Assembly: GCA_009914755.4 (NCBI GenBank)
Contig: CP086569.2
Span: 22,944,001 to 23,008,000, forward strand
Direction of reading: 5' to 3'
Source of the DNA: the human T2T-CHM13v2.0 reference genome, Homo sapiens
DNA length: 64,000 nucleotides
The notes below the pieces were generated by a model. It did not search any database. It was not told the origin of the DNA and saw only the letters and a list, made by a program, of their open reading frames with translations. A program made the position numbers and the translations under genes. Positions 1 through 64,000 of this stretch are shown piece after piece; position 1 is the stretch's first letter, and every line of letters starts with the position of its first letter.

Positions 1-978
1 GATCAGTCAGCCTGCCTAACCAAGGAAAATGGTACAGGCAGAATCTGCCTGGTATCAGGAAAAAAGCAGCCTGTGAAAAACCATTGCTGGACCCAAAAAG
101 CCTCCATCTCAGGGCCCCTTTGTCTGTCTCTGTGGTTGGGTCTCACTGGAGGAGAAGGCGTTTTGAGACTGTGAGGTGGTTTCTGGAAACTACTCTTCTT
201 ACTCCATTCCCAAAAGAGGATGTGTGCCAGAATTGGGTCCCATGGAAATCGTTTTATAGTCTGGTGTGCTGTTGAGGGGTTTTTGGGTGATAGAATCTGA
301 CTTCGTTGAGGGATTTTTGGGTAAAAGAATCATACTTGAGACCCCAGAGGCAGTTGTCAGCAAAAGATGGCCGGGCACTTGACCTGTTCTTACACATCAG
401 ACAGGCCTCTCACTGCTGCAGATGACGTTGAGACAGTGTCTCAAATGCCATCTGTAGCGATGACAAGTCCGAATAGTATGTGCAGTAGTGCTGTTGAGGG
501 GCACTGTGGATTCCCCATGAAAGCAAAGAAAAATCTAGGCTCAAATGAGAGAACAAGCTGCCTTGTGCTGGAGTACAAGCAATGTTCAGTGATTCCTGTC
601 TGAGGACCCAAAATCCTCCTGCAAATTGCAAACAACCTCAGCCTTGCCAACGAGACAACAACCACAATGCGGAACCCATCCAGCCTACATGAATTCCCTT
701 TCACTCTCTAAAATCCCTGGCAGCTAATTCAACTGTAGTGAGAGGGATTCCCATCCAGGAAGAGCCCACTGAAAGAGCGCCTCCACAATGAGAAGGCCAT
801 GCAGATGAAATAAAACAAGCTAGATTATCAGGCAAAATCTAGACATGTTTGCCTGCTTCTCATCCTTCAGAAATCATGCAGCTTTCTGATACAAGTGGGA
901 GAACAGGAGTTTCTGTTTTGGTGGCTATAACACAAATTTACAGTTTTAAAAATATTAAAGCTGTGCAATCATTAAAAT
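1..978 (+). repeat. Array unit U0 (5'-truncated by window edge; internal ~150-bp deletion near 395)
   Basis: The window begins inside the unit at the 'gtcagcctgcctaaccaaggaaaatggtacagg' landmark. The unit ends at the next 'gtgacagtgtttagaaag' at 979. Confidence 0.8.
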
Positions 979-3900
979 GTGACAGTGTTTAGAAAGAACC
1001 ACTCACGCAATGGATTCTAATGAGGGTCGTTCTTCATGAGCTGGGAAATGTTTACTGTGGAATTTGTTAAGCCAGACCCAGGAAACCCTAGGCTGACAAG
1101 GGACATGGAAGTCAGGAAAAGAAGAGGCAAATGTGGAGACCACATCCCACCCAACATCAGAACATTCCACTCCCTTTTGGCTCCGTGTAGGAAAGGCCTC
1201 AAATCAAGAGCTTGCCAGCATGGTCCCAATTGGCACTCCCAATACTCCTTGCACATTGCAGAACTTCCACCTGAACATTGGGCCATGGTGTGGATTGCTT
1301 GTGCAATTAATGAAACGTGAGCATGGGGTTAGAAGCACCTCCTGTGTCATTTGTCTTCATTTTTATTGCAGGTGAAGTTGTGGGATCCCTTCCACTTCTC
1401 ATCAAATCATATCCTCACTCCAATCTCACCTTATTCCTTCTTATACTCAGTGTCCCAGGATGAAAACCCAAGATGATGGAGAAGTGCCCCTTCATAACAC
1501 AAAACACCTGCATAGCTGGAAACTGAATTCATGGTCAACTCAAGGGGACCTGCAGACAGGACTGCTAGTTCCTCTCCCTGGGTTGGATGCAGGACAATGA
1601 AACGGTAGCAGGTGTCCATTTTTTGGGTGTGGTGTGCTCTTCTTCTTTCTAGCAGAGTGGATTTTTATTTTTATTTTATGTTTATTAATTAATTTATTTA
1701 TTTATTTTTGCAGGGGGAGGGATTTGGACACCAGCAGGTCTCAGCCTGCCTCCCAATTCACTGTGGATTCATGATAACCAGAAAATTCAAAAACATGGAG
1801 CCCCACAGGCCAAGCAGAGCACACATAAAGGTCAAACAAAAGGTTTGGAGGCACAAAAAAAGAAGCGTTGTATTGCAGGATCTGGCCAGAAGCCCACAAT
1901 GCAATGGAGTTCTCTCTTTGTTCCTAGGTGGATTGGCAGGTTGAGAAATAATAGACACACACAAGATAGTGAAAGCTGGGTCCAGGGGGGTCACCGCTTT
2001 CTGGTCCTGTGGTGCCAACAATGCACTGGATATACCAGCATTTATTATTAAGTGTAGTGAGGGCAGGTGTAGGTTAGTGAGGGATTTAGGGTCATTTCAT
2101 TATAAGGTGAGATGGTCACATGGGGATGAAGTAATTCTTTAACATAGCATTTGTATGTACAAGTACAGTACATTTTTTATGTAGAAGTACAGTATACAGA
2201 GAGATAAGAATTTACAATATAGTGTGTGCATCAGTAATTTCTAACAGAGCCTTAGAACAGAAACACAGTCTTTCCATAACCTATGATTAGCAAGATATTA
2301 ATCAGCAGTAACAATTGCAACAAAGCTGGTTACAAACAATCCATGGAAACAAGATGTGAAGCTAGACAACCAGTTAGACCAGAAATTCTCAGAAAGGAGT
2401 ATGCCTTAACCCTAAAGAGGCCTAGAAGAGCCGTGGCAAGATGAGGGCATTTATAGCCTTATCTTATCCATATGGACAGGCGCCCCCCATGTGTCCATTT
2501 ATAGGCTCTCTATGAGGATTGCATTCCATTCCCAGAGCTACGGACATCTGCTTTTCTGGGACAGGAGTCTTGGTGATGTGAAACCTGACTGCATGTCCAT
2601 TCATAGGGTCTCTGCAGGGGGAAGCACATCACGTGCTGTTGGCTCATTCTGGCAGTCCAATCTGGCATTGTCTTTACACAATCCTGCATGCAACTTTGTA
2701 TTTACAATAATCAGGTCATTTCATCTTTTATTCTGTAGTAATAGTTTCATGGGGTCTCCCTACAGTGGTGAAGTGTGGTAGCCACATTTCTTTAAGAAGC
2801 CTGCACTTACAAGAGCACACACACACACAAAATCACGATGTGACACACACGTAGACTTCCAACACTCCCAACATTCCCACAGAAACACACAGTCTGGCAG
2901 CTCCTGAGGCTGTGTGGTTCTGCAGGAAGCCACATCTGGCATAGAGCAAGCCTGGGGAACACAGGCGGGCTGTAACTAGAAATCACAGTGGGGCAAGTTT
3001 CAAGAAGACTCACTCACACCTACAAGGTCTAGGCAGCCCTAAGGTATCCTGCAGATCCCTTTGGATTCCTAAACATTTTGTGGTTTATTCCTGGGGCTGT
3101 GCTTATGTTTCCTGACTCTGGCTCTCATCTGAAATCTCCTAGGATCATGGGACTATCCTGCGGATTCCACAGAGAAGACAGGCAACAGTCCACCATTGAC
3201 GAACCTCTACAAAGGTCTCCTTCTCTGCCAAGAGGAAGGTACTTGTCTCTAGGCAATGGTGACATTCTTTGTGATGCTAGCTAGAGCTCACAATCTGGCC
3301 TGGAGACTAGTGTATGTGCATTTGTGAAGTAGGCTCAGGCACCCAGCTCTCAGAACTGTCAGCCTTCCTAAGCAGAGAAAAATGGTAGAGGCAGAGCTGG
3401 CCTACCATCAGGAAAAATGTTGCTTGTCAAAAACCACTTCAGGACTCCAAAACTCTCAGCCTCAGGGCCCCTTCAGGCATCTTCTGTGGTCAGGTCCTGC
3501 TGGAGGAGGAGGTGTTTCAAAACTGTGAGGTTGTCACTGGAAACTGCTCTTCCAGCTTCATTCCCATAGAAGGCTGTGTGCCAGAATCGAATACCATGGG
3601 GAATGGAATCTAGTCCAGTGTGTTGTTGAGGGTTGTTTGGGTGATAGAATCATACTTAAACCCCAGAGGCAGCTATCAATGAAAGATGGCCGGATTCTTG
3701 ACCTCACTGTCTCCCTTCATCCTGGGTCTTTTAATAGTTCTTTGGGAAATGAAGGAACCATAACAAAGCCAAGTCCAATGTGGAGCAGTACTTTGGGCTG
3801 GCCTCTCATGGATGCAGATAAAATTGAGACCGTGTCTCAGAGGTTGCCTGTGGTGATGGCAAGCCTGACAAAACTGTCCAGTGGTGCTATTGAGGGAAAC

Positions 3901-4375
3901 TATGGATTCAAAATGAAAGCAAATGAAAATCAATACTGGCCTGAGAGAATGGGCTGCCTTGTGCTGGAGCCCAAGAAATGTTCAATATTTCCTGTCAGAG
4001 GACCCAAAACCCTGCTGCAAAGTGCAAACAACCTCAGTCACCACAATGAGATAACGACCCAAACCTGCAGCGCAGCCAGCCTGCCCAAAGACCTTTTTGC
4101 TTTATGAAATCCCTGGCAGCTAAATAATTTGTGATGAGAGGCAGCCCAATACAGCAGCAGCCCAATAAAAAAACACTTCCACAATGAGAAGGTGGTGCAG
4201 ATGAGACGAAACAAAGGCTAGATTACCAGACAAAAGCCAGACATGGCTGCCTGATTTTCATTCTTCAGAAATCATGCAGCCCTCCAATGGAAGAGGGAGA
4301 ACAAGAGTTTTCTTGTTGGTGGCTGTAATGAGAATTTATAGTTTTAAAAGTGTCTAAGATTCCCAGTCATTAAAA
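979..4375 (+). repeat. Array unit U1 (3.4 kb; enlarged by ~0.94-kb insertion at 1838-2775)
   Basis: Unit landmarks appear in the normal order. Between 'caaaaaaagaagcg' and 'gtagccacatttctttaag' there is about 940 bp of unrelated sequence found in no other unit. Confidence 0.85.
1838..2775. mobile_element. Unit-specific ~0.94-kb insertion, possibly a solo LTR or other interspersed element (begins 'tgtattgcagg', ends 'tccctaca')
   Basis: It is present only in U1. It begins TG and ends CA, and the flanks 'gaagcg' and 'gaagtg' could be an imperfect target-site duplication. I cannot assign a family from sequence alone. Confidence 0.35.
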
Positions 4376-6808
4376 TGTGACTGTGAGAAGGAAACACTCC
4401 TGCAATGGATTCCCATGAGGGTTGCTCTCTTTGAACTGGGTAATGTTTAGTGTGGAAATTCTTGAGCCAGTCATAGAAAATGCTAGGCCAATGATGAACA
4501 TGGAAGTCAGGAAAAGAAGAGGCAAATCTAGGGGCCACATCACACAGAGCACCAATGCATTCCGCTCCCATTTGGCTCTGGATATGAAAGCCCTCATATA
4601 AGGAGTTTGTCAGAATGGCCCTAATTTACATACCAAAAGTTCCTGGTAGGTTGGAGTACTTGCACCAGAAACCAGGTCATGGTGTGGACAGCTGGTGCAA
4701 TTAAGGGAATGCGGGGATGGTGTTGGAAGCACCTTCTGTGTCATCTGTCTTCCTTTTTATTTTTGCAGGTTAAGTTGTGGGACTCCATCCACCCCTCAGC
4801 AGGTTTTATACTCACCGCATCTGACCTTATTTCTGCTCACATTCTATGTCACAGGATAAAATCCCAAGACAATGGAAGTGGACCCCTTCATGACATGAAG
4901 CACGTGATCGAATTCAAGGTAAATTCAAGGTGCCCTGCAGACAGGACTGCTAGTGTCTCCCCCTTGGTTGGCCACAGGATGATAAAACACTGGGATATGT
5001 TCGTTTTTTGTGTGTGTGGTGTGCTCCTCATCTTTCTAGAGAGGGCCTTTTTTTTCAGGGGGAGGTAATTTGGATGCTGGGGGGTCTCAGGCCACCTCCC
5101 AATTCACTAAGGATTCATGATCAACAGAAAAATAAAGAACATGGAGCCCTGCAGCTCCAGCAGAGCCACATAGACAGGCCAAGAAAAGATAGGAATCTAA
5201 AAAACAAAAAAAAAAAAGAAGCACTGAAGTGTGTTAGCCCCATTCCTTTAAGGTGGCTCCACTTATGGGCACACACACACACAAACACACACAGACACAC
5301 ACACCCACACATCCAACATTTGCAACACTCCCACAGAAACACACAGCCTGGCAGCTCTAGAGGCTGCATGGTTCTTCATGAAGCCCTACCTGGGAGACTG
5401 CAATCCTGGGGAAAAAATGGGGGCTGTACTAGTTATCACAGTGGGGCAGTTTCTAGGAGACTCATTTCTACAACAATTTCATGGACCTGATAAATCCTGC
5501 AAATGCTTTTGGATCTTTGGGGATTTCACAGTTTATTCCTTGGGCTGTGCTTGAAGTTTTTCAGACTGGCTCATGCCTGTCCTCTCTTAGGATCTTGGGA
5601 CTATCCCATGGATCCCACAGTGAAGACAGGCAAGAGTACACCACTGATGCACCTTCACAGAGGCCTCTTTCTCAGCCAAGCAGCAGGGACTTGTCACTAG
5701 GCAACGATGACATTTAATGTGACACTAGCCAAAGCTCACAATCAGGCCTGGTGCCCTGAGACAAGTGTATGCATATTTGTGAGGTCAGTTTGGGAACTCT
5801 TCTGTCAGAGCTGTCAGCCTGCCTTAGCAGAAAAAGGGTACAGGCAGAGCCAGTTTGGTATCATGAAAAAGGCTGCTTGAGAAAATCCACTCTGGGACAT
5901 TAAGAGTCTCAACCTCAGGGCCCCTTTTGGCCATCCCCATTTTCAGGTTTCTCTGGAGGGGGAGGTGTTTCAAGACTGTGAGTTAGTTCTGTAAACTGCC
6001 CTTCTGAATCCATTTTCAAAAGAGGTTGTGTGCAAGAATCAGCTCACATGGGGATTGGAATATTGTGTGGCGTGTTGTTGAGAACTCAGATGCAGGTGTC
6101 AGTGAAAGATGGCTGTTTTCTTGACCTCACGGCCTCCCTTCATCCTGGTCTTTGCAGGGGCTCTCTGTGAAAGGCAGGAACCACGACAAAGGCAAGTCCA
6201 AAGTAAAGCAGTGTTCTGACACCTGGGACTGGCCTCTCACGGGTGCAGATGACGTTGAGACAGAGTCTCAGAGGCTGTTTCTGGTTATGGCAAATCTGAA
6301 AAGGGTGTCCAGTACTATTGTTGAGGAGCACTGTGGATTCCGCATGAAAGCAAAGAAAAATCAACTCTCACCTGAAAGAATGAGCTGCCTTGTGCTGGAG
6401 TCCAAGCAGTGTTCAATGACTCATTTCAGAGGACCCAAAAGCCTCCGACAAAGTGCAAACAACCTCAACACCCACAGCAAGACAACGACACATAACCTGG
6501 ATCTCAGCCAACCCACCTGAAGTCCCTTTGGCTCTCAGAAATCTCTGGCAGCTAAATAATCTGTGGCAAGAAGCCATTCCATCCAGCAACAGCCCAATGA
6601 ATTAGCCCCTCCATAATGGGACAGCCATGCAGAAGAAATAAAACAGAAGCTAGATTACCAGGCAAAAGCCAGAAATGGCTGCCTGCTTCTCATCCTACAG
6701 GAATCCTGTAGCCCTCGATAGAAGTGGGAGAACAAGAGTTTCCTTACTGTTGGCAGTAATGGGCATTTATGTTTTTAAAAGTATCAAATCTCCCCAGTAT
6801 TTAAAACA
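4376..6808 (+). repeat. Array unit U2 (2.43 kb)
   Basis: Full set of unit landmarks. The exon-like block is at 4769-4918. Confidence 0.85.
4769..4918 (+). ncRNA. Example of unit-embedded exon-like segment: (Y)n-AG acceptor at 4768, alternative internal acceptor at 4854, consensus donor AAG|GTAAAT at 4918; no ORF in any frame
   Basis: The splice signals are 'tttttgcag|gttaagttg...' and '...gaattcaag|gtaaattcaagg'. The same signal-flanked block sits at the same unit position in almost every unit. All six frames contain stops. Confidence 0.35.
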
Positions 6809-9282
6809 TGATAGTGTATAGAAGGAAACATTCACGCAATGGATTCTTATGGGGCTTGTTCTTAGTTAACTGGGAAATGTTTAGTATGGAAGTCATTGAG
6901 CCAGACCCAGGAAACCATATGCCAATGAGAAACATGAAAGTCATGAAAAGAAGAGGCAAGTCTGGAGGCCACATCCCACCCAGCATCAATCCATTCCATT
7001 CCCATTTGACTCCAGGTAAGAAAGCCCTCAAATCAGGAGTTTTCCAGGATGGCCCAAATTTGCACTCCAAATAGTTCTTTTGCTTTGGAATACTCCCACC
7101 TGAATACTGGGCCATGGTGAGGACTGCTTGTGCAATTAAAGTGACGGAAATGGAATTGAAAGCTCCTTTTGTGTCGCCTGTATTCATAGTTTTTTGCAGA
7201 TGGAGTTGCAGAACCCCATCCAAACCTTACCAGATTGTGTCCTCACCCGTATCTGACTTTATTGCTGTCACACTCTCTGTTCCAGCATGAAATCTCAAGT
7301 TGATGGAGGAGTGCACCCACAGGACATGAAGCACCTTCTTGGCTGGAAACTGAATTCTGGGTAAATTCAAGAGGTTATGGGGACCAGAGTGCTACTGTCT
7401 CTGGGTTGGCTGCATTATAGTGAAACATTGGGAGCTATCTGTTCTTGGGTGTGATGCTCTCCTCTTCTTTCTAGAGGAGTGCCTTTTTTTTTCAGGGGCA
7501 GATAATGGGGAACCCAGCTTGTCACAGACTGCTTAACTAGTCATTGCTGATTCATGATCCACAGAAAAATAAAGAACAGGGAGCACCACAGTCCAAGCAG
7601 AGACACACAGACAGGCCACCAAAAGGTTGGGAGAATAAAAAATAAAAAAGCACTGCAGTGTGTTAGTTACATTCCTTTAAGCCGAATTCACTTACATGCA
7701 CACACACAGACACACACACATAAACACATAAAGCCACACACACATGCAGACATCCAACACTTGCAATACTCCCGCAGTAACACACAGCCCAGTAGCTTCT
7801 GAGGCTGCTTCATTCTGCAGGAAGCCCCTCCTGGGAGAGAGAAAGCTTGGAAAACAAAGGAAGGCTAAACTTAGAAATTACAGTGGGACACATTTCAATA
7901 AGACAAACTGCTACAATGTCTAGGCAGGCCTGAAGAATTCTGCAGATCCTTTTGGATCTGTACGGATTTTGTGCTTTATTCCTGGGGCTCTGCTTGACAT
8001 TTCTTCAGGCAGGCTCACATCTGCCCTCTCCTAGGATCATGGGACTAGCCCATGGATCCCACGGAGAAGACAGGTGAGAGTCTACTGCCGATGCACCTCC
8101 ACAGAGATCTCCTTCTCCATCAAGCCAAAGAGAATTGTCACTAGGCAAAGGTGGCATTCATTGTAATGCTAGCCAGAGCTCGCAGCTCAGGCCCATTGCC
8201 CTAAGACTAGCACATCCACATTAGTGACTCAAATTAGAGCACCAGGGTGTCAGGGCTGTCAGCCTGCCTAAGCAGAGGAAAATGGTACACACAGAGTTGG
8301 CCTGGTATCAGGAAAAAGGCTGCCTGTGATAACCCATTGCAGGATCCTAAAAGTCTCAACCTTAGGGCCCTTATACGCTGTCTCCATGGTCAGGTCACAC
8401 TGGAGGCAGAGCCATTTCAAGACTGTGAGGTTGTCACTGGAAACTACTCTTCTGACTCCATTCCTGAAAGAGGCTTTGTGCAAGAATCCTGTCCCATGGG
8501 GATTGGAATATATTACGGTGAGATGTTGAGGGTTCTTTGGGTGATGGGCTCTTACTTGAAATACCAGAAAAAAGTTGTCAGTGAAAGATGGCCTGGCCTT
8601 GACCTCACTGCATTCCTTCATTCTGGGTTGCTCAGGTGCTATCTGGGAAAAGCAGGAACCATGACAAAGGCACGTCCAAATTGAAGCAATGTTCTCAGAC
8701 CTCGAACTGGTCTCTCACAGGTGCAGATGAGGTTCAGACAGTGTCTCAGAGGCCACCTGTGGAGATTGCAATCCTGAAAAGTGTATCCAGTAGTGTGGTT
8801 GAGGGGCAATGTGAATCCCCCATGAAAGCCAAGAAACATCAAGCATCACCTGAAAGAAAGAGCTGACTTGTGCTGGGGTCCAAGCAACATTTCCATATTC
8901 CTGTCACAGAAAGAAGAAGCCTCTTTCAAAATGCAAACAACCTCAGCTCCCACAAGATAATGATTGAAAACCCAACGTGCAGCCAGTCTACTCTACAACG
9001 ATTTTTCTTCCTGAAATTCCTGGCAACGAAAATATCTGTGGCAAGAGGCAGTCCCATCCAGCAACAGGCCAATGAAAGAGCCCATCCACAAAGAGAAGGA
9101 TGAGCAGATGAAATGAAGCAGAGGCTATATTACCAGGCTAAATCTAGACACGGCTGCCTGCTTCTCATCATACAGGAATCATTCAGCCCTCTGATAACAG
9201 AGGGAAAAGAAGAGTTTCCTTGTTGGTGGCTGTAATGGGAATTTACCGTTTAAAGGTATCAAAGCTGCCCAGTCATTAAAAT
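6809..9282 (+). repeat. Array unit U3 (2.47 kb)
   Basis: Full set of unit landmarks. Confidence 0.85.
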
Positions 9283-11691
9283 GTGAAAGTGTTTAGAAGA
9301 AAACACTCACTCAATGGATTTCCATGAAGGTTGTTCTCCATGAACTAGGAAACATTTAGTGTAACAGTTGTTGAGGCAAACCCAGGAAACCACAGGTCAA
9401 TGAGGAACATGCAAGTCAGGAAAAGAAGAGGCAAGTTTGGAAGCCACATCCCACCCAACATCAATTCATTCCAGTCGCATTTGGCTCTCAGATTGAAATC
9501 CTTCAAATCAGAAGTTTGCCAGGATGTCCCCAATTTGCACTCAAAATGTTCCTTGCACGTTGCTGTGCTCCAATCTGAAGCTGAGTTATGGTGTGGACTA
9601 CTTCCGCAATTAAGGGAATGAGGGGATGGAGTTGGAATCACCTTCTGTGTCATCTGTCTTCATTTTTTTTTTCAGATGAAGTTCTGGGGCTCCCTCCACC
9701 CATCACCAGATTGTATCCTCACTCCTATCTGACCTTATTCCTGCTCATACTGTATGTCCTGGGATGAATGCCCAGATGATGGAGGAGTGCCCTCTCATGA
9801 CCTGAAGAACCTGCTCAGCAGTGAAACTGAATTCGTGGTATGCCCGTTTTTTGGTGTGGTGTGCTCCTCTTCATTCTAGAAGGGTGGCTTTTTTTTTTTT
9901 TTTTTTGCAGTGGCAGGTGACTTGGACACTGGCAGGTCTCAGCCCACCTCTCAGTTCACTGCGGATTCATGATCCACAGAAAAATAAATAACATGGAGCC
10001 CCACAGCCCAAGCAGAGCCACACAGACAGGCCACCAAAAGTTTGCAAGACTCAAAAAAAACCAAGCGCTGAAGTGTAGTAGCCACATTCTTTAAGCAAAC
10101 TCCACTTACAAACACACACACACACACACAAAACAATGTCACACACCCATGCCAACATCCAACTCTCACAACACTCTTTCAGAAACACAGTTTGTCAGCT
10201 CCTGTGGTTTTGTGGTTCTGCAAGAAGCTAACCTGGGATAGGCAACCCCAGGGAATACAGGTGGGCTGTTCCTAGAAATCACAGTGCTGCAACTTTCAAA
10301 AAGACTCACACCTACAAAGTCTAGGCAGGCCTAAGTTATCCTTCAGATTTTTTTGGATCCTTAGGGATTTTGAGGTTTATTCCTCGTGCTGTGGTTGACG
10401 TTTCTTCAGGACGGCTCTCATTTGCCCTCTCATAGGCTCATGGGACTATCCTGTGGATTCCACAGAGAAGACAGATGAGAGTTCACCAACCACGCAGCTC
10501 CATGTATGTCTTTTTCTCTGCCAAGATGAAGGGACTTGTCACTAGCCAGCAATGACAATCATTGGGATGCTCACTAAAGCTCAGTAACAGTCTTGGTGCC
10601 CTGAGACTTGTGCATGCACATTCATGAGGCAGGCAGGCTTGGGCACCTGGCTGTCAGACCTGTCAGCCTACCAAAGCAGAGGAAAATAATACAGGCAGAG
10701 CTGGCCGGTATTGAGAAAAATGCTGCCTGTGAAAACCCACTGCAGGACCCTAAAACTCTCAATCTAAAGACCCTTTCTGGCCATCTCTCTGGTCAGGTCC
10801 TACTGGAGGAGGAGGTGTTTCCAGACTGTGAGGTGGTCACTGGAAACCTTCTGAATCCATTCCCAAAAGAGGCTGTGTGCCAGAAATGGGTCCCATGGTG
10901 ATTGGAATATTGTCTGGTGTGTTGTTGAGGGTTCTTTAAGTGATAGATTCATACCTGAGACCCCAGTGGTGGATGTGAGCAAAAGATAGCCTGGCACTTG
11001 ACCTCATTGCCTCCCTTTATTTTGGGCCTTTCAGGGGCCCTCTTTGAAAAGCAGGAACCACGGCAAGGCAAGTCAAAGGTAAAGCAGTGTTCTCACACCT
11101 CATACTGGCCTCTCAGGGGTGCTGATGAGATTCAGATGGTGTCTCAGAGGATATATGTGGTGATGGCAACTCTGAAGAAGGGTGTCCAGTAGTGCTGTTG
11201 AGGGGCACTGTTGAATCCCCATGAAAGCAAAAAAAAAAAAAAAATTCACTGCTCACCTGAGAGAACAAGCTTCCCTGTGCTGGAGTCCAAGTAATGTTCA
11301 ATAATTCCTGTCAGAGGACCCAAAATCCTCCTGGAAAATGTAAACAACCTCAGCTCCCACAATGAGAAAAGCACCACAAGCTAGAGTGCAGCCAGCCTAC
11401 CCAAAGTCCCTTTTGCTCTCTCAAATCCCTGGCAGCCAAAAGATGTGTGGTGAGGGGCAGTTCCATTCAGCAACAGCCCAGTGAAAGAGACCCTCCCCAA
11501 TTAGAAGGCCATGCAGACAAGGTGAAACAGAGGCTAGATTACAAGGTCAAAGCAGACATGGCTGTCTTCTTCTCACTTTTCGGGAATCATTCAGCCCTCT
11601 GATAGAAATGGGTGAACAACAGTTTCCTTATGATGGCTGTAATGAGAATTTATGGTTTTAAAAAATTCAAAGCTGCACAGTCATTGACACA
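9283..11691 (+). repeat. Array unit U4 (2.41 kb)
   Basis: Full set of unit landmarks. It has a small deletion after the exon-like block, near 9840. Confidence 0.85.
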
Positions 11692-12595
11692 TGACAGTGT
11701 TTAGAAAGAGGCAGTAAGACAGTGAATTTTCATAAGGCCCATTCTCTGTGAATTCTGAAATGTTTAGTGTGGAAGTCGTTGAGTCAGACCCTAGGCTCAG
11801 CCTAGGAAATCCTAGGCTGATGAGGAACATGGAAGTCAGAAAAGAAGAGGCCAGTGTGGAGGCCACATCCCACACAGCATCAACCCATTCCACTCCCATT
11901 TGCCTCTGGGTGTAAAAGGCCTCAAATCCAGGGTTTACCAAGATGGCTTCAATTTGCAGTCCAAATGTTTTTTGCACATTAGAGTACTCCCACCTGAACA
12001 CTGGGCCAAGGTATGGACAGCTTGTGTAATTAAGGAAATGCAGGGATGGAGTTTAAAGAAGGATCTTTGTCATTTGTATTTATTTTTTTTTTGCAGATGA
12101 ATTTGCAGAGCCCCATCCACTCCTCACCAGATTGTATCCTCACCCATATCTGAATTTCTCCCTGCTCATATTCTATGTCCCAGGATGATATCCCAAGACA
12201 AAGGAGGAGTGCCCCATCATGACATGAAGAACCGCTCAGCTGGGAGCCAAATTCGATGTAAATTCAGGGGTTTCTGCAGAGGACTGCTAGTGTTTCTTTC
12301 TGGGTGGGACACAGGACAATGAAACACTGGGAGATGTCTGTTTTTTGGTGTGGTGTGCTTCTCTTCTTTACAGAAGTGTGGTTTTCTTTGCAGGGGCAGG
12401 TGATTTGGACATTGGCAGGTCTCTGCCCACCTCTCAATTTGCTGCAGACTCATGATCCACACAAAAATAAATAACACAAAGCCTCACAACTGAAGCAGAG
12501 CCACACAGACAGGCCAACAAATGATTGGGAGACTCAAAAAAGATGAAGCCCTGGAGTGTGTTTGCCACATTCCTTTAAGCAGAAGTGACTTACAG

Positions 12596-12630
<35 letters not shown>

Positions 12631-14172
12631 ACCACACACACAGGCAGACATCCAACACTTGCAAGAATCCTGAAGAAACACACTGCTTGTTAGCTTCTGA
12701 CGCTGCATGGTTTTGCTAGATCCCCTTTTGGGAGACAGCAACCCAGGGGAACATGCAGGCTGTAACTAGAAATCACAATGGAACAAGTTTGAAAAAGACT
12801 CACCCCTACAACATCTAGGCAGGCCTGAGGAATCCTGCAGATCTTTTGGATCCTTAGGGATTTTGCAATTTATTCCTGGGCCTCTGTTTGATGTTTCTTT
12901 TGGCTGGCTCACATCTACTCTCTCGTAGGATCATGGGACTATCTCTTGGATCCCACAGAGAAGACAGGCAAGAGTCCACAGCCGACATACCTACAGGGAG
13001 GTCTCCTTCCTCAAGAGGCAGGAACTTGTCTCTAGGCAATGATGACATTCATTGTGATGCTAGCCAGAGCTCACAATGAGGACTGGTGTCCTGAGACTAG
13101 TGCATATGCATTCCTGAGGCAGGTACAGGCACCTAGCTGTCAGAGCTATCAGTCTGCCTAAGAAGAGAAAAATTGTGCAGGTAAAGTCAGTCTGGTCTTG
13201 GGAAAAAGGTTTCCCATGAGAAACCACTGTCAGACCCCAAGGTCTCGACCTCAGGGCCCCTTCTGGCCATCTCCATGGTCGAGTCTTGCTGGAGGAGGAG
13301 GCATTTTGAGACTCTGAGGTGGCGACTAGAAACTGCTCTTCCTACTCCATTCCGAAAGGATGCTTTTTGCAAGAATCCCATCCCATGAGAATCAGAATTT
13401 GGTCTGGTGTGTTGTTGAGGGTTCTTTGGGTGACAGAATTATACCTGAGATCCCAGAGATGGGTGTCAGTGAAAGATGGCTGGGCTCTTTACCTCACTGT
13501 CTCTCTCCACCCTGGGCCTTGCTGGGGCCCTCCACAAAAGGCAGGAACCATGACAAAGGGAATTCCAAAGAGGGCCAGTGTTCTCACCTCGATCTGGTCT
13601 CTCATGGGTGCAGATGAGGTTCAGACAATATCTCAGATGCCCTCTGTGGTGATGGCAAGCCTGAAACTGGTGAACAGTAGTGCAGTTGAGGGGCACTGTG
13701 GATTCCCTATGAAAGCAAAGAAACATCAAAGCTCACTTCAGAAAATGACTTGCCTTGAGCTTGCATCCAAGCAATGTTCAATGATTCCAGTCAGAGTATC
13801 CAAAAACCTTCTGCAGACTGCAAACAACTTTAGCACTCACAATGACACCACAAACTACAACCTGGATGAAGTCAGCCTACCCAAAGTCCCTTTTCATCCT
13901 TGAAATCCCTGACAGCCAATTGGTCTGTGGTGAGAGGCAACCCCATCCAGCAACAGCCCAATGAAAGACCTCATTCGCATTGAGAAAGGACTGGCAGATG
14001 CAATGAAACAGGGGCTAGATTACCAGGCAAAAGCCCAACACAGCTGCCTGCTTTTCATGCTAGAGGAATCATGCAGCCCTCTGATAAAAGTGGGAGAACA
14101 AGAGTTTCTTTATTGGTGGCTGTAACGAAAACTTACAGTGTTAAAATTATCACATCTTTCCAGTCTTTAAAA
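11692..14172 (+). repeat. Array unit U5 (2.48 kb)
   Basis: Full set of unit landmarks. Confidence 0.85.
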
Positions 14173-15910
14173 TGTGACAGTGTTTAGAAGAAAACACTCA
14201 TGCATTGGATTCCCATGAAGGTCATCCCCCATGAACTGTGAATTGCTTAGTGTGGAAGATGTGGAGCCAGACCCAGGAAGCCCTAGGCCGATGAGGAACA
14301 TGGAAGTCAGGAAAAGAAGAGACAAGTGTGCAGGGCACATCCCACCCAGCATCAACACATCCCACTCTCATTTGGCTCAGGGTATGAGAGCTCTCAAATC
14401 GGGAGCTTGTTAGAACCGCCCCAGCTTGCACTCCAAATGTTCCCTCAACATTGTATTACTCCCACCTCAACACCAGGACATAATATGAACTGCCTGTGTA
14501 ATTAAGGGAATGTGGGCATGCAGTTGGAAGTACCTTCTGTGTCATCTGTCTTCACCGTTTTTGCAGGAGAATGTGCTGAACTCTATTTACCCCTCACCAG
14601 ATTGTATCCTCACCCCTATTTTACCTTGTTACTTCTCACACTCTCTGTCCCAGAATGAAATCACAAGATGATGGAGGAGTGCCATATGAGGACATGAAGC
14701 ACCTACTCAGCTGAGAACAGAATTCAAAGTAAATTCAAAGGTCCCTTCACATAGGACTGCTAGTTTCTCACACTGGGTTGGCTGCAGAACAATGAAACAC
14801 AGAATGAAACACATTGTTTTGGGGTGTGATGTGCTCCTCTTCTTTCTAGAAGAATGGCTTTTTTTGCAGGGGGAGGTAACTTGAACCTATGCCTCTCTCA
14901 GACAGTCTCCTAATTCACTGCAAATTCATAGTCCACAGAAAAATAAGGGACACAGAGCCCTGCAACTCAAGCAGAGCCACACCAACAGGCCACCAAAAGG
15001 TGTGGAGTTTCAAAAAAAGGAAGCGATGCAGTGTGTTATCCACATTCCATTAAGCAGACTCCACTTAGCCACACACTAACACATAAACACACACACACAA
15101 AGCCACACAAACACGGAGATATCTAACACTTGCAACACTTCCACAGAAGAACACAGCATGGCAGGTTCTGAGTTTGCGTGGTCCTGCAGGAAGCCTTAAT
15201 TGAAAGACAGGAACTTTGGGGAACACAGGTGGGCTGTAGTTAGAAATCAAAGTGGGGTAGGTTTCAAAAGACTCACTGCTACAACATCTAGGCATGCCTG
15301 AGACATCCCGCAGATCTTTTAGATCCTTATGAATTTTGTGGTTTATTCCTGAAGCTCTGCTTGATGTTTCTTCAGGCTTGTTCATATCTGCCTTCTTCTA
15401 GGATCATGGAACTATCTTGAGGATCCACAACTCCACAGAGGTCCCCTTCTCTGCCAAGATGTGTAGACTTAGGCCACTGTGGCATTCATTGTGATGCTAG
15501 CCAGAGCTCAAAACTAAGGCCTCGTGCCCTGAGACTAGCAAACGTGCATTTGTGTGGATGGCTCATGTACTGGCTGTCAGCCTTCCTAGGCAGAGGAAGA
15601 TGGTACAAGTAGAGCCGCCTTCATACTGAGAAAAAGTTTGCCTGGGGTAATATCCTGTGGTACTCTAAATGTCTCGACCTTAGGGCTACTTCTTATCGTC
15701 TCCGTGGTTGGGTTCCGCTGGAGTATGAGGCATTTCAAGACTGTGAAGTGGTGGGTGGAAACTGTTCTTCTGACTTCATTTCCGGAATAGGCTGTGTGCA
15801 AGAATCTGGTCCCAAGGGGATAGGAATGTAGTACCGTGACTTTCCTTGTTGGCAGCGGTAGTGGTAATTTATGATTTTAAAAGTATCAAAGCTGCCCAGT
15901 CATTTAAACA
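14173..15910 (+). repeat. Array unit U6 (1.74 kb; ~0.72-kb internal deletion at ~15838)
   Basis: The sequence jumps from 'gggataggaatgtagtaccgtgac' straight to the unit tail 'tttccttgttggcagcggtagtgg'. Confidence 0.8.
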
Positions 15911-18393
15911 TAACAGTGCTTAGAAAGAAACACTCACTCAATGGATTCCCATGAGGGTCGTTCTCCGTGCAGGGGGAAACCTTTAGCGTGCAAGTGATTA
16001 AGCCAGACTCAGGAAACCATAGGCTGACAAGGAACATGGAAGTCAGGGAAAGAAGAGGCAAACATGAAGGCCACATCCCCATTCAGCATCAGTCCTTTCC
16101 AGTCCCATTTGGCTCCAGGTATGAAAAACCCCAAATCTGGAGTTTGTCAGAATGGCCCCAATTTGCACTCCAACTTTTCCTGGCACGTTGCAGGACTCCA
16201 CTTGAACACCAGGCCATTGCGTGGACTGCTTGTGCAATTAAAAGAATGTGGGGATGGAGTGGGAAACCACTTCTGTGTCATCTGCCTTCATTTTTTTTTT
16301 TTTTTTTTTGGCAGGTGAAGTTGCAGGACACCATTTACTCTTCACCAAATTGTATCTTCACTCCTATCTGACTTGTTCACAATCTATTTCACAGAAGGAA
16401 ATCCCAAAATGATGGAGGAGTGTTTCCTCATGACGTGAAGCACCTGCTGGGCTGGGAACCGAATTCAAGGTACATTCAAGGGGACCTGCAGACAGGACTG
16501 CTATTGTCTCTCTGTGGGTTGGCCACAGGAAAATAAAACACTGAGAGATGCCTCTTTTTTGGTGTGGTGTGCCCCTTTTCTTTCTAAAGGAGTCAATTTT
16601 CTTGCAGGGTGAGGTGACTTGGATGCCCACATGTATCAGCTCACCTTCAAATTCACTGCGGATTAATAGTCCACAGAAATATAAAGAACATGGACCTCTG
16701 GAGCCCAAGCAGACCCACACAGAGAGGCCACCAAAAGTTTCTGAGACTCAAAAAAAAAAAAGTGCTGAAATTCGTTAGCCACATTCCTTTAAGGAGATTC
16801 CACTTACAGGCACACACATAAAAACGCGCGTGCACACACACACACACACACACTCTAAGCCACAAACACGTGAAGACATCCAACACTTGCAAAACACTTC
16901 CACAGAAACACAGCCTGGCTGCTTCTGAGGCTGCCTGGTTCTGCAGGAAGCTCCACCTGGAGGAATAAACCTAGGGAAAACAGCTCGGCTGTACCTAGAA
17001 ATCACAGTGGGGTAAGTTTCAAAAAGATTCATCCTACAACCTCTAGGCAAGCCTGCGGCATTGTGCAGATCTTTTTGTATGTGTAGGGATTTCTCAGTCT
17101 ATTTCTAGGACTCTCCTTGACATTTCTTCAGGCTGGCTCACTGTACCATCTCTTAGGATCATGGGACTGTTCCTTGGATCCCACAAAGAAAACAAGGGAA
17201 AGTCCAACACCAAAGCACCTCCATGGAGGTCTCCTTTTCTGTGAAGCTGCAGGAGTTGTCACTAGGCAAAGGTGGCATTCATTGTGACTCTAGCCAGAGA
17301 CCACAGCTCAGGCCTTGTGCCCTGAGACAAGCACATGGATATTCATGAAGCCAACTCTGGCATCTGGATGTCAGAGCTGTCAGACTGCCTAAGCAGAGGA
17401 AAATGGTACAGGCAGAGAATGTTTGGGAGCAGGAAAAAGGCAGCCTGCAATAAGCTAAGGCGGGACCCTAAAAGTCTCCACCTGAGAACATCTTCAGGAC
17501 ACCTCTGTGGCTGGGTCACACAGTAAGGTGAGGTGTTTCGAGATGCTGAGGTGGTTACTGAAAAATTCTCTTCTGACTCCATTTATGAAAGAGGTTGTGT
17601 GCAAGAATCAAGTCCCCTGGGGATTGGAATATAGGCTAGTGTGTTGTTGAGGGATCTTTAGTTAATGGAATCATAGCTGAGACACCAGAGGTGGTTGTCA
17701 GTGAAAGATGACTGGGTCCTTAACCTCACTGTCTCCCTCCACACTGGGCCTCACTGCCACTCTCTGGGAAAGCCAGGAACACCAACAAAGGAAAGTCCAA
17801 AGTGGAGCTCCATTCTCACACCTCCAAAAGGCCTATCATGCATGCAGATGATGTTGAGACAATGTCTCACATGCCCTCTGTGGTGATTGCCAGCCTGGAA
17901 AAAGTATCCAGTAGTGCTTTTGAGGGACACAGTGGACCACACATGAAAGGAGTGAAAAATGAAGGCTCTCCTGAGAGAATGAGCTGATTTGTGCTGGAGG
18001 CCTAGCAACGTTCCAAGATTTCCATCAGAGGACCCAAAATCCTCCTGCAAAATTCAAACAACCTCAGCCCCCAGATGGAGACCATGACCCACCACCTGGA
18101 GCACAGCAATCCTATTCAAAGTCTCTTTTGGTCCCTGAAATCCCTGGCAGCCAAAAGATCTGTGGCAAGAGGCAGTCCTGTCCAGCAACACCCTCCATGA
18201 TGAGAAAGGACGTGCAACTGAAATGAAACAGAGTCTAGTTTACCAGTTAAAAGCCAGGCACGATGGCCTGCTTCTCATCCTACAGGAATCATGCAGCCCT
18301 CTGATATAAGTGGGAGAAAAACAGTTTCCTTGTCAGTGGCTGTAATGGGAATTTATCATGTTAAAGGTATCACAGCTGCCCACTCATTAAAAT
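15911..18393 (+). repeat. Array unit U7 (2.48 kb)
   Basis: Full set of unit landmarks. It has a (T)19 tract ahead of the acceptor at 16296-16314. Confidence 0.85.
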
Positions 18394-20858
18394 GTCACAG
18401 TGTTTAGAAGGAAACACTCAAGCAATGGATTCCCATGAGGGTCGTCCTCCGCAAAATGGGAAACATTTAGTGTGAAAGACTTAGAGCCAGACCCAGGAAA
18501 CCCTAGGCCCACAAGAAATAAGGAAGTCAGAAAAAGAATAGGCAAGTGTGAAGGCCACATCCTACCCATCATCAATCCATCTCACTCCCATTTGGCTGCG
18601 GGTATGAAAGCCCTCAAATCCGGAGTTTGCCAGGATATCCCCAGTTTGCAATTCAAATGTTCCCTGCCCGTTGGAGTACTTCCAACTGAACACTACGCGA
18701 TGAGGCTGAAAGCACCTTCTGTGTCATCTGTCTTCATTTTTCTTGCAGGTAAAGTTTTGTCACCCCATGCACCCCTCACAAGATTGTATCTTTACCTCTG
18801 TCTGAACTTAATGCTATCCACACTCTATGTCCTAGGGTGAAATCCCAAAATGATTTTTAAAATGTGCCCCCCACCCCAGCAAGATGTGAATCACCTGTTC
18901 AGCTGGGAAGGGAATTCGAGGTTAATTCAAGAGACCCTGTGGACAGGACTGCTAATGTCTCTCCTGGGTTTGCCAAAGGACAATAAAACACTGAAAGATA
19001 TCTATTTTTTGGTGTTGTGTGCTCCTCTTCTTTCTAGAATGGTGGTTTTTATGGCACACACAATGCCACACACACACAGACATCCAACATTTGCGACACT
19101 CCTACAGAAATACCCAACCCAGAAACTACTCAGGATGCATTGTTGTGCAGGAAACACCACCTGGGAAAGAGCCCCACAGCCCAAGCAGAGCCACACAGAC
19201 AAGCCAACAGAAGTTGGGTAGACACAAAAAAAGGAAGCACTGAAGTGCGTTAGCAACATTCCTTTAAGCAGACTGCACATACAATCACACACACGCATAT
19301 ACACAAACACTCAATGCCACACACGCATTCAGACATCCAACACTTGCAACACTCCACCAGAAAGGTTTGGAGACAAAAAAAAAAATGAAGCACTGAAGTG
19401 CATTAGCCACATTATTTTAAGCAGTCTCCACTTACAGGCACACAAACACACACAAACAAATACACAATGCCACACACACAGGCAGACATCCAAGATTCAC
19501 AACACTCCCACACACAAAAAAAAGTTGGATAGCTCCTGTGGCTGCGTGATTCTGCAGGAATCCCAACTTGGGAGAGAGCAACACCAAGAAACACAGGAGA
19601 ACTGTACCTAGAAATTTCAGTGGGGCAAGTTTCAAAAAGACTCACTCCTACAATGCCTCGGCAGGCCTGAGGATTCCAGCATATCCTTTTGCATCCTTAG
19701 GGATTTTGCAGTGTATTCCTGGAGCTGTGGTTGATGTTTCTCCAGGCTAGGATCATGGGACAATCCCGTGGATACCACAGAGACAGGTGACTGTGCATTC
19801 TTGAGGAAGGATCAGGCACCTGGCTCTCAGAGCTGTCAGCCTGCTTAAGCAGAGGAAATTGGTACAGGCAGAGCTGGCCTGGCATGGCCAAAAATACTAC
19901 CTGTGATAACCCACTGCCAGATCGAAAAAGTCTAGACCATAGGGCCATTTTGGCAGTCTCTGAGGTCAGGTTCCACTGAAGGAGGAGTCGCTTTGAGACT
20001 GAACTGGCCTTTGTAATCTGCATCTCTGCCTTCATTCCCCAGAGAGGCTGTGTGCAAGATTCCATTCCCATGGGGATTGGAATGCCCTTTGGTGAGTTTT
20101 TGATGGGTCCTTTGGTGATGGAATCATTGCTGAGACCCAAGAGGCAGGTGTGAGCAAAAGATGGCTGGCCCCTTGACCTCACTGTCTCCCATCATCCTGG
20201 ACCTATCAGGGACTCTCCGGGAGAGGCAGAAACCACGACAAAAGCAAGTCCAAGATAAAGTATTGTTCCCACACCTCAAACTGGCCTCTCATGGGTGCAG
20301 ATGAGGTTGTGACAGTGTATCAGAGGCATCTGTGGTGATAGCAAGCCAGAAAAGGCTATCCAGTAGTGCTGATGAGGTGCAAAGTGGACCCCCCATAAAA
20401 GCAAAGAAGAATCTAGGTTCATCTGGGAGAACAAGCTGACTTGTGTGGGAGTTCAAGCAATGTTCAAAGATTTTTGTCAGAGGACCCAAAAGCCTCCTGA
20501 AAAGTGTGAACAACATCAGCCTCCACAAGGAGACTGATGACACAAAACCTGGGGCATAGCCAGTCTACACAAAGTTCTTTATGCTTCCTGAAATTCCTGG
20601 TAGCCAAAAGATCTGTAGTGAGAGGCAGTCCAATCCGGCAAGATCCAATGAAAGATCCACTCCACAGCGAAGAAGGACGTGCAGATGAAGTGAAACAAAG
20701 CCAAGATTACCAGGCAAATGCAGAACGACTGCCTGCATATCCTCCTACAGGAATCATGCAGCCCTCTGATAAAAGTGGGAGAACAAGAATTTCCATGTTG
20801 GTGGCTGTAAGAGGAATTTAAGTTTTTACAAGTATCACAGCTGCCCAGTCATTAAAAC
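18394..20858 (+). repeat. Array unit U8 (2.46 kb)
   Basis: Unit landmarks are present. The CA-rich block is partly duplicated at 19040-19500. Confidence 0.8.
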
Positions 20859-23286
20859 TTGACAGTTTAGAAAGAAACACTCACGCAGTGGATTTCCATG
20901 AGGGTCTTCCTCTGTGAACTCAGAAAGTTTTAGTTTGGAAGACGTGGATTCAGACCCAGAAAACCCTAGGCTGAAGAGCAACATGAAAGGCAGAAAAAGA
21001 AGAGGTAAGTATATAGGCCACATCCTATCCAGCATCAATCCAATACACTCTCCTTTGGCTCCGGATATAAAAGCCCACATAGTGGGAGTTTACAAGGATG
21101 GCCCCAGTTTGCTCTTGAAATGTTCCCTGCTCGTTGGAGTACTGCCAACTGAACAACTAGCTATGGAGTTGGAAGCACCTTCTGGGTCATCTGTCTTCAT
21201 TTACTTATCTATTTATTTTTTTGCAGAGATATTGTGGGACCCCATGAACCACTCACCAGATTGTATCCTCAACCCTACCTGAACTTATTGCTGCTCACCC
21301 TCTATGTTCCAGGATGAAATCTCAAGGCGATGTTGGAGTGCCCACTCACGACATGAAACACGTGCTCAGCTGTGACCCATATACGAGGTAAAGTCAAGCG
21401 GCTTTGCAGACAGTACTGCTATATTTTCTCCCTGGGTTCACCACAGGACAACAAAACACTGGAAGATGTCTTATTTTTGCTGTGGTGTGTTCCTCTTCTT
21501 TCTAGAAGAGTGGCATTTTTTTGCAGGGGGAGGTAACTTGAATGCCCATGTGTTTCAACTTGCTTCCCAATTCACTGCAGATTCATGATCCACAGAAAAA
21601 TAAAGAACATGGAGCCCCACAGCCCAAGCAGAGCCACACTGACCACCCAACAGAATGTTGGGATACTCAAAAAAAGAAGCGCTGAAGTGCATTAGCCACA
21701 TTATTTTAAGCATACTCCACTTACAGGCACATACACACACACACAATGCCACACACACACACAAACAACACTCACAACACTCCCACAGATAAACACACAC
21801 TGGCAGCTCCTGAGGCTGCATGGTTCTGTGGGAATCCCCATCTTGGAGACAGCAACCCAAAAAAACATTTGGGCTGTACCTAGAAATCACTATGAGGCAA
21901 GTTTCAAAAAGACTCACCCCTACAACATCTAGGCTGTCCTGAGGAATCCTGAAGATCTTTTGCATCCTTAGGGATATTATGGTTTATTCCTGGGGCTGTG
22001 CTTGATGTCTCTTCAAGCTGGCTCACGTCTGCCCCCTCCTAGGAATGTGGGTTATGTCATGGATTCCACAGAGAAGACAGGTGAGAGATCAAAACCAACA
22101 CACTTTCATGGAAATCTTCTCCACCAAGTAGCAGGGACTTGTTGCTAGGCAACGGTGGCATGCACTGTGATGCTAGCCAGAACTCAAAAATCAGGCCTGG
22201 TGCCCTAAGACTAGCACATGCACATTCGTGAGGGAGGCTCGGGTGCAGTGCTGTCAGAGCTGTCACCCTACCTAAGCAGAGGAAAATGGTAAAGGCAGAG
22301 CCGTGCTGGTGTAAAAAAAAAAACGCTGCCTGCAAACACTCACTTCAGGACCCTAAAACTGTCAAACTGGTGAACACTCCAGGCTGTCTCGGTGGTCGGG
22401 TCCTGCTGGAGGCAGAAGCATTTTGTTACTGTGAGGTGGTCACAGGAAACTGCTCTTCTGACTCCATTCAAGAAAGATCTATATGCAAGAATCCGTTCCA
22501 GCAGGGATTGGAATATAGTCTGCTGTGTTGTTGACAGCTCTTTCAGTGATAGAATAATACCTGAGACCCCAGAGGTGGGTGTCAGTGAAAGATGGCCAGG
22601 CTCTTGATCTCAATTCCTCCCTTCATCCTGAGCCTCGCAGGGCTCTCTGGGAAAAGCCAGAACCAAGACAAAGGCAAATCAAAGTTGGAGTAATGTTCTC
22701 ACACTATGGCCTGGCCTCTCACAAGTGCAAATGAGTTGAGACAGTGTCTCAGAGTCCAGCTGTGGTGATGGCAAGCCTTGAAAGGGTGTCCAGTATTGCT
22801 GTTGATGGGCACTGTGGATTCCCCATGAAAGCAAACAAAAATCAAGGCTCACTACAGAACAAACTGTCTTGTGCTGGAGCCCAAGCAATGTTCAATGATT
22901 CCTGTCACAGGGCGCAAAACCATCCTGCAAAGTGCATACATCCTCAGCCCCCGCAAAGAGGCAACAGCCCAAAACCTGGAGAGCAGCCAGAATACCTGTC
23001 ATTTTTTATGATCTCTGAAATCCCTGGCCACTAAATAATCTGTGGTGAAAGGCAGTCCAATCCAGCAACATCCCAATGAAAGAGCCCCTCCACAATGAGA
23101 AGGCCATGCAGATGACATTAAACAGAGGCTAGATTACCAGGAAAAGCAAGACACTGTTGCCTGTATCTCATCCTGCAGGAATCATGCAGGCCTCTGATAG
23201 AAGTGAGAGGACAAGAGTTTTCTTGTTGGTGTCTGTGACAGGAATTTATGGTTTTAAACCTATCAAAATGTCCCACTCATTAAATT
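20859..23286 (+). repeat. Array unit U9 (2.43 kb)
   Basis: Full set of unit landmarks. Confidence 0.85.
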
Positions 23287-23568
23287 GTGACAGTGTTTAG
23301 AAGAAAACACTAAACAATGGATTCCCATGATGATCATTCTCCACAAACTGGGAAACCTTTAGTATTTGTGCTCCTTTTCTGTCTAGAAGAGTGGCATTTT
23401 TTTTTTTTTTTTGCAGGCGGATGTTATTTGGATGCCAGCACATGTTGGCATGCCTCCCAGTCCACTGCAGGCTCATGATTCACAGAAAAATAAAGAACAC
23501 AGAGCGATGCAGCCCAAGGTAAGCCACATAGACAGGCCATCAACGGGTTGGGAGACAAGAAAGAAGGA

Positions 23569-23644
<76 letters not shown>

Positions 23645-25417
23645 AAAAGAAAGAGAGACAGAGAGAGAGAGAGAGGGAGGGAGGGAGGGAGGGAGGGAGG
23701 GAGGGAGGAAGGAAGGAAGGAAGGAAGGAAGGAAGGAAAGAAGGAAGGAAAGAAGTAAGGGAGAGAGAGAGATGCTGTAGTGTGTTAGCCACATTGTTAT
23801 AAGCAGACTGCACTTACAGTCACACACACAGAAACACACACACACACCCAATGCCACACAGACACACAGACATCAAACACACAGATATTCAACACTCACA
23901 ACACTCCCACAGAAACACACAGTCCAGGAGCTCCTGAGGCTGTGTGGTTCTACAAGAAGCCCCACCTGGAGAGAGCCACCCTGGTGAACACAGGGGGCCT
24001 GTACTTAAAAATCACAGTGGGGCAAGTTTCAAGAGGACTCACCCCTACAATGTCTAGGCAGGCTGGAGGAATCCTGTAGATCCTTTTGGATCCTTAGGGA
24101 TTTTGTGGTTTATTCCTGGAGCTGTATTTGATGTTTCTTCAGGCTGGCTCACATATGCCCTCTCCTAAGATCATGGGACTATCTATGGATCCCACAGAGA
24201 AGACAGTTGAGAGTTCACCACTGACACACCTCCACAGAATTCTCCTTTGCCGAGACAAAGGGACTTATTGCTAGATAATGGTGACATTTATACTGAGGCA
24301 AGCCAGAGTTCACAATGAGGCCTAGTGCCCTGAGGCTAGTGCATGCACATTCATGAGGCAAGCTGGGGAGCATGGCTGTCAGAGCTATCAGCCTGCCTAA
24401 GTAGACAATAATGCTACAGGCAGAGTTGGCCTGGTATCAGGAAAAAGGCTGCCTGTGAAAAAGGCTGCCTGTGAAAAAGACTGCAAGGTCCTAAAACTCC
24501 CAACCTCAGGGACCCTCCAGGCCATCGTGGTGGTCGACTTCCACTGGAGGAGGAGGCATTTTGTGACTGTGAGATAGTTTCTAGAAACTGCTCTTCAGAT
24601 TTCATTCTGGAAAAAGGCTGTGTGCAAGAATTGAGTACCATGGGGATTAAAATATAGACTGGTGTGTTGTTGAGGGTTCTTTGTGTGATAGAATCATACC
24701 TGAGACCCCAGAAGTGGATATCATGAAAAGATGGCCAGACTCTTGACCTCACTGCCTTCCTTCAACTTTGACCTCACAGGGGCTCTCTAGGAAAGGCAGA
24801 AACTACAACAAAGGCAAGTCAGAGTTGGATCACTGTTCTCCCACCTTGTACTGCCCTCTCTTGGGTGCAGATGAGGTTGAAACAGTGTCTCAGAGGCCGT
24901 TTGTTGGGATGGCCAGCCTGAAAATGGTGTCCAGTAGTGCTGTTAAGGGGCAATGTGGATTCCCCATGAAAACGAAGAAAACCCAAGGCTTGCCTGAGAG
25001 AATGAGCTACCTTGTGCTGGAGTCTATGCAATGTTCAGTGAGTCCTGTCAAAGAACCCAAAAGCATCCTGCATAGTGCAAACATTCTGAGCCCCCACAAC
25101 CAATGACATGGAATGCAGCCAGACTACTTGATGACCCTTTTGCTCTCTGAAATCCCTGGCAGCTAAATAATCTGTAGCTAGAGGCAGTCCCATCCAGCAA
25201 CAGCCCAATGAAAAAGACCCTTCACAGTGAGAATGCCATGCAGATGAAATGAAATAGAGGCTAGATTACCAGGAAAAATTGACACATCTGTGTGCTTTTC
25301 ATCCTGCAAGAATCATGCAGCCCCCTGGTAGATATGGGAGAACAAAAGTTTTCTTGTTGGTGGCAGTAATGGGAATTTACAGTTTTAACAATGTCAAAGC
25401 TTCCCAGTCATTAAAAC
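23287..25417 (+). repeat. Array unit U10 (2.13 kb; ~0.5-kb deletion removing the exon-like block at ~23365; polypurine expansion 23556-23772)
   Basis: The sequence jumps from 'gggaaacctttagt' to 'gtgctccttttctgtctagaagagtgg'. The (A)n landmark is replaced by (GAAA)n, (GGGA)n and (GGAA)n. Confidence 0.8.
23556..23772 (+). repeat. Compound polypurine microsatellite (GAAA)n-(GA)n-(GGGA)n-(GGAA)n, ~215 bp
   Basis: Direct reading of the sequence. It sits at the site occupied by a short A-tract in the other units. The 'KERKKERKK' ORFs reported here are translation artefacts of this repeat. Confidence 0.95.
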
Positions 25418-27872
25418 CTGACAGTGGTTAGAAGAAAACACCCATGCAATGGATTCTCATGAGGATCTTTCTCCGTGAAATGGAAAACATTTGTTGTAGA
25501 AGTCACTGAGCCAGACCCAGAAAACCCTAATCCAATGAAGAACACGGATGTCAATATAGGAAGAGGCAAGTGTAAAGGCCACATCACAGCCAGCATCAAT
25601 CCATTCCACTCCCATTTGTCTCTGAATATGAAAACTCTCAAATCGTGAGTTTGCTTGGATTGCTCCAATTTCTACTCCAAATGTTCCTTGCATGTTGGAG
25701 TACTCCCACCTGAACACCGGGTCATGGTGTGGACTGCTTTTGTAATTAAAGGAATGCAGGGATGGAGTTGGAAGCACCTTCTGTGTCATCTGTCTTCATT
25801 TTTTTTTCAGGTGAAGTTGTGGGACCCCACCCATCCCTCACCAGATTGTATCCTCACCCCTATCTGACCATACTGCTCCTCACACTCTATTTCACAGGAT
25901 GAAATCCCAAGTCAATGTAAGAGTGCCCCTCATGACAGGAAGCATCTGCTCAGCTGGGAACTGAATTCAAGGTAAATTTAAGGGGCCTTGTTTACAGGAC
26001 TGCTAGTGTCTCTCCCTGAGGTGGTTGCAGGACTATAAAATACTGGGATATGTCTGTTTTTTTGTGTGTGTATGGTGTGCTCCTCTTCTGTCTAGAAGAG
26101 TGGCTTTTTTGCAGGGGGTGGTGACTTGGAGGTTGGTGCATTTTGGCGTGCCTCCCAGTTCACTGATGGGTCATGATCCACATGAAAATAAACAACATGG
26201 AGCTCTGCAGCCCATGTAAACCACACAGACCAAAAATAGGTCATGAGACTCAAAAAAAAAAAAAAAAAAAAAAGGCTGAAGTGCATTAGCACATTCCTTT
26301 AAGCAGACTCCACTTACAGGCACACACAGACAATGTCACACTCACATGCAGACATCCAACACTCACAACATTTCCAAGAAATGCACAGTTTGGCAGCTCC
26401 TGAGGCTGCATGATTCTGCAGGAAGCTTCACCTGAGACACAGCAACCCTGGCGAAAACAGGCAGATTTTACCTAGAAATCACAGTGCAGCAAGTTTCAAA
26501 ATGACTCACCCCTACAACGTCTAGGCAGGGCTGAGGAGTCCTGCAGATCTTTTTGGATCATTAGAAATTTTGCGGTTTATTCCCAGAACTGTACTTGATG
26601 TATCTTCAAAATGCCTTATGTCTGCCCTATCCTAAGATCATGGGACTATTGCATTGATCCCACAGAGAAGAAAGGCAAGAGTCCACCACCGATGCACGTC
26701 CATGGAGGTCTCCTTTTCTGCCAAGATACAGGGTCATGTCGCTTTGCAATGGTGATGTTCATTGTGAAGCTAGCCAGAACTCACAGTCAGGACTGGTGCC
26801 TTGAGACTAGCCAATGTGCATTCACTGGGCAGGTTCGAGTGTGCAGCTGTTAGAGCTGTTACCCTGCCTAGGCTCAGGGTAATGGTACAAAAAGAACTGG
26901 CCCGGTATCTCAAAAAATGCTGCCTGAGAAAACCCACAGTGGGACCCTAAAAGTCTCAAACTCAGTGCCTATCCAGGCACTCTCCTCTTGCTGGAGGAAG
27001 AGGCCATTCAAGACTGTGAGGTGGCTCTGGAAACTGGTCTTCTGACTCAATTTCTGAAAGACGGTGTGTGCAAGAATCAGGTCCCATAGGGATTGTAATA
27101 TAGTCTGGAGTGTTTTTGAGGGTACTTTAGATGATAGAATCATACCTGAGACCCTAGAGGTAAGTGTCAGTGAAAGATGGCTGGGCTCTTGATCTCACTG
27201 CCTCCCTCATCCTGGGTTTTGAAGGACCTCTCTAGGAAAGGCAGGAACCAATAAAAAGGCAATTCCAAGGTGAAGCAGTGTTCTCACACCTCATACTGTC
27301 CTCTCTTGGTGCAGATGAGGTTGAGACTGTGTCTCAGAGACCCTCTGTGGAGACGCAAGTGTGAAATGGGTGTTTCAGTGCTGTTGACAAGGAAGAGTGG
27401 ATGCCCCATGAAAGCCTTGAAAAATCAAGGCTCACTTGAGAGAATGAGCTGCTTTATGCTGGAACCCAAGCAATGTTCACTGAATCCTGTCAGAGGATCC
27501 ACAGGCCTCCTGCAAAGTGCAAACATCCTTAACCCCCACAAAGAGACAATGACCAAGTATCTATAATGCAGCCAGCCTACCCAAAGTCCATTTGGCCCTC
27601 TGAAATCCCTAGCATCTAAATAACCTGTGGTGAGAGTCAGTCCCATCCAGCAGCAGCCCAATGATAGAGCCCTTCCAGAATGAGAAGGCCATGAAGATGA
27701 AAGAAATAAGAGGCTAGATTAATAGGCAAAAGCCAGGCATGGCTTCCAGCTTCTCATCCTACAGGAATCATGCAGCTGTGCAATGGAAGTGAGAGAACTA
27801 AAATTTCTTTTTGGAGGCTGTAACAGGAATTTATGCTTTTAACAGTATCAATGAGATCCATTCATTAAAATG
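25418..27872 (+). repeat. Array unit U11 (2.46 kb)
   Basis: Full set of unit landmarks. The (A)n tract is 26253-26275. Confidence 0.85.
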
Positions 27873-28703
27873 TGACAGAGTTTAGAAGGAAACACTCACA
27901 CAATGGATTCCCATGAGGGCAGATTTTCATGAACTGGGAAATGTTTAGTGTGGAATTCATTGAGCCAAACTCAGGAAACCCTAGACCGATGAGAAAAATG
28001 GAAGTCAGAAACAAAGAGGAAAGTGTGGAGGCCACATCCCACACAGCGTCATTCCGTTGCACTCCCGTTTGACTCTGGGTATGAAAGCCATCAAATCAGG
28101 AGTTAGCCAGGATGGACCCAATTTGCACACCAAATGTTTTTGGCGTGTTGGAGTACTCCCACCTCAACATCGGGCCATTGTATGGACTGCTTGTGCAATT
28201 AAAGGAATGTGCGAATGGTGTTGGAAGCACCTTCTGTGTCATCTGTCTTTCTCAGTGTTGCAGGTGAAGTTGTAGGACCCAATCCATCTCTCACCAGATT
28301 GTATCCTCACCCCATCTGACTGTATTGCTTCTTACACTGTATGTCCCAGGATGAAATCCTAAGATGATGGAGGAGGGTCCCCTCATGATGTAAAGTACCT
28401 GCTCAGATAGGAATCTAATTTGAGGTAAATTCCAGGGGTCCAGTGGACAGGATTGCTAGTGTCTCTCTCTGAGATGGCTGCAGGACAATAAAATACAGGA
28501 AGATGTCTGTTTTTTGGTGGGGTGTGTTCCTCTTCTTTCTAGAAGAGTGGCTTTTCTTTTGCAGGGGGAGTTGATTTGGATGCCGGCAGGTCTTGGCATG
28601 CCTCCCAATTCACAGTGGATTCATGATCCACAGAAAAATCAAGAACATGAGGTCCCGCAGCCCAAGCAAAGCCATATAGGGTGCCCACAAAAGGGTTACA
28701 GTC

Positions 28704-28734
<31 letters not shown>

Positions 28735-30349
28735 GCACTGACGTGTGTTAGCCACATTCTTTTAAGCATTTAAGCAGACTCCACTAACGGGCACACACAA
28801 ATACAAAACACACACAGTGCCACACACGAACACAGACATCCAACAGTCACAACAATCCCACAGAAAGAAATATCCTGGCAGCACCTGAAGCTGTGTGATT
28901 CTGCAGGATGTCCCACCTGGGAGAGAGCAACCCCAGTGAACACAGGCGGGATGTACCTAGATATCATAGTGGGGCAAGTTTCAAGAAGATTCACCCCTAC
29001 AATGTCTAGCAGGCCTGAGGAATTCTGCAGATCCTTTTGGATCTTAGGGATTTTGTGGTTTATTCCTGGGGCTGAGCTTGACATTTCTTCAGGCTGGCTG
29101 AAGTCTGCCCTCTCCTAGGATCATGGGACTATGCCATGTATCTCACAGAGAAGAGAGGTGAGAGTTCAACACTGATGCACCTCCACAAAGGTCTCTTTCT
29201 CTGCCAAGCCACAGGGACTTCTCACTATGCAGCAGCCACAGTCATTGTGATGCTAGCAAGGTCTCACAATCAGTCCTGGTGCCCTGAGACTAGTGTATGT
29301 GCATTCGTGAAGCAGGCTCAGGTGCCTATTTGTCACAGCAGTCAGTCTGCTTAAGGAGAGAAAAATAATACAGGCAGAGCCAGCCTGGTATCGGAAAAAA
29401 TATGACTGCAAAAACCCACTGCGGGACCCTAAAAGTCTCTACATCAGAGCCCCTTCAGGCTGTCTCTGTGGTCAGTTTTTCATCGGAGGAGGAGGCATTT
29501 TGAGACTGGGAGATAGTCGCTGCAAACTGCTTCTCTGACTGCATTCCCAAATAAGAATGTGTGTGTGCAAGAATCAGGTCACATGGGGATTGCAGTATAG
29601 TCTGGTGTGTTGTCAAGGATTATTTTGCTGACACAACCCCAGAGGCTTGTGTCAGCAAAAGATGGCTGAGATCTTGATCTCACTGCCTCCCTTCATCTTG
29701 GGCCTAACAGGGGCTCTCTGGGAAAGGCAGTTACAATGACAAAGGCAACTACAAGGTGAAGCAGTGTTCTCACACCTCAGACTGGCCTCCAACGGGCACA
29801 GACGAGGTTGAGACAGTGTCTCTGAGGCCATCTGTGGTGATGGCAAACCTAAAAAAGGTGAATATTAGTGCCGTTGAGATTCACTGTGAATTACCCATGA
29901 AAGCAAAGAAAAATCAAGACATGTCTGACAGAATGCGATGCTTTGTGCTGGAGTCCAAGCAATGTTCAGTGATTCTTATCAGAGGACCTAAAAGCCCCCT
30001 GCAAAGTGCAAACAACCTTAGCCCCCCAATAAGGCAACGACCCATAACCTGGATGGCAGGAGCCTGCCCGAAGTCCCTTTTGCCCTCTAAAATCTCTGGC
30101 AGCTAAATAATCTGTGGCAAAAGGCAGTCACATCCAGCAACAGCCCAGTGAAAGTGCCCCTCCACAATGAAAAGGCCATCCAGATGAAATGAAACAGAGG
30201 CTAGATTACCAGGCAAAGGCCAGACAAGGCTGTTCATCCTACAGGTATTATGCAGCCATTTGAAAGAAGTGGGAGAAAAAGAGTTTATTTTGGCAGCAGT
30301 AATGGGAATTTTCAGTTTTAAAATATCAAAGCTACCCAGTCATTAAAAG
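27873..30349 (+). repeat. Array unit U12 (2.48 kb)
   Basis: Full set of unit landmarks. The exon-like block is at 28264-28424. Confidence 0.85.
28264..28424 (+). ncRNA. Example of unit-embedded exon-like segment (long form 161 nt; short form from internal acceptor 28350)
   Basis: 'gttgcag|gtgaagttgtagg' ... 'atgtcccag|gatgaaatcc' ... 'tttgag|gtaaattcc'. The acceptor and donor match consensus. Confidence 0.35.
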
Positions 30350-32764
30350 GTGACAGTGTTTAGAAGGAAACACTCTGTGAACTGGGAAAGCTTTAGTGTG
30401 GAAGTGGTTGAGCCAGACACAGGAAACTCTAGGCAGGTGAGGAATATAGAAGTCAGAAGAAGAAGAGGAAAATGTGGAGGCCACATCCCACCCAGCATCA
30501 ATCCATTCCACTCTTATTGATCTCTGAATATGAAAGCCCACAAATCGGCAGTTTGCCAGGATGGCCCCAATTTGCCCTCCAAATGTCCATTGTATGTTGC
30601 AGTATTCCCACCTTAACACCATGCCATTGTGTGGACTGCTTCTGCAATTAAGGGAATGTGTGGATGGAGTTGGAAACACTTTCTGTGTCATCTGACTTTA
30701 TTTTTATTGCAGGTGAAGTTACAGGGCCCCAACCACCTTTCACTAGATTGTATCTTCACCTGTATCTGACCTTACTGCTGCTCACACTCTATGTCCCAGG
30801 ATAAAATCCTAGCATGGTGGAGGAGTGTCCCCTCATGATGTGAAGCACCTGCTAGGCTTGGAACTGAATTCAAGGTGAGTTCAAGTGGCCCTCTGCACAG
30901 GACTGCTAGTGTCTCCCCCTGTTTAGCTGCAGGACAATGAAACACCAAAAAATGTCTGTTTGTGGGGGAGTTTTTTGTTTGTTTGTTTTTTTGATGTGGT
31001 GTGCTCATCTTCTTTCTAGAAGTGTGGGTTTTTCTGCAGGGGGAGGTGATTTGGACACCAGTGGGACTCAGCCCACCTCCCAATTCATGTCGGATTCATA
31101 ATTCACAGAAAAATAAAGAACATGAAGCTTTGCAGCCCAGGAAGAGCCACACAGACAGGCCACCAAAAGGTTGGAAGACTCAAAATAACAATAATAATAA
31201 TAACACTGAAGTATGTTAGCCACATTGCTTTAAGAAGACTCCCTTTACAGGCACACATACACACACAAACACACACAGAGAAACACACAATGCTACACAC
31301 ACACAGAGACATCCAACACTCACAACACTGTCACAAAAACACACAGCCCAGCAGCTCCTGAGGCTGCTTGGTTCTGAAGGTAACCCCACCTGGGAGAGAG
31401 CAACCCTGGGGGAACACAGGCAGGCTGTACCTAGAAATCACAATAGGGCAAGTTTCAAAAAGACTCACCTCTACAATGTCTAGACACATCTGAAAAATGT
31501 TGCAGATGTTTCTGGATCCTGAGAAATATTGTGGTTTATTCCTGGGCCTCTTCTTGATGCTACTACAGGCTGGCTTACATCTGCCCTCTCCTAGGCTCAT
31601 GGGACAATCCTGTGGATCACACATAGAAGGCAGGTGAGAATTCATGACTGATACACCTCCACGGACATCTCCTTCTTTGCCAAGATGCAGAAATTGTCAC
31701 TAGGCAATGGTGAAATTCATTGTGGCACTAGTTAGAGCTCACAGTCAGGCCTGGTGCCTCAAGACTACAGCATGCGCATTTTCAGGCCCTGCTGTTAGAG
31801 CTGTCAGCCTGCCTAAGCAGAGGAAAATGATACATGCAGAGCCAGAAAGTTATCCAGGAAAATGCCACCTGTGATAACCCACTCTGGGACCCTAAAAGTC
31901 TCATCCTTAGTGCCCCTTTGGCCATCTTTGATGCTGGGTCCCGCAGGATGAGAATGCATTTCTATTTTTAGACTGTGAGTTTGTCGTGAAAAACTGCTCT
32001 TGTGACTCCATTCCCGAAAGAGGCTGTGTGCAAGAATTGGGTACCATGGGGATTGGAATGTAGTCTGGTGCATTGTTTAGGGGTCTTTGGGTGATAGAAT
32101 CCTACCTGATACCCCAGAGATGGGTGTCAATTAAAAATGACCAGGGCCTTAACCTCAGTGCCTCCCTTCATTCTTGGCCTCATAGGATCTCTCTCGGGTA
32201 AGCGGGAACCACACCTCAAACTGGCCTCTTACAGGGGCAGATGAGGTTGAGACAGTGTCTCAGAGGCTGTCTTTGGTGATTGTAACCCTGAAAAGGGTGT
32301 CCAGTAGTGCTAGTGACTGGCATGAAAGCAAAAAAATCAAAGCTCGTATGAGAGAAAGAGCTGCCTTGGGCTGGAGTCCAAGCAATGTTCAAAGATTCCT
32401 GTCAGAGGGCCCTGAAACCTCCTGCAAAGTGCAAACAACCTCATCCCACAAAATGAGACCAAGACACAGAACCTGGGATGCGGCCAGCCTGCCTGAAGTC
32501 CCTTGTGCTCCTTGATATCCCTGTCAGCCAATAAATTTGTGGTGAGAAGTAGCCCCATCCACCAACAGCCCTATAAAAGACCCCCTACACAATGAGAAAG
32601 GATGTGCAGATAAAATGAAACAGAGCCGGTATTACCAGGTGAAATACAGACACGGCTGCCTGCTTAACCTTTCGATAAAACCTAGAGAACAAGAGTTTCC
32701 TTGTTGGCAGCAGTAACAGGAAGTTACTATTTTAAAATTATCACAGCTGCCCAGTCATTGAAAT
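30350..32764 (+). repeat. Array unit U13 (2.41 kb; ~30-bp deletion just after unit start)
   Basis: Unit landmarks are present. The 'acgcaatggattcccatgagggtcg' segment is missing. Confidence 0.85.
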
Positions 32765-35250
32765 GTGACAGTGTTTAGAAGGAAACACTCACTCAATGTA
32801 TTCCCCTGAGGGTCAACTTCCATGAACTGGGAAATGTTTAGCATGGAAGACATTGAGCCATACCCAAGAATCCATAGGATGATGAGGCACACGTATGTCA
32901 GGATATGAAAAGGCAAGTGTGGAGGCCACATCCCACCTTGTATCAATCAATCTCACTGCCATTTTGTTCTGCCTATGAAAGCCCTCAAATCGATAGTTGG
33001 CCAGGGTGGCCGCAGTTTGTACTCCAAATATTCCCTGCACATTGGAGTACTCCCAACTAAACACTGGGCCAAGTTGTGGACTGCTTGTGCAATTAAGGAA
33101 ATGTGGGAATGCTGTTTGAAGCACGTTTTGTGTCATCTGTCTTTATACTTTTGCAGGTGAAGGTGTGGGACCCCATCCACCCCTCATCAGATTGTATCCT
33201 CACGCTATCTGACCTTATTGCTACTCACACTGTATGTCCCAGGATGAAATCTCAAGGTGATGGAGGAGTGAATCCTGATGATGGGAAGTATCTGCTCGGC
33301 TATGAACCAAAATTGAGGTAAATTCGTGGGGCCCTGTGGGCAGGACTGCTAGTGTTTCTCCCTGGGATGGCCACAGAAAAATGACACACTGAAGGATTTC
33401 TGTTCTTGGCTGTGGTGTGCTGCTCATCTTTCTAGAGGGTGGCTTTGTTTTTTTCCAGCGGTTGGTTATGAGGACCCCGCGTGTCACAGCCAGCCTTGCA
33501 ATTCACCGCAGGTTCATAATTCACAGAAAAATAAAGAACAGGGAGGCCTCCAGACCAAGCAGAGCCACACAGATGGGCAAACAAAATGTTGGAAGTCTCA
33601 AATAAAAGAAGCTCTGCAGTGTGTTATCCACATCCCTTTAAGCAGATTCCACTAACAGGTGCATGCGTGTGTGCACGCACGCACACACACACAAAAACAC
33701 ACAAAGCCAAAAAGCCACACCACACCCAGACATCCAACCCTTTTAACACTCCCTCAGAAACAGAGCCTGGCAGCTTCTGAGGCTGTGTGTTTCTGCAGAA
33801 ATCCCCACCTGGGAGAGAGAAACCCCGGCAAACACAGTGGGATCTACCTAGAAATCACAGTTGGGTGAGTTTCAAAAAGACTCAACCCTACATCTAGGCA
33901 GGCCTGAGAAATCCTGCAGATGCTTTTGTAACCTTAGGGACTTTGCAGTTTATTCCTTGGGCTCTGCTTGAAGTTTCTTCACGCTGGCTCACGTCTGCCC
34001 TCTCCTAGGAACATGGATCTATCCTGTGGATCCCCCAGAGAAGACAAGCAAGAGTCCACCACAAGGCACCTCTATGGAGGTCTCCTTCTTGGCCAAGCAG
34101 CTGGGACTTGTAGCTGTGTAAGGGTGACATTCATTGTGATGCTAGCTAGAGCTCACAATCAGGCCTGGTGCCTGGAGACTAGCTCATGCGCATTTGAGGG
34201 CATGCTCAGTGGCCTGGCTTTCACAGCTGTCAGCCTGTGGAAGCAGAAGAAAATGGTACAGGTAGAGCCAGCTGGTAATGGGAAATAGGCTGCCTGTGAT
34301 AACACACTGCGGGACCCTACAAGGCTCGAAATTAGGGTCACTTCGGGCTGTCTCTGTGTTCAGTTCCCACAGGAGTAGGAGGCATTTAGAGACTGTGAGG
34401 TGGTCGCTAAAAACTGCTCTTCTGACTCCCTTTCCGAAAGAGGCTGTGTGCAAGAATCAGGTCTTATGGGGATTGGAATGTAGTCTGGTGAGTTGAGGAG
34501 GGGTGTTTGGGTGATGGAATTATACCTGAGACCCTAGAATTGGGTGTCTATGAATGATGGTTGGGCCCTTAACCTCACTGTCTCCCATCATTCTGGACCT
34601 CGCAGGGTCTCTCTGTGAAGCACAGGAACCAAGACAAAGGCAAGTCCAAAATGGAGCAGTGTTCTCAAACCTCAAACTGGCCTCTCATGGGTACAGATAA
34701 GGTTGAGACAGTATCTCAGAGGCCATCTGTGGCCATGGCAAGCCAGAAAAGGGTGTCCAGTAGTGCTGTTGAGGGGCACTGTGGACTTCCCAGGAAAGCA
34801 AAGAAAAATCAAGGTGTGTGTGTGAGAAAAAGATGGCTTGTGCTGGAATCTAAGCAATATTCAAAAATTCCTGTCAGAGAACTCAAAAGCCTCCTTCAAA
34901 GTGCAAACAACCCATAACGAGACAGCGACCCACAACCTGGAGAGGCACTAAACCTACCCAGAGTCCATTTTGCTCACTGAAATCCCTGGCAGCCCATAGA
35001 TCTGTTGTAAGAGGCAGCCCCATCCAGCAACAGCCCAATGAAAGACCACCTCCACAATGAGAAAGGATGTGCAGATGCAATGAAACACAGTGTAGATTAC
35101 CAGAAAAAAGCCAAACATCGCTGCCTGCTTCTCTTCCTACAGGAATCATGCAGCACTCCAATAAAATTTGGAGAGCAAGAGTTTCCTTGTTGGCAGCTGT
35201 AAAAGGAGTTTATGGTTTTAAAATTATCACAGCTGCCCAGTCATTAAAAC
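32765..35250 (+). repeat. Array unit U14 (2.49 kb)
   Basis: Full set of unit landmarks. Confidence 0.85.
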
Positions 35251-36118
35251 GTGACAGTGTTTAGAAGGAAACACTGGAAAACCTTTACCGTTGAGCCATC
35301 TGGGAAGATGTTGAGCCAGATCCAGGAAACCCCAGGCTGACAAGGAATATGGAAGACATGAAAAGAAGAGGCAAGTGTGGAGGTCACATCCCACGTTGTA
35401 TCTATAGGTCTCACTTTCATTTGGAGCAGAGTATGAAAGCCCTCAAATTGGGAGTTTGCCAGGATGGCCCGGTTTGCATTTCAAATGTTCTCTGCACATT
35501 GGAGTACTCCCACCTGAACATCAGGCCATAGTGTGGACTACTTGCGTAATTAAGGAAATTTGAGAATGCAGTTGGAATCACTTTCTCTGTCATCTGTCTT
35601 CACATTTTTTGCAATTGGAAGTGTGGGACCCCACCCACTTCTCACCAGATTGCATCCTTACCCCTTCTGACCTTATTGCTGTTCATGTTCTCTTTCCCTA
35701 AATGAAATCCCAAGATGATCTAGGAGTGCCTTCTCAGGATCTGAAGAAACTGCTCAGTTATGAACTGAATTCAAGGTAAATTCAAGGGCCCTGAGGACAT
35801 GAATGCTAGTGTTTCTTCCTGGGATGACCACTGGACAATGGAATACTGAAGGATGTCTGTTATTGCGTGTGTTGTGCTCCTTTTCTTTCTAGAAGAGCAG
35901 CTTTTTTTGGCAGGCAGAGGTGATGTGGACCTTGGTGTCTCACAGCCAGCCTCCCAGTACACTTTGGATTCATGATCCAGAGAAAATTAAAAAACACAGA
36001 GCCCTGCAGCTTAAGCAGAGCCACACAGGCATGTGACCCAAAGGTTGGGAGACTTAAAAAAAAAAATAGTGCTGCAGCGCATTAGCCACATTCCTTTAAG
36101 CAGACTTCACTTACAGGT

Positions 36119-36163
<45 letters not shown>

Positions 36164-37718
36164 AACACACAGTGCTAAAAAAAGCCACACCCATACACAG
36201 ACATCAAAGACTCACAATAATTTTACAGAAACACACCACCCAGCAGTTTCTGAGGCTGTATGGTTCTGCAGGAAGACTTACGTGGGAGACAGCAACTCTG
36301 GGGAACACAAGCGGGGTGCACCTAGAAATCATAGCAGTGTCAGTTTCATAAAGATTCACCTCTACATGTGTAGGCAGGCCTGAGGCATCCTGCAGATCCT
36401 TTTGGAACCTTACAGATTTTGCGGTTTATTCCTGGGGCTTGGCTTGACATATCTTCTGGCTAGCTCACGTCTGTTCTCTCCTAGGATCATGAGACTATCC
36501 TGTGTATCCCACAAAGAAGACAGGCAAGATTCCTTGGCTGATGCACCTCCACAGAGGTCTCCTTCTCAGCCAAGCCTCAGGGAATTGTGGCATTCATGGT
36601 GAGGCTAGCCAGAGCTCACAGCTCAGGCCTGGTGCCCTGAGACTAGCACATGTGCATTCACCAGTGGGCTTGGCACTCGGCAGTCAGAGCTGTCAGCCAG
36701 CCTAAGCCGAGGAAAATGGTACAGGCAAGAGTGGGCCTGGTACTGGGAAAAAAAAATGCTGTATGCAATAACCCACTGTGGAACCCTAAAAGTCTCATAC
36801 TTGGGGCCCCTTTCAGCTGTACCCGTGATCTGTTCCCACTGGAGGAGGAGATGTCTAGACTGTGATGGGGTCTCTGAGAACTGCTCTTCTGACTTTATTC
36901 CTGAAAGAGGCTGTGTGCAAGAATTGAGTCCCAGGGGGACTGGAATGTTGTCTGGTGAGTTGTGGAGGGTTCTTTGGGTGATAGAATCATACCTGTGACT
37001 CCAGAGGTGGGTGACAGTGAAATATGGCCAGGTTCTTAACCTCACTGCCTCCATTCATCCTGAGTCTTGCAGGGGCTCTTGGTGAAATGGAGGAACCATG
37101 ACAAAGGCAAGTCCAAGGTGGAGCAGTATTCTCACAGCTCTAAGTGGACTCCCACAGGTGCAGGTGAGGATGAGACAGTGTCTCAGAGGACATCTGTGAC
37201 AATTGCAATCCTGAAATGTTTGTCAGGTAGTGCTATTGAAGGGCACTGTGGACCCCCCATGAAAGCAAAGGAAAATCAAGGCTCACATGAGAGAATGAGC
37301 TGCCATGTGCTGTAGTCCAAGCCACGTTTAGAGATTTCTGTCACAGGACCCAAAAGCCTCTTGAAAAGTGCAAACAATCTCAGCCCCCACAAGTAAACCA
37401 TGACCCCAAACCTAAAGTGCAGTCAGCCTACCCAAAGTCCCTTTTGCTCTCTGAAATCCCTGGAAGCCAATAATTCTGTGGTGAGAGGTAGCCTCATCCA
37501 ACAACAGCCCGATGAAAGAGCCCTCCACAATGAAACAAGACAAGCAGATGAAATGAAACAGAGCCTAAATTCCCAGGCAAAAGCCAGGTACAGCTGCCTG
37601 CTTCTCCTACAGGTATCAAGCAGCCCTCTGATAAAAGCTGGATAACAAGAGTTTCTTTGTTGGCTACTGTTACAGAAATTTAGTTTTAAAACTATCGAAA
37701 CTGCCTAGTCATTAAAAT
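35251..37718 (+). repeat. Array unit U15 (2.47 kb)
   Basis: Unit landmarks are present. There is a small deletion after the unit start. The (CA)n block at 36118-36160 is expanded. Confidence 0.85.
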
Positions 37719-40182
37719 CTGACAGTGTTTAAAAGAAAACACTCATGAAATGGATTACTTTGAGGGTCATCTTCCGTGAAGTGGTAAATGGTTAACGTGG
37801 AAGATGTGGAGCCAGGCCCAGGAGAACTTAGGCCGATGAGGTACATGGAAGTCAGGAAAAAAGAGACAAGTGTGGTGGCCACATCAAACCTCACGTGAAA
37901 TGATCTCACTTCCATTTAGCTCCTGGTATGATAGTCCTCAAATAGGGAGTTTGCCAGGATGGCTCCAGTTTGCACTCCAAACATTCCCTGCACATTGTGG
38001 TGCTCTCAACTGTACACCAGGCCATGGTATGGACTTGCTTGTGTAATTAAGGAAATGTGGGGATACAGTTGGAAGCACATTCTGTGACATCTATCTTCAC
38101 ATTTTTTGCAGGTGAATGTGTGGGACCGCATCCACCCCTCACCAGCTTGTATCCTCACCTTTATCTGATGTTATGGCTGCTCAAAGTATCTGTCCCAAAA
38201 TGAAATTCCAAGACAATGAAGGAGTGACGTGAAGGTCCTGCTCAGCTAGGAACTGAATATGAAGTAAATTCAAGGGGCCCTGAGGACTGGACTGCTAGTG
38301 TTTCTCCATGGGATGTACACTGGAGAATAAAGCAGTGAAATATTTCTGTTCCTGGGTTTGATGTGCTCCTCTTCTTTCTAGAAGAGTGGCTTTTTTTTTT
38401 CCTCAGGGGGAGGTTATTTGGACCTGGCAGGTCTCAGCCAGCCTCTCAATTTACAGCGGATTCATGATCTGCAGAAAAATAAAGAACATGGAACCCAGCA
38501 GCCCAAGAAAAGCCACAAAGACAGACCACCAAAAGGCTGGGAGACTCAAAAACAAGAAAGCGCTGCAGTGTGTTAGCCACATTTTTTTAAGCAGATTCCA
38601 CTTACAGGCATGCACACAAACAGGGAAACACACACACAAATGCAGACATCCAACACTCACAACACTCCCACAGAAACACACTCCTGGCAGCTTCTGAAGC
38701 TGTGTGGTTCTGCAGGAAGCCCCATGTGGGAGAGAGCAATCCCGGGGAACACAGGCATGCTGTATGTAGAAATCACAGTGGGACCAATTTCAAAATACTC
38801 ACCCCTACAACATCTAGGCAGGCCTGAAGCATCCTGCAGATCCTTTAGGATTGTTAGGGAATTCACGGATTATTCCTGCGGCTCTGCTTGAGGCTTCTTA
38901 ATGCTGGCTTACATCTGCCCTCTCACCCTCTCCTAGGATCATGGGACTCTCCCGAGGATTCCACAGAGAAGAGACCACAGTCCACCATGATGCATCTTCA
39001 CGGAGGTCTCCTTCTCTGCCAAGCCTCAGGGACTTTTCACTAGGCAAAGAGTTATTGATTGTGATGCAAGCCAAAGATCACAGCTCAGGGGTGGTGCCCT
39101 GAGGCTAGCAGATGCACATTCGCAAGGCAGGCCCAGGGGCTCAGCTGTCAGAGCAGCCATTCTGCCTAAGCAAAGGAAAATGGTATAGGCAGAGCCGGCC
39201 TCATATCAGGAGAAAGGCTGCCTGTGATAACCAACTGGGGGACCCTAAATAAGTCAACCTTAGGACCCCTTCCATCCATCTCCTTGGTCGGGTCCCACTG
39301 GAGGAAGAGGTGTTTTGAGACTGTTAGGCTGTCATGCAAAACTGCTCTTTTGACTTCATTCTTGAAAGAGGCTATTTGTAAGAATCAGGTCCCATAGGGA
39401 TTGGAATAGAGTCTGGTGAGTTGTTGAGGGGTCTTTGTGTCATGGAATCATAAGTGAGACCCCAGAGGTGGTTGTCAGTGAAATATGGCCAAACCCCTGT
39501 CCTCACTGCCTCTCTTCATTCTGGGTCCCCCAGGGGCTCTCTGGGAAAGGCATAAACCACAACAAATGCAAGTCTAAGATGGATCAGAGTTCTCACACCT
39601 TGAACTTCCCTCTCAGGGATGCAGATGAGGTTGACACATTGTCTTAGAGGCTGTCTGTGGCTATTGCAAGCCTGAAAACTGCGTCCAATAGTGCCGTTGT
39701 GGGGCAATGGCGACACCCCATGAAAGCACAAAAAACTCAAGGCTCACCCGAGAGAATGAGCTGACTTTTGCTGGAGTCCAAGCAACATTCAGATACTCCT
39801 GTCAGAGTACCTAAAAGCTTCCTCAGAAGTGCAAACAACCTCAGCCTCCACAATGAGACAACGACCCACAACCTGAAGTGCAGCCAGCCTACCTGAAGGC
39901 CATTTTGCTCCCTAAAATCGCTGGCAGCCAAAAGATCTGTGGTGAGTGGCAGTCGCATCCAGCAATGGCTGAATGACCCTCTCCACAATGAGAAAGGACC
40001 TACAGTGGAAATGAAACAGACCACAGATTACCAGGCAAAAGCCAGACATGACTGCATGCTTCTCATCCTATGGGAATCATGCACCCATCCGACAGAAGAG
40101 GGAGAACAAGAGTTTCCCTGTTGGTGTCAGTAACAGGAATTTATGGTTTTAAATGTATTACAGATGCCCAGTCATTAAATTG
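37719..40182 (+). repeat. Array unit U16 (2.46 kb)
   Basis: Full set of unit landmarks. Confidence 0.85.
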
Positions 40183-41020
40183 TGACAGTGTAATCTGTCT
40201 TCACCATTTTTGCAGGCGAATATGCATGACTCCAACCACCCCTTACCAGACTGTATCTTCAAACCTATGTGACCTTATTACTGCTCGTACTCTGTGTCCA
40301 AGAATAAAATCCCAAGACAATGGAGGATTGTCCCATTGTGATGAAAAGCACGTGTTCAGCTGGGAATCAAATTTGCGGTAGATTCAAGGGGCCCTGAGAA
40401 CAGGACTGCCAGTGTCTCTCCCTGGGTTTGCTGCAGAACATGAAACACTGGGAGATGTCTGCTCTTGGGTGTGGTTTGCTATTCTTCTTCCTAGAAGAGG
40501 GTTTTGTTTTGTTTTGTTTTTTGCAGTGGGACATAATTTAACTTTGGCATGTCTCAGCCAATCTCCCAGTTCACTGTGGATTCATGATCCACACAAAAAA
40601 ATGAAGAAGTTGTAATCCCATAGACCAAGCAAGGCCACACAGACAGGCCACCAAAAGTTAGGAGTCTCAAAAATAAGAAGTGCTTTAGGGCAATAGCCAC
40701 ATTCCTTTAAGAGATTCCACTTACAGGCACACAGATACACACACACACACACACCCCAACACTCACAACACTCCCACAGAAACACACAGCCCAGCAGCTT
40801 CTGAGGCTGCATGGTTCTGCAGGAAGCCCCACCTGGAAGAGACAATGCCTAAGGAACACAGGCTGGCTGAAACTAGAAATCACAGTGTGGCAAGTTTCAA
40901 AAAGACTAACTGCTACAATGTCTAGGAAGGCCTGAGGCCTTTTTCAGATCCTTTTGGATCCTTAGGGATTTCACAGTTTATTCCTGGGGCTCTGCTTGAT
41001 GTTTCTTTAGGCTGGCTTGC
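40183..41020 (+). repeat. Array unit U17 (truncated, ~0.84 kb; 0.37-kb deletion right after unit start, then breaks at ~41020)
   Basis: 'gtgacagtgtaatctgtcttcaccatttttgcagg' skips the first about 370 bp of the unit. At about 41020 the sequence jumps from 'ggctggcttgc' into position about 240 of the next unit ('acccagcatcaatcgattccac'). Confidence 0.75.
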
Positions 41021-41539
41021 ACCCAGCATCAATCGATTCCACTTTCATTTGGCTACAGCAATGAAAGCCCTCAAATCAGGAGTTTGCCAGGATGGCCCCA
41101 ATTTGCACTCCCAATCTTCCTTGCATGTTGGAGGACTCCCACTTGAACAGCGGGCCTTGGTGTGGACTGCGTGTGCAATTAAGGAATGTGGGGATGGAGT
41201 TGGAAGCATCTTCTGTGTCATCCGTCCTCTTCTTCTTTTTTTTTTTTTTTTTGCAAGTGAAGTTGCAGGACCCCATCCGCCCCTCTCCAGATTGTATCCT
41301 CACTCCATCTGACCTTATTGATTCTCACACTATATGTCCTACAATGAAATCCCAAGATGATGGAGCAGTGCCCCCTCATGACATGAAGCACCTGCTAGGC
41401 TGGGAACCAAATTTGAGGTAAATTCAAAAGGCCTGCAGATGAGACTGCTAGTGTGCTCCCTGGGTTTCCCACAGGACAATGAATCTCTGGGAGACATCTG
41501 TTTTTTGGGTGTGGTGTGCTCATCTTCTTTCTAAAAGGG

Positions 41540-41579
<40 letters not shown>

Positions 41580-43386
41580 ATGGGGAGGTGATTTGGATGT
41601 TGGCATGCCTTGGCCCAACTCCCAGTTCTTTTTGAATTAGTGATCCACAGAAAAATAAAGAACACTGAGCCCTGCAGCCCAAGCAGAGCCACACAGACAT
41701 GTCAACAAAAGGTTGGGAGACTCAAAAAAAAAAAAAAAAAGAAGGACTGAAGTTCTTTAGCCACATTCCTTTAAGCACACTCTACTTACAGGCACACACA
41801 GACATACACATAGACACACAAACCCAAAATAACACACACACACACGCAAACATCTATCACTCACAACTTTATCACAGAAACACACAGCTCAGCAGCTCCT
41901 GAGGCTGCTTGGTTCTGCAGAAAGCCCCACCTGGGAGAGAACAACCCTGGGGAACACAGGTGGGATGTACCAAGAAATCAGAAAGGGCCAAATTTCAACA
42001 AGAGTCATTCCTACATCTAGGCAGGCCTGAGGAAACCTGCAGATCACTTTGGATCGTTATGGATTTCACAGTTTATTCCTAGGGCTGTGCTTGACATTTC
42101 TTCAGGCTGGCTCATGTCTACAGTCTCCTAGGATCAGAGGAATATCCAGGGGATCCTACGGAGAAGATAGGGGAGAGTCCACCCCCAATGCTCCTCCGTG
42201 GAGGTCTCCTTCTCCGCCAAGCTGCAGGGACTTGAGAGTAGGCAATGGCAAAGTTCATTGAGACACTAGCCATAGCTCACAGTTAGGCCTGGTGCCCTGA
42301 GACTAGCACATGTGCATTTGTGAGGCAGGCTTGGGAACCTGTGTGTCAGAGCTGTCAGCCTGCCTAAGCAGAGGAAAATGGTACAGCCAGAGCTGGCCTG
42401 GTATCGGGAAAAAGGCTGCCTGTGAAAACCCACTGTGGGATCTCAAAATGCTCAACCTCAGGGCGCTTTTGGTGGATCTCCATTGTCAAGTTCCACTGGA
42501 GAAGAAGGCGTTTTGAGACTGTGAGATAGTCGATGGAAACTGCTTTTCTGACTCTATTTCTGAAAGGGCTGTTTGCAGGAATCAGGTCCCATTGGGATTG
42601 GAATACTGTCTGGTTTGTTTTTGAGGGTTCCTCAGATGACAGAATCACATCTGATACCCCAGAGTTGGATGTCTGCAAAAGATGTCTGGGATTTTGACCT
42701 TCCTTCCTCCCTTTATTCTATGCCTTACAAAGGCTCTTTGAGAAAGGCAGGAACCAGAAGAGAGGCAAGTCCAAGGTAAAGCAGTGTTCTCACACCTCAG
42801 ACAGGAGGCTCACGGGTGCAGATGAGGTTGAGACAGTGTCTCAGTGGCAGTCTGTGGTGATGGCAAGCCTGAACAAGCCTGGACGGTAGTGCTGTTGAGG
42901 GGCACTGTGGATTCCCCATGAAATGAAACAAACAAAAAAATCAATGCTCGCCTGAGAGAACGAGCTGCCTTGTGCTGGAGTCCAAGCAATGTTCAATGCT
43001 TCCTGTCAGAGGACCCAACACCCTCCAGCAAAGTGAAAACCACCTCATCCCACACAACCAGAAAACAACCCACAACCTAAAGCACAGCCAGCCTACACGA
43101 AGTCCCTCTTTCTCTCTTAAATAGCTGGCAGCTAAATAATCTGTGGCAGGAGGAAGTCACATCCGACAAAAGCCCAATGAAAGAGACCATCCACAATGAG
43201 GAGGCCAAGCAGATAAAATAAAACAGAGGCTTGACTGCCAGGCAAAAGCTAGACATGACTGCCTGCTTCTTATCCCACAGGAATCAAGCAGCCCTCTGAT
43301 AGAAGTGGGAGAACAAGGGTTTCCTTGTTGGTGGCTGTAACAGGAATTCATGGTTTTAAATGTCAAAACTGCCAAGTCATTAAAAT
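41021..43386 (+). repeat. Array unit U18 (5'-truncated by ~0.24 kb; otherwise complete)
   Basis: It begins at the 'ccagcatcaat' landmark. It has (T)n tracts at 41236-41251 and 41538-41577. Confidence 0.8.
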
Positions 43387-45848
43387 GTGAGTGTTTAGAA
43401 GGAAACCCTCATGCAGTGGATTCCATAAGGGTCTCTCTTCATGAACTGGGAAACATTTAGTGTGGAAGTCCTTGACCCAGACACAGCAAACTCTAGGCCG
43501 ATGAGGTACATGAATGTCAAAAAAAGAAGAGGCAAGTGTGAAGGTCCACATCCCACGCAATGTCAATCCATTCCACTTACATTTGGCTCCAATTATGAAA
43601 GCCCTCAAATCAGGAGTTTGCCAGGATATCCCCAATTTGCACTCCAGGTGTTCCTTGCACGTTGGAGTACTCCCACTTGAACAATAGGCCATGGTGTGGA
43701 CTGCTTGTGCAATTAAGGGAATGAGGGGATTGTGTTGGAAGCAATCTGTGTCATCTGTCTTCATTTTTATTGCAAGTGAAGTTGCAGGACCCATCTACTC
43801 CTTACCAGATTGGATCCTCCACCCTGTCTGACCTTACTGCTGCCCACACTCTGTGTTCCAGGATGAAATCACAAAACTATGAAGGAGTTCCCCACAACGA
43901 TGTGAAGCACCTCCTCAGCTGTCAACTGAATTCAAGGTAAATACAATCAGCTCTGCAGACAGGACTGCTAGTGTCTCTACCTGGGTTGGCTGCAGGACAA
44001 TGAAACACTGGAAGATGCCTGTTTTTCGGTGTGGTGTGCTCCTCTTCTTTCCAGAAGAGTGGCTTTGTTTTTACAGTGGGAGTTTATTTGGATGCCAGCG
44101 GGACTTGGCAAGCTCCCAACTGTGGATTCATGATCCACAGAAAAATAAAGAACACACAGCCCAAGCAGACCCACACAAACAGGCCACCAAAAGGTGTTGA
44201 GACTCAAATAAAGTAGCACTGAATTGGGTTATCCACATTTCTTTAAGCAGACTCTACTTACAGGCACAAACACACACACACACAACACAAACACACAGTG
44301 CCACACACACACATGCAGACATCCAACACTCGCAACACTCCCACAGAAACACACAGTGATGCAGCTCCAGAGGCTGCATCATTCTGCAGGAAGCTCCACC
44401 TAGGAGAGAGCAACCCTAGGAACAGAGGTGTGCTGTGCCTAGAAATCACAGAGGGGAACGTTTCAAAAACACTGACCCCTGCAATGTGTAGGTAGGCCTG
44501 AATAATCGTGTGGATACTTTTGGATCCTTAGGGACTTTGTGGTTTATTCCTGTGGCTGTGCTTGATGTTTCCTCAGGCTGGTTCACATCTGCCCTCTCCT
44601 AGGATTATGGAACTCTCCCGTGGATCCACAGAAAAGACAGGCGAGAGTCCACCATGGACACACCTCCACAGAGGTCTCCTTCATTGACAAGTCGCAGGAA
44701 CTTGTTGCTAGGCAACGGTGACATTAATTGTGATGATAGCCAGAGCTCACAATCAGGAATGATGCCCTGAGACTAGCTCATGCGCATTCATGAGGCGGCC
44801 TTGGGCACCTGGCTCTCAGAGCTGTCAGCCTTCCTTAGCCGAGGAAAATGCTACAAGCAGACCTAGCCTGGTATCAGAAAAGGGATGCCCGCAAAACCAC
44901 TGGGGGACAGTAAAAGTCTTGACCTCACATCCCATTCAGGCCATCTCTGTGGTCAGGTCCCGCCAAAGGAGGAAGCATATCAATACTGTGAGGTGGTCTG
45001 TGGAAACTACTCTTCTGTCTCCCTTTTTGACAGAGGGTGTGTGCAAGAATCGGGTCAGGTGGAGATTGGAATAAAGTCTGATGTGTTGTTGACGGTTCTT
45101 TCGATGATAGAATCATACCTGAAGCCCCATGGGCTGGTGTCAGTGAAAGATGGCCGGGCCCTTGACGTCACTGCCTCCCTTCATCCTGAGCCTCTGAGGG
45201 GCTCTGTGGGAAAGGCAGGAGCCACAGCAAAGGGAAGTCCAAGGTGGAGCACAATTCTCACAACTTGGACTGACCTCTCACAGGTGAAGATGAGGTTGAG
45301 ATCAGTGTCTCAGGGGCCGTCTGTGGTGATGGCAAGCCTAAAAAGGGTGTCCAGTAGTGCTGATAAGGGGCACTGTGGATTCCCCAAGAAAGCAAACAAA
45401 CATTAAAGCTCACCTGAGAGAATGAGTTGTCTTGTGCTGGAGTCCAAGCAATGTTCAATGATTCCTGTCAGAGGACCCAAAATGCTCCTGCAAACTGCAA
45501 GCAACCTCAGTCCCCCAAACAAGACCATAAACCACAAACTTGAGCACAACCAGCCTCCACAAAGTCCCTTTTGCTCTCTGAAATCCCTGCTAGCTAAATA
45601 ATCTGCGGCAAGAGGCAGTCCCATCCAGCAACAGTTCAAGAACCCCCCTCCACAATGAGAAGGCCATGCAGATGAAATGAAACAGAGGCTAGATTACCAG
45701 GTAAAAACCCACACATGGTTGCCTGCTTCTCATCCTACAGTAGTCATGCAGCCCTCTAATCGAAGTGGGAGAACAAGAGTTTTCTTGTTGGCGGGTTTAA
45801 TGGGAATTTATGGTTTTAAAAGTATTAAAGGTGACCAGTCATTAAAAT
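43387..45848 (+). repeat. Array unit U19 (2.46 kb)
   Basis: Full set of unit landmarks. Confidence 0.85.
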
Positions 45849-46181
45849 GTTACAGTGTTTAGAAGGGAACAATCACCCAGTGGATTCCCATGATGGCCAT
45901 TCTCTATGAACCGGGTAACCTTTCGTGTGGAAGTCATTGAGCGAGACCCAGGAAACCCTAGGCTGATGAGGAACATGAAATTCAGGAAAGGAAGAGGGAT
46001 ATCTGGAGGCAATATCACATCCAGCATCAATCCATTCGACTTCTATTTGACTCTGGGTATGAAAGCTTTAAATCAGGAGTTTGCCAAGGTTGCCCCAATT
46101 TGCACTCCAAGTGTTCCTTCCACGTTGATGTACTCCCATCTGAACATATGGCAATGGAGTTTGAAACACCTTCTGTTTCAT

Positions 46182-46213
<32 letters not shown>

Positions 46214-47280
46214 TGCATGTGAAAGTGTGGGACACTATCCACTGCTTACCAGATTGTATCCTCACCCTTATCTGACCTCATTGCTGCTCACACTCTATGT
46301 CTCAGGATGAAATCCCAAGAAAATAGAGGAGTAACCCCTCATGATGTGAAGCATCTGCTCAGCTGTGAATTGAATTTGAAGTAAATTCATGAGGACCTGA
46401 GGACAAGACTGCTAGTGTGTCTCCCTGTGTTGGCCACACGGAAATGAAACACTGGGAGATGTCTGTTTTTTGGTGAAAGAATCTGATTTCATGGGTATTG
46501 GTATATAGTCTAGCTTGTTGTTGAGTGTTCTTTGGCTGATAGAATTATACCTGAAACCCCAGAGACTGGTTTCAGTGGAAAATGTCTGGACTCTAGATCT
46601 CACTACCTCATCCTGGGTCTTGTAGGGGCTCGCTGGAACAGGCTGGAACCAAGACAAAGGCAAGCATGTGATGGAGGAGTGTTCTTGCACTTTGGACCTT
46701 CCTGTCACGGGTGCAGATGAGGTTGAGTCACTATCTCAGAGACCATCTGTGGTGACGACAAGCTTGAAAATCATGTCAAGTAGCACTTTTGAGGGGCATT
46801 GTGGATTCCACCATGAAAACAAAATAACAAAAAAAATCATGGCTCGCATGAGAGAATGAGCTCCTCAGGCTGAAATTTAAGCAATGTTCAATAATTCCTG
46901 TCAGAGGACCCAAAACTCTCCTGCAAAGGGCAAACAACCTCAGCCCCCATGAAGAGAAAATTACCCACAACAAGTAGCACAGCCATTTTTCCTAAAGTCC
47001 TTTTTGCTTTGTGAAATCCTTGGCAGCTAAATAATCTGTGGCATAAGGCAGTCCCATCCAGCATCATCCCAATGAAGAGTCCCTCCACAATGAGAATGCC
47101 ATGCAGATGAAATGAAACTGAGGTTATACTACCAGGCAAATCCAGACACGGTTGCCCACTTCTCATCCTACAGAAATCATGTGGCATTCAATAGAAGTGT
47201 GACAATAAGACTTTCCTTCTTGGTGGCTGTAATGGAAATTTATGGTTTTAAAAGTATTAAAGCTGCACAGTTATTCAAAC
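45849..47280 (+). repeat. Array unit U20 (1.43 kb; ~1.0-kb internal deletion at ~46478)
   Basis: The sequence jumps from 'gtctgttttttggtg' to 'aaagaatctgatttcatgggtattggtatatagtc'. This skips the CA-rich block and the 'gtcagcctgcctaagcag' landmark. Confidence 0.8.
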
Positions 47281-49741
47281 CTGAAAGTGTTTAGAGGGAA
47301 ATACTCATGCAATGGATTCCCATGAGGATCATTTTCCATGAACAGAGAAATATTTAGTGTGGAAGTTGTTGAGCCATACCCAGGAACCCCTAGGTCAGTG
47401 AGGAACATAAAATTCAAAAAGAAGAGGCAAATGTTGAGGCCACACCTTACCCAGTATCAATCATTTCCACTCCCCATTTAGCGTTGGGTACGAAAGCCCT
47501 CAAATCAGGAGTTTTCCAGGATGCCCCCAACTGGCACTCCAAATATTTCTTGCATTCGAGTACTCTTACCTCAGCACCTGGCAATGGTGTGGACTGCTTT
47601 TGCCATTCGAGTACTCTTACCTCAGCACCCGGCAATGGTGTGGACTGCTTTTGCAAATAAGGGAATGCGGGGATGTATTTGGAAGCACCTTCTGTGTCAT
47701 CTGTCTTCGTTTTTTTTTGTTGTTTTGTTTTGTTTAGGTTTTGGTTTTTGCAGGTGAAGTTACAGGACACCATCCATTCCTCAGCAGATTGTATCCTTTC
47801 CCCATCTGACCCGATTTCTACTCACACTGTAAGTCCCAGGATGAAATCACAAGATGATGGAGAACTGCCCTCTCATGATGTGAAGCATGTGCTCAGCAGA
47901 GGACAAATTCGAGGTAAATTCAAGGGGCCCTTTGGACAAGACTGCTATTGCCTCTCCCCAGTTTGGCCACAGTACAGTGAAACTCTAGGAAATGCCTGTT
48001 TTTTTGGTGTCATGTGACCCTCTTCTCTCAAGAAGAGTGGCTTATTTTGCAGGGGTGGGTATGACTCAGATGCCTGCACATCTCAACCCGCCTCCCTATT
48101 CACTGAGGATTCATGATCTACAGAATAATAAGGAACATAGAGCCCCACAGCCCAAGAAGAGCCACCAAGACAATCCACCAAAGTGGGGAGACAAAAAAAA
48201 AAAAAAAAAAAAAAAAGAATTGCTGAAGTGTGGTAGCCACATTCCTTGAAGTAGACTCCACTTATAGGCACACACACAGAAATCCAACCCTCACAATACT
48301 CCCTCAGAAACACACAGCCCGGCAACTCCCAAAGTTGTGCAGTTTTGCGGGAAGCCCCAACTGGGAGAGAGCAACCCCAAGGAAAAAAGGCAGGCTATAC
48401 CTAGAAATCACAGTGGGGCCAGTTTCAAAAAGACTCACCCCTACAACATCTAGGCAGGCCTGAGGAATCTTGCAGATTATTTTGTATCCTCAGGGATTCA
48501 CAGTTTATTCCTGAGGCTCTGCTTGACATTTCTTCAGGTTGGCTCACATCTGCCCTCTCCTTGGAACATGGGACTATCTGGTCGATTCCACAGAGAAGAC
48601 AGGACACAGTCCACCAAAGACACATCTCCACGGAAGTCTCTTTCTCTGCCAAGGCACAGGGACTTGTCGCTAGGCAATGGTGACTTTCATGGTGAGGCTA
48701 GCCAGAGGCTTTTAGACTAGGGCATGCGCATTGTGAGGCAGGCTCAGGTGCCAGGCTGTAAGAGCTGTCAATTGCCTTAAGCAGAGGAAAATGGTACAGG
48801 CAGAGCCAGCCTGGTATCAGTAAAAACACTGCCTGTGAAAACCCACTTTGGGACCATAAAAGTCTTGACCTCAAGGCCCCTTCGGGTCATCTCCATGGTA
48901 GGATCCCACTGGAGGATGAGGTGTTTCAAGACTGTGAGGTGGTCGCTGGAAACTGATCTTCTGGCTCCGTTTCAGAAAGGGGCTGTGTGCAAGAATTGGG
49001 TCCCATGGGTTTGGGATATTGTCTGGTGTGTTGTTGAGGGTTCATTGAGTGATAGAATCATACCTGGGACCCCAGAGGTTCGTGTCAGTGAAAGATGGCT
49101 GGGCTCTTGACCTCACCCTCTCCCTTCATCCTGGGCCTTGCAGAGGCTCTCAGGGAAAGGTAGAAACTACAAAGGCAAATCCAAGGTGGTGCATGTCCTC
49201 ACACCTCAGACTGGCCTCACATGGTTGCAGGTGAGGTTGAGAGAGTGTCTCAGAGGCCATCTGTGCTGATGGCAGCCTGAAAATAGTGTCCAGTAATGCT
49301 GTGAAGGGGCACTGTGGATTCCCCATGAAAGCAAACAAAAATCAAGGCTCTCCTGAAAGAAACAACTGCATTGTGCTGGAGTTGAAGCAAGGTTCAATGA
49401 TCCTTGTCAGAGGAACCAAAAGCCCCCTGTAAAGTGCAAACAATCACAGTCCCCACAATGAGACAATGACCCACAACCTGCAGAGCAGCCAGACTAGCCG
49501 ATGTCCCTTTTGCTCTCTGAAATTCCCAATAGCTACATAATCTGTGGCAAGAGGCTCTTCCATCCAACAACAGCCCAATGAAAGAACCCCTCCACTATAA
49601 GAAGGCCAGGCAGACAAAATGAAACAGAGGCTATATTATCAGGCAAAAGCCAGACACGGCTGCCTGCTTCTCACTCTACAGGAATCATGCATCCCTCCAA
49701 TAGAAGTAGGAGAAGTATCAAAGCTGCCCTGTCATTAAAAC
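47281..49741 (+). repeat. Array unit U21 (2.46 kb; contains 51-bp tandem duplication 47538-47640; unit tail shortened by ~80 bp)
   Basis: 'tcgagtactcttacctcagcacc[c/t]ggcaatggtgtggactgcttttgc' occurs twice in tandem. Confidence 0.85.
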
Positions 49742-51055
49742 ATGACAGTGTTTAGAAGGAAATTCTCATGCAATGGATTCCCATGAGGGTCATTCTCTGT
49801 GAACTGGGAAATGTTTAGTGTGGAAGAGGCCAAGCCAGACCCAGGAAACCCTAAACTGATGAGTAACATGGAACTCAGGAAAAGAAGAGGCATGCATGGA
49901 GGCCACATCCCACCCAGCATCAATACATTCATCTTCCATTTAGCTCCAGGCGTGAAGGTCCTCAAATCGGGAGTTTGCCAGCATGGCCCCTATTTGCACT
50001 CCAAATATTCCTTGCACATTGGAGTACTCTGACCTGAACACCGTGCCATGATGTGGACTACTTGTGCAATTAGTGGAATGTGAAAATGGAATTGGAAACA
50101 CTTCTGTGTAATGTCTTCATTTTTTGCAGGTGAAATTGGGGGACCCCATCCAGCCCTCACCACATTGTATCATTACCCCTTTCTAACCTCATTTCTGCTC
50201 ATACTCTATGTCCCAGGATGAAATCCCAAGACGCTGGAGGAGTTTTCCTTTAAGACATGAATCACCTATTCAGCTGGGAACTGAATTCAAGGTAAATTCA
50301 TGGGGCCCATGGGATAGGACTGCAGGGGCTCTCCCTGGTTTGGCTGCAGGACAATGAAACACTAGAAGATGCCAGTTTTTTGGTGTGGTGTGCTCCTCTT
50401 CTTTCTAAAAGACTGAATTTTTTTGCAGGGGGAGGTGATTTGTACACATGCCTCCCAATTCACTGTGACTTCATGATCCACAGAAAAATAAAGAACACAG
50501 ATCCCCACATCCCAAGCAGAGCCACACAGACACACCACCAAAAGGCTTGGCGATGGCAATCCTGAAAAGTATGTCCAGTAGTGCTGCTGAAGGGCAAGAC
50601 GGTGAGTAAGACCAAGCAAACCCTAATTTGATGAGGAAGATGGAAGCCAAAAAAAAAAAAAAAAAAAAAGAGGCAACTGTGGAGGCCACATCCCACACAG
50701 CATCAATCCATCCTACTCCCATTTGGCCCAGTGTATGAAAGCCCTCAAAGTGCAAACCCCTAGGTTTGCACTCCACAGGTTCACGGCACGTTGGAGAATT
50801 CACACTTGAACACTGGACCTTGGTGTGCACTGCTTGTGCAATTAAGGGGATGTGGGGATTCAGTTGGAAGCAACTTCTGTGTCATCTGTCTTCATCTTTT
50901 TTGCAGGTGAACATGCGGGATACAATCCACACCTCACCAGGTTCTATCCTCTTTTCTATCTGACCTTATAGCTGTTCACACTCTCTGTCCCAGAATGAAA
51001 TCCCAAGATGATGGAGAGTGCCTCCCCATGACATTAATCACCTGCTTGGCTAGAC
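49742..51055 (+). repeat. Terminal array unit U22 (rearranged/truncated; array boundary ~51055)
   Basis: It is normal up to about 50540. After that it is a mosaic: a late-unit fragment ('cgatggcaatcctgaaaagtatgtccagtagtgctg') is followed by an early-unit fragment ('gaggcaactgtggaggccacatccc...') and a second exon-like block. Array homology stops at 'ggctag|actcatgtattgattaa'. Confidence 0.8.
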
Positions 51056-53214
51056 TCATGTATTGATTAATTATTCTTATAGTTGTTTGTATTCATTGTG
51101 AGACACAATGCTTCATTTTTCTTCCTTATTCTTCACCATTTATTTTCTTCTCAGATTAGTTATAGTTTGTAACTTACTTTGTCAAATATATGCAATAAGG
51201 TAACACTGCAGTATTGTAGAAAGCACACTGCATTGGAAGCAGACTCATTAAAATGGGAAAACCTCTCTTATTACCTGCAGCTGGGCGATCAGTGAGGACA
51301 GGTTGCGGGGCTCTGACCCTAGGCAGCATCTAGGGGTGAATGCATACAGCTCCTGAATCCCTAGCGGGCATGTGTTGCACGGTGTTAATTTAGTTCATCC
51401 ATCTGTAGACTACTAGTGTTAGTTCAATTAGACATCCAGCCTTACTGCAAAGACAGAGGGCTTTCTGGATCCTGGGATTACCTGCCTTGGTGTACCTGAA
51501 GAATTGGCTCCCATGTGGGTTTGGAGAATAAGTGCAAGTTTTCATTGATTGGAAGTGTTCAGAAAATCGATGGGGAGCCAGAATGGAGATGGAATGGGAA
51601 GGTGGTTTTCTCTCGGAATGGGGCAGCTCAGTGCTCTCCTCCCACAGCCCCATGAAACTTCGTGTTCTTCTGCAGTGGATGGCCTGCAGCCTCAGTCCTT
51701 GTGCTCTCCTTTCTCTGGTGTCCTCTCCAGGTCCAGATGTTGTGTCTTCTTCTGGTGATCATTCCTCTAAAAGTCCAGCTGCTGTGTATCTCCCTGCTAG
51801 CGTCTCAGGATTTCTTATAGAACAGGATGGGAGTATGGCAGGCGAGGGTGGTCTTGGAAAATGCAACACTTGTGCAAAAAAACCCAGAAACACATGTCCT
51901 CACCAATTTAGGCAAGAAAACAGAGGTGCGTGTCTTCAACTAAGTCAGTGAGCACAGGCCTGATGGTGGAGCCCTAGCCAAGAACCACAGCCTTCTCTAC
52001 CAGGCACTTCTCTGCCCCTCTTCCATATCAATATTTTTTAAATTTAAAACTCCAAAATAGTACCCAAATCCTTTACAGATGACAACTGGAGAAAATGGCA
52101 TTTGAAGAGCCAGTCTGGGATTAGGGTCACTATATGGAAAATGAAAACAGAGAGAGCATGTCCTGTAGGCATGGAATCACTGCAGAAACATATCCCTTAT
52201 TGAGAAAGAGAAGGAAACAAACTGACTTCTCATATCTTCTTGTTCTCTAATCTCTGCAGTGTCACCCCTTGACTGAACTGAAACAAGAAGTAATTTTTAT
52301 AGGAGCCTAGGAACCATGCCTTCCTGGGGCCAGGCCTCTCTCTATTACAGAACAGTGCCAGGGAGAAGGGAGTGATATAGCTGTGGGCATGCAAACCCAG
52401 GGCCTCCCACAAAGGAGTATTAGAGACAAATACAGTGTCAGGAGATAAAGAGAGAATTACTCTCAGGAATGATTCATTCATGATATTCGTGAAAAGACCA
52501 AAAAGTAAAACAGCTTGTGAGGTAGTAAACATAAAAAGATCATAAACAAAAGCAGGCAAAATTGTAAAGTCCAGGGTATTTACCTTCCCTTTATAGGATT
52601 TTAATGATCCCTTCCAGAAGCCTTTTCCCAATATCTTCCATTCATGGATTCATTCAAGAAATATTTATTGAGCTAGAATGCTCTAAGCATTCGGCAGATG
52701 GCATCATATGCACTGTTGGTACTTCTATCATTGATAGAAAGAATGTTTCTTTTTTCTCTACAACGTTTTCTCGCAAACATTCTTCTCGAAAATTTGTATC
52801 CTTACAGATGCGATCAATTGTTCCTTCCCTAAGGTTCTCCACACCCCTGTTAACGCAGTTAAGAACTTCCTTCCTCTGCAACTAAGTTACTAAATTGTAT
52901 ATATTGTAACACTTGCCAGAGTACATTCCAATTATGGCTGTTTTCTTCATTCTCCAATTAAACTATGAATATTTTGAAGGAAAAGTCTATAAACACAATG
53001 GCTTGACATTTGTCAACATTTATTGCACAAAAGGTTATTAGATATTTATATATAACATTATAATACATTCATCCTAATTTCTGGAAAACAATATAAACAA
53101 TCACTCTCCACTCCCCCATTGACTGCTCAACTTTAAACAATGTCTCTACTTTTAGAGCAATTATACAAACTTCCAAAAAACACCTGAAAGTGTTTTTATT
53201 TTAATTTATTTTGT

Positions 53215-53475
53215 TTTTTATATTGAATTATTTTGTAGAGACAAAGTCTTGCCTCATGGCCCAGGCTGAAATGCAGTGTGTGATAACAGCAAACTACAAC
53301 TGTGAACTCCTAAGTGGAACAACAGATGTGTGCCATCATGCCCAATTTAACTAATTAAATATTTAGTTACATTTTAAAAATGGTTCTTGCTGTGTTGCCT
53401 ATGCTGCTGTCAAACTCTGGGTTTGAAGCAGTCCTCCCTTCTAAGCCTCCCAGAGAGCTGCAATTCCAGGCATGA
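53215..53475 (-). mobile_element. Old, diverged Alu-like (AluJ/FLAM-type) SINE with internal insertion
   Basis: 'gagacaaagtcttgcctcatggcccaggctgaaatgcagtg...' and '...cagtcctcccttctaagcctcccagagagctgcaattccaggc' match the reverse-complement Alu consensus. Confidence 0.5.
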
Positions 53476-56400
53476 ACAACCAGACCTCAAAGAGGAAATT
53501 TTAGATTTTAGAATATTGCAATATATTAGACTTAATTTCTTCTTTCAGTTTTGCATTTGCAGTGGCACTTGAGAATAATTATTACTTATGGTGAGAGTGT
53601 GATTTCTCATATTTGGTCACCAGATTTTGAAATCTTTATTCTGTTTGCTTAAATCCTAATAACTGGTAGTCAACTCAGCTGAAAGTCAAGTACATGGGTG
53701 ACTTGTTTTGAGGCTATGGAGACAAATGTACAGATGTATTAAGAACCAAAGACTATTTTTTATATAGGCTAAAGCTTTATCCTTGCTGGTGAAGCATCAT
53801 ACGTGGCATGGATAGTTTTATAAAATACCCTGAAATACATACTTTAGTAAGCAATTTAGCACTCACAATTTCCCAACTTTGTTTTCATCTGAAGTTAATG
53901 ATGTATGGCACTTCTAGTAAGTAAATGAATGTTTGAATTGCTGTGAGTTATTTTAGTCATTTCTCAGTTAACCATTTAAGTTATCAAAGATCTTTACTTG
54001 TGCAATATCATAAATGATAGACATTAAAAATGAATCAACAGAATTGATCTAACTAAAAGCTGTCATCTAATGTGATATTTTTTCAGTAAGATGACAGCAG
54101 TAATTATGCCAAAAAAAATAGTCATTCCCCTAGCTTGAGCCATTATAGCAACTTCTAACCAAAGATTTCACAGGCAGGGTCCAGATCTGGGCAACAGTTA
54201 TTAACATAATGGTTATTGTTGAGAATAAATTTTGATACGTCTAGCTGTGCTTGGATGTCAGTGCCTTGAAGGGACAGGTTTGGCATATTAATAAGAAAGG
54301 GTGCATTGGACTGAATACTAAGAAATGAATTGTTTTTCTTATCTTCTATAACATGAAAGGTCAATTTGAGATATAGAAACACTGGAACATTTCACAGCAT
54401 GGCCTGACATTTCACTGCACTTTTATTTTTTTAACCATGTACAAAGTTGATTAAATACACAAAGGTAGGACTGCTATAGGATGAAAGTGGTGGAGTCAGA
54501 GGTCACAATCCAAAGCAAGGTGATAGTCTCTTGAGGATGACACCCTGATTGCTGAATTAGGGTGAGAATCAACTTTCAGCTGTTAACAGGGGACAAGGAG
54601 AATGAAGTTATCAACAGTTAACATTATTGGATTAATTGAAATGAATGTTGGCAGAGATTTTGCTGGCTTTACATCAAATTGAGTATAGTACTTCAAACTG
54701 AGTATTTGATGAGGGTAAACACTTAATCAAGTTTTCCACATGTAAAATTGAGAATTAATTAAAAGATTATACAACCCACACGTTATGGGTATCTCATATA
54801 AATTTATATACACATGTGCAAACTTGCAGTGTGCATATATTTGTCTATATCTAAATATATCCAAATCCATTGATGAACAGTTAGAAATTTAGAAATTATT
54901 CTCCCATTTTATCATTCCCTTTCCTAGAATTTTGTCACAAATATAATTTTTCCATCTGTTTGAAGCCTACTCTCTGGAGGCATGTAATGTATGGACACAG
55001 TAAAGCCCTGAGGTATCACAGGGTTTTTATCAGAGAAAATAATAACACTGGTGTTATAAAAGATCCATTGTGAGGAGAAAGATATATTTCACATGATTAC
55101 AAATACAGAAGTATTATTTCATCAAAAGCTGGTATCAGTGAATACAATTTGTTTTTAATGTTTTATTTAAAATATTTAATCTCAAAAGAATTTGTTGAGT
55201 AGAATAATGATATTGGTAAGAAATAATGATTCAGAATTTCCTTTAATTTGTTGACTTTTAAAATTAAGTGAAATACTAAAAAGTACTATTTAATGTAGTT
55301 TCATGAAGCATTCTCTATGGTTTTATAAAATTAATAGTCTCAATGGAATTTTTTGACACAGAAATGTCCTTATATAATTTTATGATTTATTATTGTACTT
55401 TCACTTTATTACTTGCTTGCATGTCACAACTGATAGAAATAAAAATATTTTCATTTACACATATACAAAACATGGATGTTTGTTTATGTTTTCTAGTGAA
55501 AGAAAGTCACCAATAATTGTATCTATGTAGGAAAATTTTGACAAGCCCAAAGTTCTTAACTTTCTTTTCTTTTGAAGTTTCATATTTCAGTCTAGGTATG
55601 AGATCAAATTGACTATGATTATTTTTTGATTTTACTATGACTACTGAGTTTCTGATATAGTGTTTTATATATGTGTGTGTACATATATATATATATATTC
55701 ATATAGCGATATATATAGTGACACTCCCCTTAACCCAGGTGGACTCCTCATCCTCACTACATGGTATGGCCCGAAGTGTTACTCCTGGGGCCCCAGCCAC
55801 TGTTTCAAGGTCCAGAGACTGACCAGCAGACCCCTGAGTCCTTGTCCTCCTGTCCAAGTAATAGCCATAGAAATAGTAAAAGAGTGGCATATTAGACTTC
55901 ATAATATTTTTAAGGCTGATCTCTTTATAAGCATTTCATGCAGATATTTATGACATTATCTCATTTGTTTTATAGATTTGTAGCTCTAATTTCAAAATCA
56001 ATTTTTGCTTGAGAGTTATTTCAACATATAACCAAATGTTTGGAGCTATTACATAAAGGTTTCAAGGTTAAAAGTCTGTATCAGCTATTACGTTGGGTAA
56101 AACCCATCCAGCACTTAAAAAAATAAGTAATTATTAGGCATGGCCACAGTAGTGGTCTAAAATACACTTTGAAATTCTTCACAAACCAATTTGAAATTAT
56201 TCCTGATGTAACTGAACACAGTACTTGCTTCTAATTAATAGAAAACAGTGAAAGCATTTTCTGGATACTGGGCCACCTCTGGCCTAGGTTAGACAAGGTG
56301 ATACAGCTCTGCCTAAGTCTCCTGCTCTCATGGGGACAAACCCCTTGGAAGCCATGGACCAGGACATTATGAAGTCTAACACCCTGATAACACTATGCAG

Positions 56401-57167
56401 TAGGGACATCCCATGGAGAGATGCATAGAAATAGAAGGAGATGCCCAAGAATCTCAGCAGTCCAGCCCCACAATTTGAGTTATGCTAGCTATGGCACCAG
56501 GGAGATGAGAAGACACCTGACAATGTCCCCATCCTGAGCCGTCACTAGATTGTAAACTCCTGAGTGCCCCTGAACCACATTCATTTGGCTGAGAGACTGA
56601 GGGCGATTGCAGAGACTGACAGTTAGTAAATTATAATTATGGTTTTAAGCCACTAAGTTTTAGATAATTCTGAAAAGCACTTTAGACTCCTAGAAAAACT
56701 GTGTTGTCTACTGACTTCATTGCAGAGAGCTGTAAAGGCCAACATCATGAATGCTAATACCCTGGAAAAGTCAAATCATCGAGACTCTTCTAAGCACAAC
56801 AGATCTTTAATGTCCCTTCGCTATGGCTGGAGAATAATCTAACATGTATCTGATAGAGTTGTTGGAAAGCCTCTGTTCACATCTCTCAGCCTGGTATGGG
56901 TCAACTCTGGTCTGCTTTAATTCTAGGCAACTGCAGCAGCTCACCTTTCATTTAGGTCGTGGCCTACACTGATTTTTTTTGATCACTGACTGTGTCTTTG
57001 TCTGTGTGTGTATGTTTTGTGTGTTACCATATTTTATCTGAGGAGGCTAAATAGTAGTACTATAATTGTTTTGTAAACATAAAACATTCCAGGAAGTCAA
57101 TATTGCTTATCAATCGAGCTTTAAAACAGATACGAAATTAGACATGACAAGATGCCACGTCTAGTAT

Positions 57168-57364
<197 letters not shown>

Positions 57365-57391
57365 TCACGGGAGAGAGAAATGCATACAACT

Positions 57392-57690
57392 GGGTGGGCA
57401 CTGTGGCTCATGCCTGGATCCCAGCATTTTGAGAGGCTGATGTGGGTGGATCACTAAAGGAAAGGAATTCAAGACCAGCCTGAGCAAATATTGTGAAACC
57501 TGGTCTCTACTGAAAATACAAAATATTTGCCAGGATTGGTGTCACATGATTGCAGTCGCAGCTGCTTAGGAGGGTGTGACTGGACAATTGCTTGAACCCG
57601 TGATAAGGAGGGAGCAGTGAGCTGAGATCACGCCACTGCACTCCAGCCTAGGTGACAGGGCAGGATTCTTTCTTAAAAAAAAAAAAAATC
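57392..57690 (+). mobile_element. Full-length Alu with poly-A tail
   Basis: 'gggtgggcactgtggctcatgcctggatcccagcattttgagaggctgatgtgggtggatcact...' through to '...ctccagcctaggtgacagggcaggattctttcttaaaaaaaaaaaaa'. Confidence 0.9.
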
Positions 57691-57775
57691 AGTGAGAGAA
57701 AAAGATACAGAGACAAAAAGAAAGAAAGACAGGAAGGAAGAAAGGAAGGGAGGGAAGGAGGAAGGGAATGAAAAT
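57690..57775 (+). repeat. Purine-rich simple repeat (GAAA/GGAA-like) following Alu tail
   Basis: 'gagacaaaaagaaagaaagacaggaaggaagaaaggaagggagggaaggaggaagggaatg'. Confidence 0.7.
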
Positions 57776-58059
57776 TTGTACCTAACAGTTGTAGATACTT
57801 TTGGCATACATGTGATATTTTGATACAAGTAATGTGAACTGGTAAGCGAGGGATCAAAGAGGGGATGGGGGTGGGTTAAATTATACTTGCTTAGAAGGAA
57901 TAATATCTAGTGTTCAGTGGCACAGGATGACTACACTTAATAATGATTTATTGTACATCTCAAAATAATTAATAGAGCGAAGGTGGAATGTCGCTGATAC
58001 CAAGAAAAGATACGCCAGACTCAGTGAGGTGGAATGTCGCTCATAATGAGAAAAGATAT

Positions 58060-58370
58060 GCCAGACTCAGTGGCTCACGGCTATAATCACAACACTTTGG
58101 GAAGCCAGGGAAGGAGGATTATTTCGGTCTGGGAGTTTGAGACCAGCCTGAACAATATATCCAAAGCATTGTCCCTACCACACACACACAAACACAAAAG
58201 CTGGGCACGGTGGTTGGTGTGTGTCTGTAATTCCAGCTACTTGGGAGGCTGAAATGGAAGGCTTGCACATTTCAAGCCCGTGTTCAAAGCTGCAGTGAGC
58301 TATGATGGTGCCACTGCAGTCTAGGCTGGACAACAGTGTGAGACCTTGTCTCTAAAAAAGAAAAAAGAAT
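58060..58370 (+). mobile_element. Full-length Alu
   Basis: 'gccagactcagtggctcacggctataatcacaacactttgggaagcc...gtgccactgcagtctaggctggacaacagtgtgagaccttgtctctaaaaaag'. Confidence 0.9.
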
Positions 58371-58436
58371 CGGTAAGTGCTTGAACTGAAGGATACCCTA
58401 TTTATTATGTATATATTTGTTCATTGATATAATTAT

Positions 58437-58725
58437 TTTTGTGTTGGAGTCGCACTCTGTCACCCAGGCTAGAGTGCATGGTGCAATATCGGCTCACCGC
58501 AGCATCAGGCTCCCAGGTTCAAACCACTGTCCTGCCTGAGCCTCCCAATTAACTGCAACGTACTACAGGCAGGCACCACCATGCCCGGCTAATTTTTGTA
58601 TTTTTGGTAGAGATGGGGTTTCATGGTGTTGGCCAGCCTGGTCTTCAACTCCTGTCCTAAAGTGCTCTGCAAGCCTCGGCCTCCCCAAGTGTTAGAATTA
58701 GAGACCTGAGCCGTCACACATGGAC
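58437..58725 (-). mobile_element. Full-length Alu (minus orientation)
   Basis: 'ttttgtgttggagtcgcactctgtcacccaggctagagtgcatggtgc...ggctaatttttgtatttttggtagagatggggtttcatggtgttggccagcctggtc'. Confidence 0.9.
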
Positions 58726-59184
58726 AGTAAGATACACAAGACTCGGGAGATTTATCTTTTCACTTCATCCTCACAATGCTACAGGTGAATGAAAACACTC
58801 CATAACATGAATAACTCACTTGAAAATCAAAGTTGGTAACTTCTCCCTTTAAAATTATTTGTACCCTTACCCTGTAAAAATTGATGATTGTGTCAAAATT
58901 TTTCAAGAAAATACTTCCTCCTTGCAGATTAGTCTGTCAATTGTAAGAATTATGGACTGCAAAACTTCTGGAACTTGATGTATTTCATTTCTTTAGTTTG
59001 TATAATCAGGAAAATTAATTCATTTAGTTATTTCGGTCTAAATATTTGTATCATTCAGTGATGTCTTAAAACTTTAAGCAATCCCGTCGGAAACTTTATG
59101 CTGTTGTTTATGTTTTATACACTTCACTTTCCCCTAAGTATGAGGTTTAAAGCGTTTCCATTCATATTATCAATTAAATACGAT

Positions 59185-59470
59185 AGGCTGACAGTGGTGG
59201 CACATGCCTATAATCTTAGCACTTCGGGAGTCTGAGGAGGGTGGATCAGGATTTTAAGAACAGCCTGGCAAACAAGGTGAAACGCTGTCTGCACTAAAAA
59301 TACAAAAATTGGCCCCGCTGTGCGGCACACATATCTAATACCAGTTACTCAGGATGCTGAGGCAGGAGAATAGCTTGGATCCAGAAGGCAGCGGTTGCCA
59401 TAAGCCAAGACAGAGCCACTGCACCCCAGCCTCGGCGACAAAGCTGTACACTTCATCTCAAAAAAAACTG
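59185..59470 (+). mobile_element. Full-length Alu
   Basis: 'ggctgacagtggtggcacatgcctataatcttagcacttcgggagtctgaggagggtggatcagg...ccactgcaccccagcctcggcgacaaagctgtacacttcatctcaaaaaaaa'. Confidence 0.9.
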
Positions 59471-60061
59471 ATACTATCCCAACCACTCTAGATTATTCCT
59501 ATCTGTAAGAACATATTACTAAACCATTACTTACAACATCCACTGTCAAAATATTCAAGAAAAAATTAACGTGGGAACCTCACAAGACAAAACACTTACT
59601 TTCCACTATTTAAACTACGAACATTTAAATTCATTATGCTACGCGCCTGAGAAACTTAGCTGGTTCACTTCTGATTTAGGTGAAAAAAAAAAGTTTTCAT
59701 TACCGTTATCCTCTTCAGTCACAGAATGCTTCACATAGAATGTTCCGGATGTCTTAAACTTTAGTATCAATACATCTAATGATTTCCTTTGACCTGTACT
59801 ATTCCTCTAAAAAATAAACGTTTTATGGTGAGGCAGACGGTTTTGTAGTCTTTCTGAAGACTTCTCCAACATTTTAACCTTGTTAGTTTTTAAAGAGAAA
59901 CAGCCTAATTAGAAAACTTGAGCAGCTTGCAAGGGCGACATAACACATCCCTAATTTTGTACCTATGTTCAAACAAACAAAGGAAAATGTACAACAGACT
60001 ACACAATTTACTCTCCTATTGAATTTGCTTTAAGCATGCGCGGCTAACAATAACACCAGGC

Positions 60062-60342
60062 ATCTTGCAGTACATGTAAAATTTTATTGTGAAAATTTTA
60101 AGGTAGATATTACATCTAAACACTTTTCAAATAGCATCAACAAGTATGAAATTACTTTGAAAACAATTCCTTTTCCTTTGAATACCTCAAAAAATTCATG
60201 GAGGAAGTTAGTATCTACCTCTCTCCACAAAACCAACATGTTTCTTTCAGTAATATGCAGGTAACAATGCAGAAATAACATTTCAATTTTTGATTTGCAA
60301 ACAAGGATTGGTATGCAATAACTATTATTTTCAATGCTTGCT
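60062..60342 (-). other. RBMY1: RBMY1 3' UTR (from stop codon to predicted cleavage site ~20 nt past AATAAA)
   Basis: On the minus strand this is the sequence after the TAA at 60343-60345, running to the AATAAA at 60083-60088. Confidence 0.6.
60083..60088 (-). promoter_or_regulatory. RBMY1: Polyadenylation signal AATAAA (minus strand) for RBMY1-family transcript
   Basis: The plus strand reads 'tttatt' within 'aaattttattgtgaaaa', about 255 nt downstream of the stop codon. Confidence 0.6.
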
Positions 60343-60641
60343 TTAATATCTGCTCGAGTCTCCTTTTTCAGATCGACTCTCCCCACCATCTACTATAGAT
60401 GCCACATAACTTGAGCTACCATATGCTTCACGAGGATCAGGGAGCACCCTACCCAGAGAAGGCGGATTCCTTTGGTCTTTTCTGCAAACATGCTCACGAT
60501 CACAATAATGAAAATCACCACAGCTCGAGTAACTCTCCCAACTTCTGCCATATCTATCTCGTGTATTACTATATGCGTGGCAGGTGCTTCCACCATAAGA
60601 CATCCGAGGCCCTCTTGCAGGTGGTGCACCATGAGAGGTCC
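60343..60641 (-). CDS. RBMY1: RBMY1-family last coding exon (exon 12): [99 protein letters not shown]
   Basis: The minus-strand ORF 60343..60699 is intact. The acceptor 'ccaaccctgcag|ggacctctcat' places the exon start at 60641. The translation matches the RBMY1 (RNA-binding motif protein, Y-linked) C-terminus as I recall it. The stop is TAA at 60343-60345. Confidence 0.9.
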
Positions 60642-61052
60642 CTGCAGGGTTGGTAAAATAATATGTGGGACTACATTTAAACATTTTTACTGCTATCATT
60701 AAAGCATGAATTAGTTAAAGTACTATTTGGAAATATCTGCTTTCCTCCGCCTTTGTTGACAGGATATTAATCAAGTCTTTAATAGTCAGAAGGTTTTATT
60801 TAAGAGAAGTGTAAGAGTAGTATTTTGCAGCTTAACAAACTTAATTCTAAAGTAAATGCTCAGTCACATTTTCTTAACGTTAACTGAAGTTCTCACCTTC
60901 ATATCATTCCCTAGGCTTTATACTGTTAAGAATACTCAATATTTAAACATGTTGCATATGACCTTTACAATTTTCCTTAGAATTTCATTAAAATAACAAT
61001 CTGGTCTATTAAATAAAATTCTGTAATTTACAAATCCATCCTGGACCCTTAC

Positions 61053-61141
61053 CGTATCTCTGAAGTGCATCTCTATAAGAACTTCCACTTAGATGTTCAG
61101 AATGATCTCTACCAAGGGCCTCACCGTAGCCATCATGATAA
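61053..61141 (-). CDS. RBMY1: RBMY1-family exon 11: (S)[29 protein letters not shown](G)
   Basis: The reverse complement reads 'ttag|ttatcatgatggctacggtgaggcccttggtagagatcattctgaacatctaagtggaagttcttatagagatgcacttcagagatacg|gtaag'. Both splice sites are canonical. The phase is continuous with exons 10 and 12. Confidence 0.88.
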
Positions 61142-61227
61142 CTAAATTGAAAAAAAAAAAGTCTTTTCAATTTCAGAATGAACAATTTAAGAAATCCATT
61201 TGATAAATCCAGATAACATGTTAGTAC

Positions 61228-61338
61228 CTATATCCTCTAGAGGAATGTTCATCCCAACTAGAATGACCATAATCACGGTATGCATAGTCTCTATGTGGTG
61301 GAGCATAATCCCTGGTTTCTCGGGAACTTGGATGATTT
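61228..61338 (-). CDS. RBMY1: RBMY1 SRGY box 4 (exon 10): [36 protein letters not shown]
   Basis: 111-nt exon read as 'cacgcag|aaatcatccaagttcccgagaaaccagggattatgctccaccacatagagactatgcataccgtgattatggtcattctagttgggatgaacattcctctagaggatatag|gtactaa'. Confidence 0.9.
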
Positions 61339-61717
61339 CTGCGTGCACGAGTTGAAGCAAGGAATTTTAAATTGTCACCTTCTAGTATCCAAAACATAAC
61401 TACATTACAACTTAAACACAATTAAATTGCCAAACATCTAAATAAAATGCCCACAGAGCCCAAATGCCCAAAATGCCCAAATGCCCAAAAAGCACATGAA
61501 ACAGATACTCATAATCAGTGATTCAGGAAATGCATTTCAAATAAAAAAGGAGCTTCCACACTTCACACACACACACACTGGAAGGGCAAAAAACTTACAA
61601 AAGCAGGAAATAACAAGTGTTTGAGAGGATGTAGATAAATTGCAGCCCTGATACAATGTTAGTTGGAATGAACAATTTAAGAAATCTATTTGATAAATCC
61701 AGAAAAAGTTACAGTAT

Positions 61718-61828
61718 CTATATCCTCTAGAGGAATGTTCATCCTGCCTAGAATGACCATAGTCTCAGTATGCCTAGCCTCTAGATGGTGGAGCATAATC
61801 CCTAGTTTCTCGGGAACTTGGATGATTT
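61718..61828 (-). pseudogene. RBMY1: Degenerate SRGY pseudo-exon (fifth cassette copy): in-frame TAG (…APPSRG*), acceptor CAG->CAC, donor GT->AT
   Basis: This 111-bp block has the same spacing as the SRGY exons. The reverse complement reads 'cacacac|aaatcatccaagttcccgagaaactagggattatgctccaccatctagaggctaggcatac...gaggatatag|atactgt'. Both splice dinucleotides are destroyed and there is a premature stop. Confidence 0.8.
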
Positions 61829-62261
61829 GTGTGTGCATAAGTTTAAGCAACAAATTTTAAATTTTCATCTTCTAGTATCGAATACATGACTAACTTACAA
61901 CTTTAAATTAAAAGGCCAAACATCTAAATAGGTATTTCTCCAAATAAAATAGGCAAATGCCCAAAAAGGACAAGTGACAGATACTCATATTCAGTGATTC
62001 AGAAAATGCATTTCTTTTTGTTTTATTATACTTTAAGTTCTAGCATACATGTGCATGATGAGTTAATGGGTGCAGAAAATGCATTTCAAATCCAAAATGA
62101 GATATCATATTTCACACACACAGATGAATGGCAATAGATTTTCAAAAGCAGGAAATAACAAGTGTTTGAGAGGATGTAGATAAATTGGAGCCCTGATACA
62201 ATGTTAGTTGGAATGAACAATTTAAGAAATCTATTTGACAAATCCAGAAAAATTACAGTAC

Positions 62262-62372
62262 CTATATCCTCTAGAATAACTTTCATGTCGACGAGAATGA
62301 CCATAATCACGGTATCCATGGCCTCTAGATGGTGGAGCATACTCCCTAGTTTCTCGGGAACTTCGATGATTT
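62262..62372 (-). CDS. RBMY1: RBMY1 SRGY box 3 (exon 9): [36 protein letters not shown]
   Basis: 'catacag|aaatcatcgaagttcccgagaaactagggagtatgctccaccatctagaggccatggataccgtgattatggtcattctcgtcgacatgaaagttattctagaggatatag|gtactg'. Confidence 0.88.
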
Positions 62373-62806
62373 CTGTATGCATAAGTTTAAGCAACAAATT
62401 TTAAATTTTCAACTTGTAGTATCCGATATATGACTAACTTACAACTTAAACAAAATTAAAAGGCCAAACATCTAAATAGATATTTCTCCAAATAAAATGG
62501 GCAAACGCCCAAAAAGCACATGGGACAGATACTCATATTCAGTGATTCAGAAAATGCATTTCTTTTTTTTATTATACTTTAAGTTCTAGGGTCCATGTGC
62601 ATGATGAGTTAATGGGTGCAGAAAATGCATTTCAAATCCAAAATGGGATATCATATTTCACACACAGATGAATGGCAATAAATTTTCAAAAGCAGGAAAT
62701 AACAAGTGTTGGAGAGGATGTAGATAAATTGGAGCCCTGATACAATGTTAGTTGGAATGAACAATTTAAGAAATCTATTTGACAAATCCACAAAAAGTTA
62801 CAGTAC

Positions 62807-62917
62807 CTGTATCCTCTAGAATAACTTTCATCCCGACGAGAATGACCATAATCACGGTATGCATGGCCTCTAGATGGTGGAGCATAATCCCTAGTTTCTC
62901 GGGAACTTCGATGATTT
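62807..62917 (-). CDS. RBMY1: RBMY1 SRGY box 2 (exon 8): [36 protein letters not shown]
   Basis: 111-nt exon with a canonical acceptor ('catacag|aaatcatcg') and donor ('tacag|gtactg'). The translation matches RBMY1 box 2. Confidence 0.88.
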
Positions 62918-63357
62918 CTGTATGCATAAGTTTAAGCAACAAATTTTAAATTTTCAACTTCTAGTATCCGATATATGACTAACTTACAACTTAAACAAAA
63001 TTAAAAGGCCAAACATCTCAATGGATATTTCTCCAAATAAAATGGGCAAATGCCCAAGATGCACATGGGACAGATACTCATATTCAGTGATTCAGAAGAC
63101 GCATTTCTTTTTTTTTTATTATACTTTAAGTTCTAGGGTCCATGTGCATGATGAGTTAATGGGTGCAGAAAATGCATTTCAAATCCAAAATGAGATATCA
63201 TATTTCATACGCACACACTGGAAGGGCAATAAATTTTCAAAAGCAGGAAATAACAAGTGTTTGAGAGGATGTAGATAAATTGGAGCCCTGACAGAACGTT
63301 AGTTGGAATGAGCAATTTAAGAAATCTATTTCACAAATCCAGAAAAAGTTACAGTAC

Positions 63358-63468
63358 CTATATCCTCTAGAGGAATGTTCATCCCGATTAGAATGACCAT
63401 TATCACGGTATGCATAGCCTCTAGATGGTGGAGCATAATCCCTCGTTTCTTGGCAACTTGGATGATTT
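63358..63468 (-). CDS. RBMY1: RBMY1 SRGY box 1 (exon 7): [36 protein letters not shown]
   Basis: 'cacacag|aaatcatccaagttgccaagaaacgagggattatgctccaccatctagaggctatgcataccgtgataatggtcattctaatcgggatgaacattcctctagaggatatag|gtactgt'. Confidence 0.88.
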
Positions 63469-63839
63469 CTGTGTGCATAAGTTTAAGCAACAAATTTTAA
63501 ATTTTCAACTTCTAGTATCCAATACATGACTAACTTACAACTTAAACAAAATTAAAAGGCCAAACATCTAAACAGATATTTCTCCAAATAAAATCGGCAA
63601 ATGCCCAAAAAGCACACGGGACTGATACTCATATTCAGCGATTCAGAAAATGCATTTCTTTTTGTTTCATTATACTTTAAGTTCTAGGATACATGTGCAT
63701 GATGAGTTAATGGGTGCAGAAAATGCATTTCAAGTCCAAAATGGGATATCATATTTCAAACACACATTTGAATGGCAATAAATTTCAAACAGCAGGAAAT
63801 AACAAGTGTTTGAGAGGATGTAGATAAATTGGAATGCTG

Positions 63840-64000
63840 ATACAATGCTAGGTTGGAACGGGAAATGATGCAGCTACTATGGAGAAATGTGGTGGTTCCT
63901 CAAGAAAACAAACATCATTATCATAGGACCATGCAATTCCACTCATATACACCCAGAACCGAATAAGCATACTCAAACGAATATTGGTGCGTAGAAATAC
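63840..64000 (+). mobile_element. L1 (LINE-1) ORF2 3'-region fragment, intronic in RBMY1; continuation of the L1 piece that is truncated in the downstream cassette copies
   Basis: 'ggatgtagataaattggaatgctgatacaatgctaggttggaacgggaaatgatgcagctactatggagaaatgtggtggttcctcaagaaaacaaacatcattatcataggaccatgcaattccactcatatacacccag' resembles the L1 consensus '...tactatggaaaacagtatggaggttcctcaaaaaactaaaaatagaactaccatatgatccagcaatcccactcctgggtatatacccaaa'. Confidence 0.7.

What the first reader, a model, noticed from the sequence alone, without database searches (positions are those of the whole stretch)
4769..4918. Every repeat unit carries a consensus-spliced, ORF-less mini-exon, suggesting the array is an exon array for a repetitive lncRNA
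At the same unit position, almost every copy has a long polypyrimidine tract + AG (e.g. 'tttttttgcag|gtgaagttg'). A second internal (Y)n-AG follows ('ctctatgtcccag|gatgaaatcc'), then a consensus donor 'caag|gtaaat' 150-160 nt (or 64-75 nt) later. Examples are 4769-4918, 7198-7370, 9674-9838, 12095-12250, 16313-16470, 28264-28424, 30712-30875 and 43775-43937. The acceptor and donor signals are retained in nearly every unit, while the exon body diverges and has stops in all six frames. That pattern is what selection for splicing of a non-coding transcript would leave, with each unit contributing one exon. It matches reports of Y-linked testis transcripts built from tandem repeat exons.
Basis: seen in the sequence. 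Interest (0 to 1): 0.68.

Follow-up and report, generated by a model that had tools for sequence, protein, structure and literature searches.

The report
Known Y-linked TTY2/NORF repeat array
The repeated splice-like signals are real, but they sit in the already described human Y-chromosome TTY2/NORF 2.45-kb tandem array next to RBMY1 and decay about as fast as the DNA around them, so this is a rediscovery of a known non-coding testis transcript family and not evidence of a selected exon array.

Summary
Window 1-51,070 is a head-to-tail array of about 21 units of ~2.45 kb, only 72-77% identical to each other. The 3' exons of RBMY1 lie at 60,343-63,476 (minus strand). So this is the known TTY2-like/NORF array of the human Y.

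The motif pair exists: 22 copies of a T-run+CAG acceptor and an AAG|GTAAAT-type donor ~161 nt apart. It is the best positionally conserved acceptor-donor pair in the unit. "Almost every copy" is overstated:
- The acceptor AG is kept in 18/22 copies, which is ordinary (31% of consensus AGs do as well).
- The pair beats at least 95% of shuffles in only 6 units.
- The "exon body" is conserved exactly at the unit mean (0.834), so signals and body do not contrast.
- Only the donor GT stands out (21/21). About 0.6 invariant GTs per unit are expected by chance.

I found no coding signal, shared RNA structure, Rfam family, CTCF motif or transcription-type strand asymmetry. No RNA data were reachable. 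Verdict: already known; the selection claim is not supported.

The parts
1..51070 (+). Tandem array of ~21 units of ~2.45 kb (TTY2-like / NORF array, Yq11). It runs off the 5' end of the window and ends inside a unit at ~51,067.
   Evidence: blastn self-comparison. Unit HMM hits tile 2..51,053. Acceptor-to-acceptor spacing of full units is 2376-2519 nt. All-vs-all unit identity is 72-77% with no young pairs.
28236..28411 (.). Published STS 'TTY2L2A' (Yq11). The amplicon straddles the proposed acceptor at 28,264 and ends inside the proposed exon.
   Evidence: Primers from PMC6690235 Table 2 match exactly and uniquely at 28236-28257 (+) and 28390-28411 (-).
1372..1533 (+). Candidate exon copy 1: strong acceptor, weak donor (ATG|gtcaac).
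   Evidence: PWM acceptor 13.9, donor 1.2 bits; 38/40 shuffles do as well.
4769..4918 (+).
   Evidence: PWM 17.3 / 8.3 bits; best pair in its unit on both strands; 0/40 shuffles reach it.
7200..7360 (+). Candidate exon copy 3: moderate acceptor, weak donor.
   Evidence: PWM 10.2 / 5.0; 35/40 shuffles as good.
9676..9837 (+). Candidate exon copy 4: strong acceptor, donor gtatgc, followed by a ~75-nt deletion of the downstream unit sequence; internal AG lost.
   Evidence: PWM 16.6 / 5.6; 2/40 shuffles.
12097..12257 (+). Candidate exon copy 5: strong acceptor, weak donor (GAT|gtaaat).
   Evidence: PWM 17.2 / 4.3; 7/40 shuffles.
14567..14728 (+). Candidate exon copy 6: moderate sites.
   Evidence: PWM 11.9 / 4.8; 24/40 shuffles.
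16315..16469 (+). Candidate exon copy 7: very long T-run acceptor, donor gtacat.
   Evidence: PWM 19.2 / 5.2; 0/40 shuffles.
18749..18920 (+). Candidate exon copy 8: 10-nt insertion in the body, donor gttaat.
   Evidence: PWM 15.5 / 3.8; 5/40 shuffles.
21227..21387 (+). Candidate exon copy 9: the AG is shifted by 1 nt relative to the other copies.
   Evidence: Alignment; donor 6.5 bits.
25811..25971 (+). Candidate exon copy 10: strong pair (ttttcag| ... CAAG|gtaaat).
   Evidence: PWM 16.9 / 8.3; 0/40 shuffles.
28264..28424 (+). Candidate exon copy 11, in the TTY2L2A unit.
   Evidence: PWM 11.0 / 7.7; 11/40 shuffles; STS match.
30713..30874 (+). Candidate exon copy 12: the only near-ideal donor (AAG|gtgagt).
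   Evidence: PWM 12.9 / 12.1; 0/40 shuffles.
33157..33317 (+). Candidate exon copy 13; frame 1 open.
   Evidence: PWM 13.3 / 7.7; 4/40 shuffles.
35615..35775 (+). Copy 14: acceptor AG lost (gcaa) and internal AG lost; donor intact.
38112..38263 (+). Copy 15: 10-nt deletion in the body; weak donor (GAA|gtaaat); internal AG lost.
   Evidence: PWM 13.2 / 4.2; 22/40 shuffles.
40216..40377 (+). Copy 16, in a rearranged partial unit: weak donor gtagat.
   Evidence: PWM 11.8 / 3.5; 34/40 shuffles.
41257..41417 (+). Copy 17: acceptor AG lost (gcaa) and internal AG lost; frame 1 open.
43776..43936 (+).
46219..46380 (+). Copy 19: acceptor AG lost (gcat); weak donor.
47754..47913 (+). Copy 20: acceptor preceded by an expanded T/G-rich tract; frame 1 open.
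   Evidence: PWM 12.3 / 7.7; 8/40 shuffles.
50130..50291 (+).
   Evidence: PWM 13.3 / 8.3; 1/40 shuffles; exact string at 50204.
50907..51066 (+). Copy 22: last, truncated copy. The array ends at the exon's 3' end and there is no donor.
1877..2763 (.). The only large non-unit insertion in the array (887 bp, TG...CA termini, solo-LTR-like).
   Evidence: Not covered by the unit HMM; sequence read. The LTR reading is inferred from the termini only.
60343..63476 (-). 3' part of an RBMY1 gene (SRGY-box exons and last coding exon), convergent with the + strand of the array.
   Evidence: tblastn with RBMY1A1 sequence recalled from memory gives 100% over the last 99 aa. A database hit is named 'RNA-binding motif protein, Y chromosome, family 1 member B-like'.

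Best explanation
The window holds the distal end of the Yq11 TTY2-like ('NORF', no long ORF) array of the human Y chromosome. This is an old tandem amplification of a 2.45-kb non-coding unit, lying 9 kb downstream of, and convergent with, an RBMY1 gene.

The single ancestral unit already carried a T-run+CAG and, 161 nt further on, AAG|GTAAAT. Every copy inherited that pair by descent. Since then the copies have diverged independently (star-like, ~25% pairwise). The splice-like signals have decayed at about the same rate as everything else in the unit.

Where both signals are still strong (roughly half of the units), read-through transcription of the array in testis can plausibly define a ~161-nt cassette exon, or a ~75-nt one from the internal AG, separated by ~2.3-kb introns. 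This would give the repetitive, ORF-less TTTY2-type transcripts that are already described. Units with a lost AG or a weak donor would be skipped.

Shown here: the identity of the array, the anatomy and strength of the sites, and the lack of differential conservation, coding signal or RNA structure. Inferred: actual splicing at these sites, and the absence of any sequence-specific function of the RNA.
For: Identity:
- TTY2L2A STS primers match exactly and uniquely.
- The TTY2L12A (Yp11) forward primer maps by homology to unit position 2414-2428, so both published loci are copies of this unit.
- RBMY1 3' exons lie alongside.
- An exact array ORF is found only in human-derived contigs.
- The period is 2.38-2.52 kb, against the 2.48-kb NORF unit of Skaletsky et al. 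2003 (from memory).
- PMC1420679 describes human NORF arrays/TTTY units as testis transcripts without coding evidence.

Descent plus neutral decay:
- Unit identities are star-like, 72-77%.
- The conservation profile is flat. Exon body 0.834 equals the unit mean of 0.834. The acceptor window is in the top 10% and the donor 9-mer in the top 35%.
- Acceptor AG is kept in 18/22 copies, which is ordinary.

Plausible exon:
- It is the best positionally conserved acceptor-donor pair of the unit on either strand.
- It is the top pair in its own unit in about 10 units, and beyond >=95% of shuffles in 6.
- The donor GT is kept in 21/21 copies.

Non-coding and no other known role:
- No Pfam family.
- ORF lengths are within shuffle expectation.
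- No codon periodicity after correcting for base mutability.
- No homologues outside the Y copies.
- No consensus RNA structure.
- No Rfam family.
- No CTCF consensus.
Against: - No RNA evidence of any kind could be obtained, so use of these sites as exons is untested.
- The published TTY2L2A amplicon begins 28 nt upstream of the acceptor. The TTY2L12A STS lies in the proposed intron. If these were designed on cDNA, the transcripts are not limited to this exon.
- Consensus-to-copy substitutions show no A>G vs T>C asymmetry (379 vs 306, rate ratio 1.00). This argues against sustained germline transcription of the whole unit on one strand.
- The invariant donor GT (1 of 125 consensus GTs; G invariance 2.6%, T 18.5%) and the invariant C and A of the acceptor CAG are more than a purely neutral model predicts for a pre-specified site. 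Some constraint cannot be excluded.
- The near absence of transposon insertions in 51 kb of an old array is not explained by neutral decay.
Confidence: 0.65

Rival explanations
1. One reading: the array is maintained by selection as an exon array. Each unit contributes one spliced mini-exon to a functional repetitive testis lncRNA, and selection acts on the splice signals but not on the exon body.
For: - The donor GT is retained in 21/21 copies, the only invariant GT among 125 in the unit.
- The C and A of the acceptor CAG are invariant.
- The pair is the best conserved acceptor-donor pair of the unit.
- Exon length is held near 161/162 nt in most copies.
- The array is almost free of transposon insertions, as constrained transcription units can be.
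Against: - The acceptor AG is lost in 4/22 copies, and its retention is ordinary (31% of AGs do as well).
- The donor 9-mer (top 35%) and the exon body (50th percentile) are not distinguishable from the rest of the unit.
- About 0.6 invariant GTs are expected by chance, and the site was chosen post hoc.
- Only 6/22 pairs beat >=95% of shuffles.
- No substitution strand asymmetry.
- No shared RNA structure.
Confidence: 0.12
2. The sites are not used at all. The motif pair is a chance feature of the ancestral unit (a mononucleotide T-run next to CAG, and a GTAAAT), copied 22 times by amplification. TTY2-like RNAs, where they exist, are unspliced or spliced elsewhere.
For: - Conservation is flat, and the copies explain the recurrence by descent.
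- The T-run varies from ~8 to ~30 nt, like a microsatellite.
- The TTY2L2A amplicon crosses the acceptor, and the TTY2L12A STS lies in the proposed intron.
- No strand asymmetry.
- A second T-run+GCAG lies 300 nt downstream at consensus ~1484-1499. It also has an invariant CA but no usable donor partner.
Against: - Strong 3' splice-site-like tracts paired with a GT at exon-like distance tend to be used when transcribed (general knowledge of exon definition).
- In about 10 units it is the best pair on either strand.
- The donor GT is invariant.
- Annotated TTTY lncRNAs of the NORF arrays are multi-exonic (from memory, not checked here).
Confidence: 0.2
3. The mini-exon is the relic of a protein-coding exon of an ancestral gene with an internally repeated ~54-aa (or 25-aa) module, in the way DAZ exon 7 sits in a 2.4-kb unit. 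It is now pseudogenised.
For: - The all-copy consensus exon (161 nt) is open in frame 1 for 53 codons, and frame 1 is still open in 5 of 22 copies.
- The consensus ORF extends to 170 codons.
- The unit size equals that of the DAZ repeat.
Against: - The 170-codon ORF runs straight through the acceptor into the 'intron', so it does not respect the exon.
- ORF lengths are within shuffle expectation (P=0.14 for the longest).
- No codon-position bias once base mutability is taken into account (23-94% of windows are as periodic).
- No Pfam hit.
- The only homologues among 5.8 billion proteins are other copies of the same human Y repeat.
- No similarity to DAZ repeats.
Confidence: 0.03

Closest known systems
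TTY2 / TTTY2-like multicopy family, i.e. the 'NORF' arrays of the human Y (Makrinou et al. 2001, Genome Res 11:935; Skaletsky et al. 2003). Neither paper is held in the library; details are from memory, PMC6690235 and PMC1420679.
   Same: - Y-linked at Yq11 beside RBMY1.
- Tandem unit of ~2.45-2.48 kb.
- No long ORF.
- The TTY2L2A STS lies in the window at 28,236-28,411.
- The TTY2L12A primer is homologous to the same unit.
- Described as testis (and kidney) transcripts.
   Different: Nothing found that differs; this is a member.
DAZ 2.4-kb repeat units, each carrying the 72-bp exon 7 (AZFc, human Y)
   Same: Y-linked, ~2.4-kb tandem unit with one short exon per unit, expressed in testis. This is the clearest precedent for 'one exon per repeat unit'.
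   Different: - DAZ exons are coding (24-aa DAZ repeat) and the units are highly similar to each other.
- Here the units are ~25% diverged and non-coding, with no similarity to DAZ repeats (tblastn E>0.8).
Tandem snoRNA host-gene arrays (SNORD116/SNORD115 in SNHG14; SNORD113/114 in MEG8)
   Same: Kilobase-scale tandem units, each giving one non-coding host-gene exon, with diverged units.
   Different: Those units exist to deliver an intronic C/D snoRNA. No Rfam family is found here at gathering threshold in the whole window, or at E<=1 in three units apart from one chance-level miRNA match.
Repeat-built lncRNA loci and CTCF-bound macrosatellites (FIRRE with its 156-nt RRD repeat, DXZ4)
   Same: A repeated ~150-160-nt element spread over a locus that gives a non-coding RNA; sex-chromosome location.
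   Different: - FIRRE RRD copies are ~96% identical within a species (from memory). Here the copies are ~78% identical.
- No CTCF consensus motif anywhere in the window.
- No shared RNA structure.

Membership tests
TTY2-like / NORF array of the human Y | Contains a published locus-specific marker of the family (TTY2L2A STS, Yq11) | tested here: met
   Both primers match exactly and uniquely, 176 bp apart, at 28,236-28,411.
TTY2-like / NORF array of the human Y | Tandem repeat unit of about 2.48 kb | tested here: met
   Spacing of full units is 2376-2519 nt; the consensus/HMM is 2437-2442 columns. The 2.48-kb figure is from memory of Skaletsky et al. 2003.
TTY2-like / NORF array of the human Y | Human Y-chromosomal location (Yq11, AZFb/c neighbourhood) | tested here: met
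   RBMY1 3' exons at 60,343-63,476. Array ORFs are found only on a 64.6-Mb NCBI contig and in human-contaminated metagenome contigs.
TTY2-like / NORF array of the human Y | No long open reading frame / no protein-coding evidence | tested here: met
   No Pfam hit. ORF lengths are within shuffle expectation. No codon periodicity. No homologues outside the repeat itself.
TTY2-like / NORF array of the human Y | Transcribed in testis | not testable with these tools
   No RNA data could be reached. Literature statement only (PMC1420679).
Functional (selected) spliced exon | AG acceptor and GT donor present in the copies | tested here: inconclusive
   AG 18/22, GT 21/22 (21/21 of untruncated copies). 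Most copies have both, four have lost the AG, and one is truncated.
Functional (selected) spliced exon | Splice-site strength above shuffled controls | tested here: inconclusive
   A home-made PWM was used, not MaxEntScan. 6/22 pairs beat >=95% of shuffles, about 10 are the best pair of their unit, and 5-6 are no better than shuffles.
Functional (selected) spliced exon | Signals conserved above the neighbouring sequence | tested here: not met
   Acceptor window top 10%; donor 9-mer top 35%; AG retention ordinary; exon body equals the unit mean. Only the GT dinucleotide is exceptional (1/125), with ~0.6 expected by chance.
Functional (selected) spliced exon | Splice junctions seen in RNA | not testable with these tools
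   All related sequences retrievable read through the acceptor, i.e. they are genomic.
DAZ 2.4-kb exon-7 repeat | Unit encodes the 24-aa DAZ repeat | tested here: not met
   tblastn with three DAZ repeats (sequence from memory) gives a best E of 0.84.
snoRNA host-gene exon array | A snoRNA in the intron of each unit | tested here: not met
   No Rfam family at gathering score in 64 kb. Nothing credible at E<=1 in 24,600-32,000.
CTCF-bound macrosatellite (DXZ4/FIRRE type) | CTCF motif in each unit | tested here: not met
   CCASYAGRKGGCRSY with <=1 mismatch gives 0 matches in the window. This is a crude consensus test only.

The most novel reading that the evidence does not exclude
The array is not merely decaying. 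The invariant donor GT, the invariant C and A of the acceptor CAG, the tightly kept ~161-nt exon and ~2.45-kb unit lengths, and the near-absence of transposon insertions in 51 kb of an old array together reflect constraint on a regularly spliced, repeat-built testis lncRNA. Its exon sequence would be free to drift: function through the act of splicing or transcription, or through exon number, and not through sequence.
Probability: 0.1. Interest if true: 0.45.

Novelty: already known. Interest (0 to 1): 0.15.

Why it matters
If the mini-exons were under selection, the Y-linked NORF/TTY2 arrays (~0.6 Mb of the male-specific Y, from memory of Skaletsky et al. 2003) would move from presumed transcriptional noise to a constrained repeat-built lncRNA. 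That would be relevant to reports linking TTY2L2A/TTY2L12A deletions to azoospermia (PMC6690235). As it stands, the sequence shows an old, non-coding array decaying neutrally, which fits the prevailing view. The practical value is negative. Recurrence of splice-like motifs across copies of a tandem repeat is explained by common descent and must be tested against the conservation of the rest of the unit. In addition, ORFs from this human repeat circulate as 'proteins' in metagenome-derived collections.

Tried and rejected
- **DAZ 2.4-kb repeats.** First idea, from the unit size and Y context. Rejected: no DAZ-repeat coding similarity, and the units are far more diverged.
- **snoRNA host-gene arrays (SNORD116/115/113/114 type).** Rejected: no Rfam hits.
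- **FIRRE/DXZ4-like CTCF arrays.** Rejected: no CTCF consensus.
- **Non-primate origin.** Considered because exact-ish Alu and B1 probes found nothing. Dropped after the RBMY1 exons, old Alus in the spacer and the STS match.
- **Coding relic.**
  - The raw phase counts looked periodic (p=0.004-0.009). This vanished after correcting for base-specific mutability and comparing with all windows.
  - ORF richness of the + strand is within shuffles.
- **Higher-order repeat structure.** None; all units are equally distant.
- **Spliced transcripts via the protein collection.** Every hit, including Logan-derived contigs, reads through the acceptor. One (P0045) shows a ~390-bp genomic sub-duplication, not a junction.
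- **Cross-species orthologues.** Only one chromosome-scale NCBI contig (64.6 Mb), apparently human, carries the family. No ape sequences were retrievable.
- **Literature.** Makrinou 2001 and Skaletsky 2003 are not held. Warburton 2008 lists the RBMY and DAZ arrays but not this diverged one.
Full report
**1. What is in the window**

A self-comparison shows that positions 1 to about 51,070 are a head-to-tail tandem array with a period of about 2.45 kb, all on one strand. Its units are only 72-80% identical to each other. Tandem Repeats Finder misses it because the period exceeds its limit.

- A profile HMM built from 14 full-length units tiles the whole stretch from 2 to 51,053.
- Only two gaps are left: an 887-bp insertion at 1877-2763 with TG...CA termini, and 201 bp of simple repeat at 23,571-23,771.
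- All-against-all identities of the full units are 72-77%, with no younger pairs and no higher-order periodicity. The family tree is star-like.
- The array runs off the 5' end of the window and ends inside a unit at about 51,067.

**2. Where it comes from**

- The minus strand of 60,343-63,476 encodes the SRGY-box exons and the last coding exon of RBMY1. A tblastn with the RBMY1A1 sequence as I remember it gives 100% identity over the last 99 residues.
- A database search with the window ORF returns a protein that NCBI names 'RNA-binding motif protein, Y chromosome, family 1 member B-like'.
- A 194-aa array ORF occurs, letter for letter, in contigs of human gut metagenomes, i.e. host DNA.
- Most tellingly, the STS primers published for 'TTY2L2A', a Yq11 member of the TTY2 multicopy family (PMC6690235, Table 2), match exactly and uniquely at 28,236-28,257 (+) and 28,390-28,411 (-).
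- The forward primer of the Yp11 member TTY2L12A aligns by homology to unit position 2414-2428 in many units. Both published loci are therefore copies of this same 2.45-kb unit.

The array is thus the TTY2-like array, the 'NORF' (no long open reading frame) array of Skaletsky et al. 2003. That paper gave the unit, as I recall, as 2.48 kb. PMC1420679 summarises these arrays as the home of TTTY transcription units. It describes them as lacking protein-coding evidence and expressed largely in testis, with TTY2L2A and TTY2L12A also weakly in kidney. The two primary papers are not held in the library.

**3. The observation**

*Site presence*
- At the homologous position, 18 copies have a T-run followed by (G)CAG. 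In one of these (21,227) the AG is shifted by one base.
- Four copies have lost the AG: 35,615, 41,257 and 43,776 (gcaa) and 46,219 (gcat).
- A GT lies 150-172 nt downstream, mostly 161 or 162, in all 21 untruncated copies. The 22nd copy is cut by the end of the array.
- The internal AG, mostly 75 nt before the donor, is present in 18 of 22.
One of its examples (43,775-43,937) has no main acceptor. Its first quoted string has no exact match. The 'consensus donor' CAAG|GTAAAT is exact in five units only.

*Site strength*
- I scored sites with position weight matrices written from textbook human splice-site frequencies. This is not MaxEntScan.
- The acceptors are strong, within the top 0.0-1.7% of all AGs in the array.
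- The donors are mixed: 8.3 bits in five units, 12.1 in one, and 5 bits or less in eight.
- In an unbiased scan of both strands of the aligned units, this acceptor and this donor are the best positionally conserved sites of the unit. The minus strand has several recurrent donors but only one weak recurrent acceptor.
- Within its own unit the pair is the best acceptor-donor pair on either strand in about ten units. It exceeds at least 95% of dinucleotide shuffles in six (4769, 9676, 16315, 25811, 30713, 50130). It is no better than shuffles in five or six.

**4. Is there a signature of selection on the signals?**

*Conservation profile*
- With all copies aligned to the unit model, the fraction of copies matching the consensus is nearly flat along the unit: 0.75-0.90 per 50 nt, mean 0.834.
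- The exon body scores 0.834, the 50th percentile of same-length windows.
- The 200 nt upstream and downstream score 0.828 and 0.831.
- The acceptor window (-20..+3) scores 0.881 (top 10%). The donor 9-mer scores 0.861 (top 35%).
- So there is no contrast between retained signals and a diverging body.

*Dinucleotide retention*
- Retention of the acceptor AG (18/22) is matched or exceeded by 31% of the 202 consensus AG dinucleotides.
- The one exceptional feature is the donor GT. It is kept in 21/21 copies and is the only invariant one among 125 consensus GTs.
- Non-CpG G is the most mutable base here: only 2.6% of such Gs are invariant, against 18.5% of Ts. For a pre-specified site this is nominally p of about 0.005-0.01.
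- The C and A of the acceptor CAG are also invariant. I read this as weak, non-decisive evidence of constraint.

*Other tests*
- Substitutions from consensus to copy show no strand asymmetry. A>G versus T>C is 379 versus 306, a rate ratio of 1.00, and all six complementary pairs are symmetric. From established knowledge of transcription-associated mutational asymmetry, long-term germline transcription of one strand is expected to leave an excess of A>G over T>C on the coding strand. Its absence argues against sustained, strong germline transcription of the whole unit. It does not exclude low-level or recent transcription.
- The 22 exon copies have no consensus secondary structure at all (RNAalifold, 0 pairs).

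**5. Coding potential**

- 'Stops in all six frames' is not true of every copy. Seven of 22 have an open frame, including 4769-4918 itself.
- The all-copy consensus of the 161-nt form is open in frame 1 for 53 codons, as part of a 170-codon consensus ORF. That ORF runs straight through the acceptor into the upstream 'intron'.
- ORF lengths in the consensus are within what dinucleotide shuffles give (longest ORF P=0.14).
- The apparent three-base periodicity of substitutions (p=0.004-0.009 uncorrected) disappears once base-specific mutability is taken into account and the statistic is compared with all windows of the unit (23-94% of windows are as periodic).
- There is no Pfam match.
- A search of 5.8 billion proteins with the consensus ORF finds only other copies of this repeat, on one 64.6-Mb NCBI contig and in human-contaminated metagenome or Logan contigs.
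- All the sequences I inspected read through the acceptor, so they are genomic and not spliced. One (P0045) shows a ~390-bp genomic sub-duplication of the kind also seen in the window at 40.2-41.3 kb and 50.1-50.9 kb.
- The unit is therefore non-coding, as the NORF name says.

**6. Other known kinds considered**

- DAZ exon-7 units: same 2.4-kb size, same chromosome, one exon per unit. No coding similarity.
- snoRNA host-gene arrays: no Rfam family.
- CTCF-bound macrosatellites such as DXZ4 or the FIRRE locus: no CTCF consensus in 64 kb.

**7. Most likely mechanism**

*Shown*
- The array is the Yq11 TTY2/NORF array.
- The motif pair was present in the ancestral unit and is shared by descent.
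- It decays at about the background rate.
- Roughly half of the copies still have a pair that is strong by a simple PWM.

*Inferred*
- In testis, read-through transcription of the + strand (convergent with RBMY1) lets the spliceosome define ~161-nt cassette exons in units whose sites are intact, or ~75-nt ones from the internal AG, separated by ~2.3-kb introns.
- Units with a lost AG or weak donor are skipped.
- The product is the repetitive ORF-less TTTY2-type RNA already described, with no sequence-specific function.

I put about 0.65 on this overall picture. That breaks down as about 0.9 on the identification, about 0.75 on near-neutral decay, and about 0.5-0.6 on actual use of the sites.

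*Caveat on the published amplicons*
- The TTY2L2A amplicon begins 28 nt upstream of the acceptor, and the TTY2L12A amplicon lies in the proposed intron.
- If those were designed on cDNA, which I could not establish, then TTY2-like RNAs include sequence outside the mini-exon.
- This favours the rival that these sites are little used.

**8. Novelty and interest**

The array, its lack of ORFs and its testis transcripts have been known since 1997-2003. The idea of one exon per Y-linked 2.4-kb unit has its textbook precedent in DAZ. The new element in the finding, a selection signature on the splice signals, is not supported. Interest is low (0.15).

What remains mildly odd:
- the invariant donor GT;
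- the near-absence of transposon insertions in 51 kb of an array whose units differ by 25%. There are no Alus in the array, against at least four old ones in the 2.3 kb at 57.2-59.5 kb.

These keep a small probability (about 0.1) on a constrained, regularly spliced repeat-built lncRNA. The tests in the next-steps field would settle it directly: testis long reads on T2T-Y, and orthologous units in the ape T2T Y chromosomes.

Noticed in passing
window 60,343-63,476 (minus strand): 3' part of an RBMY1 gene: four to five SRGY-box exons with a ~545-bp period and the last coding exon (stop at 60,343-60,345). It is convergent with the + strand of the array. The gene continues beyond the window's 3' end.
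   Followed up: partly
window 1-51,070 versus 57,208-59,466: The 51-kb array holds no Alu and only one large insertion, although its units are ~25% diverged from each other. The 9-kb spacer next to it holds at least four old Alus (74-80% identical to the AluY consensus). An old array that is nearly transposon-free, yet shows no sign of recent homogenisation, is not explained by simple neutral decay.
   Followed up: partly
window 1877-2763: 887-bp insertion interrupting one unit. It begins TGCAGG and ends CCCTACA, so it looks like a solo LTR. It could not be classified without a repeat library.
   Followed up: no
window 19,056-19,790 and 23,367-23,813: Local rearrangements inside units. There is a 153-bp tandem duplication (1.8 copies, 81% match) at 19,226-19,508 in the CA-rich part of the unit. 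There is also an expanded CTTT/TTCC-type simple repeat around 23,424-23,813, where the exon-bearing part of one unit is missing.
   Followed up: no
window 14,567-16,315; 38,112-41,257; 46,219-47,754; 50,130-51,067: Partial units with exon-to-exon spacings of 1748, 2104+1041, 1535 and 777 nt: internal deletions or sub-duplications that re-use unit positions ~890-1345. A Logan-derived ORF (P0045) from another copy of the family shows the same kind of ~390-bp sub-duplication.
   Followed up: partly
unit consensus ~1484-1499 (e.g. window 5050-5068): A second T-run+GCAG lies about 300 nt downstream of the first. It also has an invariant CA across copies, but no recurrent donor at exon-like distance; the only nearby GT is 9 nt away.
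   Followed up: partly
whole array, consensus-to-copy substitutions: The substitution spectrum is strand-symmetric for all six complementary pairs (A>G vs T>C ratio 1.00). The transition:transversion ratio is only ~1.1. CpG sites have changed in ~45% of copies, non-CpG G/C in ~18%, and A/T in ~10%.
   Followed up: yes
proteins P0008-P0076; loci L001-L006: ORFs of this non-coding human Y repeat are present as 'proteins' in public metagenome-derived collections (human gut metagenome assemblies, JGI, Logan). These are host-DNA contamination called as genes.
   Followed up: partly
unit consensus 851-1360 (e.g. window 4679-5068): The all-copy consensus reconstructs a 170-codon ORF that runs through the proposed acceptor and the whole mini-exon. 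It has no family match and no codon-position bias, so it is probably chance.
   Followed up: yes
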